A DNA stretch of 64,000 nt, taken from NCBI GenBank assembly GCA_051362555.1, contig CM120640.1, positions 38,852,788 through 38,916,787 on the forward strand, read 5' to 3'. The notes under the pieces were generated by a model that made no database searches, was not told the origin of the DNA, and saw only the letters and a program-made list of their open reading frames with translations. Below are positions 1 through 64,000 of this stretch, piece after piece. A program made the position numbers and the translations under genes. The DNA comes from Lingula anatina (lineage: Eukaryota > Animalia > Brachiopoda). Each line of letters starts with the position of its first letter. Within the stretch, counting starts at the first letter, position 1.

Positions 1-3000
1 GCGCAATTTCTTCTGGTGTCCAGGCAGCAAAAAGAAGCCCAAAGAGTCTTGCTGTAGCCAGTCGCACCCAGGTATGGGGGTGGAGGAGGTGACTTTGTAT
101 GCTCACTGAAAAGAAAGAAAAGGTGTACACAAACTATAATTTTTACTCTCAGTATCTAATAATTAAATAAATAAACATGGGTCTATATCCATAACCTTAT
201 ATTCATCATCTTAAAAATCTTTATCACACACACACACACACACCTCAACCTCTACCAATAAAATCCAATAACTGCATCATCAACCTCAATAAAAAAATTG
301 AAATTGAATAAAAATGCATGAATATACTTACAGCCTTAAAATGACAAAGTGAGCAACTGATGCAGATTATCTTTTTTTTTTGTCTCAACACATTGAGGAT
401 TTATCATTTCTATGGATGCAAATGGTATAAATAGTTAATAACAATATTTATACAATAACAATGTGAATGACAATGATAGAATGACATAAAGCAGTTCATG
501 AAAAAAGGCACTTTACCCCACATTGCATTCATGTCCTCTGTCCATCTAGGATTCCTAATAATATTTATCTCTTTGAGAAGCTTGCCCAATGCAGTCAGAC
601 TGTTAAATAAAAGGTGGTCCAATTCCTTCAAACTCTGAGGCTCGTTCTAGAATGGCAATTTATTATTCTAATTCAGTAAATTGGTAAATTTTTTCACAGC
701 ATATTAATATAACAATCAAATTAATTTGAAGCAATTGTTGGCATTATTCCAATGTAAATCACATACGTTGGTTTTTAAAAAAGCTCTCTTTTCCATTAAC
801 ATTTATAAAATTAAGAACAAGGCATTTTTAGCTTTTTAAAATGCTTATTTCTAAAGTGTACTTGTCATGGTACTTAGAATTAACATTTTGGAAAAACCAA
901 ACAGAAAGAACACATATAAAGCAGACCAACCCCCTGATATCTGCCAGGTTCTATTTGCTGAAGAATCAAGGGGAGCACCGTGGGCATGTGACGCTCAAAT
1001 TTGGCAGATTCCACCTCAGTAAACAATCCACAAAGTTGTGCTGCCAGTCGCCTGTGGGACACCTGGTGAGTAAATTGAAATTATCTTTGAAACTTTCAAG
1101 CAGTGGAGCTCTGTGTCAGAGGAGACATAAGTTGACAGTTGGTCTTAAATTCCATACTGAATGCAAGTCCAGTCTAATCCAGGACAAATCTACAGAAATC
1201 ATTTAAATATAGCATCTGTCTGTTAAAAAATAGTCATTTTTCACTTCCTGTAAAATAAGCCCAATATTCTCATATAGGTGGGTCTAGAATCCATTTTGGT
1301 TCAAAGAAGATGAAAAAGGGTTTCAGCAACATACTCTTATTATATTTTCCATAGCCATTAAAATCAAATCCCTATAAAGAAGTCAGTTGAAAGTTATAAT
1401 GTGCTCAAGTAAGACATTTGAACAGGAAAAAAACTGAGAATGACATCACTTTTCTCATTATCACAAAGATATATCCTATCCATAGGTTGATATTTGATCA
1501 TCTATCAACATAAACCACTTGCCGTCAACTCGTTGGAGTTTTAAATTTTCACAGTTACTTGCAAATTTCCTGAGTCCCTATCCTTATGATGAGGAAATAA
1601 AAATATATAACTCATCACGATGTTAAAAGTGGTCAAATTTAATCTGGTCCTCTAAACTGTGATTAAACTCAATCATCTTCAGAAATACTCAAAAACATTT
1701 TTCTCAATCTTACTACTTACTGCGTAATAACAATAACATAAATCTTATATGACTAATTCACTAATTCCAGGAAGAGTAATTAATTCTGATAAGCTTTGGC
1801 TGTTGTTCTTGTGTTTACATACATACATTTTTGGAGTGTCGGCTCAAATAATCACCTAAATAGACACTATGAAATGGCCACAGATTAATGCAGTACATGG
1901 GCACTGAATACCATGAAAAACTTGAAAATTTAGTCACTTAAATATAAATTAATATTTAAATATTAAAAATATAAAAATTATGTTTTTATGCATAATTAGG
2001 ACTTGGACTAACAAACAAATTAAGGGCTGATGTAATGGGCAATGGAAGATTATGAATCCGTCTTGGCCAAGACAGACTAAAATAGAAGAAATGTACAACA
2101 GCAAAAGTGCTTGCCTTGCTCTGCTTGGTGTTGATGTATGCCTCAAAATAGAAATCATAAAAGGTCCATAAGAAAGCCAAATAACTTGAATCGCCTTTGA
2201 ACAAAAACCCATACAAATGTATCAGATAGGAGTACAGGTACTTCATTCAGGTATCCAAGGATACGGTAATGTGCCATGAATTTTGAAAGGCTCCTAAATT
2301 TTGAACAATTTTAAGTTTGGCCGTCCTGAGTTTTTTAAGGACCATGAATTTCGACCAGTAAGCAATTTTGCATGATCTTGATTTTCGTTAATTTTGTACA
2401 GCTTATTATCATTATTATTAATATGATTTTGTTAATTCAGTAACTGGCGCCAACACTATCATACATGTGTGTCGCAGACCAGATTGAAATCCAAGCCATT
2501 TTTAAAACGACCTAAGATAAATTAAAATTTCAATTCTGTATAGGTCAAATAAAAATATGACTAGGTAAGATCAAAATCTGACTTGGCAAAACTGAATATT
2601 CAATATAACAGATATTTTATAATCTCCTGTGTTAATTTGAAGGGTGTTAGTCTACGAGTTGTGTATGGTACTCAACCTTACTTTCTGCCAGAAAAGATAA
2701 AATTAATTAATTGAACATCTGGCTTAGGTTGGTTATCATGCATGGCCTTCACTTCCATCCAAACTATCCAAACTATCTAACAACAAATGGGCCTACGAGT
2801 TTTTAACTTTTGCTTAAAAAACTGCCAAATTCTTCCCACAAATGGATCACTAATTGGGTCAATCTGCCTGGATTTTCATCTAGACTGCAATGCATATTCA
2901 TTGTTGTACCAATGAGATTTCACTGTAAAATAAACTTAACTGAACTATTCACCTTTCAGTAGGTGATTAGTTTGTCAAAACCTGTGATGCTGATGGCTTA

Positions 3001-5192
3001 TTGGCCTGTCAACAGGTGTTGCGGTTATGAGAAGTTTTTCCTGTGAAATGAACTGAATTATTCACCTGTCAACAGGTTATCAGTTTATCAAAACCTGTGA
3101 CACTGATGACTACACCTAACTTAACATCACGTTTTGCTTTTTAGGGATCAGCAAACAGTATCCTCTCTAAAAACTGACCCCAAGATTTATTTGTAACTTG
3201 ATATATATTCACAAAAACCATGCCATAATATTTGATTTCCAGCCAGGTGGGTTACCGGAGTGGTCACTTAGAATCAATTATACCTAAAAAAGAAGAGTTC
3301 CAGGTAGAGTCCTACATGACTTCTAGGCAGAGAGAGATGATAACTTAACCAATGAAAGTTAAGGAAAACTGTAAATTCATTTAAGGCATCAAGGTACAAG
3401 TATGACGCTTCTAATAAATTATTTTTGGTTTAGGTAACAAAGCTGTGGTGTTGCATTACTTTTCTCTTCTGGGAAAACTCACAACGTCGGAAATTGTGAG
3501 CTGAGCTTAGATCTTCTCAAGTTGGATTAGAGCCCTTAGAATAACTTGATTACTTGAATTAATCCAGCTTAAGATCTCAGTAGAAATTTGTGCTAGCTGA
3601 CTAACAGGAAAACTGAATAATGTGGGCAATCAGCTTAATTTGAAATACACACATACATGATGTGATATCAAGCTGTCTGGGTTCTTGCTGACTGAAGTGT
3701 TGATTAGAGGTGTCTAGGTGCTAAGACAGCAGTATTTCATAATACTACACAAATCAACATGAGCAATGTTTTCATAATTTGATCATGCTCAGTATGATGA
3801 ATACTGAGTTAAACAATGTTCAGCCATACTGGGCAATTAATTTGATTGGTTAATGAATCTAAAAAAACATAAAACAACTTTAGAAAAAGTACCACAATTA
3901 TAAAAAAAGAACTCACTAAAAACAATTTTTTTCACCTGCATTTAATGGGGCATACCAGCTATCAGTGCTACTAAACTCTGGCTTAATCTTGCTCGCGATT
4001 TTACACCATACTTTAACATGGATTGTAAACACGGGTAAACTAATTAAACACAAATAATTCAAATGTGGCTCCATGACAAGGAGAACAAAATATGAATTGA
4101 TTGAAAAGATGGCAGAGTTGACCAGGAGTGAATAGGCTACAATTCCATGAGATGACATGTGTAAATGTTGATTAATTCAGTCATCGAACACTTCAAAGAT
4201 TTATTTATTACACAAAAGAATGTATGTAAGGCAGTAAATAAGGAGTTTTGGGAGAAGGGTGACAATATCTTCAGAAATAATAAGAGTCGATATAGAGAAT
4301 GCCTTATGGCCTTAGTGCTTTTTTTTCTTTCCTTGCCTGGCATGAGCAATTATTTTTCATTTATTTAATGACATTGATTTCATTATAAATGAACAGGTTG
4401 ACAGTCTTTGTAAATTCAGAAAAATATAGGAATCAACATGAGCAATGTTTTTTTTTTTTTTGGACATTTCTTTATCTTTTAGAAAGTGTAATTTTAAGAG
4501 TTGGAAACTTACCAAACAAAAACTTACCAAACCAAGTAAAATGTTATCTTCACAGCTGTCAGCTGAGAAAAACACCAAAGAAAACGTGGGTGTTTCACAC
4601 CTATCACCACCTTTAAGTAGACTGGGTTCCCTCAGATTTAGATCGATCCATCTGGATCGACCTAACTCCCTGGGGGTTCACGCTAAATTGCTGTCAGCTT
4701 CCGGAAGCCTAGCACGCACAAAAGTTAATTACCCCCTTACAGCTTTTAGTTGGCGGGACAGACATTTAAGCTGGTTAAGCTGACAGCTATCAAGTGAGAC
4801 TCCCCAGGGGGATAGATTGATCCAAATATCTGTGAGAACGGTCTCTTAGACAGGAGTTCCTAAGGCATTTTGTGTTTGTGCAGCTGCCATTGATGGCAAC
4901 CTCCATTTCAGACATAGCCCTGAATACTTGGAAAACTGATGCTCACCGTGTCCATTTTCACATTCAAGTACGCACCAATACTGAAGCATGTTTATCATGA
5001 AAATTGCCAGTAGTCTCAAAGGGTTTAATTCACAAAATGGATGCTTTAGTTTAGTGAGATCTGGTGCCAAGCTGGCTGGTATACACCATTCAATAAGCAT
5101 GCATTTTCCTTGACATTTATTTTTTACTTGCCAAGAGTAATTTGGTATGTGTAGTAATGGCTCAACAGGAGGTAACAAGTCTCCTGTGTTTC

Positions 5193-5230
<38 letters not shown>

Positions 5231-8200
5231 ATTTTTAATAGTCTTCTTAAATAATTGTCAGCAAATGTAAGAAGAAGATCAGCAGACTTATGTACATTGT
5301 AGTTTCTCTAACTGTAGTAATTTATCAGGTGATATCAAGCCTAGTAAATGACATCTTCTTGGGTAAAAAATGATTTCTTGGGAAAATATACAGTAATTTT
5401 GCAACATATTTCATACTCTACCATAAACTAATTTCTGTATTTTTCAAGGAGGCAGTCAAAATATCTTTAGGTAAGCTGTAAGCTAAACAAACAATCTAAG
5501 AATATTCACCTTGATAGCCCTATTCTCTGATGAAGATGATCTGATAGACATTGAAATATTGGAGGTAATATCAGCTGTCAATATTAGCTGTAGATCGAGG
5601 AAATTCTTCCTTTATTAAAGGCCGGTTTTAGAATATGCTGCCCCTGTCTGGGTCTTTGGTTTAACAAATGAATTGACTGCCCTGGTAGAAAAGTCTCAAG
5701 AAAGAGCTCTTAAGATAATTTATCCTGATCTTGAATATAATGCTGCTTGTGAACATAGTAAACTTGAATTACTGAGTGAAAGATGGCTCACTGCATGCAA
5801 AAAAATTGTTAATTAGTATATCAAAGAACCAGATCATAGACTGCATTATCTTTTACAACCAAAACAAAATGTCAAATATTCATTAAGGGAACAGGAGACA
5901 TTCTGGCAAAAGCAAAGTGTATACTCAACCTAACCACAAATGTAAGTGCAATATGTTAAAGGCACCAATACATTCAACTATCTTTTTTCTGGTGACTTCA
6001 TTGTCTAAGTGACATATACATGTACAAATATTAAAAAATGTAACAAAATTAAATTCATATTTGCCTTAAATTCTGGGTCCCCATTCTTACCTTCTCATCT
6101 TGAAACCACAGCATGGTAATATTTAATAACTCATCTCTCTGGTCACTGTGAAGCTGAAAAATGAAAAAATGTGCATGGAAATTAAGCTAAAACAACAATT
6201 AAAACATAAACATAAACTGCATGACAAATGTCACAATACAATCAATTTTGTGTAGGGGTCCTTTGCAACTCCTATTTCAAACAAGTGTAAACATCAATAG
6301 ATGCTGTCCTCCATCAAAGGTGACATTATTTCACGGACCTAATTTTATACAATGGGAAGGTCTATCAATTTAACCTTTAACCCTCTTTCGAAAACCAAAT
6401 AAATCCAAGAAGCATTTTGGGAAACTAAGTTTAATAAAAAAATATTTTAGTGGAGAATTGAGAGGTGATTATGCCCTAAATCCATGGCATTAGTTAATAC
6501 CTTTGACAGTAAAGACTTGATGGCCAAAGCAGTTAACTTCCTGCACTGTGCAGACTCATCATTGACAAGAGAGGCGGCCATTGGTACAAAAAAGAAGCCT
6601 GCATGTTCAGTAAGGATATTCTGAAACGATAATGCTCATGTAAATGTTTATTCCAAAACAAAGGTCACAAAATCTTACAGTCATGAAAAAATGGCTCCTT
6701 TCTAGAGTTACTCCTAATTGCAATGTGCAACATTTTAATGGATCATTACCAAATAATGAGGTTTCATTAAAAAATTTAATGAGATTTATTGAAATTTAAT
6801 TGAAATTCTATGGAGTTTCTAATATAAATAAGAGGTCATAATCATAATTGTTGACGCACCATTTTCAATTCTCACATAAAGACTACTCTGCATCAATATT
6901 TGATTCTGTGTTAGAAATTGTGATGCGTCACCACTTACTTTTGACTTCCTGTTGGAAGGTTTTGTGCTCATGTGGTATTTTTTTTAACTTTTGGTCTATT
7001 TTTGACCTTATCAGCCATAATATTCAATGAGTTTTGTGCCATTTTCTGGCAACACGTGCTGTTCTCGCTCGACAAAAAGAAGTGCGCATATACTCTCGCA
7101 TAAAACGAGACTCTCGTATTAATAATGTAATCTTCTCAATTTTGAAAATTTCCAACAAATGTCAGTAGAAATGATCCATTACACAAGTTAGTGGTTTAAC
7201 TTTGTAAAATAACTAATAATAACAGTTCTTTGTCATGTGAGGTAAATATAGTATTTGTAACAATCTAACCAACCTGTGGAAAACTGGAAAATATGGTTGC
7301 CAACATTTCTAAGGCAGATTCACGTCCAGATTCTAGCTCAAACTGCAAATTTGTCACATAGAATTCTAGGTGCTTTTTCAGTTGTTTACCCAAAGGATAA
7401 TCCAACATAAACTGAAGAACAACCTACAATTTATAGATGATTGAATATATAAATATATTACATACACAAATGCAATATAAAATAATAATAAATTAGAAAA
7501 TGTAATCTTCACTGACTACAAAAACTCATTTAGTTCTTGTGGAATTTCCAAATGAAGAATACAATTTTGGAATTTTATTGAATTAATTTATTGATCAAAT
7601 GCAGTTGCAATTTATTAGTAGTGACCAGTTCTATGCAAAAGTAGGGTGACCTAGGATTTACCATGGTTTAAATTAACTGCAAATTGATACAGTGGCTTCA
7701 GTAAAATATTATGTAAGGAACTGTGTAGGCGAGTGTTAAGGAGGAAGTTTGTAGGTTAGAAAGGAAGCACTTAAAGGTACTGTTTGGGATTTAACTGTCA
7801 AAATGAATTTTTCTGTAGGGGAAAATAAAAAACAAAATTTCTTACTCCCAGATCAGTGCTCGACCCTTTTATTACATTTTAAAAATTTCAATAAGTTAGT
7901 TCAAAATGGTTGGCCAGTCATTAAGTATGACATTGTGTACATTTCAGCAAGAACTTATGACACCAGGAGCTTTTGGGAATGGGAAAATATTATGTGGCTT
8001 TGCAGGATATGCAGACATATAGAAAATATAATAATAGCGCCGGGAAATGTTCAAACCTGTAAGCATACCTTGAAATTTGTGGGTAGGGATGAGGTCGAAG
8101 TAATTGCAATGGTGGTTTTTAAGGTCGAAACATAAAAAGATGACAACTGTGAAATGCAGGTGTCCACCATATGTTGTCCTAGATTTGTCAAGCAGAGTAT

Positions 8201-11200
8201 TTGATTCAGTAATGCTGTTGCAGCACATCAAATTAAAAAGGTTTCAAGCCAAAAACCTTAAAATGTAATGTAAAAAATGCAATTTAATATTCTATGTTAC
8301 GGCAAAGGTTGACCATTCCAATATGCATACAGGTACAGATAGAGCAATATAGCAAACAAAGTATAGTAAATAAATCACTAGTGGGTGCTAATGTTGTAAC
8401 AGTCAAAGCACTCTTCGCGAAAGCAACAGTTATTTGATATAGTCATTGGGCTTTGAGCATACATACAACAAAGCATAGTAGGATGAGCTACACACTTAGG
8501 GTGTATTCCCAGAGATTTAGATCGATTCAGAGATTAAGATTTAGATCGACCTAACTCCCTGGGGGTTCACGCTAAATTGCAGTCAGCCGAACGCGCACCA
8601 TAGTTAATTACCCCCTTACAGCTTTCAGTAGGCGGGACAGATGCTTTAAGCCGGCTAAGCTGACAGTAATCAAGTGAGACTCCCCACAGGGATAGATCGA
8701 TCTAAAATCTATGGAAATGGGGTCTTAGTTGCTATCATAAGAAATTACTTGTGTAAAATCTGTGCAAATCACAAAAAAAAAAAAAATGCAAATGTGAGTC
8801 GGACTCTTAAATATATTTCTCTAACATGGAGGTCAGTGCTCACCTGGATTACCAAGGTTCCATTATTTTTTTAAAATACCAAACCTTCGGAACATAGAAC
8901 TGACCCCAATTTATCTACTTCATCTGGTACAAAATGTGACTCATCTTTACCCTAAGCCACATGGCAGTATAATCAAGGCAGTTATATCATGTTTCAGATC
9001 TAGGCTAAACTTGAAACTTAATTAAGGCTATTTTGTGATGACGTCTTTGACATATAAGTACACCTTAATTGTGGTCACTACCCTCCCTCAGTACACTCAC
9101 ACACCCTAATGAGATTATTAAGGTGGTCTCTTAACAATATATGTAGAAAGAGAGAGAGCTAACTTCAACAAAACAAAGTACTCAAGTATTCATGTATTCT
9201 AGGAAATAATGATCTGCTGAAATAAGATAACATTTTTTTATAGAAGAGACTCTTTCATTACATTTTATGAGCTAAACTTCAGTTAAAATCTATAATAATA
9301 ATAATAAATAGATAATTTTAAAAAGCTGAAAATTCCACAAAAGAACCACACACATCTCAACCATCATGTCACTTTATATGTATACATGCTGGTCAAATAC
9401 TTTATCAACTCTCCAACATGATAATATGAAAGTACTGTTTAGAATTTATAACAGGCATGATGTGAATATCATCATATCCCCATTAATATTTTTCTGCTGA
9501 GCAGCATATGACAATAATTTTCACAGACTTCAGAACCAAATCTTATATTTTACAGAACTGTAGACTTATCATCGCAACATTATAAAAGGCAATTTCTTAA
9601 TTAAAATAAGAATACAGTGAAATCTAATTGGTTACTTCATTCAGCTTATTCATATTGCATTTGGAGGGGAAAAAAAGAAAAAAAATTGGTCACACATAAC
9701 AAATTTTAATCTTTTAGTAATTTAATATATTATAATTCAAATATTGTGGGGTATATGCAATGCACAAAAATATTATAAACAAAGCATGGTAAAAATGAAC
9801 TTTTTGTTTGGCAATCCTGCAGGGCAACTTGAAGAATGACACAAATATAAAAAATATTCAAGCATTTTTCAATCAAATGTATATTAGTGAGCATGCAAAT
9901 TATCATGCATCTGATGATAAAGAAATTTAAAAGAAATCAACAAAAGGAAAAATTACCTGTCTGCTCTGAAGTCGGACATTGGGAGCATCTGCAGTTATGG
10001 ATAACTGCGCTACTTTTCCTATAATTTCATGAATTTCAGGTACAAGTAGCTTCCTTGATAAGATGGCCTGCAAAACAATCAGCTTTTAAAACCTTTCTAA
10101 ATTGTTTTTTGTCAAAAAGAATATCACTGCATTATATCTGAACAAAGCATTCTGATCATCTGCCATTTAACACTTATCACATATGTAATTCACATTAAAT
10201 ACTACATGGTATTATGTAATTTCATAGTCATCTGTACCTAATAACATGCTTCTTTAAATATTGCAAATGAGTACTGCCAGCAAGTGAAACAATAATAAAA
10301 CATGCATAACTGCCTTTGCACCTTAAGGCATTGATAAACAGCTAGGATATAACTATGAAAAATTCCAAAAATTCACATATTTATGTTACTTACTTTGAGA
10401 AGCCCAAAAGCTGTTGCCTGTCTGTTGAAATCATGCATGTCTTCCTCTACATAGCCCAGTAAGATCTGAAGCTGATTGGTGTCTACACTGTGAAATTTTA
10501 CATCTCGCACCAAGACAGTTATTGTCTGCAAATATAACAAACAGCTATCAACATTTATTACTCTTTTTAAAGCAAAACATTTCAAATGTAAACATCTGTG
10601 CCAAACTATACTATTCACAATTTGATAAAAATTACTTTAATAATGCATTGTAATTATGTGAATTGTAGTAAGCAATTTAACATCAGCAGCAAACATTTTA
10701 ATGGTGAGACAATTATATCAACAGACGTATCAAGCAGCTTTGTTCAAAATGACCTATTCTACCTAATATATGTGTTCAAAATAAATCATTTGATCAAATT
10801 TAGGGAAACCTCAATGGGATTTGGCTTAAGAAATTGGATTACACCTCCATATAGCATCCCTAGTTAATATTTGTTTTGCTGCCATATAATTAATTCTTTC
10901 TGGATTTTCTCCTTATTACATATGGGCTATAACAAAAACTAAAAACAACTAGGATAAGTCATTATAAAAAGTAGTCTACCATGCTCTATTAATTCAACCC
11001 ATAAATGATTTCTCAGTTATTAGAAAACCAGCACCCAAAACCAAGTCTCTAGATAGCAATTTTAAGGGGGGGTTAGTGTCTTTTTCTGGAAAATGTGCCT
11101 TTTTACTGTGAAACCCTTGTGAATTCGAAGAACACAGATCAAATTTTGATTCAGAGCTGACCTTCCCCGTCCCCCTCCCCAATCCAGCCCCCTGCCTACT

Positions 11201-12533
11201 GGCCAGCCTATGTTGTTTTACCTTAAAGCAGCTAACCACCAATTCAAAGTTCTCCCCCTGAGCTCCCCCTGCTGTGGCATAGTTCTTGAGCAGAACAAAC
11301 AGTTGATTTGTGATTTTGGTAATATGGTCCTTCAGAGAAGGAAGGGGAAACTTCAGCATCCAGCTTAAGCATCGCAAAGATGTGGTTACAATCTGAAATG
11401 TCACAAATTATTATACCTTTTTTAGCAAGTCATGCTAGCCTTGTATAATCAGATACCAATATTCTGCACTAATTTGTGAAATCCATCAGATCATTTTAAG
11501 GCTCAGAATACCATATGAAAAATTGTTTCATACATAAATATACATTTATTTCATATACATTGTTTTATCAAAATTTGTATCTACAGTAACTACCTGTTTG
11601 AAAAGTTACAGACAACAGGAATTTAATATATCGTGTCAACCATACCTTGACATGTTTTGAAGACAGGCAGTTTGACAATATTTCTATGAATGGGTCTAAC
11701 ATCTGTAAGTTCTGGGTGTTGCTAGCCACTACTCTGGATCTCTTCAGTAGCATGTATAACAACTGGAAATGGTATGGAAATGTTTCAAATATAATGTAAC
11801 AGTTTTGACAAAGCTGTCTGGCTTTTAATATACCTTTCATATGTAAAAAAAGTGACAGTATAATTTGTTAACTGTTATAATTTAAAACCAATAACAGACA
11901 AAAAATTATTGATAAGTTTTAAGGTGGGTTATCATATATCCATGCATATTTGTCAATTTTTGATGTATAAGCCACTGTAACATCAATCATCAAATCATAC
12001 CTGTAGCCCAAAGTCAACCAAGATGTGCATGTTTGTCTTTTGGTTACCCGATGGTTTGATACCTCCACGTGGTGGAGCAGATGTGAGCAAAAATGTGCTT
12101 GGAGGATGGAGACGTGGGTCTGGTGGAGGTTTTGACGTATTTGACTTGTCTCTGAAATTACAAATAAACTTAAATCAAACTTATATCATCGAGTTTAAAA
12201 ATGCCCAATGGCCACCTTACTTTGTAAAATCCCTTTAATAACTATACTTTTAGAAATTATACCAATAAAACATTAATAAAAGTGCAAATTTCCCCTTACT
12301 TTTACATTAAGATACAAATGTGTTGTAAAAATAACAAAAAAATCTGCTAAAAAGAAAGGTATTTACTTTTGATCTGGAGTGATTAATGGAAGAGCCTCAT
12401 TGGCAAGACCATGTATAAAGATAAGCAATGTCTCTTCTTTCAGTTCTTTATTCTCAATGAGTCCCAGTGTGACCCTTCTTAAGACTTCTTGGACTTTCTT
12501 GGAAATTTTGTGACTGTGTGTGGAGTCAAGGAC
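1..12533 (-). CDS. UTP20: UTP20 C-terminal-side exon cluster (continues beyond window)
   Basis: Exons 12367-12533, 12001-12151, 11646-11762, 11222-11392, 10394-10525, 9957-10067, 7274-7423, 6501-6620, 6091-6153, 931-1062, 517-646 and <1-105 (VSIQSHLLHPHTWVRLATARLFGLLFAAW). Confidence 0.9.
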
Positions 12534-14366
12534 CTGAAAGAATTGAAGCCACCTCAAGGATCATTTTAAAGATGCAAACAAACTTACAATGTGACAACTG
12601 CATGATGAGTTAAGTCTTGAAAATAAGAAGCTTTGCTCACTATAGACAGTGAATGGGGTTTTTAAAAGAAAACAGGAAGACTATTCTTACTGCCTATGAT
12701 TTTACATGTCCTTTTTACAAAAAAGTCATCCATCAGAAAAAATATAATCATAGTTCCAAGGATTAGGCCTAGTAACCATTAAGTACCAATAGCAGTAGTA
12801 TGGTGTTTTTATATATTAATTGAAAAAAAAAAGGATATATAAATATACACTTTGTAATTTAGATACTGGAAATGGATATCACCAATACTGCGTATGTTTT
12901 ATTCCGGCTTATAAGCAATTAAGGCTAATGGTAATATGAGCTCAATTAGAGAACCGGTAGAGATCAATGCTTTATTAAACAGCTTATCTTGGCATGGCAT
13001 AATTTACACAGTGAGATAATGAGGTAAAGCTTACCCGGAAGGTTGCTTAGTATTGTATTAACACTGTTACTGAGCCTAAGAGACAATTTCCACAGATATT
13101 TGGATCGATCTATCTCCCTGGGGAGTCTCACTAAATTGCTGTCAACTTGACCGGCTTAAATGTCTGTCACGCCTAGTAAAGCTGTTAGGGGGTGATTCGG
13201 TAGGTGTGACAGACAAAAAAGCCTGTTATTTGATAGCAATTTAGTGAGACTCCCCAGGGAGTTAGGTCGATCCAGGTGGACCAATCTAAGTATGGGAACC
13301 CAGTCTTAGAGGATTTCCTGTTTGGCACAATAAGTGCAAGTTTTCACAAAAACAGCAGGTGCTTGGTTTGTGACTTATTATGTTGTTTTTGACTTGATCA
13401 AGTCATAATGCCTTTGCATGAAACTCAGTGAAAAAAGTATGCTTAGAAAATGTCATATTTCCAGCTGAAACATTTTCTCCTGGTACAGATACGATAAGAA
13501 TTGATGTATCAATGCCAAGCAGGAAGATTAAGACCATCATAAACATCATTTAATTCCTACCAATGTCCTCTTTTTATATAGTCACTGTGGAAAGGATACA
13601 ACTCACCAATAAGTAATTAAATGCATAGGCATACCTTACCAAAATAAATGTAGTTTGGAGGATTCTTAAATATGGAGCTTTTTTTTTGCAACACTATCAT
13701 CATGCGCTTGCTCTTAAAGAACCTTGTGTAGTGCCAAGGTTTACAGCTATAAATAAGGTAGCAGTGAGGTGGAGCTACTGAAAACTATAAGAATAATGAA
13801 GTCGAAAAATGAAATGTAAATGGGAGAGTGCATATGTCCTGAAAGCCATAGCCTTTCTTCTGGTTGTTGGTTTAATAAAGGACAAAAGTAGGCCCTTCCA
13901 TCTACTGATGGTGTAGGGTAAAGCCAAGTTGCATAGATCAGTGACCTACTATTGGCAATCATCGCTGCTGCATCCTCACAGATCACTTTCTAATCCCCTA
14001 TACATTACCCACTCAGCAATGGGTGTTGAACTTATGTGGGAATTTAGTATCAGTGCAATTATAGTGTAGTTCCAAATAATCCTGTGCCTGTAGATAAGCA
14101 GCTTAAAGGGGTGTACACGGGGTTGAATTTGTCATGATGTGAGGAGGTCAGGAAATTCCAAGCCATATTTTTTCATGGTGGATAGCAGCTTAAAATCAAA
14201 CCAGACTAGAGGATCAGAGAGGCGATACCGCCTCTGGATATTGTACCACCAGCTGGAGTAAGCGCATTCTCATGGAAACCCCACCCCCCAAAAAATGAAC
14301 ACCACCACCAGTCTTATGCTTGACAAGCTCTATAAAATGCAATAAACAAGAGTTCTCAAAATATGC

Positions 14367-14400
<34 letters not shown>

Positions 14401-17400
14401 TCGAACAAGCGTAACTGTTCAAATCAAGCAGATGTTCAAACTGAGCTGTATTTTCCTAACACTGATCACTCCTTTGATTTTCTAGACAATAGGCCTATTG
14501 GTTTTCCTTGAAATGCGTTATCAGTACTGCATATTTGCTGACAAAAGAGAAAACCTAGGGACAACAGTAGGCAGATCTCTGCTAGTTTTGAAGTTATGAG
14601 GGGCAAGAAAATATGCAGAGTTCAGTTTGTGGTGAAAAAGTAGGTCAAAGGTCAATTTCAAGGTCACAGTATATGACTTCCTATAGAAGTTCAATAGTAG
14701 CTATGGGCATTTCTTTGCCAATTTTGGAGATATGAAGGCCAGGAAACAGTTCATCATAATTAGTAGGTCAAAGGTCAATTTCAAGGTCACAGTAAGATTG
14801 CCAGAATATGACTTCCTATTTAAGTTCAATAGTAACTTTGGGTGTATCTCTGACAGTTTCCGAGATATAAGGAAAATTTGCATAGTTCAGTTCATGGTGA
14901 AAAGTAGGTCAAAGGTCAATTCCAAGGTCACAATATGACTGCCAGTATATGACTTCCTATTCAAGTTCAACAGTAACTATGGGTGTATCTCTGCCAGTTT
15001 TGGAGATATAAGGGTTGAAAAATTTGCAAAGTTCAGTTCATGGTGAAAAGTAGGTCAAAGGTCAATTCTGGGATCATATTAAGATTGCCAGTATATGACT
15101 TCCTATTCAAGTTCAGTAGTAACTATGGGCGTATCTTTGCCAGTTTTGGAGATATAAGGGTTGAAAAATTTGCAAAGTTCAGTTCATGGTGAAAAGTAGG
15201 TCAAAGGTCAATTTCAGTATCATATTAAGATTACCAGTATATGACTTCCTATTCAAGTTCAATAGTAACTATGGGCGTACCTTTGCCAGTTTTGGAGATA
15301 TAAAGATCAGAAGACTTGCAATGTGCAGTTCATAATGAAAAGTAGGTCAAAGGTCAATTTCAAGGTCACAGTCAGATTACCAGTATATGACTTCCTATTC
15401 AAGTTTAATAGTAACTATGGGTGTATCTCTGCTAATTTTGGAGTATTTCACATTTCCCCCACTGAATATTGCGATGTTGTAATTTTTTATATAGGGCAAC
15501 GCCTAAACCATATCAAAAACAAAAAAATGTACACCACCCCCAGTATTGCACTTGACAAGGTCTACAAAATGCAATAAAAAAGAGGTCTCTGGCATTTACC
15601 ATTCCAGATTTAGAGTAAGTTTTTCGGTTTCGGTATCTAATGGCTGCTTCTCCCGTGAAGATGCACCGATTGACCCCAAACTCTCAAAGATGAAAGGAGT
15701 CCCCAATGGTAACCCCTCACTATAACAGGAGAGCTTAGGGCTGCGTAGTTTCCAAAAATTAGCACAAACAAGTATCTTTTACAGAAAATTCCCATTTTCA
15801 GAAAATTTTGGCTTGTTTGACCTTGAAAAAAGGTCAAAAGTCAAATCCAAGGGCATATTTGGAATCTCCACATATGACTTTCGTTCAGACTTCTGTAGTA
15901 ATTTTTCCCATAATTCCTTTGGTTTGGGAGATATTTAGCATTGAATTTTCAAAAATTTTGACAAGGGTGCATTTCAACAAGCGTCACGCCCAGGCCAGTG
16001 CACCGATGGAGACAAAAAAACCAGGGTGTTCAAGTTGAGATTATATGTGACCCAAATCCAAGAGATGGGGACACAGGTCCTTGCGGTCTAGGAGGAGAAG
16101 CGGTAACGGTGACTTGTTTCCGGCGCCCGACTGCGGAGCCGCAGGAGCCAGCGGAGCTGTACGAGACGGGTCGGGACTAAAACCATGAGTACCGCCAGCG
16201 TACACGCTGGTGGTACTAATTAATATGACAGAAAAACTTTTAACAAGGCAAGCTTGAGAAATAATGAACCCAGTTACTTTTAAACTAATATAAAACAAAT
16301 TGACAACCCATGTCACAACTCACCTCTTTCAGAGGTATGATCAATGAGGTCAGAGATGACTTGCTGATAAATTTTGCTAGAATCTCATAGGAATCATAAC
16401 TTTTGCTGCTTCTTGCTTCAAACAGTTTTCCCACAATTCCCTCCACTTCTTTCTCCTCTGCCACTTGCCCAAAAAGTTCCTTGCTGAAAACCTTGACAAA
16501 GGAGTCAAAGTTTCTATAACATCTATATTAAAACCCTTTACAGTTGAAGAAAATAATTCTTAAATTCAGCTGTAATATGCATAAAAATGCATCATCAATG
16601 AAAATCAAATTATGATTAAAAAAAAACAAACCAAAACATTCCAGTTCATTCATTTGGAATAATATTTTTCTTACATTTCCCCAAGTGACTACAATTTTGT
16701 TGAAACTAAAATAAATAAATAAATAAATAAATAAATAACAACATTTTTGTTGATATGAAATGAATAATAATTTAAGAAAAAAATTAATAAATTCAATCAA
16801 GCTCACCTCAGTTAGGCTCTGAACACAGTTATCTAAATCCCCAGGTCGGAGAATTGCTGTCATACTTTTTAAGAGAGAGTGCACAGTAAAAGACAGCACA
16901 TGCAACTGATAACCTTTCGTAAGAGCACCTCGCAATTCTTTCAGGACATAGTGGAAGAAGCTGGGTCCCAGTGAATCAACAATTTTGACTAATGTATCTC
17001 TGGTGATGTTGCGAATGTCTTTTGATCTGGATCGAAGAAACTCACACACCTTGATGAGCAAACTAAAAAAAAAGTACAAGACTTAGTAAAAAAATGTAAA
17101 TTGTAACAATTCATTTACTTGTATAAGTCATCTGAAAGTGGGAAAAATAAGGGGTTATTTAAATTGTTAAGATTTGCTTCCTGTTAATATCCAAATCAAC
17201 ACATCTTTTACCTTGGCAAAGAATGCTCCAAGGTACCCTTTGGTAGGTTTTGCAGCAGTTTGACCATGGCCAAAGCAATGGGGACCCTCAGTACCTCCTC
17301 ATCCTCTGCATATTTTGTGGGTTGGGCAAGTTTATGCTCCTCATCACTCTTTGTCTGAAGGGAAAGGAGAAACATCCAATGCATTATTTCTATCTTAATC

Positions 17401-20400
17401 ATCTAATCACTGAGTTTGAAAAGCTCTCACACCAAAACTATGAAAAAAAATACCACTTATATGATCAAGATACTTATGAACTTACACAGGTCCAATAAAC
17501 ATGTAATCCTTCATGTATTCAAATATGCATCTGCAAAGCAAATCTTATTTGTCTTCACATTAAAACTAGTGTATATAGGACTATTATCTTTAAATCTATG
17601 ACTACTAAACCAGATCTATTCATACCTTCTTAGTCAAACATCTGTGCAACTCTGGTAGAATGGACCTCACAATCATCCTGTGTATCCTGGAGGCAAGACC
17701 TGGAGCACATGGACTTTTCTGGGACTCTAACACAGACTCAACACTGTCAACTGCAGGGCTCACTTCCTCTGCCTGATTCTGTACTAAGTCTTCATCCAGA
17801 TCAGCATCCTCTTTTTCCTCCTCCGCATCTTGTTCCAGAGGAAGTTCCTGATCTTTGCTGGGCTCTGTGACTACTGCCCCAGCTATGCCTCTGCTCTTGG
17901 ACAGGTCAAAGTGGAAGGCTTCTAATACCGTCACAACAATCCTGGAATATACTCAAATTTTGAATGTATTGTAACTAACCAAAAGTGGAAGACCTGTAAT
18001 ACTGTTACAACAATCCTGGAACACAGACAACTTTCATCTATTTAATAACTTTAAAAAAGTGGAGGTTTTCTAATACTGTTACAAAATACTGGAATGTAAC
18101 ATTAAGTGTTCTGACAATTAATAAATATGAAAAGAAATAACAATTAAAACCTTAAATGTGTTATGGTATTCGAAACACATATGACTTCAATAATTTTATA
18201 AATTTGTAAGGTAACTAATAAACCTTTTATCAACTCAGAGGACTTAGTATAAAAATATCCTCTCACCTGACCATTAACTTTTGGTTTTCTAAACTTTTGG
18301 GCAGTTGACCAAGGTAATATTTCAATATCCTAAGATAATGTTCCCATGGCAACTGCCTGCAGATGGCACCAACTAAGTCTACAGCTGCCTCAATCAAGTG
18401 CTGAGCCTTTTCATATGTCTTGTCAGTGAGAAATGATGTGGCAATTGGAAGCATGTAGGAGAGAAGGGATTCGTTCTTCAGTTTTGTGGAAGTCATGTGC
18501 TTTATCAGACGCCTCATGGCTCTGGACCTTCTATGTGTCTACAAAGATAAAACATATTTAAAAATGACATATTAATAACTAAAATTATTTATTTTTTAAT
18601 ATATCAAAGAAACCATTCTTGCAGCAAGGCATTATGTGGCCTATTACTTATGGATTTATTTTTAAGTAAACATGTCTACTAGATTAAGCACATGATACAT
18701 AAGCGATATTGATCTTTTAATCTGACATTTCAAAGAAAATTGATCTCGCAGACTTTTTACCTGTATATGTCTTATATTCTCAAAGAAGTCCACTTCCAAG
18801 TCTTCGTTTGTTAAGGCTACAAAGTCTAAGAACTTTGGCTGAGTTTGGAAATGTCTGACTACCAGAGAAAAAAGATTGAGCATTTCATGTCTCACCACCT
18901 AAAAGGAATGAAATTAAAAAGAGAACAAGAAAAAGACTAAGAGAATGTAGACCTATACCAGGGCAGGTCAGCTCTCATTTTTATTAATTAACTAACCAAT
19001 TTACTCATCAAAATCTTGATTCTAAGTTAGCCCATTTCTGACCTATCCTTAGACTGTTATTAAAATCTGTCTCTTACTATTTGAGTTAGGCTTTATAACT
19101 AACAAACCAACAAAGGCAAAAACATAATCTTCTTGGTGGAGGTAATAAACAAACCCTTTATCATTGCAATAAATTAGCATCAAGTTAAATAAATTAATTT
19201 TTTTTAAATAAAAAAAAATAAAAACTTACTTCTTTTGTCATCTTTTAAATCAATTTTACTAAATAAGGTAATCCTTGCTATGTTAGCAAAACTCCAAGAA
19301 CTCACGCTATGATTGCAATGATAGACCTAACCATAAAACAAAAACAGAATTTAAATGGCAAATTCACATATTAAGACACAAAACTTCTGCATAACTTATA
19401 TCTTACCTCAGTCTTGTTTTTCAGTCCTAGTTTAATCTCCGGTATAAGTGTGTCTAGGACAACTTCCACAAAGACTTCATTATCATAGTTTTTACTGGCC
19501 AATGTCTTTACCATTTCTTGAAGGGTGAATGAGGCATTGTCTCTCAAAGAAAGGTCATCCACCTATGACAAAATCATGTTCAAATACTTATCTTTTAAAA
19601 TGCAACAACATAAAAATTGATAAACAACAACCAATAGTGTTCTGTGCACAATTAATGTTTTTCATTATATATCGAAAAGTCATACCATATGGTACTTTCA
19701 CATTGTAAAAGGAAATGGTTTTACTATATATTTTATATAACTGTAAATTATTTGGATTATATATATATAGTTATTTGTTCTTAGGTTTTATTGCAACCGA
19801 ACTGAGAAGTAACAAAATACATTTACTTCTCTCTACTAATTTCACCTCATGGGATTTAGTAAAAAATCAAATACCTACATTGCCTATACAGAAGCAGCAG
19901 TTATAAATGACCATTCTCAAAAACTGCACACAAGGCTCCATTTTTTGGATGATGTGGTTGATCTCTTTATAAGCATCTAATCTGGTCATATAGTCTGGTT
20001 CTTCAACCCGCCTTGCATCCCATGCATTCAGCTGGAAAATAAATTCTTAAAAAGATTAGAGTCGATATTAAAAAGACAAATTTATGAAAATTGCTGAAAA
20101 GGTGCTATGCAACCTATTGTTCACAATTAAAATGTTTATTGACAGAATAACAGGTACTGTCACAAAAACCTGTAAATAAAAAGATTACAGCTTTCAAATT
20201 ATCAAGGAAAATGTTACTGCAAGAATATTTCAAAACCAAGAGATTCTTTTTTACCTTGTGCACAATATTGGCCATTATGCTTATGCTTTCATCTCTCTCT
20301 GAAATGCACTGTAACAAGAAAATTATCAATATAGTGACATGTATCTTGGCAAAAAGAAACCTTTAGAAACTAACTGCTTGAAATCTCCAGTTTAAATGTA

Positions 20401-23400
20401 AGCGACATGTAAATATCTTTATAATCACATGTATGACATGTATGTATATATTAATATGGTCAACATGGATTTTTTCTATCAAGTTTAATCAACGTGCACC
20501 TGAATTCTATTGCAGCATTCTCAAATAATTCAGTGAAATAATACATAGCATTTAAATACCTTCAGTACGTGACATAAAGCTGTTCTGGAGACTCGAGAAT
20601 GTAAAGAGGAGAATAATTTGCACAGAGGACTGAAATAAAGACAAGTCTAGATTAAGCAATCACTCCTTACAAAGTTTCTATAAACAAATGTGTCATTCAT
20701 TTTGAACAATGAACCTATCTGGAACAGAGTACATTTCAAATATTTCTAATGAACAACAACCTAGTTATAATTTTCATCTTCCAAAAAAAATAAAATGCAA
20801 ATTGTTTTATCTCATAATTCATACTTACGGAACAAATTCCTTTGGATCATCTACCAGTCTAATGAGATTTGCCACTGTCTGCAGAATATCCACCTCAACG
20901 TCCTTTGGAAGTAAAATATGAAATGATAATCTTGTTTGTTACTTAGATGAAAAAAGATGAACAGATTTTCTCATTACACATTTTATAACATTAAGGAAGC
21001 CCATAATTGCAGTTACAAAGGTTTGAACAAAATTCACTAAATTTATGTGTATTTGAATTAAGGATTATTATGATAAGCCAATTAATTTTTAAGGAGCTAC
21101 CAAGAAGGTTGAGATCTCTATTTGAACAACAAATGCACTGACACACACACACTCACATACAGACACCCCTACCTGGGTTCTGGTGATATTTCTTTCCAAA
21201 AATGGAAGCAACAGCTGGATCAGTGTGGCACTTTGGTCTGAATCCTTCACAAAGGCACTCAGCCTAAAATAATACAAATGGCAGGGAAAATAAACATTCC
21301 AAAAAATATCTAAAACTGAAACTACTGAATAATTCTTATTTGCAAATGAATCTAGTTTGTTAGTTACATACTGACAGTGTGCTAATTGTGTATATAAAAA
21401 ACAATAATCTGTATTAATTGTAATTAATTACTACCATGTATCTTTTTATATCTAGACATAATTTAAAAGACAATAAAATGAATGCAATAAACTAACCTTG
21501 ATAAAATGTTGAGGTCTCTGGTTGGAAAAGCTCTCTTCTTCAAGGATTGTTTCACCAAATTTTCAACAATTTGTTTCAAATATTGTAGAATGATTGGCAC
21601 ATGTGGTAGCAGCAGTCTACATCCATACTTAGCAGGTTCTGGTCAAAATATAAAACTGATTTTAACTTACAATTATTGCAATTATTTTGTCAATAGAATA
21701 ATGTTTGCAGTCAGGATGCAAACTTTAATCTCATATTACTAGGACTCTAAAAAGGTAGAAATATTTGAAAACAATGGCAAATACCCATAAAATTATGTCT
21801 TGTGCATGGGCATGAATTTCCCGACAGGTCTTATTTGTTGATGCCTTTGAATTAAATTGCACCACAAATTAAATCACTCTACAAATTGAATCATTTGCAG
21901 CACTTCTGCATTTTTTTTAAAATCATAACTGTTGGTAACATGCTACATCCAGGTCCCTCACCGGCTTATCATAATTGATGGAATTAACATCGAAACATGC
22001 AGCTCTACCAAGTAAAGAACAATTCAATCAAATGTCAGATCAAAACACAACATCATTCTACATCTCATACAAAACCTGTTCATACAGATAAAAAAAAAAA
22101 CCATTGAGTCTGAATAAATTTTAAAAATACAAGAACAACCATCATACCAACCTCCTATCTGTTCAGTCTGTGGTGCTACTACCAGGTCATGAACCTCCAG
22201 ATCAGTAACCCTGTGTTTTACCATTCCCTCCATCTCTTCTTCCTCCTCATCTTTCTCCTCCAGGGTCAACAGGTGCTCGATTATGTCCACTATCATGTTG
22301 GTCACTGTGCTACTGGCCGTTGGGGCCACCAGTAGTTGGAACACATACTTAAGAGGGGTAAGCTGTTTGCTCCCTGACTGATGCTTTCCCAGGAGAGGGA
22401 GATACCTAAATAAAATGTTGTATGCTAATTCATAACTTACACCACACAAGATTTCATCAAATACTTCACAATTTAATGAAAATCCTTTTAAATGTTACTA
22501 AAAATCTGTAATAAGGCTTAGCAGTTTTTATGTATGTAAGCAACAGAACAGAAAATATATCAAGCATGTCAGATGTTATTCTTGATATGAAAAATGTAGT
22601 TAAGTGTCAATATTTTACTCTTGTCAACCAAAAAGTATTTAACAGTTTCTTTAAACTATCTAAAGTTAAACTTGATTCATAACACCATGGTCTTCGGTTT
22701 GGCCAAAAGACAAATCTTAAACACCATATCCAAATGATAAAGAGTCAAAGTATCTCCCGCTCCCTTTTTCTTGCCACAGCAAATATCTGAAATATCTGCC
22801 CTTGGCCACTGCTTACACCAGCGAGTACTCAAATACCTGACACTCTGGCTCCAGGCGCAGATCAACTTGAGCAAAGGCGTTGGATGGCTCAGACTTTCAT
22901 GTGGCAGCCTCTCTACCTGGGGCCACACCACTGCCTCAAACACAGCATCTATGTCTCGCCAGCTAAATGAGTAGTTGTCAAAGGATGAGAAGAACTAAAA
23001 AATAAAAATTAAAAATTAAGAAAAATAATAATAATAATAACAAGCTGCAAGACACACAACTTGCCAACAGGTACCTACCTACCACAGACTTTCACATACA
23101 AAACAAAACTGATTAAGGCTTGCATTATTCCTTAAACAGTCACATCCTTATCATTATGGCAATTGGCACATTCTTCAACAAAATCTGTACGTTTGTAAAT
23201 TCCACTTCCATACACCATACCCCAATACCACCAGCAAACATTTTTTCAGGATATTTTTAAAATCAACTCTAATCAGCTGGAGAGTGAAAGACATAAAAAT
23301 GGCTACCTGAGTAATTCTGTTAATGGTCAGCTGCCTGAGTGTCTTGAGTGTGTTAATAGCCTTGGGGTGGATGTCCACCCTCCTGTCCAGCACATGGACG

Positions 23401-26400
23401 CAGATACCAGCCAGACACACCAAGATCTGATACATGGTGGGCAGGTAGCTGTCTATTAGATTGCCAAGCTTATTGAAGATGACATCCATGGTGTTCAAAA
23501 GACTAGAAGGAAGTTTAAAAAATAATGACTTATTTAGTGATTAAAACTGATAATTTTATCTAGCATACCTTCAACAAACTTTTTAACAAGTAAATATCTC
23601 ACTTAAATAAAATAAGGAAATCAAGACCATGCCATTCAAATTTTTAATCTAGGATAACTAATGGAAGTATTCTTAACACTATTAAAATATTTTACAGTGT
23701 CATGTATGTGCTAGTAGTGATAGATATGAAAAATTACTAATTGTAGTGTTTAAAGCTAGTTATTTTCCTCTGCCAACAAATTCTTAATTGTTAATCCGAT
23801 AGCATTCAGCAAGAGTCCCCATGGAGTTGGATCTATCTATGTACATAGAGCCTTTAGTTTGCCACTCAACAGGCAACTTGGTGTAGACAGACTTCCCCAT
23901 AATAATGACTCTTCATGCACCCTTGGAGCCTTTCCATAGTGCTTGAGCGCCCCCAAAACCATTTTTTTAAAAAAATAAATCACTAAAATGAAAGCCTCAC
24001 CCTTGTTGTTTCCTGAGAGGCACCATCTTACTGAGATCAACTGAAGCTACAGCTGCTCTTAGAGCACTAAGAGCATCACCTATATTGAAAAATAAAATAC
24101 ATCGAAGAATCTTTAAAGACTCACATATCAAAACTATCTACATCATTTTTTTTCTTTTTAATGCCTGGAAATATTTATAAGCATAGTTTCATCTGCATTA
24201 CATTTCTCTAGAATGATACAGTTACACAGATCATTTCTGTCTTTTTTACAACTTCTTTATTTTACAGAAATTACAGGTGTTAAAATTGCAGATCAAAAAT
24301 TTTAACAGTTTTTGCTATGATAAAACTGAACTTCCTACCAGTTGCAAAGTTGACAAAAGGTTGAAATATGAGATCCATGAAAATTTTGAGTTCTTGCTGC
24401 TGGCAGCCTGCCAGAAAGCGAAAAACAATGGCTTTGCGGAACTGACTGTGCCCCTTCCCAGCAGAGTCCTTGCCCGTCTTGTGGAGCATTTTTCCATAGA
24501 GAATCCTGGGAAAGCAAACATCATATCTGCTAATATATAGAACATGAAGCACAAGAATTTTTAAACTACTGATTGTGGTGTATCATATGCATATAGGCCT
24601 AAATCTAAATTATTTTAGAATGTGAAGAGATAAACTCATAGAGAAAATGTATAGAGCAGCATCATTGGGAAATTTCAATGTTCCCAAATCATTGCCAGTA
24701 TTGATTTTTTACATCTTATACTTCATGATACTTTAAACTAGTACAATACTGATACAAATATTGTGGTAATTGGAAAATGTCTTTCACTTACAGCCAGGTA
24801 AGCTAGATGATAAGAGCCTGATATAATTTTGTTATTTCCTCAACAATTATCATTGGTTTGATATTGTATAATAAATAATGTAGGTTCATTTCAGGGTGGT
24901 TGTTCTCAATAAACCAATGGGCCCTAACATTGCTAAAGGAAGCCAATGTCAAAGGAAGATGCTAAAAAATGGACATTTAGCAAAGTTTTCTATCTTTGAT
25001 TGATAATAATTTGATTTTTTGGGCAATTTTAGCTGAATAAATTTGCTCTTTTAAAAAGACATAATTCCAACTGTATAAATTTGCTAACTAAAAGACAACT
25101 TCTCAGCACACTATGAAAACTTTTTTGTAGAATGCATATGGTTTCACAGGCTAATACCGAAAGTCTTTGACGCTCGTATTGTCATGGTATTCCCACTGTG
25201 CATACAAATTAACCCAATTCTGAAAACAACTTCCTCTGAGTTATGCAACAAATTTGAAGACAATCTTCTTATAACCACCAGAAATGGCATATTCTATTAC
25301 TAATTTGTATCTGGTAACACTGATTACCTAATGAGTTGTCAAGGTATATCCAATTAGCACAAATTTTAACCGGAATTTTATCTCAGCTTCATCAGTGGCA
25401 TGAAACAGAGAAATAATCTTTCAGTAACCACTGGATTAGACTTAAAAGGGATTTAGAATCTGCCTTGTGTCAGCTTGTTTTTATTCACATTTTAATACAT
25501 CATCCTGTCTTGATTCCAAGAATGTTGCTGAATCCCTGCACATACCCTTCACTACCTTTAAGTTAATACTGGCTTCACATTAGTGGAAAATCAGATTCCC
25601 TCTGTCAGTTTACACCTAGTTAAGGGACTGTTTGTTATAACAGACCAAAACTAATGTGACTATCAAGGCATGCAAATGTAACATGTGTATGTATGATGTA
25701 TGATTGTGGTTGTGTTAGTGTAGAGAAGTGTGTTCGTGCCTTTTCGTTTGTGTCCGTGTGTCTTCGTTTTTATATAAAACACGCCCCTCTTTGTTACGCG
25801 GCACATTCGTTTCTTGTTTCTGCTATGTTCACACACAGAGTAAACTCGGGTTCGTAAATAAAGTACAGTGACAGCTGTTACACAAATATTAAAGAGGCCT
25901 TTGCCATCATATACCACAAAGCTTTGGAGGTCAGTGAGACAACAGCAGGGCCCACAAAGTACAAGTCTTTAAAAATAACTACTTCATAAGATTGGTCATA
26001 ATGATAATCAAAATAGAATTAGGGATAAAAACACCCAAGTATGAAATTGAATATATGAGAAAAAAATAAGCATAATTGCAGTGCATTGTAAAGTAACTGT
26101 ATTTATGCTGGATTGTGTAATTCCGTTTTAAGCTTCATAAATTACACTCTTATTAAAACATGAATAATGATACAAACAGCATAAAAAGCTAAAAAAAATA
26201 CCGTTGCCCCAGCAAGGGCAGAGTAATAAAATGTCAGCATGCTTTTAATGAGTGGTGCCATATTTGATCCATACACTAGTTAGCCCAAGCATCAACTAGT
26301 TCTGAATGCTTCCATATTGGGGCTTCCTGTTGTTAACATACCTCATAAGCAAAGGCAGCAGTCCTTCCCTGTGCTCTGGGTCCACCACACTATTTTCAGT

Positions 26401-29400
26401 GTCTATACTGAACAAAATGATTTCATTCTTAAATGTCTTGTTGTCAAGCAGGCGGTTAAAATTCTCCCTGGAAAAAAGTTTATTTTAAAAATCAGACAAT
26501 TTTAGCATCCTTCACAGAATTTACAAAATTTAGTAAAAATAATTTCATACAAGTCTATATGTAAAAAAAAAAAAAACACATATTAATGGAAAAAAACAAA
26601 TGAAATTAATATTCAGTGATAAAAATAAATCTTTACACTAGTCATGTACTAAATGCTTAGATTATAACTTTCCTTTTCTAAAGTAGCCATTGATACTTAC
26701 TTGTAAGGTGTAATGTACTTGTAGTTATAGGTATAAATGCAGTCCATTGCAACTTGTTGGACACTTGGATCTTTGTGTTTTAGTAACTAAAAGCATTCAA
26801 ATTATTTCACCATGACATAATGTTCTTTATTTGTTTTTGCTGTAATTGTTACTGCTACCATGACTGCACTCGACAAATATATCTTTCTTTGTATTATTTG
26901 GGACAAAATATAAATAAACAGATCAAATTGTCTAGGCACTAAGACAATATTGCAACTTGTTAGACATTTGTGCTTTAGTAATGAAAAAACATTTGGATGA
27001 TGTGAGCGCATTTTTTTTCTTGTTTTGAAAAGTAATGGTTAAATCTTTGCTAAATTTAAAAAAAAAATCAGATCATGTAATTCTGACAAAAAGACAAAAT
27101 CAAGTTTCTCATGGCATTTTTTGACTTTAAAGCTCACCTCCTGGTATAATTCTCTGAGCCTTGGCTCTTGGTACACTGATTTTGGGCTTTTGAATTTGGT
27201 GAATAACCTCAGGTGTGCTAATAATGTCCTAAAAACAAACATAATCAAATACAATTAACAGGGAACTTACATAAAAATCTGTTACATTAATTTTTCCTCA
27301 TCTTGTTCAAAAATCACATCTATGTCATGTCAGATAAATCTCTACTTACTTTGTTGGAGCTCTTTTCCGCTTCATCTTTCCCTTACTCTCTTCTCCTTCC
27401 TCCTCATCTCCCTGACTGCTATCCCCCTGGTCTACTTCTAACTCTTCATCCAAACCATCCCCAGGCTTTCTCAAATCTTGAGTGGGGGCCACATGTAGGT
27501 CAGCAGGGTAATACTCATTCCTGGATTATGAGTCATGATAGTAAATGCTAGCTTAACACATTTGACAAAAAAGTTAAAAGAAGCCAAACTATAAACTGAA
27601 TTTAAAATATTATATGTACGTCTCAAAGTTAAAGTGAAGTGTATGATTATGAAAAAAAACATACATAATCACTTTTTGAAGAAAAAAAAACATTTGGCAA
27701 TCATTAAAGATCAAAGAAATATACCATTATAGTAAATACTATTTTCTTTAAAAAAAGGGAAAAAGAATAGAGAATCTAAAAATAAAATTCAAACATTACT
27801 TACTCAAGAAATCTAAAGAACAAAGGAACAATTTCTCTAGTTTTAGCCTCACACTTGTCAGGAAACAGGTGCATAGCCTTCCAGAGAAGAAGACGAACAT
27901 TGGCGTGATCTGGTCTGTCTTTAGTGCTGGAGCATTTTGAACAGTGCAATCTGAAGATCTCCTCTAATGGTCTTTGTTCAATATCCTCTTCTTCTTCATC
28001 CACCAACTGGCCTTCTGGACGAGTTGTGCTGGAGTCTAACAGGCTTCTCTCTAAAAGTTAATTAAAAATGGTCAGTATATGACTTTCTATTCAACTTCAA
28101 CAGTAACTATGGACCTATCTCTGCCAGTTTTGGAGATAAAAGAGAAGCAAAATTTGCAAAGTTCAGTTCATGATGAAAAGTAGGTCAAAGGTCAATTTCA
28201 AGATCACATTTAGATTGTCAGTATATGACTTCATATAGAAACTATGGACCTATCTCTGCCAGTTTTGGAGATAAAAGGGAAGCAAAATTTGCAAAGTTCA
28301 GTTCATGGTGAAAAGTAGGTCAAAGGTCAATTTCAAGGTCACATTTAGATTGCCAGTATATGACTTCCTATTCAACTTCAATAGTAACTATGGACCTATC
28401 TCTGCCAGTTTTGGAGATAAAAGGGAAGCAAAATTTGCAAAGTTCAATTCATGGTGAAAAGTAGGTCAAAGGTCGATTTGAAGGTCACAGTAAGATTGCC
28501 AGTATATGACTTCCTATTCAACTTCAATAGTAACTATGGACCTATCTCTGCCAGTTTTGGAGATATAAGGGACTAAATGTTATAATTTTGGAATTACCTT
28601 AATGTGCCATAAATTTCCTACAGCAAAAATTAATTAAAATAAAGAAAAGGTCATTTTGGTCAAAATTCTTGAAATGGGAGGTGCTCTGAAGTTCCAGAAG
28701 TTCAAATTTGATGAAATAATGTCATTTTTGACCACAAGTTGTCTGCTTTGCCAAGCCTTATGTTTTATTTTTCCAGAGTTCAAAATTTATTATCCATTAC
28801 CGTACTGCACATTTTGCTTTCACCACCATTATGTACTTTTTGATACAGCATAACTTGAAAACCGTACGGAATACAAAAAAACGGAGACCACCCCCAGTGT
28901 TGGGCTTTACATGCTCTACAAAATGCAAAAAAGAATGGGTCTCTAGCATTAACGGTTCCCGAATTAGAGACAGTTTTCAGTTTCGGCATCTTATGGCCGC
29001 TACTCCCGTGAAAATGCACCGATTGACCCCAAATTCACGGAGATGAAAGATGACCTGAAGGGTAACACTTTCCAATAATATTATTGGTTAAGTCTGTGTG
29101 GTGTCTGAATAACAGGGCAAAAAAATTTTTTTTCATAAAAAATTTAATTTTTTTGAAAATTTTGGCCCGTTTGACCTTGAAGTAAAGGTCAAAGGTCAAA
29201 TCCAAGGGCATATTTGAAATCTACACATATGACTTTTGGAAAGCCGTCTGTAGAAATTTTTCCCATAACCCCTTCCGTAGGGTAGATAATTAGCATTTAA
29301 TTTTGTCATTTTTGGACAAGGGTGCATTTCAATGAGTGCCACACCCAGACCCCAATACCGACAAAGCCCAAATTTTACGTGGAACGAGTTGAGATTATAG

Positions 29401-29890
29401 GTGACCTAAATCCAAGAGATGGGTACGGGGGGCCTTACCGCCTAGGAGGAGAAGCGGTAACGGTAGCCGTGCGGCGGAGCCGGCGGAACGATCCGGACGG
29501 GACCGAAACCATGTGTACCGCCAGCGCTAACGCTGGTGGTACAATTAGTACATAAAATAAGCATAAAGACCAGTGAGTATAAGGAACAGAAAATAGATGT
29601 AAATAAAAAGTTATTGTTTGTTCATAACTTGTTAATATGCATCATCATTTATCACACTATGGGAATCAGTCATAAAAAAGTACCAGCAAATAATTGCTAT
29701 GGTTTCAATGAAGTGACAATTTACCTGCTAACTCAGCTGATGTCTTCAAATGGGGAATGTAGATATTCCAAAATGATGTTTTCTCTAAGCCACATGCCTG
29801 TGTCTTTATAAGCTCTAATAAAGGGTCCCAAATCAATGTGAAGTTCACATACATCATTCCCAGCAAATACCTCAATGGCACCTACACAAA

Positions 29891-29933
<43 letters not shown>

Positions 29934-32900
29934 ACAAAAATTGGACAATATATGTTCCTACTTAAAATATACAAGATATTCATTAACCTTCTACAATATT
30001 TTACCTTATCAAAAACACTTTCTCTCAACACTTCCAATAACAACAACTTATTAAGATTAATAATGGTATTATACTAATGCTTTTTCAATGTTTGACTGAA
30101 GGTGCATATTCACCCTCAGGCCCACCAAGTGCTTGTATCCATTCTTGACACAAAATACCAAGTAGAAAGCATTTACCTCTTTGAAAGGTCCCACTGGGAT
30201 ATTGTGCTCCACCACTTCAAAGTCCAGTTTTCTCAGGTGCATCAGTTTCTCCCTGTAGTCTTGCACTGTTATTGGGATCATTTCTGCAGCAAGACATATA
30301 CTGAATATACTGGTTTGGACTGTGTTCTGGTGTTGAAAAATAAATGAAAGAATTGCAATATTTATGTGAACATTTCTATTCAAGTTTATATTCAGCGAGT
30401 AGCACATGTTACTGTTACACTTACAAAGAACACAAACAAATGAACAATTTATGAGTTAAATCCAATATATCTTTGAAATAATTACCTAAAAATATATGAT
30501 AAATAATTAAAAAATCATTTTAAGAGTCACAAACCTCATCTTCACATTCAGGTAAAAGTAGATCAAAACATGACATTATCCTCAAAGTCAGGAGTCTACT
30601 CTGAAACAGAAATGGTAGGATTTAACAAACAAAAGATCAAAAAAATCTCAAACCTCAAATCTCAACCCAAGCAAGAAAATAAGAGCACAGTACAAATATC
30701 AAATGTTTAGCAAAAGAAAATCAATATAGAACTAAATAATGATAAAAAAGTCAAGTTACCTGTGATATACTAGATGATAAATTCTCTTGTAAATATGGAA
30801 AAATTTCCAGACCCAGTTGCTCTGTACAAATGTCCTCCATATTTTCCCCAGCTGCCTTTGTGAAGAACAGATCTGCTGTCCTCAGCATATGCACCTCTGA
30901 ACCATATTTTCTAGAAACAAGGAAACAAAAAATGACTTTTACATATTTTTTCAACAAAAAGGTCATGCTACATATATGCATATACATTCACAAAAAGAAA
31001 AAAAATTCACAAAAAAAAGTTCAAAAACTAGTTTCATTTCTTTTGATGTAAGTTAACATTTTGATAGCAAAATGATAATGGCTAATTATCTATCATACCT
31101 TAGTAACATCCTGATAACATCTACAGACACAATGTCAAAAAATGTTCTTTCATGGCAGATATGTAACATGGCAATGATAGTCTGGCAAAGAAGAGGTAGG
31201 CAGGTGGAGACTGAAATAGAAAATCCATAAATTTTAGAAATTAAAAACATTATTTCATTTACATGACATTACAATTAATTGTGAATTCTTAAACAATTTA
31301 CATTCATAACAAAAAGATAATTTTTTTCTGCTAAAAAAAGTAAAAATTCATCATCAATGTTTTGTTATTTTGGCTATTAAGATTGTGAAATAGTGTATAA
31401 AGGATCTTACCACTGTTACAGTCACTGCTGCCAAGTTCTTTACTCAAACTTTCAAACACCATTCTTAATCCCTTCATTGCCTCTTCCTTTTGCAAAGGCC
31501 TGAAGAGTAAATAAAAAATCAGTGAAAAGAAAAAACCATTAAAAAGAAGTTTCAACTCAGTTAAACTTTAAGTTTTGTAAATGTTTTCAAGAAAGAAAGG
31601 CCATTTTCCAGGTTGTACAAATTATGACCAGCAAGATCAGCAGCTTAAAACTTTCTGCAAAAACACCTGCAGCAATGACAACGTTTCTAGGGATGAAAAT
31701 ATCTGATATCAAGCTGGGGATATTACAAAAATAATTTACTACAAATTGCAAGCAAGTTTTAAGTTTTATTTGATGAAAAATTACTTGGCACAGAACAAAT
31801 CTTGGCAAACTGCTTAGTTTCTTATTCTTTAACATTTCAATCAGACATATATATCATTGGGTGGAATTACCTGACATGAGGAACACACACTAATGCTGCC
31901 CACAATTGTGCCACTTCATAGAGATCACTTAGAGAAAAAGACTTTGTCAGTAAGGATGTCACAAACCTCGGAAAAGTGTCCTGCGTTTTCCTGAAATTTG
32001 TAAATAGATTGTGAGCTATGCCATAGTGAGCTATGTTTGATAAATATTATCATTTAACAAACAATATCAACTAAATTGTTTTCATGCTAACAGAATGTGG
32101 TTAGCTTCATGCAGTAATATCAAACATTACATTATTTAGTACAACATTGTTTAATATAGGTATACATTTATATCTTTACTTTTTAGTTAAAAAATGTTGT
32201 ATAACACTTACTGTGTGTGTAAACGTCATCAAAAGTCTATATAAACCTAACTGTTTAATATGGCATCATCATGTCTTGATTGAGTGCAATTAACTGCACT
32301 GTTCAGGACGTTACCCTTACCCTTTCACAGCAAAACTGAAATCCAACAGAAGTAATGTCCTGGTATCAAGCTGAGTAGCATCAGTTATGGGTGTGGTTTT
32401 GTATATAACCAGCTCTGTCAGTAGCTGTAATACATCTTCAATTTCTTTACCAGACTTCACACATTCATGACAGTACTGCATCAATGGTGGCAGCATGTCC
32501 TACAACAGATATATATGAACAACACATGAAATTAACACTATAACTGAATATAAGAAACCTGGAGGTTCAACAGCAATGACTTGTTATTTTGCAGCTGGTG
32601 ATAATAATATGGAATATTTTAACTACATTCCTTATACAATGTAATATTTTATATTTCCTAATACAATGTGATAAAATTGTACAATAGTACTGAGTTTCGT
32701 ACTTAAAAATTTCTATACACTGAACAGGATCTTATAATTATTCTAAAAATGAAAAGAAACATCTTAATATAATGAAGGCACAATGAAATACCTTTTCAAA
32801 CATGGGCAGTGAAAATACACGTCTTGTAAATGAAAAAAGAACTTCACGTGGAAAGGATGTTTTGAAGACCTGAAAGTACAAAGTGAAAATAATGCCACTA

Positions 32901-35900
32901 AATTGCTTACTCCAAATACAAACTAAAACATGCAAGCATACATATTTGGATGCATGCACAGCACACACATTTAGATGCACTAAATAGTTCAGAAATTGAT
33001 TTAAGAGGAGCCCTAGCAAATACTTAACAAAATTTAGTAAGTTTTTTTCCATGAATTACATAAACATGCAATTCAATAAAGACTTACTGTGGCTATCAGT
33101 TTGCTTATGTGATCAACACCCAGTGTACACCTTGAATCAAGAAGAAGAGATGACGTGACCTGCAAGAGAGTCTTCGCACAGTCCACAGGTAACTCTTCTC
33201 CAATCAGTATTGTGCACAGTTGCTGAGAGAAACAGTCAAAACAATATGTATATATATAAAAAATAAAGCAAATTATATTACATGTATGCTGCATCATAAT
33301 TCATTTACAATATTAATATATACCATCAATTATAAACATTTGTCATTTTTCTTGGATTTTGTTTCTTAAATCCCTAAAAACTTATGAATCATACACATTT
33401 CTGATGTACAGTGAACTGCCAAAAAAGGCCTTCAGCCTAAATTTCAACAAGCTGTTGAAGTTTACAAAATTAGTATCACTTACTTTGGCTATGTTCTCTG
33501 GTTTTGACAGTAACACTCCGTCCTTATATTGCACCCACACTAGTTGTAACTTCAGCAATCTGTGAAGATGGTTTGCTGCCTCAGCTTTCTTTTTCTTCTG
33601 CCTTCTCTCTGTCCAACGTTTATGCATGTCAAATATCACAGACTGAAACAAGCATTTGTCTATAAATTTCACACTTTCAATGACAAAGCAGCATTTTCCT
33701 AAATCATTGGTGAACAACCCTGGTTTGTTGTCAATTTTTCTTATAAAAGTAAGACAAGCAAAGAGAATGGTAAAATATCACATGAAGAACCAAAATTGCA
33801 GTAAAATGCACAAAATATCAATTGACAAAATATCAATCAACAAATCAATTGCAAAGCAGCAATACATTTTTCTACGATTAAAAATGCAATACGTTCCTAA
33901 TTTTACAATTACAACTCATAGTTCTATGACACCCATAGTTCTATCAATTCAACTTAGTTGTAGCAATTACCTCTAAAATATTTAGAATGACCTGACTCTC
34001 CTCTTTGGAAGTATATGTTGTCATGGCCTGCATCATACTGATCAATGCCTGTTCAACCATATCCCAGTCTAAATTTACAGCATCTCCATCCTGAGGTCCC
34101 AGCTTAGAAAGAACTATGGGAAAAACCTAGAACAAAGAACAAGACAACTATACCAAAGAAGGTCTGCAGTGTGGTTTGAAGAAGTAATCCCTTGAGATTA
34201 GAAATTGGCTTTTAAATTCATATATGAAGCTTCATTTTAAACTGTTGTTCAGCAGCTGAAAAAGTTGTCTGTATGTACTTTGTAAGTGGTAGAAAGTGGC
34301 AAAAAAATCAGATTTTGGTGGTCAGTAATTTTTTACTTTTATCTAATTATTACTATTTTGTTACCTTTTCTGTACAACTGTGAAATTGTTTCCTCACTCC
34401 CTTGCTCATTTCAAATAGAAGTCTTCCTACACCAGCTACTTGCTGGGAATTTAAAAGAAATTAAAATGAGAATTTACTAGTATCATCAATTTTGATCTTG
34501 ATCATACTCAAACAATTTGCCATTACTTAGTACAATTATTAATTTAAATACATAGGTAAAAACGCTTCAAGCATTAATGACTGAATAACACTTCATTTTA
34601 CTTTTAATGATGATAAAATGTTATGTGCCCATCCAGACTCTAATATTCTGGAAATACACCATAAATTCCAAAGCAGGTGAAAGGAATTAACTTACATCTG
34701 GGTTTTCTTCCAGACTCTTGAACATAAAGTTAAAAAGTGCACCATGGTCCTTCACCTACAAAAAAAAACATATAAATTGTAATATGTAATTACAAAATCA
34801 ATTTCTCTAAACCTTTTTATTAACAATTCACAAATGGATCTTTATTTGGTGCCACTGACGTGGTGTGTTAATATCAGGTATGAAGATTGGCATGTAAGAT
34901 ATTACATGTGGTTATTTACTTGAATACTTGTATGTCCAATATCACAGACTGAAACAAGCATTTGTCTACAAATTTCACACTTTCAATGACAAAGCAGCAT
35001 TTTCCCTAAATCATTGGTGAACAACCCTGGTTACTTAATCCCTGTATACTTAATCAGACCAAATTTAATTTGCTAAAAAAATGATATCCATGACTTCCAG
35101 TTCTGATATATTTCCTTCGTTCCTAATTTCTGCACTCTTCATCACAACGAAACCAATAAAAATGTACAAGTACATAGCCATGTGGTAAACAATCTTTTCA
35201 TGCTTAAAATACAAAGTCACCTTTCTCATCAAAAATGCAAAACTTTCAGCCGCAAAATTATTGATGTACTCTTTATGCTGCTGGCCCAGCAAAGGAGAAA
35301 AAAACCTGCAACAAAAACAAAGGATGTCTTACATCATCATACTTCATAAAATGTAAGTAATAACATCAAAATAAAATGAACACTTTCCTGGATGAAACCT
35401 TAACTTCAAGTCATTCAAGTTTGCTTCTCTGCCATCACTGCATCAAACAATAACAGTTTATAAGCAATTTATTGGCTAAAAAACCCACTTGACCTACCAA
35501 AATCTTAACATATTACCTGAATACATTCTCAATGTCTTTCACAAGATATCGCCACAAAATCTTGAAGAGATATGCCAGTGTTGTGAATGCCTGTTCGAGT
35601 AGTTCTGTGTTCTGGGGAAAAGCATTCAACAGTGCCACTATGATGTCAAAGAATGCTTGGAAATGTGGGGTGAAATCAGCCTGAAGATCTCTTGCTAAAT
35701 TGACCACCAAACTGAAAAAAAAAATATGCTTTTCTAGTTAAATTAAGCAAAACAATCAACCTAAACAAGTTATAATCTGGGAATCACTTTTTGGAAATAT
35801 GTATATATGTTAACATACCAGGACTAGGAAAATATCCTTACTTAACAAATGATGGTGTGGACTTAAAGAAATCAATAGTTAAAAATTATCATTTGCTTGT

Positions 35901-36969
35901 ACTTACTCCAAAAGTGGCTCAAATGCCAAACTGTTTGTTACTTGCAGATGTCTTTTTAGCACATCTATTATTTCTTGCTAAAAAAGAAAAGTTAAAATTA
36001 TATATATAATAAAATCCATCTATTACTTAAAATCATTTTGTGTTTCAATTTCAAAATTAAATAAAAAATGTTACTAATTTTATATGTAAATAAATATGTC
36101 ATCATACTATCACTAAACTTTACTAAGATATGCAACCACACTTCATAACAATTTACCTACTTTATGGTGTACTAATTGTGCAAAATTGTTCACTTGTCCT
36201 GATATTTCACGGCGGAAGTTGGCTGCAAATGAGAAGAGACAACTGTATCTTTCAGTAATTTACAATAAACATATAGTCCTTATTCTCATTTATCAAACTG
36301 CAGTATATTTGACAAAGAAATGGATATTCAAAGTCTTAAATAGAATTTTTATAAACCTACTGTAGCAAAAATCCAATTTGAAGGTAAATGGTAGGGGAAG
36401 GGAGTGGGTTGAAGGCTTCTGACAAGAGAGTGAATGTTTCTGGCCATATAACTTCTAATACTAAGTCATGCTGTAACACCATCCTTGTGTCTTAGCATGA
36501 GAGTAAATACTTCAAACGTCATGTGTGAATACTGGAGACAAAAATTGTATTATATACTTACTGAAGTGTTCTGTACAGTTTAGCTCGGTCCATTTTTGTA
36601 ATGCTTCTCCAAAAAATGTTTCAACCTCTTCATCCTCTGTTACACGTCTGTCCACTCGTCTAATTACATCTATGTTGATGTTAGCGACTCTCTCAGAGAA
36701 CGTCAAGAACTGAAACGATCACATAATACATAATGATTACTGAAATGTAAAGCTATGTATTTTTCCAGAATCCATATGCTCTTAAATCAACGGCATCTAA
36801 GCAATCTAATACGACATTTTGTTAAAGTATTGCTAAGCTGAGGGTTTTTAAATAACCGTATCAATATAATATTTATAGTCATGAATCTAACAAATCATAT
36901 GCAAGACCCTTAGACGAAACTTACTCTAAATGTGTTTTCACTCCGATGGTAAGAAGATTTTGTTTTCAT
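1..36969 (-). CDS. UTP20: UTP20, small subunit processome component 20 homolog (multi-exon, about 50 exons in window, 3' end beyond the left edge)
   Basis: Spliced exons read MKTKSSYHRSENTFR|FLTFSERVANINIDVIRRVDRR..EVETFFGEALQKWTELNCTEHF|..DLVVNLARDLQADFTPHF..|NNFAAESFAFLMRK..., closely matching the recalled human UTP20 N-terminus (MKTKPVSHKTENTYRFLTFAERLGNVNIDII..). Later exons give RILYGKM, DFFENIRHIQ, RVPIALAMVKLL, LTKGYQLHVLSFTVH, FMLDYPLGK and HPHTWVRL. GT-AG boundaries keep phase wherever I checked them. Confidence 0.97.
4614..4848. mobile_element. Palindromic ~230-bp MITE (Harbinger/Tourist-like), copy 1
   Basis: Internal inverted symmetry (gatcga..ctccctgggg..ctgtcagctt / agctgacag..ctccccagggg..gatcca) and TAA/TTA-like flanks; homologous to three other loci in the window. 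Confidence 0.7.
5618..5890 (+). mobile_element. Degenerate 3' fragment of a non-LTR retrotransposon ORF2 (L2/CR1-like)
   Basis: Translates RPVLEYAAPVWVFGLTNELTALVEKSQERALKIIYPDLEY..LSER..PDHRLHYLL..YSLR with a stop, the typical post-RT region of CR1/L2-group LINEs. Confidence 0.75.
8496..8728. mobile_element. Palindromic MITE, copy 2
   Basis: Shares gatcgacctaactccctgggggttcacgctaaattgc..gttaattacccccttacagc..gtgagactcccc with copy 1; flanked by ttag on both sides. Confidence 0.72.
13077..13308. mobile_element. Palindromic MITE, copy 3 (opposite orientation)
   Basis: Reverse-complement similarity to copy 1; ends in gggaacccagtctta. Confidence 0.7.
14205..16221 (+). mobile_element. Helentron-associated non-autonomous element (HINE/pearl-like) with internal ~146-bp tandem repeats
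   Basis: 5' palindrome GAGGCGATACCGCCTC and subTIR GTACCACCAGC (14243-14253). About six core repeats at ~14600-15440 (AGGTCAAAGGTCA at 14642, 14765, 14906, 15052, 15198, 15344). 3' hairpin GTACCGCCAGCG-TACA-CGCTGGTGGTAC at 16189-16216 contains the inverse subTIR. Confidence 0.8.
16324..18898 (-). CDS. UTP20: UTP20 exon cluster (conserved DFFENI / GYQLHVL region)
   Basis: Exons 18761-18898, 18267-18538, 17626-17941, 17212-17354, 16807-17062 and 16324-16491; phases are continuous. Confidence 0.92.
19407..32869 (-). CDS. UTP20: UTP20 central exon cluster (HEAT-repeat region)
   Basis: Exons include 32792-32869, 32321-32499, 31871-31990, ~29725-29881 (VPLRYLLGMMYVNF), ~27803-28050 (DHANVRLLLWKAM), ~27349-27520 (NEYYPADLHVAPTQDLRK), ~26341-26468, ~24339-24505 (ILYGKM..IVFRFLAG), 23307-23502, ~22856-22993, ~22152-22405, ~19877-20031 and 19407-19562. 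Boundaries marked ~ are approximate. Confidence 0.88.
25677..25882 (+). mobile_element. Solo LTR (Gypsy-like), 206 bp
   Basis: TGTAACA...TGTTACA inverted termini, 4-bp TSD CAAA (25673-25676 / 25883-25886), TATATAAAA at 25771 and AATAAA at 25857. Confidence 0.85.
28069..29546 (+). mobile_element. Second, 5'-truncated copy of the same HINE-like family
   Basis: About 3.5 core repeats (28070-28570), internal sequence shared with 15520-16220, and the same 3' hairpin GTACCGCCAGCG-CTAA-CGCTGGTGGTAC at 29515-29542. Confidence 0.8.
33088..36709 (-). CDS. UTP20: UTP20 N-terminal exon cluster
   Basis: Exons 36562-36709, 36161-36222, 35907-35977, 35517-35711, 35221-35305, 34696-34755, 34365-34442, 33971-34126, 33484-33642 and 33088-33222; all have AG/GT ends and consistent phases. 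Confidence 0.9.
34932..35032. repeat. ~100-bp near-identical duplicate of 33626-33725 (UTP20 intron end, acceptor and first exon codons)
   Basis: aatatcacagactgaaacaagcatttgtct..tcattggtgaacaaccctggtt is present at both loci with about 3 differences. Confidence 0.9.
36925..36969 (-). CDS. UTP20: UTP20 coding exon 1 (MKTKSSYHRSENTFR)
   Basis: ATG at 36969-36967, 15 codons, then a GTAAG donor. Confidence 0.93.
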
Positions 36970-37176
36970 GGTATATTGTTGTTCAAACTCTGAACCAAAG
37001 AAAACAACACATATCCCCAAGTCACACGTGCATATTTTGTTTATCGGTGGTGAGTTGCGCATCCGGAGGCGCATGCGTAGAAACTGTACGGAAGACGAAC
37101 TTTCTCACAATCCATTCATTGGTGTCCATGTAAAGCCCACTTATTTCCAAGAATACTTTATCTGTTTTCATAAAGA
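36970..37176. promoter_or_regulatory. Compact bidirectional promoter / 5'UTRs shared by UTP20 and the MPP8-like gene
   Basis: 207 bp between divergent ATGs, locally CpG-richer. Contains E-box CACGTG at 37025-37030, NRF1-like GCGCATGCG at 37069-37077 and ETS core CGGAAG at 37089-37094. Confidence 0.75.
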
Positions 37177-37299
37177 ATGGCTGAGATGGAACCAGTGCAG
37201 GGCACAGAACCTGACACCAATGAAGAAGAGGAAGAAAATGAAGACGATGATGATATTTACGAAGTTGAGAAGATAGTAGGGATGTCAGTTTCACCGCAG
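37177..37299 (+). CDS. MPHOSPH8: MPP8-like exon 1 (acidic N-terminus + first part of the chromodomain)
   Basis: ATG 37177 to CAG|GTAAGC; encodes EEEEENEDDDDIYEVEKIVGM; phase 0. Confidence 0.9.
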
Positions 37300-40200
37300 G
37301 TAAGCACGCTCGGCTGTCACCTTGATTGGATAGTAAACGATTGTCGTAAAATCGCTAAATGATATTAAAACCGGGTGCATAAACTTGAAAACCACCTACA
37401 ACAACCTTGGACTGCCACATTAATCCAATACAATGCAAACATAAACTATAACAAGTGGTTAAAGCCTTTAAACCGAATGTCGTAAAGTCCCCATATACCT
37501 CCATAGAGACAATAAAATAGAAGAAGCTTGTGAAACAAGAAAAATCCAGTTCCAACATAATAATCGAAATAAAATACTGCCGGGCATCGGAGCGGCCTAA
37601 AACTTGGCACGCTTACCGCTAATACTGCAGGCTACATCATCCCGTCGCTCGTTTGTAAATTCCGTGCATGGCATACGCACAATCAAACCGTAAAAAACAA
37701 ATTCTCGGGGTGTCGTTGGCCAGGTCCACTCTAACCTACCATTACAAAAAAGAAGCCATGCCATTGGACAATGCGACCTCTGCGGTTACGTCATTTCCTG
37801 AATTGGATTGTTGAGTGGACCTAGCCAACGACACCCCGAGAATTTGTTTTTTACGGTTTGATTGTGCGTATGCCATGCACGGAATTTACAAACGAGCGAC
37901 GGGATGATGTAGCCTGCAGTATTAGCGGTAAGTGTGCCAAGTTTTAGGCCGCTCCGATGCCCGGCAGTATTTTATTTCGATTATTATGTTGGAACTGGAT
38001 TTTTCTTGTTTCACAAGCTTCTTCTATTTTATTGTCTCTATGGAGGTATATGGGGACTTTACGACATTCGGTTTAAAGGCTTTAACCACTTGTTATAGTT
38101 TATGTTTGCATTGTATTGGATTAATGTGGCAGTCCAAGGTTGTTGTAGGTGGTTTTCAAGTTTATGCACCCGGTTTTAATATCATTTAGCGATTTTACGA
38201 CAATCGTTTACTATCCAATCAAGGTGACAGCCGAGCGTGCAGGTAAGTGATACAAGCATGAGCATTCTTAGTCAGGTGTTTATGTTTACATTCACTATGT
38301 ATTTCAGTATTTAAACATTGCTGGAACGCTTTTTACAGCTTAAGGCACAGAAATGGACAGAGTCTAGGTTTTCTGTCTCTGATAACTACTAAAAGAAACA
38401 ATAAGGTGCGGTGATGGGTGAATACGGTATTAAGAATGGTCACGCTCAGCTGTTTAATTGATTAGTTAACTAACATTGTTTTATTACATTAAGAACAACG
38501 GAAAACGACTTCAGAATACCATAATAATCTACCTTAATGCAGTAAAAACGAGTTAAGTTTTTTTAAACGAATTAAATAAAATCCCCTGAGTACATACCCC
38601 ATATAAACCATATGATGGTAGAAGCTTATAAAACAGAATATCGAAAAAAAAAATAAGTGAGAAAAATCAACAGAAAATAGTAGATAGGGATCACCTTCAA
38701 ATTTGGTACATCTAATGAGTACCTACCTTTAATTTCCCAGGCTACACCCTCCGTTTGTAACTTTGTTTGTAAATCCAATATATCTGATTCCAGAATCAGG
38801 CCAAAACACTTTGTTGAATTAAACACTCGAGTGCCATTCAAGGACTCAACAAAAGCCAGTAGTGATGTAGGTTCAGAGTCATGATGAAGCTAGCTTTACT
38901 AAAAAGGACCCATGCCCTTTGACAAGTACAGATTCTAGGAATTTTGCACATCGGATTAACAAATAAACAGCAGGAAGATATAGCTGCGCATCCATGTAGT
39001 CCTGAACTTTAATTTGTTTTATAATTGAAATTAAAATTTCTCAAAATCTAACCTGTGCAATTCGGCAGAACTGTGTATGATTCACAATCAATGCATTGCC
39101 TCTGTTTCATTTAAGATTTTGACTAAATTGGATTTAAATAGCAGCTATTTAATAGAAAAGTGCTCTAGTCTAAATAGTGCCATGCAGAATTTTGTAGTCT
39201 CCTGGATGATAGCCTTCTTCCATACTTAAGCATCTTTTGTCCAGTTCATAATGAATGATCAGGATTGGTCTGTATTTATATGGTGGCAGTCTAATTAGAT
39301 ATACTAGTATATGTATAAGCACTATTCTCTTAAAATGAGTGAATTAGTCATTAGGCAAAGTAACTGTTTTATGCTGGTATAGACAAATGCATATGGGTCA
39401 AAACACGGTAACGGTGCCATGGGTGTCAAATTTTTTTTTGTTTCATTGAAATTTAAAATTTTTACATTTTTGTAGAAAACAAATCAAATTTTCAGATAAT
39501 GCAAGTGTCATTGATATACTCCCAGTACTTTTTCTGTGAGCCACTGGGAAACATAAAGGAAAAAAAAAATTGTCTCTGACGGGACACATGGTCATATTGG
39601 CCTGATTCAGATATTAGGTTGTTTTTTCAAGTTTTTATCACCCAAATATGTTAAACTAATCAGAAGTAATAGTTTAACATAGAAAACTGCCACCTATCAC
39701 TTATTTTGAGTAAAAAATTATTTAGCACTAGGAGTGGCGTGTCCCGTCAGAGACATTTGACTTCGAAAAGTTTTCATATTTTCCACATCTGGTAGGTTGT
39801 ATAAATGAAACTTAAAATCCTCTTTTAAATAATGATAAGTAATGATTATAGCTAAAAATTACAAAATTAAAACAATTTACAGTGAATTTATTGCCACATT
39901 TTATCGTTGTCTCTGACGGGACATTTTCTGTCTCTGACGGGACATTTTCTGACAGATGTGAAACACAAGGTTTTACATCTTCAATTGAATCATTTTCAAG
40001 TGTTCTGGTGTGTTACATTTCTTATTTTTCTTTTGCAACTGATCATTACTGGGTAATTCATTAACCATTACTGATTATTAGCTAGGTTGACTGTCAGTGA
40101 TTAGGTGTTGACATGTGCCGTCAGAGATCATGTCAGAGCACTAGAACTGTGAGCAGGTCATTCTGTTCACTGCATGTGCATGATTTAGAACAGAGTCTGA

Positions 40201-41727
40201 AGGAGACCTCCAGCTCCAACCATATGTTGTGGTATTTGATGATCTGCACCATAACAAACTGTCCGTCTTCACTTGTAATAAGGTCATTCTCGAAGACCTC
40301 CAACACCAGCATTCATTCAGCAAAGTCCATTACTGGTCAGACGGAGCACGAGCCCCCAGTCAATTCAAAAGTTGGTTTTTACTGTCTAAACATGGTACTA
40401 TCATGAAAGAGATTTTGGTATGGAAGTGCAGTGGTACTTTTTATACCACTGCCCATGGCAAAGGACCAGTGGATGGGATCATAGGGGAAATGAAACATCA
40501 GGTTTGGAGAGCAGTGCTCCAGAGAAAAATGGTTGTAGATACACCTTATCAATTTTATTTGGCTGGCAAAGAATTATGCCCCAATGTCAACATAATGCAC
40601 CAGACTGCAGCAGATATTGTAGCAGCTACCGCGCCCATCAGCAGTCGCTGGGAAAACTGTCCATCTGTTTCAGGAATTCAACACTTCCAACAGCTTCAGC
40701 CCCAGCTTCGTGGACATGTTCTTGTGTCAACCAATTCTTTGTACCAGCAACCCTCTTAATATGCTAAACTTATTCATATGACTGTGGACTTTGATTTGCC
40801 TGCACATCCGCACTATGACAATGTCGGTCAAGGCACAGCTCACTCTCACCAGGGAAATTTTGTCATTGCGGAATTTGCTGCCAGGAAAGGAGTAAAACAA
40901 TTCTTAGGTCAGGTCATCCATGACACTAAAGACGGCGAAGTGAAAGTCAGTTTCTTACGTACTGAAGGTTCTGGCAAAAGAAACTTTGTGTACCCTGCCA
41001 CAGAAGACAAAGCATGGATTCCCATAAAAGATGCAAAGGAATTCCTTCCAATGCCTAGCATAGACACTCGTGGACTTAACTTGTTTCCATCACCTGTTAA
41101 TGTGACTGCTTGAAAAAATCTCTTAAGTGCAGAAAAGATATGTGTTCTAAGACTAATACTTGTACCTTGTACCTTGCAATATGAATCACAAAAGTCTTGA
41201 TTAAATGAAATTTCAAAGAGAATTTTGCATTGGAGTTTTAGTAAAAAAAATACAGGGGTCAAAAATGTCCCGTCAGAGACGGACCTTTAAGTGATTGTCA
41301 TTCCCACATTAATTTCAATACAAATTAGCTGCTTGTTTTACATAATCCTTTATGGTCTAGCTAAATAAAAATGTATTTAAAAGTAACCATGTGGATCGTT
41401 TACCAACTGTAATTTTTAAAATTGTCTCTAAAATGTCCCGTCAGAGACATTTCAAATACCGTGTTTTGACCCATATTCTAATGTAAACATTAGAGACAAA
41501 ATAAAACAGTCTCCTCTAACACATTCAACATTTAAATTTTGCTCTGAAAAGTCAAATCCATTTAGTCTGGGCAAAACTCTATGAAACTGCTTGAACTCTT
41601 CTGTGTGACACAATAATCTGTCTGGCATTGTAAGTCTGTAACACTGTGAAAGATATTCCACATTAGAATGTGAGCAAAGGTCTTGAAAAGCCCATTTTAG
41701 AAGCAAGATATCTAACAAATATGTATA

Positions 41728-41776
<49 letters not shown>

Positions 41777-44700
41777 CTGAGATATTGCATTATGATCACA
41801 CAAATGAAACCAGATTATCATCCAACTAAGGTTTTTGTTCACAAAAACTCAATTACATGAAAGTCACGTTAAATTAACAAATACTAGTGAGAAAAATTTT
41901 TTTTTTAATTAGATGAAACAGAAAATAAAACACATCATTGCAGTTTCCTTGTAATGATTGTTACATATTCCAGTGTGTTTGCTGCTGGCATTAACAATAT
42001 GATGACATCTAGATTTGATGATCTCACTGCCAACTATGTCAGTGGCCTTAAGGTTTATTCATTTATGCAGAACATATACAGGTTGCTTGATGCAGACTTC
42101 TGGATTGTACAGTATAGTCAGTCCTTAGCAGCAGTGTTCTGTGTAGGTGGTAAGTCAATTCTCGTTAAACAAGCCTCTGTCACTTAATTTTTATGTCATG
42201 TAGGATTTTTTTGTGGAAACTATAGCACAGGTGCAGGCATGGTAAATGAGGGGATTCATCAATAGGATGTATTTTAATATGTACCAGTAATGTAAATGTA
42301 GCTTGTAATTTGGAAGTATGTAGTTCTTTGGCAAGATGAATGTACTCACTTTTCACTATTAAAATAGATGTTTTTTTTTATCATTTAGAATGAACTGCAT
42401 TAGGACAAAAACAGTTTAAACTGAGGTTTTGAAATTTGAATATTTTTTTAAACCATTGTTATCTTTTAAATTGCTTAACTGTCCATTTACCAATTAAATT
42501 GGTGTGCTATGTAATTGAGTGACTGGTTATTCTGAAAACTCTGGCACTGCTTATAGGTGTTAAGAAGCAAATAAAAAAAAGTTAATTAAGTTTATAGATG
42601 CAGTGTCATGTTCACTTGTTCGATTTTGCCAAATACCCAGTTAAGTATAAAAGATTAAAATGTCCCAGTTTAATTTGTGTTCAGCCCCAAAAAGTAAAAA
42701 ATAACAAAGTTTTGGTTAATTTTTGATGCACTATGATATAATTTTTGCTGGGACCTCAGTCTCACACATTTTGCATAAGTATGGATTTGCAGATGTAGAT
42801 TAAAAAATTGCTATGCATTTACACTGGCAATGCTATACAACCTTAAAGGGGATTTGGAGGGGGGATTTTGGAAACCAAATTGAAAGTTCAGTGATGAAAT
42901 AGAATTACACCTTTTTCTGGGAGTAGGAAGCAATTTTTAGTTTGTTGATTTTCTAAGACTGGGTTCCCATATCTACTAGTAGATAGATCTAACAGGATTG
43001 ATCCATCTCCGAATGGTTTTTCACTAAATTGCTTTCAGCTTAAACGGCTTAGATGTCTGGCACGCCTACTAAAGCTGCTAAACTATAATAAATTACACCT
43101 TTACAGTTTCAGTAGGTGTGACAGACATCTAAGCCACTTAAGTTGATTGCAATTTAGCAAGAATCTCCCCGGAGATAGATCGATCCACAGTTAGTATGAT
43201 AGGGTCTGGGAATGGTCCCTAACACATTGGGCTCAGAAAAATTCATTCCTCAAAATGTTTCTTTGGTATGATTAAATTTGAAATGTTCGATTTCTTCATT
43301 GCTGTTTGCTTACCTGAACTCAGATTAATCATTTCAAGCAAAAAAATTATTAAAAAGTGGTGCAATGTTTTGTTATTCTTTCACTCCTTCATAACCACAA
43401 ATTATTTAACAGTGATACCTTGAATAGGCAATAAGTTTTCTTTATAATTAATATAATTGCTATTAGGGTATTTAATAGATTTTATTGTTACTTCATAGTT
43501 CAGACTGACAGTAAAGCCAGTAGTCACTAACACATATTATTTATGAGGTGAACATTGGAAGCAATGATTGTCATTTAAAGAATCTGTATTGCCTAATCAA
43601 TGGGGCCATTCACACTAGCAAATAAAGTATGATCCAATAAACCCTGATAGAACCAACTAATAAAGTCACTTTGCGTTCACACTGCTAAGGGCAACTGTAC
43701 AGTTGCCTCTCGTCTCATACTTCCTCAGGGGTGGATTGAGACCATCTTCTGGGTCTTCTAGAAGATGATCAGATTTTCAAATTTATATTGACGGGTATCT
43801 AATTTTTTCTGTTGGAAGACAGTCAAAAATGGAGGATAGATCAACAAAGATAATTTGGAAGACTGTCAGAAAGTATCTCTGGATCAGCCCCTGCTTCCTG
43901 TTAAGCATGCGCATTATTGTTCACAGTAGAAATTGATGACATGAAAAATATGGTGGAAGTCTAAGTAGTGATGATTGTTAAGTTGTATAAAATATTATTT
44001 TCTTCAACAAAATAAAGGAAATATTTCAATGAAAAAACATGTGATGTTAATTTGAATAGTATATGAAATATGATGAATTGCCTACTCGTGTGCATGCCTT
44101 CGAAATGTAAACATCCAATCTTAACTGCAGTTTTAGTGTTTAACGCAATAGAACTGGAGTTCCAACTTAAAGTTCTTCTTCCCCTTCCCCCCCCTCTATA
44201 ATAATGATATTCATAAGCCATCAACTCAATTTATTATGGTAGCTAAATGATTTTCAAAACTAGAGGACACCTGCATATGCTACACATAATAAGTGTTGAT
44301 GTTTAACCTTTAAAGTTTTAGGGCAGTTTACAAGGTGAAGTTTGTTAAGTGACTAATATATCAGTGTTGATAATGATATGGGTCTTTCCATCACAGTGCT
44401 TTGTACATTTGTCATGTTGGTTATAAGACTAAAGTAGATTTACATATATCAAGTCACATAAATTATACAAATCAGCAGGACCCAAAGAACATGTGTAGGC
44501 TGTTTTATCATGTAATAGAGTACGAAGCATTTTTTTTTAGTGGTCTTGTCCTGTTGTAATTACTCTCTTTATTCTTGTTTTTTAACTGTTCTGGTTTATC
44601 CTAATCAAGCGTAAATATATTCCCGTATATTTGCATTAGCCCGTTTCCTTTTTTTTCTCATATTTCACATTAGTGTGGATCAATTCTTTCTTTTTTGTTA

Positions 44701-47700
44701 TACAGACCGTAAAGCACATGTCATATTACATAAAATGAAAAATTTATACTAACAAATATATTTGTTCCGTTGTGTAATATTTTGTATGTGAATAAATTAT
44801 TACTTTTACTCCATTTTTTAGTAAGCCTGTGTTCTGTAAACAAACCAAGGGTAACTTATAATACTGACCTACTTTATTTATAATGTATATAATATATATA
44901 TATATATATATATACACTATATAATGCATATAATGATTTATTATTAATAGCAGATACAGTACATGTATAAGAGGCTGTGAAGTAAATATGAAAGCAAGTA
45001 TGTTACATATTATACAAATATACACGTTGAATTTTAGAAATAATTAGTATACACAGGAAAAGTACCTTGTTACAGGAGTGATGAACACTGTGCAAAAACT
45101 ATTACCAGCAATTTTTAGTGATTTTCACAGCAAAAAATACCATCATATTTATAATTTAAATTGCCAATACTGTTGCTGTAGTGAACAGAAGCTCTGGCAT
45201 TGAATTTTCAGGGAAGCAGATTGTACAAGGTGAGGTGGGCAGGCTACTCACCTTCTTGGGATACCTGGGAACCCCAGGACAACCTGCTCAGCTGCCTGGA
45301 CATGATTGAAGACTACACCAAGCAAGAGGAGGAGAAACGTAGAACAAGAGAGGAGGAAAAAAGACTTGTAAATATGTTTTGTTTGATGTGAAGTTGAACT
45401 CGTTATAATGGTTTGTGGTGTTGTTCTCTTCTTTACTAGGTGTTAGTGAGTTGATGCTTTAAAAAAAGAGCAAGGTCAGTATTGAATGGTAAGAACTCAT
45501 CATTGCACTTACATCTAAAAGAAAGATATATTCTTTTTTATAGTAAATGCAAACTAATTCTTGTCAATTTAAGAAAAAATATAGCATGTTTTACCCCACC
45601 TAATAAATGTGATTTTTTAAAACTATTTTACTAGTAAATTGAGTTTTAATGTCCCATTTTAATTTTTTGCCACATCTTTACAGAAAAGGGAACAGGAAGG
45701 TGCTGGGCATTCTAAAAGAAGAAAGATGCATTATGATGAGGAGAAGAGTGATGGAGACGTGGATACAGTAAAAGACACATTCTGGAGGGACCTGGAAGAA
45801 GGAAAGATCAACGTCTTTCAAACAGGTGACTTGTATTCCAAAGTGAAATCACAAGGGCGTGCTGCTCGGCCAACATCATTCACTCCACTTTTCACTTCTC
45901 CTAGAAAAGGGAACAGTCAAGAAGAGGAGAGACCACCAAAGCAAAAAGGAAAAAGAGGGAGAAAACCAAAGACTTCAAAAGAAGTGAAAATTTCCAAAAC
46001 ATCTGATAAAGTACAGCAGATGACTGCATTGAAGGATTTTGTTTTAATCAGTGATGATGAAGAAGATAATGTCATGATAAACTTAAAGATCAATGAACCT
46101 CATTCAGATCTGACAAAGAAAGATCATAAAGAAGTTGATGAAATGGAATTGAAACCTAAGCAAGAGTCCTCTAGTGGAATTATCTCATTAGTCAATAAAA
46201 AGATGAAAGATAAGACAAAAAAGAAAAGAGAGGAAATAAAAGGACATACCACCAAGGCAAATGATGGAAAACAAACAAAGAAAATAAAAAAAGAGAAGCT
46301 TCAGTCAGTTGCTGATATGCCAATAAAGACTGATCCAGATTGTCCAAAAATAACCAAGATAAATGACAAAAGCAAAGCTCAAAGCACAAGTGAAGATGTA
46401 AAGAATGAAATGTCAGAACTTACAATGGTTTTCACAAAAAGTGAAAAGGGGATTGCCACAGAGAAAGATGTAAATGAAGTGGAGAAGAAGAAAGAAAAAT
46501 TAACCGAGGAAGCAGAAAAAGTACCAAAAAAGAAAAGGGTATGATATTTTGTGTGGTCCTGACACTTAGTCCTGATTCTTTATTCTTTTAGGATTTCCAA
46601 CATAAAAGTTTTCTATTGCATGTGACATAATTATGCAGGTAATTTTTTTGTTATTTATCATGTGCTTTCAGCACCAGGTTTTCATGATGAAATATTGAGA
46701 AGGGTTTTGATATACTGCCAGCTTGGCTTGTAGAGATGGAGGTATTCTGGATTTTCAGAAACCCTTCCATAAATCTCTCACTATTAAACTGAAAAGGTTG
46801 TAAGGAATTTTATTTCTGAGTCCTGGTGCATGATTATTCATCGCCTGAATTTTAGTCATTTTGGACATTTTAGCACCTGTTTTATATATTACATCATAAT
46901 GTAGGGGTATATGTATATATTATTGCAATTTGTATATTTACCCATGCTGGTAACATATCATTTTCTGTAATTATTGGTAGAAGTTGGGGAGAAATGTGAC
47001 TTCAAATAAATCGGAATACAATACATATTCTAGTATATCAAGTTCAAGCAAAGAATATGAATGCCCAATCAAAAAAGAATCAGTCCTGTTAGTAGGGCTT
47101 TCTCCTACACCATATTTCATATCTACAAACCATGTATCTGGCTGGCAGTACATACTCATTTGGCAGCCCCTGTCTCTCTAATGCTCTAGTTAATTCAATT
47201 TTAATGCTTATCTGTTCCTTGAATTTGCAGTAATAATTCATTGGTACATCTCACAGTATTAAGATTGTAAAAGAGAAGACCATAAAGTTGTCTAATATGC
47301 CATGCATCAAATGGTATTTAAATTCCAGATAAAACTGGATGAAGATCCTGGTATCAAAATTAGTGAGTATTATTGCAATTTGATAAATGTGTGGCACTTT
47401 GAGATTTCAGGCTATAAAATTTATTTACTTTAAGATTTGATTGCCATTGGACAACATTTCACTTACTGAATCTATTATTTTAAATCAGAATATTTTCATT
47501 AAATCTTGAAAATGTTCTTGTCATAGCATTTTCTTAAACACAAGCTTTCAAGATAAGTAAACTTTGTTTAAGTAATGTAATTCATTTGATACAAGCGCAC
47601 ATTTTTTATATATTTCTTTCTACAATTTGACATCATGGTTAGTCTTAACTCTTAAAATTATAAAGTAAAATAATGATTTTCACTTGTACGTTAGTCACTT

Positions 47701-50700
47701 TAGAATCTGATATATTAGTGTTTTTCCTTATAGTCATACCTGAGTTCATACTTGAATTTTTGCTTCATCTTCTAACCTTATTTTCTCTTTTGGCTCTTTA
47801 CAAAATACTCAGATGAACTTTACTAAAAAGTTTCAGTTTAGAGATGGCAGGAATTTACGTGGAATTTTTGTCAATGCATAATTTTGAGTTCTTAATACAA
47901 GTTTATTATATATTATATACAAACAAGCCAAACAAAACATATTTGTGAATTATTTTTCAAATGAAATAGTTATCATGTTTATGCCATTCATGGAAGAAAG
48001 GAAAATTGGTTGCAAGTTCACAATAAAAGTTTTCAATCTTCTTTTTCAGCTATAACTTCCTCTGATCCAGTTACTACTAACGGTGAATTCATGGAGGATT
48101 CTCAACTTACTACTACTATTACTACTACTACATCTACTAACCAAACTCTGGATACTAACAGTTCTAGTTCTAGTAGGGACAATACTGATTCAGTTGTTTG
48201 CAGTGTGTCACCTAACGTAGCTCGGGCTAGCAGCCCATTAGATATGTCAGGTAGTGGCAAGACACCAGTCATTGCACCACTGGTCTCGGGTTCAAATGAA
48301 ACTGGTTCTAAGGTTTCTCTTCCTCGTGGGGACATTAAACTGGATTTCTCCAAATGTCGGGTTCTGCTTAAGCCTGTCTCACTCAAAGCTAATGCACTCA
48401 TATCAAAACAGGGCGGCTATTCTGTGTCTAAATTGGTGTCGGATACCTCAGCAGAGAAGGTTGGTGGAGAAAGCACCGAGGGTCAAGAAAAGACATGTGG
48501 GAGTGCAGTAGAATTAACACCCAGCAATGATAGAGAATTGTTTAGTAATTTAGCCAAAGTAACCAAGGCAGTTAAAGAGGATGATAGTGACAGTGATGAC
48601 AGTGGTGCAGGTGCAGTTAGGGTAGCCAAACCAACTCTTGTCAAATTAACTCCTGGTAACTATGGGAGTAGGGAAATCAACAGGAGGTTTTTGAAGAAGG
48701 AGAGATCTGCATTTTCTTCACTACACCAGGACTTCTCACACAAAGAAAAACTGCCTTCAGCAGCAACCAGAACCTTTAAAGAAAAGCCAGATTTACCTGT
48801 GAAATCAAAGTTTGGAACTGAAAGCATGTACTGTTCTACTGAAGGAAATACAAACCCAATTCTACTAAAGCCTGCAGATAATTTATCTGACATGCCAATT
48901 CTTGGTGAATCTGACACCATTTTTATAAATAAAAAGTGTGAGGAAAGCAGCGAGAACAATAAGAATAAATCTGTTGAAACAAGAGATAGCACATCTAGTG
49001 CTGTTGCTTGTGAACTGAGAGAGGGAGTGATAGAAGCTGATGTGCAGGAATCAGAAGAAATGAATCAGCTAGGCACAGTCCCTACAGTGGAAGTAGAATC
49101 AGTTCCAGACAGTAAAGAAAATTTGTTTGAGTCTGGCATGTTTTGTGCAAGCATAGAGGGTAGCCCATTGGGAGATAGATACATTAAAGACGTCCCAAAG
49201 CTAGAAGTTGGCAGTAATGTTCAACAACAAACCCACAGAAGCCAGCAGCTTGATGTATATGGTACTGCTTGTAGAAAAGAACAATTAGAACCCTTTGGAA
49301 ACATAACTAGTGCAGAATTACAGTTGTCTTCAGCAGACACTAAATTGGTCCCAGTTGATGTGGAGAAGAGAGAAGCTGGGGTGGCAAACATCAGCCCTCC
49401 ACCAATATTAGAGCCTGTAGGCAATGTACAGCAAACTCAGTCAGATTTAGAAGAAAAACCATCTCAAGCCATGGAAGAAGCAGATTTGAAAGCAGTTATG
49501 TCACAAACTACATTAAATGTAGAATCCATTACTTCTTATGCTGGTCCTAAAGTAGAGGGACAGACTTTAAAACCAGGAGACCAAGCTGATGAAGCACAAA
49601 GTGTGATAGAAACTGTGGAATCCAGTTGTACAGAGGCAATTACATCTCCACCTAAACCACATTTCCCTGGATCAGGAAAAGAACTTGATTCTAAAGCAAT
49701 ACCACAAGACACTCTACCTAAGGAAATTGACACTGCAATTCCCACTGATATTGCAGGGGTTGCTCTGTCTGCTAATTCAGTCATTTGTATGAACACTGTT
49801 GAATCAACAGCAAAGACGCAGTCAACAACATCTAAAACTGAGACAAACCAAGCTTCACAACATGTGCAACCCCTTTCTGAAATGGCAGAGAAACAGTCGG
49901 AAAACAGGGTAGATAGTAATGAAATTATGACAGAAACACCCAAGAACTCGTTGAGCAGTAAGCAGAAAAAGGAGCCAATTTCAACAGGAGCATTCAAAGC
50001 AACACATAGGGAGGCGGTTGCAGTTTGTCATGAACCTGATGAGCAGGAAATACAGCCAATTTCAGATGCTCTGTCTGCTAATTCCATAATTGGTGTGAAC
50101 ACTGTTGAATCAACAGCAAAGACACAGTCAACGACATCTAAAACTGAGACAAACCAAGCTTCACAATACGTGCAACCCCTTTCTGAAATGGCAGAGAAAC
50201 AGTTAGATAACAGGGTAGATAGTAAAGAAATTATGACAGAAACAACAGAAAAGACACAGTCAACAACATCTAAAACTGAGACAAACCAAGCTTCACAACA
50301 TGTGCAACCCCTCTCTGAAATGGCAGAGAAACAGTCAGATAACAGGGTAGATAGTAAAGAAATTATGACAGAAACAACAGAAAAGACACAGTCAACAACA
50401 TCTAAAACTGAGACAAACCAAGCTTCACAACATGTGCAACCCCTCTCTGAAATGGCAGAGAAACAGTCAGATAACAGGGTAGATAGTAAAGAAATTATGA
50501 CAGAAACAACAGAAAAGACACAGTCAACAACATCTAAAACTGAGACAAACCAAGCTTCACAACATGTGCAACCCCTCTCTGAAATGGCAGAGAAACAGTC
50601 AGATAACAGGGTAGATAGTAAAGAAATTATGACAGAAACACCCAAGAGCTCATTGAGCAGTGTGCAGAAAAAGGAGCCAATTTCAACAGGAGCATTCAAA

Positions 50701-53700
50701 GCAACACATAGGGAGTTGGTTGCAGTTTGTCATGAACCTGATGAGCAGGAAATACAGCCAATTTCAGATGCTCTGTCTGCTAATTCCATAATTGGTGTGA
50801 ACACTGTTGAATCAACAGCAAAGACACAGTCAACAACATCTAAAACTGAGACAAACCAAGCTTCACAATATGTGCAACCCCTTGCTGAAATGGCAGAAAA
50901 ACAGACAGATAAGAGGGTAAATAGTAAAGTAAGGATGACAGAAACACTGAAGAACTCATTGAGCAGTGTGCATAAAAAGGAGCCAATTTCAACAGGAGCA
51001 TTCAAAGCAACACATAGGGAGTCAGTTGCAGTTTATCATGAACCTGATGAGCAGGAAATACAGCCAATTTCAGATGCTCTATCTGCTAATTCCGTCATTG
51101 GTGTGAACACTGTTGAATCAACAGCAAAGACACAGTCAACAACATCTAAAACTGAAACAAACGAAGCATCACAACATGTGCAACCTTTTGCTGAAATGGC
51201 AGAGAAACAGTCAGATAACAGGGTAGATAGTAAAGAAAGGAAGGCAGAAATGCCAAAAAGCTCATTGAGCAATGTGCAGAAAAGGGAGCCAATTTCAACA
51301 GGAGCATTTAAAGCAACACATATGGAGTTGGTTGCAGTTTATCATGAACCTGATGAGCAGGATATACAGCCAATTTCCGATGCTCTGTCTGCTAATTCCA
51401 TCATTGGTGTGAACACTTTTGAATCAACAGCAAAGACACAGTCAACAACATCTAAAACTGAAACAAACGAAGCATCACAACATGTGCAACCTTTTGCTGA
51501 AATGGCAGAGAAACAGTCAGATAACAGGGTAGATAGTAAAGAAAGGAAGACAGAAACGCCAAAGAGCTCATTGAGCAGTTTGCAGAAAAAGGAGCCAATT
51601 TCAACAGGGGCATTCAAAGTAACACATATGGAGACAGTTGCAGTTCACCATGAACCTGATGAGCAGGAAATACAGCCAATTTCAGACCCAGTTAATGTGA
51701 TTGATGTGAGAATGGAAGATCCATGTGTACTTGAGATGAAGGATTCACAAAATGCACTACCTAGCACTGAACCAACTGTCACAGGTTTTGAGGAGACTGT
51801 ACCAGACGGGCAGAAGAAATCAGATGAACACAGCCATGGAACAGATACACTGCAGCTTAAAACTGCAATGGCAACGGAGAAGGAAATATCCGAGACACCG
51901 CCGTTGGTTAAAGACACTGAACCAACAACAGAAGATACACAGTTGTCTTCAGATGACATTAAATTTTTTCCAGTTGACATTAAGCCTCATGTGGCTATAG
52001 AAAGTACAGGTAGTGAAAGCAAACTTACAGAAATAGATCTGAAACAGACTGTAACAAGTGTTGATCCCAGTGAATTAAGCAAATCCAAATTGGCAACAAA
52101 TTCAACCCTTGCTGATATACTACATGAGTCGGAGGAAAGTCCAAATGACAATCTACCAGTGTCAGTGAAAGACTTGAACCAAAGAGAATTGAATCTGGAA
52201 CCAGATCTAAGTATTCTAAAAAATCCAGACCAAATTAAGGATGATGAGGATCTTTTAGGAAAATATCATTCAGAAGTGGCAGTCTTGTCCAGTGAGCAGC
52301 CAGTTGAGGCACCAGTGACAGAGAAAGGTGATCAGTTTGATGCCGAAGAATTAATACATGACACTGACAGGGTGGAAGTAACACAGACTGAGGCAAGTGA
52401 CTTTGGTGTTGAACATACTACAATGGAAACACCAAAACATTCTGAACCAGTACCAGTGAATATTATTGAAACTACAGCACATGTAGAATCAACAGAAGTG
52501 GAGGCTTCCAGAGATGAGGAAACGGATGTCAAACAAACCAAAAAGCTTTCAGAAGATGAAAATCTAGAGTTACACACAGCACATACAGTGGAACTGGGAC
52601 CTACTGAAATGGAACTTGATGTTAGGGCAATTGTAGCTGAAACTGAAGGAGTTGAGGAATCCAATACAATGGCAGATGATACCACAGTAAATACCAACAA
52701 TGTGCTGCTTTCTGTTACAGAGGAAGAAACTCAGTCTTTCACAACTGCCAAAGTGACACAACTCATGTCATTTATGGGGCCTTCAGAGGTGACAGTGGAT
52801 AATACACAGAATTCAACTTCAGACCTGGAATCTGAAATCATGGTCTTTGCATCAAATGAACAGCAAGTTATAGCAGTAGGGAAGCCAACTGGGGTTGATA
52901 ATGTACTTCCTTCTGGGAGTACATGTAATAACACACCATGTTTGGAGCCCACTGCTGTCCCTGGAATAGAAATGGACACAGATGTAGTGCATGTACCGGT
53001 AGTTGTAGAAACACAACCAGTAGATGCTGTAGAAACCCTTGTTGATGAAACTTCTACTGATGCACAATTCATTGCAGCAGATGAGAACCCACAGGCTACA
53101 GATGTACCAAATGTTCCAACAAAAGATGAGCCTGTAGCATCAGAAAATAAGAATATGCTAGAGAATGAACAATGTTCTTCTTTGGTTAAAGCATGTTGTG
53201 TGGTCAGCATAGAGCATAATAAAACATCTAGTAATTATAAATCAGGAGATGTGAAACCAAGTGGAGAAGAAAATGCAGCCGTTGAAAAACCAGAGGTAAA
53301 GCCTGTAGTAGATTTGCATGGTGCGGAAGATACAGCTATGATACCCCCAGCACACAGCCAGCAAACCCAATCAGCTATAGAATCTACTGTGGGGGATATT
53401 GTGAAAACTACTTATGATGTAGCACGTGCTGTGTCAGATGAAATACTAGCTTCAGAAAAAAATAATGAGCCCAAGGGGGGATTGATCCCTTCTGTGAAAA
53501 AGGAAGAACTGACATTGAGTATTACTTCTGGGTGTATTCAAGATGTTCCAGAATGCAAGAGGAATGTTTCAGGTGTTTTGCAAGAACCTGGCAAGGATTA
53601 TGTAAAAAAAGCAAACTCAAGGAAGTTATTGACAGACTTTGAAACAAATACTGCCAAGAACAAGGAGAAAATGTCAAAGATGGCCTCATTAGTGCTACCT

Positions 53701-56700
53701 GATAGGACATATGCACAGCATGATATGCTGAAGACAGAAAAACCTGATATCCCCGGAGCTAATATTAAACAGTTGGAGGATGCAGGTATACAGTCTGGCA
53801 AAAGAGCACATTGTGCTATTCCTGGTGAATGTTTAGAGGTAGAGAAAGGTTCTCAAGTTGCAACTCATCTCAGAAAAGAAGATAAGGAAGTTTCTCAACA
53901 GCATGAAACTGCAAGTGAAAGGACACATTCAATAAGAAAGAAACCAACTATAAAATTGAGCCTTTTAAAAGATACATTAAAAAGAAGAGAAGTGCAAAGT
54001 TCCATAGTAAAACTAGAAGCAGGTGAAATATCTGCAACAGACATCAAAAAGGAAAGTAAAACAAAACATGTTAAGATGCCTGATGATAAAATTACAGCAG
54101 TCTCAGACACTAAAGAGAAAGCAAGTGAAAACATGGTAGAGACACAGCAGAAGAAAATTGGATTACAGCAAAGAGGGGATGGTAAACAGCAGTCAAACAC
54201 AAATGTAATTGAAAGCACAAGCAAACACTCAGAGGCACTAAGACATGTGACAGTTCCAGAAAAAAATGAACTTGTAAAACAAAATTCAAGGACTTTGTCT
54301 CACGAACATGAGGGAAGCCAGATACCAGTAGTAATTCAGAAGTCTCCAAGACCAACACCACCATCTCCAGTGCTTTTGGAGGGAAATAAAATTTCAGTTC
54401 AAATAAGCCAAAGGCAAGAAAGCCCCTTCAAAAAACAAAAGTCTGTGGATGAGTCTCGTGAAGTTAAACCACTTCCTAGAAATGTAGAGAAATTTAAACT
54501 TGAAGAAAGTATTTCACCTTTGATTAAAAAAGCTCCCATGCAGCCTCTTAAACATGTGCCCAGTGTTAGTCCTTCCCTATCGCAGTCAAAGTCAGGACAA
54601 AAAATCTCACCAAAGCAAGATACACAACAAGTGTTTGTTGATAAAAGCAAAATAGGAGAAATGCTGCATTGTATACGAAAAGACATGGAAAAGAGGGAGA
54701 AAAATTATCCTGTAACTGATTACAGGGCTATTTTCACCCAGCAAGAATGCCAGAAAGATTCTAGAGAGGAGACGCCACCAGAAAGTCCCAAAGAATATGT
54801 TGAGAACCCTTTCCATGATGTCGATATGAGACCACCACCAATTATATCAGCTTCTCAAAGAGAAGAAATTCTAATTCATGAAGTTTCCAGGCGAGAATTG
54901 GTGGATCCCATAAGATTACCCTTGCAACCAGATCAAAATGTACAGAATTTTCCACCAACAGATAACAACTACCAACATCCTATACGTTTTCATCCTCCCA
55001 ACCATGAAGGGCCAAGTGCATTTCACACTGATTTTCCTAGACAGTCTCTAGCAGAATCTACTCAACATTATCACCAACCATCCATCCCCAAGAATAACTC
55101 CTCTGCCTTTTTTCAAGCCCCTTTTCCACCCTCTGGCCCTGTGGCCCATGAAAAGTCATCAGAAGTTGCAGACCCTCCCTTTCAACCTACATCTTCCAAT
55201 ATGGCTCCTGCATTTCAACATCATGGTAACCAAATGACAGAGCAAGACCAACTAGATGACTTTGGTAAGAACCAATTTGATATGTCTCACAGGCGCTTTA
55301 CTCGAATAACACCCCAGTATCAGCATGTGGATAGTTCTCCTTGCTATACATGTACAGCTACCTATAATATTGGTTATCCTTACCCAGTGTGCACTGTGCC
55401 TACTTCAACTAATATTGTTTCCTCTAGTAGCTATAGACCTGTGGTGAAACAGTCTTTTTGTGCTGCTGCTGAACAAAAATCCTTACCACCAGCTGACATT
55501 ACAAAAACTAGAAAACACAGCTATGAAGCAAGTTTTTCAGCCATACATGATATATTACATCCTAATGTTGCTGAGAAGGTTATCCCATCTACCATGTCAG
55601 CTGGTTTGCCATCATCAAATAGTTTCTATCCAAGAGTCTCTTTTGGCTGTGGTACTTCAAGTGTTGAATCAAACCCACCTTTGTCTCAATCTACTCCCAG
55701 TGATATAACAAGTTATTACGACCATAATGGAACAGCAGTGAACACTGATCCCATATACAACTTTGCTTTGGCGCCAATTAACAGAATGTCTGTGAACAAA
55801 TCTGATGAAAATGGGTCTGGGTTAGTTTCCTCTGCATCAGATATATATGTATCATCATCCATATGTACAACCTTTAACACCATACTTAGTAGTCTGAGGA
55901 GCTCAACTAGCAGTGTAACCAAGCCTGTGTTGTATGACAAGCCTATGTTGAGTGTGGCTTCAAGTCCATTGGCAACTATTACTGCTACAACTTCTACTAA
56001 TGGTGGCTTAGTACATTCTTCTTCAACAAGGACAAAGGATGTGTTCGGCAAGATGCCAGCATCTGCATCCTCTACCTCGACCACTTCTTCTGTTCAGTGT
56101 TACTCTGCTACTTCCAAGCCTAGCTCTGGTATTTAGTTTTTGTTTGCTTTTTCTAATTTTGTTATGTTTTGCCTTATTGAGTTGGAATGCTTAACTTGTG
56201 TTTTTTTCCTATTGCATCCCTTTTTTATAAGATGTGGTGTTTTATTAATTCACACTGTTGTATTCTAATTGTTTACATTTTCTTTCCTTTTAAACCATGA
56301 GATTTTGATACACATCCTTAAGTGTTTTATCTATAACATTATAATGAAAATTTAGATGAAGAATGGCTTGCTTAACAGAAATATTTTTCACATTCAAGAA
56401 TCCTATTGAGTCTTAAACATTGAATAGCATATTGTGTCCCTGAATGTTGTATTTTGCCCCTGTTTAGATCATGGGTTCAATTCTGTTTCAGAAGACGAAA
56501 TCATCCTAGAGGAGTTCACTGAAGAGAGGTGGAATGAAATGGTAAGAGCAAAGATATTATTATTTATCTTTCAATTGTTTCTCCTGTAGTATCTCCTGTA
56601 GGGATGAGCCTTTACGATTGATATTATCTGCTTATTTAATTTGCACATGAGGTCTCTCTGTACCGTAAACTTTCCAAAATGGTAGAAATAGAATAAAGTA

Positions 56701-56719
56701 ATAAGATTGACACACACAC

Positions 56720-56799
<80 letters not shown>

Positions 56800-59700
56800 T
56801 TTTTTTTTAACAAAATTGTTATCTTTCAGGGAGCAGAACTTTTAGAGGCCATTGAGATTTCTAACTGTAAGTAGTTTGGGTGAAACATTGGTTTGGTATG
56901 TTTAGTAAATGATACCAATAAAAATAAAATGTGCAAGTTTATTCCACCTTAACTTTTAAAGGGCAATATGTATAATTTTCCAAGCTGCTTCACATCTCCG
57001 TATACCAATAGACTCTGAAAATGTGATAGTTGTTAATTGGTTGAAGTTGAAATTGAGACATTAAGTCCCTGGGAAAACTCCTTTGTGCAGAAGATTGCAA
57101 GTATCATGATCAAAGGCGTTGAGGACAAATGCATGATAATTTAATCAATACATGTGCAAGTCTTGTATTTGTATTTGTAGCTGACTTGAAACATGCTGTG
57201 AAGGAAGGGATGTATGAGAGGGTGAGGAAAGCATTGAACAGCCAGAAACAGTACAACCTGGAGCAGCCTGATCAAATGGGAATGACATTAGTCATGCTTG
57301 CTGCTGCTAAAGGTAGTATTGCAAATTGAAGTCTTAGTATCTGTAACTGTCTGTATTTGTTACAGTTCCCAATACTGGTCCATTATTGATGCTATGCATA
57401 ATATCCCCCTTTTTCCTATGAATCTGTTTCCTTATTCAAAGTTAGTCAATCATTCCTTTTTATGTACAGACACAGATGTGTCTGTACATATAGCCGTCAT
57501 CTGCGTCTGTCATCGCCTTCGCCGTCGTTGCCGTCGTCGCCGTGCACTTTTACCGATAACACGATAAGTGGAAAACTGTTTTTTCTTTTTGTTTGAAACT
57601 TACAGAACTGATGAATATTCATAATACGCAGGTTGAGTTCGAAAATCAGCATGATCGGGTCACTTATATGGAATTTATGCTGTTTTTTCACTTTTTTCAG
57701 CATATATGCAGCACCGATAACACGATAAGTGGAAAACCATTTTACCTTTTGGCTTGAAACTTACAGAACTGATGAATATACATAATACGGAGGTCAAGTT
57801 TGAAAATCAGCGTGATTGGGTCATTTTTAGTGAATTTAGGCTATTTTTTCTCTTTTTTCAGCATATTTGCAGCACCGATAACACGATAAGTGGAAAACCA
57901 TTTTACCTTTCGGCTTGAAACTTACAGAACTGATAAATATTCTTAATACGCAGGTCAAGTTTGAAAATCAGCACGATCTGGTCACTTATAGGGAATTTAT
58001 GCTGTTTTTTCACTTTTTTCAGTATATATGCAACACTGATAACACAATATAAGAAAAACAGATTGGCCAATTGTCATTATACTCACAGGAGGGGCCAATC
58101 TTACTAAAACGCAGGTTGAGTTTGAAAATCAGCATAATCAGTCCATTATTTTAGAAGTTATGCTGTTTTTTCACATTTCCTCACATTCAATTCTTAGGCA
58201 TGTTAACAGTCTCATTATTGAACTAATAAGATACGTAAAAGTGTTTGTTTGACATTTCCTGCATCTTTACAACATTGTTAGTTGATTTTTTAAAAATGAT
58301 GGTAAACTTGTTATCATGTATTGTGTAATAAAGTGTCAAAAATGGAAATAAACTCATATCATTGCAGTTTGTCAGATGCATTCATCCACTATGTTCAGAA
58401 TCTCAGAATGGAGGAAGTTGGACATTTAACACTGTTCTATTGATACTTTTCCCATCTCATCAATTTTCTTCATTGGTCATATAAAAATGGCAGTAAACTG
58501 TTTATTTTGTTTTATGTTAAAAAAGTGTTAAAAATGGAAATAAACCCATTTCAGAACAGTGCTGTCTTGTTTACATTTTGGCATTTTCAATATGTGACTT
58601 TGAAGTTCCATGGGCCTGAAGACTTTTGCTTGTCACATTTTCTGAATAACCATGATACTAATATTTTATAATTAAAAATTGATGGTCATTATGCTGTAAA
58701 ACATTATGTAATATTGCATCAAAATGTGAAGAAACCCCTATTTTGGGCACTGCTCCCATGATGACCATTTAAGGAAAATCATGTCACTTACTGTTCTTTA
58801 ACTTACAGGAAAGAGACATGGGACTAAAATACAGCTTCAGTAGGCAATGCAGTCTGTTTGGTAAATTTTTCTGGCAATTAAACAGTTTTTTGTGAAAATT
58901 TAATTTTTCACATATTGGCATTTCCAAGGTGTGACTTCGAACCTCCACGGGCTTGAAGACCCATGCTAGTCACATTTTGTGAAAATCCATGACACTTATA
59001 TTTTATTATTAATAATCGATGGTCATTATGCTGTTAAGCATTATGTAATGTTGCATCAAAATAGAAGAAAACACAATTTTTGGTGCTGCTGCCTTGATGA
59101 CCATTATGGGAAAACCGTGTTACTTATGACTGTCAAACTTTCAAAAAAGAAACACAGGACTAAAATGCAGCCTGAGTTAGAAAAGCAGTCTAATTGGCTT
59201 CTTTTTCTGGAAGTTATACATTTTAGTGTAATATTCATTATCTTTTTGGCATATTCATTGTGGGACTCGGAGCTCCCATGGACATGAAGCCAAATGGTAA
59301 TCATATTTTCTACATGTCCATCCTATTTATAGTCAATAAACAAAAATTGGTGATAATTATTCTCTAATTTATTATGTAATGTTACATCAAAATTGACAAC
59401 AATCTTTTTGCACTGCTACTGCAAACATTATGAAAAGAAAACTGTGCCACTTATTATAATTTTAAACTTACAAGTACGATTTTTAGGATTGGCCTTCAGC
59501 TCATGAGAAAACCAGCTCTATTGGATTATCATGTTTATTGTATTTATGCATTTTTTGTGAAATTTTCATTTTTCTCATTCTGGCACTTTCTAAGTATAAA
59601 CTTGAACTCTGATGGGCCTGGAGCCTTATGCTTTTACTTTCGTCTGTGTTACCTGTTGTGCATAAGTTGATGTTGACTGTGCAGTTAAACATAATGTATT

Positions 59701-60874
59701 ATTGCATCAGGATTGGTAGTCTCCTATTTTGGGCATTATGGTTTTGTGCTTTTCTTAAGGTGTGACTTATGGGCCTGAAGACCTTTGAGTGGGTCAGTCT
59801 GTAAATTACCCTTGGGTATCACTAGATTAATTTCAGAGTTATAAAGTCATTTGCTTTAATAGGCCATTAAATGAGATTACGTAAAGCACACTTGTTGATA
59901 TTTCCCTGTAAACTCCCAAAGGTAAAGCTCTCTGATAGATTAATAATAAGGAAGCAGCGATAATTATGCAGGTAAATTTTGTTTAATATTGCAAATAAGT
60001 TTTAAATATATATATATATATATATCAAACTGGAAGATTAAAAGTTTGAATAGCATCTTCATTGGAATTATATTTACCTCAAGCTCTGCCAAGGAGGTTA
60101 TATTTTCACCCCTGTTTGTCTGTCATCCACATAACACAAAAAAGTTATGGACCAATTTTGCAGAAATTTTCAGGAACTGTCGGAAGTGGGCCAAAGAGGA
60201 CAATGATTAATTTTTGGTGGTGGTCCGGATCAATAATCAATCAATTATCAATAATAATCAACAATTGCTGCCTTGGCAGAGGTCTGCACTCTCAAAGTGC
60301 TTTTCTAGTTTTGTTGTTTTCCTTTATAATTTTTTCTCAAACACTTGCATTTGTGACTTTTAACTTTCATCTGCCTGGGGCTCTGCACATTTTCTGTATT
60401 TCTACATAAGCAGTTGTATTGTTTTTTATGTCTTTAAACATTATGTAATATTATTTTATGCACTGTCATCATTTTTCAAATATTGAGACTTTCATAATGT
60501 GAATTTGAACTCTCATGGTCCTGAAACTGTAAACTTATTGAAGGGGTGGATTGAGACCATCTTCTGGGTCTTCCGGAAGACAGTCAGGTTATTAAGTTTA
60601 TATTGACTGGTATCTATTTTTTTCTGTTGGAAGACCATCAAAATGGAGGATGGATCAACATAGATACTTTGTAATACTGTCAGAAAATATCTCTGGGTCT
60701 GCTCCTGTTATTGACCATGTTACCTGTTGTGCAAGATTAAAATTCAGTGTTGACTGACAGTGCTATTATAAGCATTATTTATTATTGCATCAAAATTGAC
60801 AAAATGACCTTTTTTGCATCTTTATTTTCTGTTTTTTGTCTGTACATTTGACAGCTTTGCTGCCTTGTTTTTAT

Positions 60875-60908
<34 letters not shown>

Positions 60909-63851
60909 TAATAATCTTTTAAGATTATTATGGAGGATATCCATCTATGAATGCATATGTGATCTGATAGCAAGCACAGATTTCAGAATAATTGCAATAG
61001 CTGCCGTTATGGTGGCAAAAAGGAATTTATTCTATATTTATGTGCTGTTTACAACATATTTATGGAATATTGAATCTCATATGAAGAGTTGTTACCCATC
61101 AAGTCCTTATAATGAAAAAATGATTGAGTTTATTTCATGCAAAATTAATTCTGATATTTTTTACATTTCAAGTACAACATTGAAACAATTTTATCATTAT
61201 TTGCTAGGGTTTGATGACCTGGTGGAGTTATTAGTTATTAATGGTGCTAACATGAATGCCAAGGCAAAGACGGGCAACACTCCACTGATGTTTGCTGCAG
61301 AGAATGTAAGTTAACAGGCAATTGATTTTTTTCTTTCTTTCTTTCTTTTTTTTTCTCTGTGCAGCTATTTCTATTTTATTCAAAATGTTCTATTTTTGAG
61401 ATATATTGGTTATTATTATTATTGTTATTTTTTGTCACTCTTTCCCATGCTGTTATGTTCTTCAATTTATTGAGGTTTGGGAATTAGATTGCAAACCTAA
61501 TATGAAATTGCTGTGTATTTTTTAGGGTCACCTTTGTACTGTGGCAGTACTTCTGGCATTAGGAGCTCACATCAACATCCAAAATGGCAGTCAGGAAACT
61601 GCACTCATCAAGGTGAGGTTATAAGTCCCATGACTAGTCAGATTGAGGAACAAATAATATGCATGCTTGTAAGTGATATGTAAAATTTTGTCTTTAAAAG
61701 CTGACACGACACACATTAATATCTTTTGAGAAAATGATGTCTTGTTGAACACACCAAACAGCCTTGTTCAACATTCGCATATATTTCCATAACTTGCAGG
61801 CTACAAAGAAAGGGCACAACCAAATTGTGAAAATGCTGTTAGAAAATGGCGCAGACTTTTCAGCTGAGAATGCCACTGGGAATACTGCATTGAAGTATGC
61901 CAAACTTCTCAACAGTGTGGAACTTCAGGCCACTATCAACCAACATGTGAAGAAGTAGGGGTCTCTTTTCTTCTTTCCCATTTTTGTTCATGCTTTAGCA
62001 ATATGTTTTGGTTTCTGTTAGTTTGGTTTTAATGTGGATTAGATGAATGATTAGATAAATCTGGTATGGGAGAAAATATTATCACTGTAAAACAGGTTTT
62101 ATCACAACATTGGTCTTTTTTCTTTTTAACTATTTAATAGAATACAATGCATAATTATATTATAAGAAAAAAATATATATAACTTTTGAAGAAATACATT
62201 TTTGTTAAAAGTTTGCATTTCAAATATTTACTTAAGACTGATGATTTTGTTCTATTCCAAATTAGACTTACAGCTCTTTTCACCCAGCAAGTTTACCTGA
62301 CAATGAACAATACTGCAGAGACTGTGTGCTCTTTGTTTCCACTTCATGTTCTCCCACTGAATGAAGGGGACAAATTTGTCATACACTTTAACCATGAACT
62401 ACAACCAACAGTTCCAGGTTTGAACACTTTTTGTCTTGAACATTAGACTTGTTACTATTAAATATCTCTGTATTTATTCAAAAGGTTCTTTTTTCAATGA
62501 ATTTCAATATGAGAAAATAATCTAATAATTCTTCTTTTTGTCAATGAATACATTTATAGTACGTGGTATGTAAAGATTTTGACAACCTGGTATTTGTAAG
62601 TGTTAAACTTGTTAAACATTTATGACTACCTTTTTCTTTTGCCACCGGAAAAATTAGTTTGGCTGGCATTTAAAACAGATTATGTGCACAACCTATTTGC
62701 AGGGAATAGTTTATGGGTCTGTGTCTTATTTTCATTTGCAGGTGTGGGTATGCTTCTGTTTGTGGCACATGCCCGTATTACACCTCAGGAGACCAAGTGT
62801 AGATTGTCAGGACCATGTGCTGTGAAGACTGCCATCTTAAATGGGGTGGCACAGCCAACATTGACAGATGTGAGTTCTCATTTATTTAAACATTTAGAAA
62901 ATGTTCCATTAACTATAAGACAAAATTAAAGTAAAAATTCAAGAATGAGTATGTGATACAATTTGATAAATGTAATGAAAAGTCAGGCCCATAGGTTGGA
63001 GGTTAGACATAAAAGGTCCACTCTGAATCTAAATTGTATCTAGGTTCTGTGCAATTTCTCAAATTGGGTCAACTAAGGGGGAAACGTCCACTTTTCCAAC
63101 CTCACATGTAATGTACTATTCAGGAAATTCTGTTATAGTGTAAGTCTGTTATACGCAGGTAATGTTCTTTGTTGTTATACAGAACCAGGACTTCCAGATT
63201 CTGTATGTTATAGATGAGTGCCCAGTTTATGTGAGGCCATTATATACAAGGTCTACTTTATAATGCATTGTCAAGCACAAGACACCAGAAGTTATGTGAT
63301 ATACAGTGGCACTACTTGAGATAATTCTTTCCTTAAGTTAACTTTTTTTTCGGTAGATACAATGAATAATTTCTTTTTTTCTAGGAAGGTCAGTTTGTGC
63401 TGTCTTTCAGCCCACTACACAATGGAAGAAATGAGCTCATAATTCATACAGTTTATGCACCCGCTTCACGAGTAAGTTTTGTAAACTTAAGTGATTCTTA
63501 TGGCTCTTCTTATTAATACTTGATTTGTCAGCCTGATCCTGAATATGGAAACCATATGATTTATGTACTTTGTAAAAGATTCTTTAAGCATTTCTTTCTT
63601 TTCTATTGATATGTTGATAACTGACATGTTAATTTTTAGTTGCATAAGTTTCTTGTTTATATTGAAGTTCTAAATTATATTGTTTCATTACAAATTTAGA
63701 AAACAAAATGAAAGCTCTATTGATAAAATTAAAACAAACTTCAGGGTAAATTGGTTGAGATTGGAAATTTTCCATATGATCTTATTTATTCTAGGCCAAG
63801 TTGGTGGTTGGTGCATATAAAGCCAAACTGTTACCAAACAGTGAGCAGTAA
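37177..63851 (+). CDS. MPHOSPH8: M-phase phosphoprotein 8 (MPP8) ortholog: chromodomain, long linker, ankyrin repeats, MPP8 C-terminal domain; complete 15-exon model
   Basis: Chromodomain DIYEVEKIVGMSVSPQ|GSRLYKVRWAGYSPSWDTWEPQDNL. The ankyrin and C-terminal exons (LKHAVKEGMYERVRKALNSQKQYNLEQPDQMGMTLVMLAAAKG; GMLLFVAHA..CRLSGPCAVKTAILNG; FVLSFSPL..N.L.I..; AKLVVGAYKAKL) match recalled human MPP8 (ALNSNEEYNLDQEDSSGMTLVMLAAAGG; GILLFIFHA..ARLCGPCSVQAVVLN; FVYSFSP..; KLLIGAYRVQL). Confidence 0.9.
37305..38239. mobile_element. Non-autonomous foldback DNA transposon (427-bp inverted arms, 81-bp spacer, 8-bp TSD CAGGTAAG)
   Basis: 37305-37731 is the reverse complement of 37813-38239 with only a few mismatches (ORF 37355..37558- and the C-terminal part of 37932..38189+ encode the same peptide). 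Termini are CACGCTCGGCTG...CAGCCGAGCGTG; CAGGTAAG flanks both sides (37297-37304, 38240-38247). Confidence 0.92.
39395..41472 (+). mobile_element. Internally deleted Sola2-like DNA transposon
   Basis: TIRs GGGTCAAAACACGGTA / TACCGTGTTTTGACCC with ATAT on both flanks (4-bp TSD). Repeated subterminal motif TGTCTCTGACGGGACA occurs in both orientations (~39571, 39740, 39909, 39929, 41265, 41433). Transposase remnant inside. Confidence 0.8.
40229..41113 (+). pseudogene. Degenerate DDE transposase fragment (Sola2-type) with a C-terminal Tudor/SH3-like segment
   Basis: Motifs HYWSDG..SQFKS and FYTTAHGKGPVDGIIGEMKH in ORF 40229..40759. A second ORF 40778..41113 follows (GNFVIAEF..FLGQV..VKVSFLR..FVYPATEDKAWI). 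The N-terminus is missing and a stop separates the two ORFs. Superfamily assignment rests on recalled motifs. Confidence 0.72.
42953..43221. mobile_element. Palindromic MITE, copy 4 (more diverged)
   Basis: Starts taagactgggttccc; contains ctaaattgc..cagcttaa and aattacacctttacag..gacagacatctaagcc. Confidence 0.6.
43726..43893. mobile_element. ~168-bp MITE with CAGGGG...CCCCTG termini and 6-bp TSD (CTTCCT)
   Basis: Imperfect TIRs; CTTCCT at 43720-43725 and 43894-43899; homologous copy at 60541-60707. Confidence 0.8.
45212..45367 (+). CDS. MPHOSPH8: MPP8-like exon 2 (chromodomain core)
   Basis: tttcag acceptor; GSRLYKVRWAGYSPSWDTWEPQDNLLSCLDMIEDY; 156 nt; GTAAAT donor. Aromatic cage residues (Y in exon 1, W and Y here) are present. 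Confidence 0.93.
45684..46538 (+). CDS. MPHOSPH8: MPP8-like exon 3 (K/E-rich linker)
   Basis: ttacag acceptor in frame with ORF 45726..46544; AGG|GTATGA donor; 855 nt. Confidence 0.85.
47329..47362 (+). CDS. MPHOSPH8: MPP8-like micro-exon 4 (IKLDEDPGIKI, phase 0 to 1)
   Basis: ttccag acceptor and A|GTGAGT donor. It supplies the phase shift needed to join exon 3 (phase 0) to the phase-1 acceptors at 48050 and 56468. Confidence 0.75.
48050..56128 (+). CDS. MPHOSPH8: MPP8-like giant exon (8,079 nt, 2,693 codons, low-complexity S/T/E/K/P-rich, probably disordered)
   Basis: Uninterrupted 2708-codon ORF 48010..56136. Strong acceptor ttctttttcag at 48049 in phase 1, and a candidate phase-1 donor G|GTATTT at 56128/56129 just before the stop. 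Confidence 0.75.
49762..51687 (+). repeat. In-frame coding tandem repeat in the giant exon: five 306-nt (102-aa) units plus three extra 132-nt (44-aa) sub-units
   Basis: The motif gctctgtctgctaattc starts at 49762, 50068, 50770, 51076 and 51382 (spacing 306, 702=306+3x132, 306, 306). The peptide KTQSTTSKTETNQASQHVQPLSEMAEKQSDNRVDSKEIMTET is repeated. Confidence 0.95.
56468..57312 (+). CDS. MPHOSPH8: MPP8-like exons 56468-56541, 56830-56866, 57181-57312 (entry into ankyrin domain)
   Basis: DHGFNSVSEDEIILEEFTEERWNEM|GAELLEAIEISN|SDLKHAVKEGMYERVRKALNSQKQYNLEQPDQMGMTLVMLAAAK; phases 1-0-1-1 are continuous. Confidence 0.85.
56722..56795. repeat. (TA)n microsatellite
   Basis: Long pure AT run. 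Other simple repeats: (TA)n 41733-41773, (TAAA)n 29888-29934, poly-A 5199-5228, poly-T ~60876-60907. Confidence 0.95.
60072..60310. mobile_element. Short Helentron-type MITE (CTCTGCCAAGG...CCTTGGCAGAG...CTAGTT) nested in the large element
   Basis: Inverted subTIRs CTCTGCCAAGG / CCTTGGCAGAG and a terminal gcactctcaaagtgc palindrome followed by ctagtt. A related relic lies at ~19095-19146. Confidence 0.7.
60541..60707. mobile_element. Second copy of the 6-bp-TSD MITE (TSD TTATTG)
   Basis: Aligns with 43726-43893; TTATTG at 60535-60540 and 60708-60713. Confidence 0.8.
61208..61954 (+). CDS. MPHOSPH8: MPP8-like ankyrin-repeat exons 61208-61305, 61526-61612, 61800-61954
   Basis: GFDDLVELLVINGANMNAKAKTGNTPLMFAAEN|GHLCTVAVLLALGAHINIQNGSQETALIK|ATKKGHNQIVKMLLENGADFSAENATGNTALKYA fits the ankyrin-repeat consensus. 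Confidence 0.93.
62266..63851 (+). CDS. MPHOSPH8: MPP8-like C-terminal domain exons 62266-62417, 62742-62869, 63385-63471, 63795-63851 (stop TAA)
   Basis: LFPLHVLPLNEGDKFVIHFNH..PG|VGMLLFVAHARITPQETKCRLSGPCAVKTAILNG..|EGQFVLSFSPLHNGRNELIIHTVYAPASR|AKLVVGAYKAKLLPNSEQ*; collinear with the recalled human MPP8 C-terminus. Confidence 0.9.
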
Positions 63852-64000
63852 CTCTCTATAAGTATTAGGAATACCCCCACTTTATTTAAATACACAAGTT
63901 TGTTGTAGACATGTCATAGTGTAGTTTATTTTTTCCTTTAATTCTGGGATTTAATGATTTGTTCCCAACTTGTTTCATTTAAAATGTAGCATTCTCGTAT

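What the first reader, a model, noticed from the sequence alone, without database searches (positions are those of the whole stretch)
37297..38247. Foldback transposon inserted exactly into the MPP8 exon-1 splice donor, duplicating it
Seen: the 8-bp TSD is CAGGTAAG, the exon/intron junction itself. The upstream copy now reads CAG|GTAAGC. The downstream copy keeps the perfect CAG|GTAAGT, 943 nt further on. The 427-bp arms are nearly identical, suggesting a recent insertion. In pre-mRNA they could fold into a long hairpin that brings both donors together at its base. Inference: (a) use of the distal donor extends exon 1 into a stop (37360-37362), truncating the chromodomain or triggering NMD, so a TE could dampen the host's TE-silencing gene; (b) the distal CAG|GT could act as a recursive AG/GT site that removes the TE as a ready-made intron and regenerates the donor, although its polypyrimidine tract is poor.
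Basis: partly seen in the sequence, partly recalled or inferred. Interest (0 to 1): 0.8.

Follow-up and report, generated by a model that had tools for sequence, protein, structure and literature searches.

The report
Hairpin transposon copies MPP8 splice donor
In a lamp shell (Lingula), a 935-base hairpin-shaped jumping element sits on the first splice signal of the chromatin gene MPP8 and has copied that signal; four other DNA samples lack it, and because the upstream copy is predicted to stay strong the cell likely still removes the element with the intron, so this is likely a rare, mostly harmless insertion and not a trick against host defence.

Summary
A 935-bp non-coding element (37305-38239; 427-bp arms with 2 differences) is flanked by the 8-bp repeat CAGGTAAG, the exon-1 donor of Lingula MPP8. 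In 4 of 4 DNA runs a contig crosses an empty site with one donor, and element depth is tens to hundreds of times flank depth (medians). So this is a polymorphic copy of a high-copy family. No carrier DNA or RNA was identified, so splicing of this allele is untested. Scored on this window's own introns, the upstream donor stays strong (above 22 of 28). The downstream CAG is a very poor acceptor (above 2 of 29), so recursive removal is unlikely, and its predicted junction is letter-identical to the unspliced empty allele. Flanks of other copies hint at G-N-T-N-N-A-N-C, not splice donors. The site lies about 330 bp from a UTP20/MPP8 head-to-head promoter, a simpler reason for the landing place. 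One new route to damage: an element-borne acceptor plus the copied donor define a 53-nt frameshifting exon. This scan noted similar donor-duplicating insertions in other genomes. Verdict: real, ordinary kind, modest interest.

The parts
36563..36712 (-). UTP20 second coding exon (head-to-head neighbour)
   Evidence: Matches residues 16-64 of the UTP20 chain 7mq8_SP, E 6.4e-15
36925..36969 (-). Likely UTP20 first coding exon (ATG at 36969), 208 bp from the MPP8 ATG: inferred bidirectional promoter between them
   Evidence: 15 codons starting MKTK; the next exon matches from residue 16; splice inferred, not read in RNA
37177..37299 (+). MPP8 exon 1, coding part (41 codons, start of the chromodomain)
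   Evidence: Identical to the N-terminus of P0003-P0007
37297..37304 (+). Left target-site duplication = proximal donor CAG|GTAAG, +6 now C
   Evidence: donor score 9.5, above 22 of 28
37305..37731 (+). Left arm (long terminal inverted repeat, begins CACGCTCGG); holds the in-frame stop 37360-37362 and AATAAA at 37511 and 37568
   Evidence: other copies end at 37305
37732..37812 (.). 81-nt unpaired middle spacer
37813..38239 (+). Right arm
   Evidence: other copies end at 38239
37925..37933 (+). Element-borne donor GCG|GTAAGT (third competing donor)
   Evidence: score 8.6, above 21 of 28; GT..AG joint 37927>38190 in 6 reads of run X19, most likely from another copy
38190..38242 (+). Predicted 53-nt cryptic exon between an element-borne acceptor (AG 38188-38189) and the distal donor; frameshift, stop in exon 2
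   Evidence: acceptor score 2.5, above 3 of 29; the same acceptor appears in the X19 joint; fully paired in the hairpin; inclusion untested
38240..38247 (+). Right target-site duplication = distal donor CAG|GTAAGT (native downstream context)
   Evidence: donor score 11.9, above 28 of 28; as acceptor -0.5, above 2 of 29
45212..45367 (+). MPP8 exon 2 (rest of the chromodomain)
   Evidence: Pfam Chromo E 4.6e-10; RNA joints 37299>45212 and 45367>45684

Best explanation
A 935-bp non-coding element with 427-bp inverted arms sits between two copies of the MPP8 exon-1 donor and is absent from four other DNA samples; it is likely a young cut-and-paste insertion from a high-copy family that landed by chance in open chromatin near a two-way promoter, and the spliceosome likely keeps using the upstream donor, so the element would leave with intron 1 and the allele would be near-neutral. 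Shown: the structure, the 8-bp duplication, the empty sites, the high family depth, the gene identity and normal 37299>45212 splicing in samples of unknown genotype. Mechanical: an 8-bp staggered cut spanning -3..+5 of a donor always leaves the exon end and five of six intron bases intact upstream, and creates a second donor downstream. Inferred: mobilisation in trans by an unidentified transposase (8-bp TSD; Mutator/foldback, hAT or P type not decided); choice of site by promoter-proximal accessibility; and dominance of the proximal donor, because it scores well, lies near the cap and is made 943 nt earlier. A minor leak to the distal donor or to the 53-nt cryptic exon would give stop-containing RNA and is not excluded.
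For: Empty site in 4 of 4 DNA runs from 4 studies, with bridging contigs at flank depth (110, 103.5, 20.3, 45.7). No listed holder reaches more than 0.78 of the sampled words (weak). Element-to-flank depth medians are 862, 502, 298 and 34 (summed contig depth, not a copy number). Other copies end at the same two bases with mixed flanks (agreement 0.44-0.54). The proximal donor scores 9.5, above 22 of 28 donors in this window. A random insertion in the mapped gene spans puts a donor junction inside an 8-bp TSD with P about 0.004, so a high-copy family should do this now and then. The UTP20 ATG is about 330 bp upstream of the site, and Mu insertions concentrate in open chromatin (PMC2774946, abstract). 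Intron 1 already holds other repeats.
Against: No carrier DNA or RNA was identified, so donor choice on this allele is not measured. The distal donor scores higher (11.9). C at +6 occurs in only 1 of 28 window donors. In the equilibrium fold, +5 and +6 of the proximal donor are paired in the stem, while -2..+3 of the distal donor are mostly open. The acceptor is 7 kb further on, so both donors and the hairpin can exist before splicing. Five X2 contigs of other copies align on to 37300, so their flanks resemble GTAAG; 281 loose-end rows were not shown. Absence from 4 of 4 samples is also what a deleterious allele would show. The splice matrices rest on only 28-29 introns.
Confidence: 0.63

Rival explanations
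1. Splicing hypomorph: on the insertion allele a good share of transcripts uses the stronger distal donor, either as a 943-nt exon-1 extension (stop after residue 61) or as the 53-nt cryptic exon 38190-38242 (stop after residue 65). Both cut the chromodomain and would trigger NMD; the hairpin would decide the ratio.
For: The distal donor is above 28 of 28 window donors, and +5/+6 of the proximal donor are paired in the stem. Both products stop early. The element's own acceptor at 38189 appears in a GT..AG joint in run X19 (6 reads, 5 starts). The allele is absent from 4 of 4 samples. Recalled, from no call: with two strong donors, the one nearer the acceptor often wins in vitro.
Against: The proximal donor is still strong. 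An extended first exon would exceed 1 kb. The element acceptor is weak (above 3 of 29) and fully paired in the stem. The X19 joint may be a DNA deletion in another copy ('between: not known'). No 38242>45212 joint is listed in 4 RNA runs, but those runs are of unknown genotype and shallow, so this carries almost no weight.
Confidence: 0.2
2. Promoter-level effect: the insertion matters mainly because a dsRNA-forming, high-copy repeat now lies 130-330 bp from the start codons of MPP8 and UTP20. Small-RNA-guided chromatin marks, or early polyadenylation in the left arm, would lower one or both genes.
For: The ATGs are 208 bp apart, head to head. The stem is 427 bp. Family RNA is abundant from other loci (over 100 loose-end reads at each terminus in X13). 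AATAAA stands at 37511 and 37568.
Against: There are no chromatin, small-RNA or carrier expression data. Other repeats in intron 1 appear tolerated.
Confidence: 0.08
3. Assembly artefact or one-off somatic event: the element is not a heritable allele at this site.
For: No listed contig in 4 of 4 DNA runs bridges flank and element (table cut, 2316 pieces not shown).
Against: The ends match the family ends exactly, the 8-bp duplication is clean, the spacer is unique and the arms differ at two pairs. A snap-back artefact would mirror flanking DNA, not create a family member with a TSD (inference). In X2 the bridging contig stops 30 letters past the joint, where an insertion allele would rejoin; this is an unresolved hint.
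Confidence: 0.06
4. Recursive or introner-like self-removal: the distal CAG|GT is first used as an acceptor, which removes the element and regenerates the donor; the family targets donors to exploit this.
For: AG|GT are juxtaposed by the TSD. A donor scoring 6.4 lies 33 nt downstream (38275) and could define an RS-exon (requirement from PMC8605326). Introners that take both sites from the insertion site are described (PMC9860276). Five X2 flanks resemble GTAAG.
Against: The acceptor scores -0.5 and ranks 126 of 448 AGs in intron 1. It has 2 T where all 29 annotated acceptors have 6-11, two upstream AGs, and positions -12..-3 paired. The element is already intronic, so nothing needs rescuing. 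Seven flank consensuses give G1 in 6, T3 in 5, A6 in 6 and C8 in 5; CAGGTAAG fits 1 of these 4 positions (read by eye).
Confidence: 0.03

Closest known systems
Foldback-type non-autonomous DNA transposons (Tetris of Drosophila virilis; PMC4079207, passages)
   Same: Long TIRs, non-coding variable middle domain, 8-bp TSD (Tetris 8-10 bp), no autonomous partner in hand, internally deleted derivatives (joints).
   Different: No internal tandem-repeat domain here (only a 26-nt motif twice per arm at 77%); CAC...GTG ends; superfamily undetermined.
Galileo two-TIR non-autonomous copies (P superfamily; PMC3573991, passages)
   Same: Long TIRs without transposase; arms of one copy nearly identical while copies differ more from each other.
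   Different: Galileo makes 7-bp TSDs and often has tandem repeats in the TIR; no transposase link could be tested here.
MITEs (PMC10741241, passages)
   Same: TIRs, TSD, no coding capacity, high copy number, polymorphic insertion near a gene.
   Different: 935 bp (MITEs mostly under 500 bp); 91% of the element is inverted repeat.
Introners (PMC9860276, PMC11282704; passages and parts 1-2 of 5)
   Same: A TIR element whose TSD carries splice-site letters.
   Different: Introners create a new intron in an exon. This element lies at an old intron's start, adds no intron, and has no usable acceptor at its end.
Recursive splice sites / ratchet points (PMC8605326, passages)
   Same: Juxtaposed AG|GT with a possible short downstream RS-exon (33 nt).
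   Different: Very weak acceptor, masked by a stem; only 943 nt from the exon; absent from other individuals rather than conserved.

Membership tests
Non-autonomous TIR DNA transposon (MITE-like) | Terminal inverted repeats shared by many copies | tested here: met
   Arms; other copies end at 37305 and 38239
Non-autonomous TIR DNA transposon (MITE-like) | Target-site duplication confirmed by an empty site | tested here: met
   Single donor in 4 of 4 DNA runs
Non-autonomous TIR DNA transposon (MITE-like) | No coding capacity | tested here: met
   No stop-free frame of 90 codons lies inside the element
Non-autonomous TIR DNA transposon (MITE-like) | High copy number | tested here: met
   Median depth 34-862 times flank in 4 runs; indicative, not a count
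MITE in the strict sense | Small size (mostly under 500 bp, PMC10741241) | tested here: not met
   935 bp; shorter deletion forms occur among other copies
Foldback (FB/Tetris type) | Long TIRs around a non-coding middle; TSD 8-10 bp | tested here: met
   definition from PMC4079207
Foldback (FB/Tetris type) | Internal tandem-repeat domain in the TIR | tested here: not met
   Tandem Repeats Finder finds nothing inside the element at score 30
Mutator / hAT / P superfamily assignment | Autonomous partner with matching ends and a diagnostic transposase | not testable with these tools
   No genome held; no copy in metagenome, prokaryote or viral collections
hAT | 8-bp TSD with short (5-27 bp) TIRs (PMC10741241) | tested here: inconclusive
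   TSD length fits; the arms are 427 bp, though long arms can arise secondarily
Introner | Insertion into an exon creates a new intron | tested here: not met
   The empty allele already has the intron at this donor
Introner | Family members recur at intron boundaries | tested here: inconclusive
   Only flank consensuses were available; they do not resemble a donor, but 5 X2 flanks align through GTAAG
Recursive splice site | Juxtaposed acceptor AG and donor GT | tested here: met
   38241-38244
Recursive splice site | Functional acceptor (pyrimidine-rich tract, accessible) | tested here: not met
   Score above 2 of 29; 2 T against 6-11; paired in the stem; prediction only
Recursive splice site | Cryptic RS-exon with a downstream donor (about 50 nt, PMC8605326) | tested here: inconclusive
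   Candidate donor at 38275, score 6.4, 33 nt downstream
Recursive splice site | Recursive intermediate or lariat in nascent RNA | not testable with these tools
   No carrier RNA; the junction equals the empty allele
MPP8 orthologue (host gene) | N-terminal chromodomain plus C-terminal ankyrin region like MPP8 | tested here: met
   Pfam Chromo and Ank; named MPP8 isoforms at 100% to exon 2; residues 483-777 match PDB 8qfb MPP8, E 4.6e-61
HUSH transposon silencing in Lingula | MPP8 acts with TASOR and Periphilin to silence mobile elements | not testable with these tools
   TASOR-like proteins occur in invertebrates (PMC10578480); the passages seen give no Lingula data

The most novel reading that the evidence does not exclude
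The insertion allele is a natural hairpin-gated splice switch in a chromatin-silencing gene. Before the 427-bp stem closes, an acceptor carried by the transposon pairs with the donor that the insertion copied and creates a 53-nt poison exon. After it closes, the stem hides that acceptor and sets two strong donors side by side. Transcription speed or dsRNA-binding proteins would then tune MPP8 output, and a family that favours GTAA-containing targets near promoters would make such alleles repeatedly.
Probability: 0.1. Interest if true: 0.6.

Novelty: new member of a known kind. Interest (0 to 1): 0.27.

Why it matters
As it most likely stands, it is a tidy example of how an 8-bp target duplication lets a transposon land on a splice donor without breaking the gene, plus a pointer to an active, very abundant long-TIR family in Lingula that I did not find described (searches; supplements and repeat libraries not seen). 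If a carrier shows distal-donor or cryptic-exon use, the allele becomes a natural test of donor competition across a long perfect hairpin, and a natural MPP8 hypomorph in a spiralian, where I saw no test of MPP8 function.

Tried and rejected
Other copies with individual flanks. No genome is held. The window has only the two termini. A 17-mer scan of metagenome contigs gave 118 loci, none matching beyond 24 bases, so all are chance. Scans of genome contigs and viral contigs gave 0. A per-copy TSD catalogue was therefore impossible. Carrier RNA: no RNA holder listed. The four RNA runs laid (4 of 9 raw-read runs; 6-25% of each read) list no 38242>45212 and no 37295>38239 joint at the 3-read threshold, and their genotype is unknown, so this is no evidence on donor choice. 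Arm identity as a clock: rejected. The junction 37299>38243 as a test of recursion: rejected. The first accessibility run over the whole hairpin overflowed and gave all 1.0; it was repeated with rescaling. The 150-nt-span values depend on the window chosen and are not used. Rfam: two below-threshold miRNA hairpin hits over the palindrome centre and one snoRNA hit, all under gathering scores, taken as chance. The 6-bp TSD reading (G...C ends) gives the same empty site but is rejected, because other copies end at 37305/38239. A paper search on duplicated donors found 0 papers and a review sought by DOI was not held, so donor-competition rules are recalled. A search of earlier findings by this sequence, near this place and by Lingula foldback words found nothing.
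Full report
Observation. The 8-mer CAGGTAAG stands at 37297-37304 and 38240-38247, and once more at 24795, unrelated. Between the two lies a 935-bp segment, 37305-38239, made of two 427-bp inverted arms and an 81-nt spacer. The arms differ at 37611/37933 and 37721/37823. The 16-base terminus matches only twice in the window with up to 3 mismatches (0.06 expected). No stop-free frame of 90 codons lies inside, and no tandem array. The sense RNA folds into one stem of about -856 kcal/mol that closes at G37304-C38240.

Host gene. Exon 2 (45212-45367) is a Pfam chromodomain piece (E 4.6e-10). It is 100% identical to 4 of 4 hits, all named M-phase phosphoprotein 8 of Lingula anatina. Their N-terminus equals window 37177-37299 joined to 45212, and the C-terminal part matches the MPP8 structure 8qfb (E 4.6e-61). 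UTP20 runs the other way. Its second exon matches residues 16-64 of a solved UTP20 and a 15-codon first exon starts at 36969. The two start codons are thus 208 bp apart, and the insertion lies about 330 bp from the UTP20 ATG. A shared promoter is inferred.

It is a real transposition footprint and a polymorphism. Four of the 11 runs that hold the stretch were laid. In X1, X2 and X5 a contig skips exactly 943 letters. In X10, a more divergent haplotype, it joins the flanks with a small indel. The bridging contigs have flank depth (110, 103.5, 20.3, 45.7), which fits animals without the insertion. Depth over the element is 862, 502, 298 and 34 times the flank (medians; summed contigs, not a copy number). 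Contigs from other copies stop at 37305 (9, 12, 12, 5) and 38239 (11, 13, 10) with mixed flanks, which fixes the ends and the 8-bp TSD. No listed piece bridges flank and element, but 2316 pieces were not shown. In X2 the bridging contig ends 30 letters past the joint, where an insertion allele would rejoin; I cannot resolve this. An artefact is unlikely given family-exact ends, a TSD and a unique spacer (inference), but the allele has no independent confirmation here.

Arm identity is not a date. At 37469/38075 both arms carry a letter absent from all laid depth in 4 of 4 runs, and at 37399/38145 from 78-100% (contigs drop rare variants, so a rare subfamily could carry it). The arms are therefore more alike than the copy is to its family. 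Galileo copies show the same (98-100% within a copy; PMC3573991, passage). Youth is shown by the empty sites.

Targeting. Individual flanks could not be obtained. The seven flank consensuses at 37305 and 38239 (5-13 contigs each, agreement 0.44-0.54), read by eye as 8-mers, give G at 1 in 6 of 7, T at 3 in 5, A at 6 in 6 and C at 8 in 5. CAGGTAAG fits one of those four positions. This is weak: the same old loci probably recur across runs, the letter next to the element is partly constrained by the alignment, and 281 rows were not shown. Against my reading, five X2 contigs align on to 37300, so some flanks resemble GTAAG. In the gene spans mapped here (29 introns, 44.4 kb), a random 8-bp TSD covers a donor junction with P about 0.004, so a family this abundant should do so occasionally. 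Such events are also survivable, because the upstream copy keeps the exon end and +1..+5. Promoter-proximal accessibility is a simpler reason for the site; Mu insertions follow open chromatin (PMC2774946, abstract only).

Splice signals. Spliced alignment of P0007 and P0010 gave 29 introns, from which I built position matrices. Donors, trained on 28 with MPP8 intron 1 left out: proximal CAG|GTAAGC 9.5 (above 22 of 28), distal CAG|GTAAGT 11.9 (28 of 28), and an element-borne GCG|GTAAGT at 37927, 8.6 (21 of 28). C at +6 is rare (1 of 28). As an acceptor the distal CAG scores -0.5 (above 2 of 29; rank 126 of 448 AGs in intron 1). It has 2 T in positions -20..-5, where all 29 annotated acceptors have 6-11, and two AGs upstream, where 26 of 29 have none. 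In the ensemble fold its positions -12..-3 are paired; +5 and +6 of the proximal donor are paired; the distal donor is mostly open at -2..+3. Recursive sites are tandem acceptor-donor pairs in long introns that need a short cryptic exon (PMC8605326, passages). A candidate donor lies 33 nt downstream (38275, score 6.4), but the acceptor fails. Recursion would also give the same mRNA as direct splicing, and its intermediate is letter-identical to unspliced RNA of the empty allele.

RNA. Four of nine raw-read runs were laid on 37000-46000, 6-25% of each read. The joint 37299>45212 has 6, 2, 0 and 6 reads; 45367>45684 has 4, 0, 0 and 9. No joint from 38242 is listed (threshold 3 reads). Genotypes are unknown and the proximal junction is the same for both alleles, so this confirms the gene model only. 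Element reads are abundant but mostly 90-95% alike and run on into foreign flanks, so they come from other copies. One joint matters: 37927>38190, GT..AG, 6 reads from 5 starts in X19, joins the element-borne donor to an element-borne acceptor. It is most likely splicing in another copy, though a DNA deletion copy is not excluded. In this locus that acceptor lies 53 nt before the copied donor, defining a cryptic exon 38190-38242 that shifts the frame and stops after residue 65; the 943-nt extension stops after residue 61. The acceptor is weak (2.5, above 3 of 29) and buried once the stem forms.

Mechanism. Most likely (0.63) the proximal donor still dominates, being strong, cap-near and made first, and the element leaves with intron 1. 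The role of cap proximity and order of synthesis is recalled knowledge; my paper search on it found nothing. A splicing hypomorph (0.20), a promoter-level effect on MPP8/UTP20 (0.08), an artefact or somatic event (0.06) and recursive or introner-like removal (0.03) are the rivals. The idea that the transposon dampens its silencer lacks support. HUSH targets are described as long intronless transcription units (PMC8770142, passages). TASOR-like proteins exist in invertebrates (PMC10578480, abstract and passages), but I saw no test of MPP8 in Lingula. One rare allele shows no selection for the element.

Comparison and novelty. Structurally it works like a foldback or two-TIR element (Tetris, PMC4079207; Galileo, PMC3573991; passages) and like an oversized MITE (PMC10741241, passages). 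It lacks the tandem-repeat domain of FB-type elements, and its superfamily cannot be fixed without a transposase. It is not an introner (PMC9860276 passages; PMC11282704 parts 1-2 of 5), since no intron is gained. A published Lingula assembly reports 31.7% repeats (PMC13121700, passages). Its supplements and repeat library were not seen and may list this family. PMC10901741, PMC5751038 and PMC9783078 were seen as passages and did not change the reading. Unchecked notes of this scan record similar donor- or acceptor-duplicating insertions in several other genomes, which fits a recurrent, ordinary outcome. Verdict: new member of a known kind; interest 0.27.

Noticed in passing
window 36925-37299: UTP20 (minus) and MPP8 (plus) are head to head, start codons 208 bp apart; the insertion lies just downstream of this inferred two-way promoter.
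   Followed up: partly
window 47965-56136: A single stop-free frame of 2723 codons inside MPP8, with 102-residue (306-nt) repeats at 49761-51686. Isoform P0007 leaves it at a donor at 48250 and resumes at 56492, so MPP8 may have an optional giant exon of about 8 kb.
   Followed up: no
window 39500-41460: A second mobile element in intron 1, with 21-nt subterminal repeats and two frames (40184-40759, 40760-41113). The first looks like a broken transposase by a recalled motif; no Pfam hit. RNA from related copies covers it.
   Followed up: no
window 4619-4849, 8506-8728, 13076-13310, 42952-43187: Another palindromic mini-element family, four copies 69-79% alike, one in MPP8 intron 1.
   Followed up: no
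window 43727-43893 and 60542-60707: A 167-bp repeat twice in MPP8 introns (86% alike), with hundreds of RNA reads from other loci.
   Followed up: no
window 37304/37305 and 38239/38240 (loose ends): Over 100 reads each in X13, and over 50 in X16, join the element's end to two closely similar fixed flanks, so one or two highly expressed loci carry a family copy in their RNA, or the end is nested in a larger repeat.
   Followed up: no
window 37216; runs X10 and X19: X10 (DNA) and X19 (RNA, 11 of 11 reads) share G at 37216, and X10 has 12 other letters plus gaps over about 400 flank bases: a divergent population, whose DNA run also lacks the insertion.
   Followed up: partly
run X17, window 37216 and 45212: Seven reads cover exon 1 but no exon 1-2 junction read is listed; counts are too low to interpret.
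   Followed up: no
window 14575-15443, 28065-28572, 57552-58178: Tandem repeat arrays; the first two are related.
   Followed up: no

Follow-up and report, generated by a model that had tools for sequence, protein, structure and literature searches.

An MPP8 gene with a giant internal exon

The window, a 64,000-nt stretch of the Lingula anatina genome, carries on its plus strand a gene that, judged by its predicted protein, is Lingula MPP8. In the gene model, exon 1 (37177..37299) supplies the ATG and the start of the chromodomain; RefSeq proteins open identically, and loose RNA-seq read ends before 45209 match it. Exon 2 (45212..45367) encodes the remaining chromodomain (Pfam Chromo, E=4.6e-10) and is spliced by the joint 45367>45684 to exon 3 (45684..46538), a K/E-rich linker seen in RNA depth and joints. 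Exon 4 (47329..47362), 34 nt long with a phase-1 donor, takes part in the joints 46538>47329, 47362>48050 and 47362>56492. Past the giant exon 5, exon 6 (56492..56541) begins the pre-ankyrin segment, and exons 7-15 (56830..63851, from the gene model) encode ankyrin repeats and a PINIT-like C-terminal domain, with the stop at 63851. The RefSeq protein is nearly identical over exons 7-15, and among exons 6-15 only the exon 6-7 junction was observed in reads.

The Pfam chromodomain covers residues 28-78 of the predicted protein (E=4.5e-13) and is 42% identical to that of rodent MPP8. Residues 416-710, taking in the ankyrin repeats and the PINIT-like domain, form one continuous match to the human MPP8 structure 8QFB (E=3.5e-61), which is also the sole match of exon 13 taken alone. 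The predicted layout is that of human MPP8: chromodomain, disordered linker, ankyrin repeats, PINIT-like C-terminal domain. Together with the RefSeq Lingula MPP8 proteins, these matches bear out the identity given to the gene in the initial annotation.

Exon 5 (48050-56128, plus strand) spans 8,079 nt, or about 2,693 codons, with phase 1 at both ends, AG before 48050 and GT after 56128. It contains no in-frame stop (2,692 stop-free codons), against about 175 expected from base composition; the other two plus frames contain 153 and 293. We thus confirm the giant frame and its phase as first described, namely an 8.1-kb stop-free exon that can be skipped without loss of frame, and the in-frame joint 47362>56492 is indeed seen in RNA. 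Both the full exon and a 7,215-nt form are multiples of 3 and stop-free, as in giant cassette exons. Exon 5 is 36.2% A (37.1% in the 7,215-nt form), compared with 30% in the flanking introns. S, E, T, K and P make up 45% of its residues, and in 15 of 18 windows FoldIndex does not exceed about 0.02. Within it, in-frame tandem repeats (49813..51690, plus strand) comprise five units of ~102 aa and three of 44 aa (TRF periods 306 and 132 nt), the units being 88-96% identical. AlphaFold2 run without an alignment on the predicted protein P0006 gave a mean pLDDT of 33.7; as values were low even over the ankyrins, this run is no evidence on disorder.

No Pfam family reaches its cut-off in exon 5; matches to Aldolase and bPH_1 fell below it and were rejected. 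RESF1/DUF4617, suggested by Atlas for the 3' part (0.77-0.79, under the 0.9 line), had no match to PF15395 even at E as high as 10, and other Atlas leads (0.76-0.79) were unconfirmed. Searches among proteins of 1,480-4,711 aa and 30-1,479 aa, by a method that needs shared exact words, found no homologue of exon 5. With neither domain nor homologue, a transposon origin is unsupported. H3K9 mimics and PxVxL, SIM, SUMO, NLS and CDK motifs are not enriched in the exon. SQ/TQ occurs 41 times versus 32.6 ± 4.6, mostly contributed by the repeats, and GAAGAA is not clearly enriched (13, versus 13.4 ± 3.3 in codon shuffles and 9.3 ± 2.4 in synonymous shuffles).

Splice forms of exon 5 in RNA

We analyzed eight of the nine listed Lingula RNA-seq runs (X1-X8, from studies P1-P3), reading ~6% or 25-26% of each and listing joints with at least 3 reads in some run. 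All listed joints are GT..AG and in frame, across all eight runs and three studies. The entry joint 47362>48050, whose absence the initial annotation had named as grounds against its proposal, is present in 29 reads from five runs. Three donors of exon 5 are in use (48082, 55264 and 56128). The whole exon is skipped by 47362>56492 in 8 reads from two runs (X2, X3), predicting a protein of 716 aa. A 33-nt mini form (48050..48082) encodes 727 aa, with 48082>56492 found in runs X1 (2 reads), X5 (2), X7 (3), X2 (2) and X8 (4). The 7,215-nt form (48050..55264; predicted 3,121 aa) is seen through 55264>56492 in runs X4 (4), X5 (4), X7 (6), X2 (2) and X8 (6), and the full giant form (48050..56128; predicted 3,409 aa) through 56128>56492 in runs X8 (5) and X2 (2). 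Of the two giant forms, that of 7,215 nt thus has more junction reads than that of 8,079 nt, 22 to 7; counts per run are small (2-11 reads), and both mates of a pair may have been counted. The predicted mass of the giant forms is 344-375 kDa. Further short donors at 48172 and 48250 (within 48050..48250) are implied by RefSeq X3-X5 proteins and the donor sites are present; no joint from either is listed in the eight runs, where reads are cut at 48103-48140.

Every listed joint into exon 6 lands at 56492. The acceptor originally assigned, 56468, lies 24 nt upstream in the same phase and has no listed joint in the eight runs, so the two exits proposed onto it hold at the donor end alone: donor 56128 is used (7 reads, two runs) and the whole skip occurs (8 reads, two runs), each landing at 56492. 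With 56468 the predicted sizes of ~724 and ~3,417 aa are reproduced exactly, but the acceptor in use shortens them to 716 and 3,409 aa. RefSeq isoforms X1, X3, X4, X6 and X7 agree with 56492, and a site 3 nt downstream suits RefSeq X2 and X5. The proposed switch between two states likewise stands in part: skip and full inclusion are both seen, and the exon is not constitutive, but they are the ends of a ladder of donors that includes the overlooked 48082 and 55264.

Inclusion varied widely between runs. The depth of exon 5 relative to exons 2-3 was 0.15, 0.11 and 0.09 in runs X1-X3, 1.78, 1.13 and 0.37 in X4-X6, and 0.34 and 0.65 in X7 and X8; this span of 0.09-1.78 comes from eight runs without tissue labels, in which the ratio is confounded by study, library type and population. 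Because 3' bias would raise the ratio, the low values point to dominance of the short forms. Junction reads for giant versus short forms numbered 4 versus 12 in X1-X3, 8 versus 2 in study P2 and 17 versus 7 in study P3, and the contrast between P1 and P2 gave p=0.014 on reads and p=0.10 when these were halved. Almost every read of the six stranded runs maps to the MPP8 strand, and depth in intron 3 there is about 0. Runs X4, X5, X6 and X8 have depth in 18 of 18 bins inside exon 5; no single read linking exon 4 to the exon 5 body was seen in the eight runs. Collectively, these data support a real splice switch, with exon 5 skipped, trimmed or included according to sample: the intact frame, four splice forms and differences between samples are all observed.

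The RefSeq set for Lingula anatina MPP8 (XP_013386273-281) contains part of this ladder. RefSeq X7 has the length and junction of the 716-aa form, and RefSeq X6 those of the 727-aa form. RefSeq X1 and X2 use donor 56128 and hold only the last 489 aa of exon 5, with 2 differences. Donor 55264 has no RefSeq model among the nine isoforms, and no MPP8 of 3,121 or 3,409 aa was found in protein collections. Elsewhere, the longest MPP8 orthologue among 91 matches has 1,658 aa, about half the length of the predicted giant forms, and the spacer from chromodomain to ankyrin repeats measures 225-1,270 aa in 32 non-Lingula orthologues against about 2,700-3,000 aa in the giant Lingula form. Three long matches (3,256, 2,817 and 1,569 aa) were discarded as unrelated repeat proteins. 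Exon 5 is probably a lineage-restricted expansion.

Selection on exon 5 and the readings it allows

Reads in runs X7 and X8 come from a population several per cent diverged, in which the 8-kb frame is intact. The two indels that these reads show in exon 5, -117 and +15 nt, preserve the frame; the following intron has three listed indels, of +1, +5 and +2. None of 57 listed exon 5 substitutions creates a stop (chance p about 0.07). Between populations, pN/pS is 0.72-0.96, not different from 1 (54 codons, among the changes listed), and between repeat units dN/dS is 0.39-0.54, with p 0.058-0.092 and thus not significant when transitions are weighted 3-fold or more. The insert drifts almost neutrally, yet its frame is kept.

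The exon 5/6 splice point aligns to about residues 533-541 of human MPP8 and so maps near the start of a human segment, 521-559, which is needed for repression and dispensable for TASOR binding (10.1101/2023.12.21.572340). Lingula has a degenerate version of the pre-ankyrin motif, scoring no more than 3.6 bits against the profile. A literature search for TASOR in Lingula found nothing; TASOR-like proteins exist in invertebrates (PMC10578480).

We consider exon 5 to be, probably, a giant coding exon subject to alternative splicing. Its inclusion would separate the chromodomain from the ankyrin/PINIT-like module by 2,400-2,700 aa of spacer, predicted to be disordered. The choice is likely set by tissue or stage, with splicing activators and repressors competing, in the way known for SAFB and SR proteins, on a long, A-rich exon whose rival donors are weak. 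Because the frame is kept while residues drift, the giant mRNAs are likely translated into the predicted proteins, in which the insert likely works by length, charge and low-complexity contacts, not by a folded domain. All exon 5 choices alter the residues preceding exon 6, so splicing is likely to modulate, in addition, the segment that in human is predicted to wrap around the SPOC domain of TASOR.

Near-neutral drift and recent repeat growth would also be expected if splicing were real but the giant forms had no function of their own, the linker accepting insertions and repeat growth under selection only against frame-breaking changes. That orthologue spacers already reach 225-1,270 aa, and that exact-word searches found no exon 5 homologue, agrees with such tolerance. 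However, giant forms make up a large transcript share in 5 of 8 runs, and the frame survives in the diverged population despite a full skip route, so we regard this account as unlikely. If the giant form were instead simply the normal product, with short forms as splicing noise or library effects, giant junctions should prevail, as they do in P2 and P3; runs X1-X3 are short-dominated in both junctions and depth, and RefSeq independently models the 716- and 727-aa forms, which largely refutes this reading and leaves it a very small chance. Starts inside exon 5 could also supply most of its body signal, yielding a chromodomain-less ankyrin protein and making full giant MPP8 rare. RefSeq X1 and X2 begin at 54661 (Met 2204 of exon 5), the protein collection lacks residues 60-2,200 of the exon, depth climbs at 54775-55161 in runs X4, X7 and X8, and in runs X4 and X5 the ratio exceeds 1 while no 47362>48050 joint is listed. 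An older-assembly break or 3' bias could account for the RefSeq start and the depth rise, however, and depth is continuous from 48196 on in four runs, with no read-start pile-up flagged near 54.6 kb. Reads in runs X6 and X8 cross 47362>48050 and extend at least 35 and 47 letters to either side, beyond the 33-nt donor, and we find an internal promoter improbable.

Exon 5 might act chiefly as RNA, an 8-kb, A-rich, intron-free transcribed stretch of the kind that HUSH silences and SAFB retains. The MPP8 gene would then be a target of the complex it contributes to, with feedback on MPP8 supply and the giant protein secondary. HUSH targets are described as over 1 kb, transcribed and A-rich on the sense strand, and single long exons of the BRCA2 exon 11 type acquire HUSH-dependent H3K9me3 (PMC7619638). 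By sequence and RNA, exon 5 has all three features, is intron-free, and at 36-37% A exceeds its flanking introns (30%). Such a sensor would need no preserved reading frame, though, and the A-richness may merely reflect amino-acid content and AT-rich third positions; HUSH, moreover, is described for vertebrates, with TASOR-like proteins in invertebrates (PMC10578480). We therefore hold this reading to be quite unlikely. Doubtful to a similar degree is the idea that the optional, A-rich 8-kb exon serves as a HUSH bait within the MPP8 gene itself, making the gene resemble a retroelement to the complex that it builds; the same splicing would decide between a compact MPP8 and one of 344-375 kDa with a rewritten TASOR-wrapping segment.

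Significance and relation to known giant exons

Most known giant cassette exons belong to cytoskeletal scaffolds; here one lies in MPP8, a core transposon-silencing reader. Its inclusion would lengthen the protein more than 4-fold through splicing alone, altering residues beside the human repression segment. That the giant forms are missing from the public annotation examined suggests that similar exons may hide in other invertebrate MPP8 genes. Exon 5 offers a natural test of HUSH-like silencing of long A-rich exons in invertebrates and of MPP8 self-regulation; the own-bait reading, if true, would give an invertebrate a silencing complex that regulates itself and is switched by splicing. Should the insert be no more than linker growth tolerated in a single genus, the result is an annotation fix and a curiosity.

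Giant coding cassette exons suppressed by SAFB include those of ANK3, ANK2, MAP2, MAP4, NIN, MPRIP, NASP and CLIP1, and are described as over 33% A, with purine-rich GAAGAA enhancers and tissue-specific inclusion (PMC10901741). Exon 5 resembles them in being multi-kb, in-frame, skippable and over 33% A, and in RNA it is both skipped (47362>56492) and included (47362>48050 with 55264>56492 or 56128>56492). NASP is a chromatin-linked precedent in that set; the host here, by contrast, is a heterochromatin reader in a brachiopod, without clear GAAGAA enrichment. Endogenous HUSH targets such as BRCA2 exon 11 and AHNAK exon 3 are likewise long, A-rich transcribed exons of intron-containing genes (PMC7619638), whereas the Lingula exon is optional and lies in the gene of a HUSH subunit, the likeness resting on sequence and transcription. 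The bilaterian giant ankyrin exon, as in ankyrin-G, is of similar size (7.8 kb), S/E-biased and without sequence conservation between lineages, and an internal in-frame donor yields an intermediate isoform (270 versus 480 kDa) (PMC5422562). Exon 5 differs in using at least three donors and in belonging to another gene without sequence homology, the ankyrin repeats of MPP8 being a shared fold only.

Splice forms of MPP8 exon 5

Judged by sequence, the gene of the brachiopod Lingula anatina at 37177-63851 on the plus strand (15 exons) is an orthologue of MPP8. Exon 13 is 98% identical to Lingula anatina RefSeq proteins named M-phase phosphoprotein 8, and the RefSeq 716-aa form carries both the chromodomain and the ankyrin repeats, with residues 416-710 matching the human MPP8 C-terminal structure 8QFB (E=3.5e-61). 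Exon 5 (48050-56128; 8,079 nt) lies between two phase-1 boundaries, is preceded by AG and followed by GT, and holds 2,692 stop-free codons, with 153 and 293 stops in the other two plus-strand frames.

The initial annotation proposed that this exon switches MPP8 between products of 724 and 3,417 aa, sizes that we reproduce when its exon 6 acceptor, 56468, is used in the model. Nine raw RNA-seq runs carry the species label; we mapped eight (X1-X3 from study P1, X4-X6 from P2, X7 and X8 from P3) to 45100-56700 at 95% or 90% likeness, sampling ~6% or 25-26% of the reads per run. With mates possibly counted twice, 29 reads join exon 4 to exon 5 (47362>48050: X1 6, X2 2, X6 2, X7 11, X8 8), 13 join 48082 to 56492 (X1 2, X2 2, X5 2, X7 3, X8 4) and 22 join 55264 to 56492 (X2 2, X4 4, X5 4, X7 6, X8 6). 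Full skipping (47362>56492) is seen in at least 8 reads (X2 4, X3 4) and 56128>56492 in at least 7 (X8 5; X2 2, both on the unexpected strand), and X1, X4, X5 and X7 may each add up to two uncounted reads to these two joints. No joint into 56468 is listed in any of the eight runs over 45100-56700. The switch exists in RNA, but as a ladder of donors and with a different acceptor, 56492. All four forms are in frame, with predicted lengths of 716, 727, 3,121 and 3,409 aa (81, 82, 344 and 375 kDa).

Across exon 5, depth is continuous in four runs, and some reads run beyond the 33-nt donor at 48082; these observations favour a single molecule spanning exons 1 to 6, of which short reads are no proof. 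The intron after donor 56128 (56129-56491) is covered by reads in X6, X7 and X8. Were it retained, a stop two codons past exon 5 would give a giant protein without ankyrins. Collectively, MPP8 exon 5 is a real giant cassette exon, RNA-supported and apparently unannotated; low read counts, and a distribution that may be confined to one genus, limit the significance of this finding, and the giant proteins are predicted.

Several other features accompany the gene. An inverted repeat at 37304-38240 (428-nt arms, 100% complementary, 81-nt spacer), which begins 4 nt past the exon 1 donor, could reflect a fold-back in the assembly or be a genuine palindrome. Within intron 1, an element at 39391-41476 looks like a decayed DNA transposon: it is bounded by terminal inverted repeats of 20 nt, has sub-terminal repeats as well, and contains interrupted ORF fragments (~40184-41110); 40184-40756 has no Pfam match. 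Intron 8 holds a tandem repeat at 57552-58178 (period 161 nt, ~3.9 copies). UTP20, on the minus strand from 16531-17082 onward (Pfam E=6.7e-36), appears to lie head-to-head with MPP8.

Annotation, orthologues and composition

We examined nine RefSeq MPP8 isoforms, the 716- and 727-aa forms included. Three have slightly longer exon 5 stubs, and two without a chromodomain start at Met 2204 of exon 5 and use donor 56128. As neither residues 60-2,200 of exon 5 nor the full giant protein was found in the protein collections searched, the giant forms appear unannotated there. RefSeq isoform X9 implies a second exon 4 donor at 47350, and isoforms X2 and X5 a tandem acceptor at 56495, 3 nt past 56492; neither is listed in the mapped runs. 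Paper searches found nothing on Lingula with MPP8 or with TASOR, and of the MPHOSPH8 isoform titles listed (10 of 11) none concerned a giant form.

A full HMMER search with the MPP8 C-terminal domain gave 91 matches. Chromodomain and ankyrin repeats were both matched in 32 non-Lingula proteins, with spacers of 225-1,270 aa; the predicted Lingula giant spacers are about 2,700-3,000 aa. Named orthologues include molluscs, an annelid, a nemertean, a centipede, a sea cucumber and a rodent, and none of the 32 resembles exon 5. Annotation can miss such exons, and did so here, so their absence from other animals is not established. In the Dipodomys merriami MPP8 isoform X3 (P0101), 42 aa are missing past residue 523; this is the pre-ankyrin segment that exon 5 splicing would alter at its start in Lingula.

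The exon 5 product is rich in S, E, T, V, K and P and scarce in aromatics, and has no Pfam domain at cut-off. Of 18 windows, 15 have a FoldIndex at or below ~0.02; the others are the first window and the final two, and these final two are present in the 8,079-nt form alone. At residues 588-1,213 lie five repeats of ~102 aa and three of 44 aa. For 53452-55263, the top three ESM Atlas matches are clusters of RESF1 (retroelement silencing factor 1), at 0.77-0.79 and below threshold, with no supporting Pfam match, and are a lead at most.

Variation between samples

Reads of X7 and X8, under the same species label, are several per cent off the assembly (in X8, 241 of 641 reads at 90-95% likeness), which is what a distinct population or a cryptic species would show. 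Among the P3 differences listed (40 of 170 and 40 of 373), exon 5 has indels of -117 and +15 nt and the next intron +1, +5 and +2, while 0 of 57 exon 5 substitutions create a stop. Between populations, exon 5 pN/pS among those listed is near neutral (0.72-0.96); among its repeats, a dN/dS of 0.39-0.54 indicates weak constraint (p 0.008-0.09 by transition weighting). It seems to be the reading frame, more than the residue sequence, that matters.

Exon 5 depth relative to exons 2-3 is 0.15, 0.11 and 0.09 in P1, 1.78, 1.13 and 0.37 in P2, and 0.34 and 0.65 in P3, where read divergence lowers the values. Short versus giant junction reads shift in the same direction (12/4, 2/8 and 7/17, respectively; P1 versus P2, p=0.014 on reads, p=0.10 with counts halved). 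Because the runs lack tissue labels and confound study with library and population, regulation of exon 5 inclusion is likely, not demonstrated.

A possible HUSH link, and other giant exons

HUSH targets are described in PMC7619638 as long, transcribed, A-rich, intron-less stretches, including single long host-gene exons. Because exon 5 fits this description inside the gene of a HUSH subunit, a feedback loop can be envisaged, and TASOR-like proteins are described in invertebrates (PMC10578480). By this analogy, if HUSH acts in Lingula, exon 5 would close a loop on HUSH's own subunit gene, which we consider improbable; on autoregulation of HUSH or MPP8 via long exons, our search found nothing beyond an Xist title.

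The Lingula splice point aligns with approximately human MPP8 residues 533-541, taking residue 860 as the end of the 8QFB chain. In the human protein, a stretch predicted to wrap around the TASOR SPOC domain spans residues 536-562, and residues 521-559 are described as required for repression and dispensable for binding (10.1101/2023.12.21.572340). Any exon 5 choice would then alter the start of the equivalent Lingula segment, a weak step because the pre-ankyrin motif is degenerate in Lingula.

The best reading of exon 5 is a regulated giant cassette exon. Its used donors do not stand out (ranks 6, 42 and 71 among 413 GT sites by a crude profile), which would fit control by RNA-binding proteins. 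Giant cassette exons, as defined in PMC10901741, are long, coding and >33% A, and Lingula exon 5 is likewise long, coding and 36.2% A, though GAAGAA is not clearly enriched. In its internal donors it also resembles ankyrin-G's giant exon, where a 7.8-kb exon is reported to give 270- and 480-kDa forms (PMC5422562).
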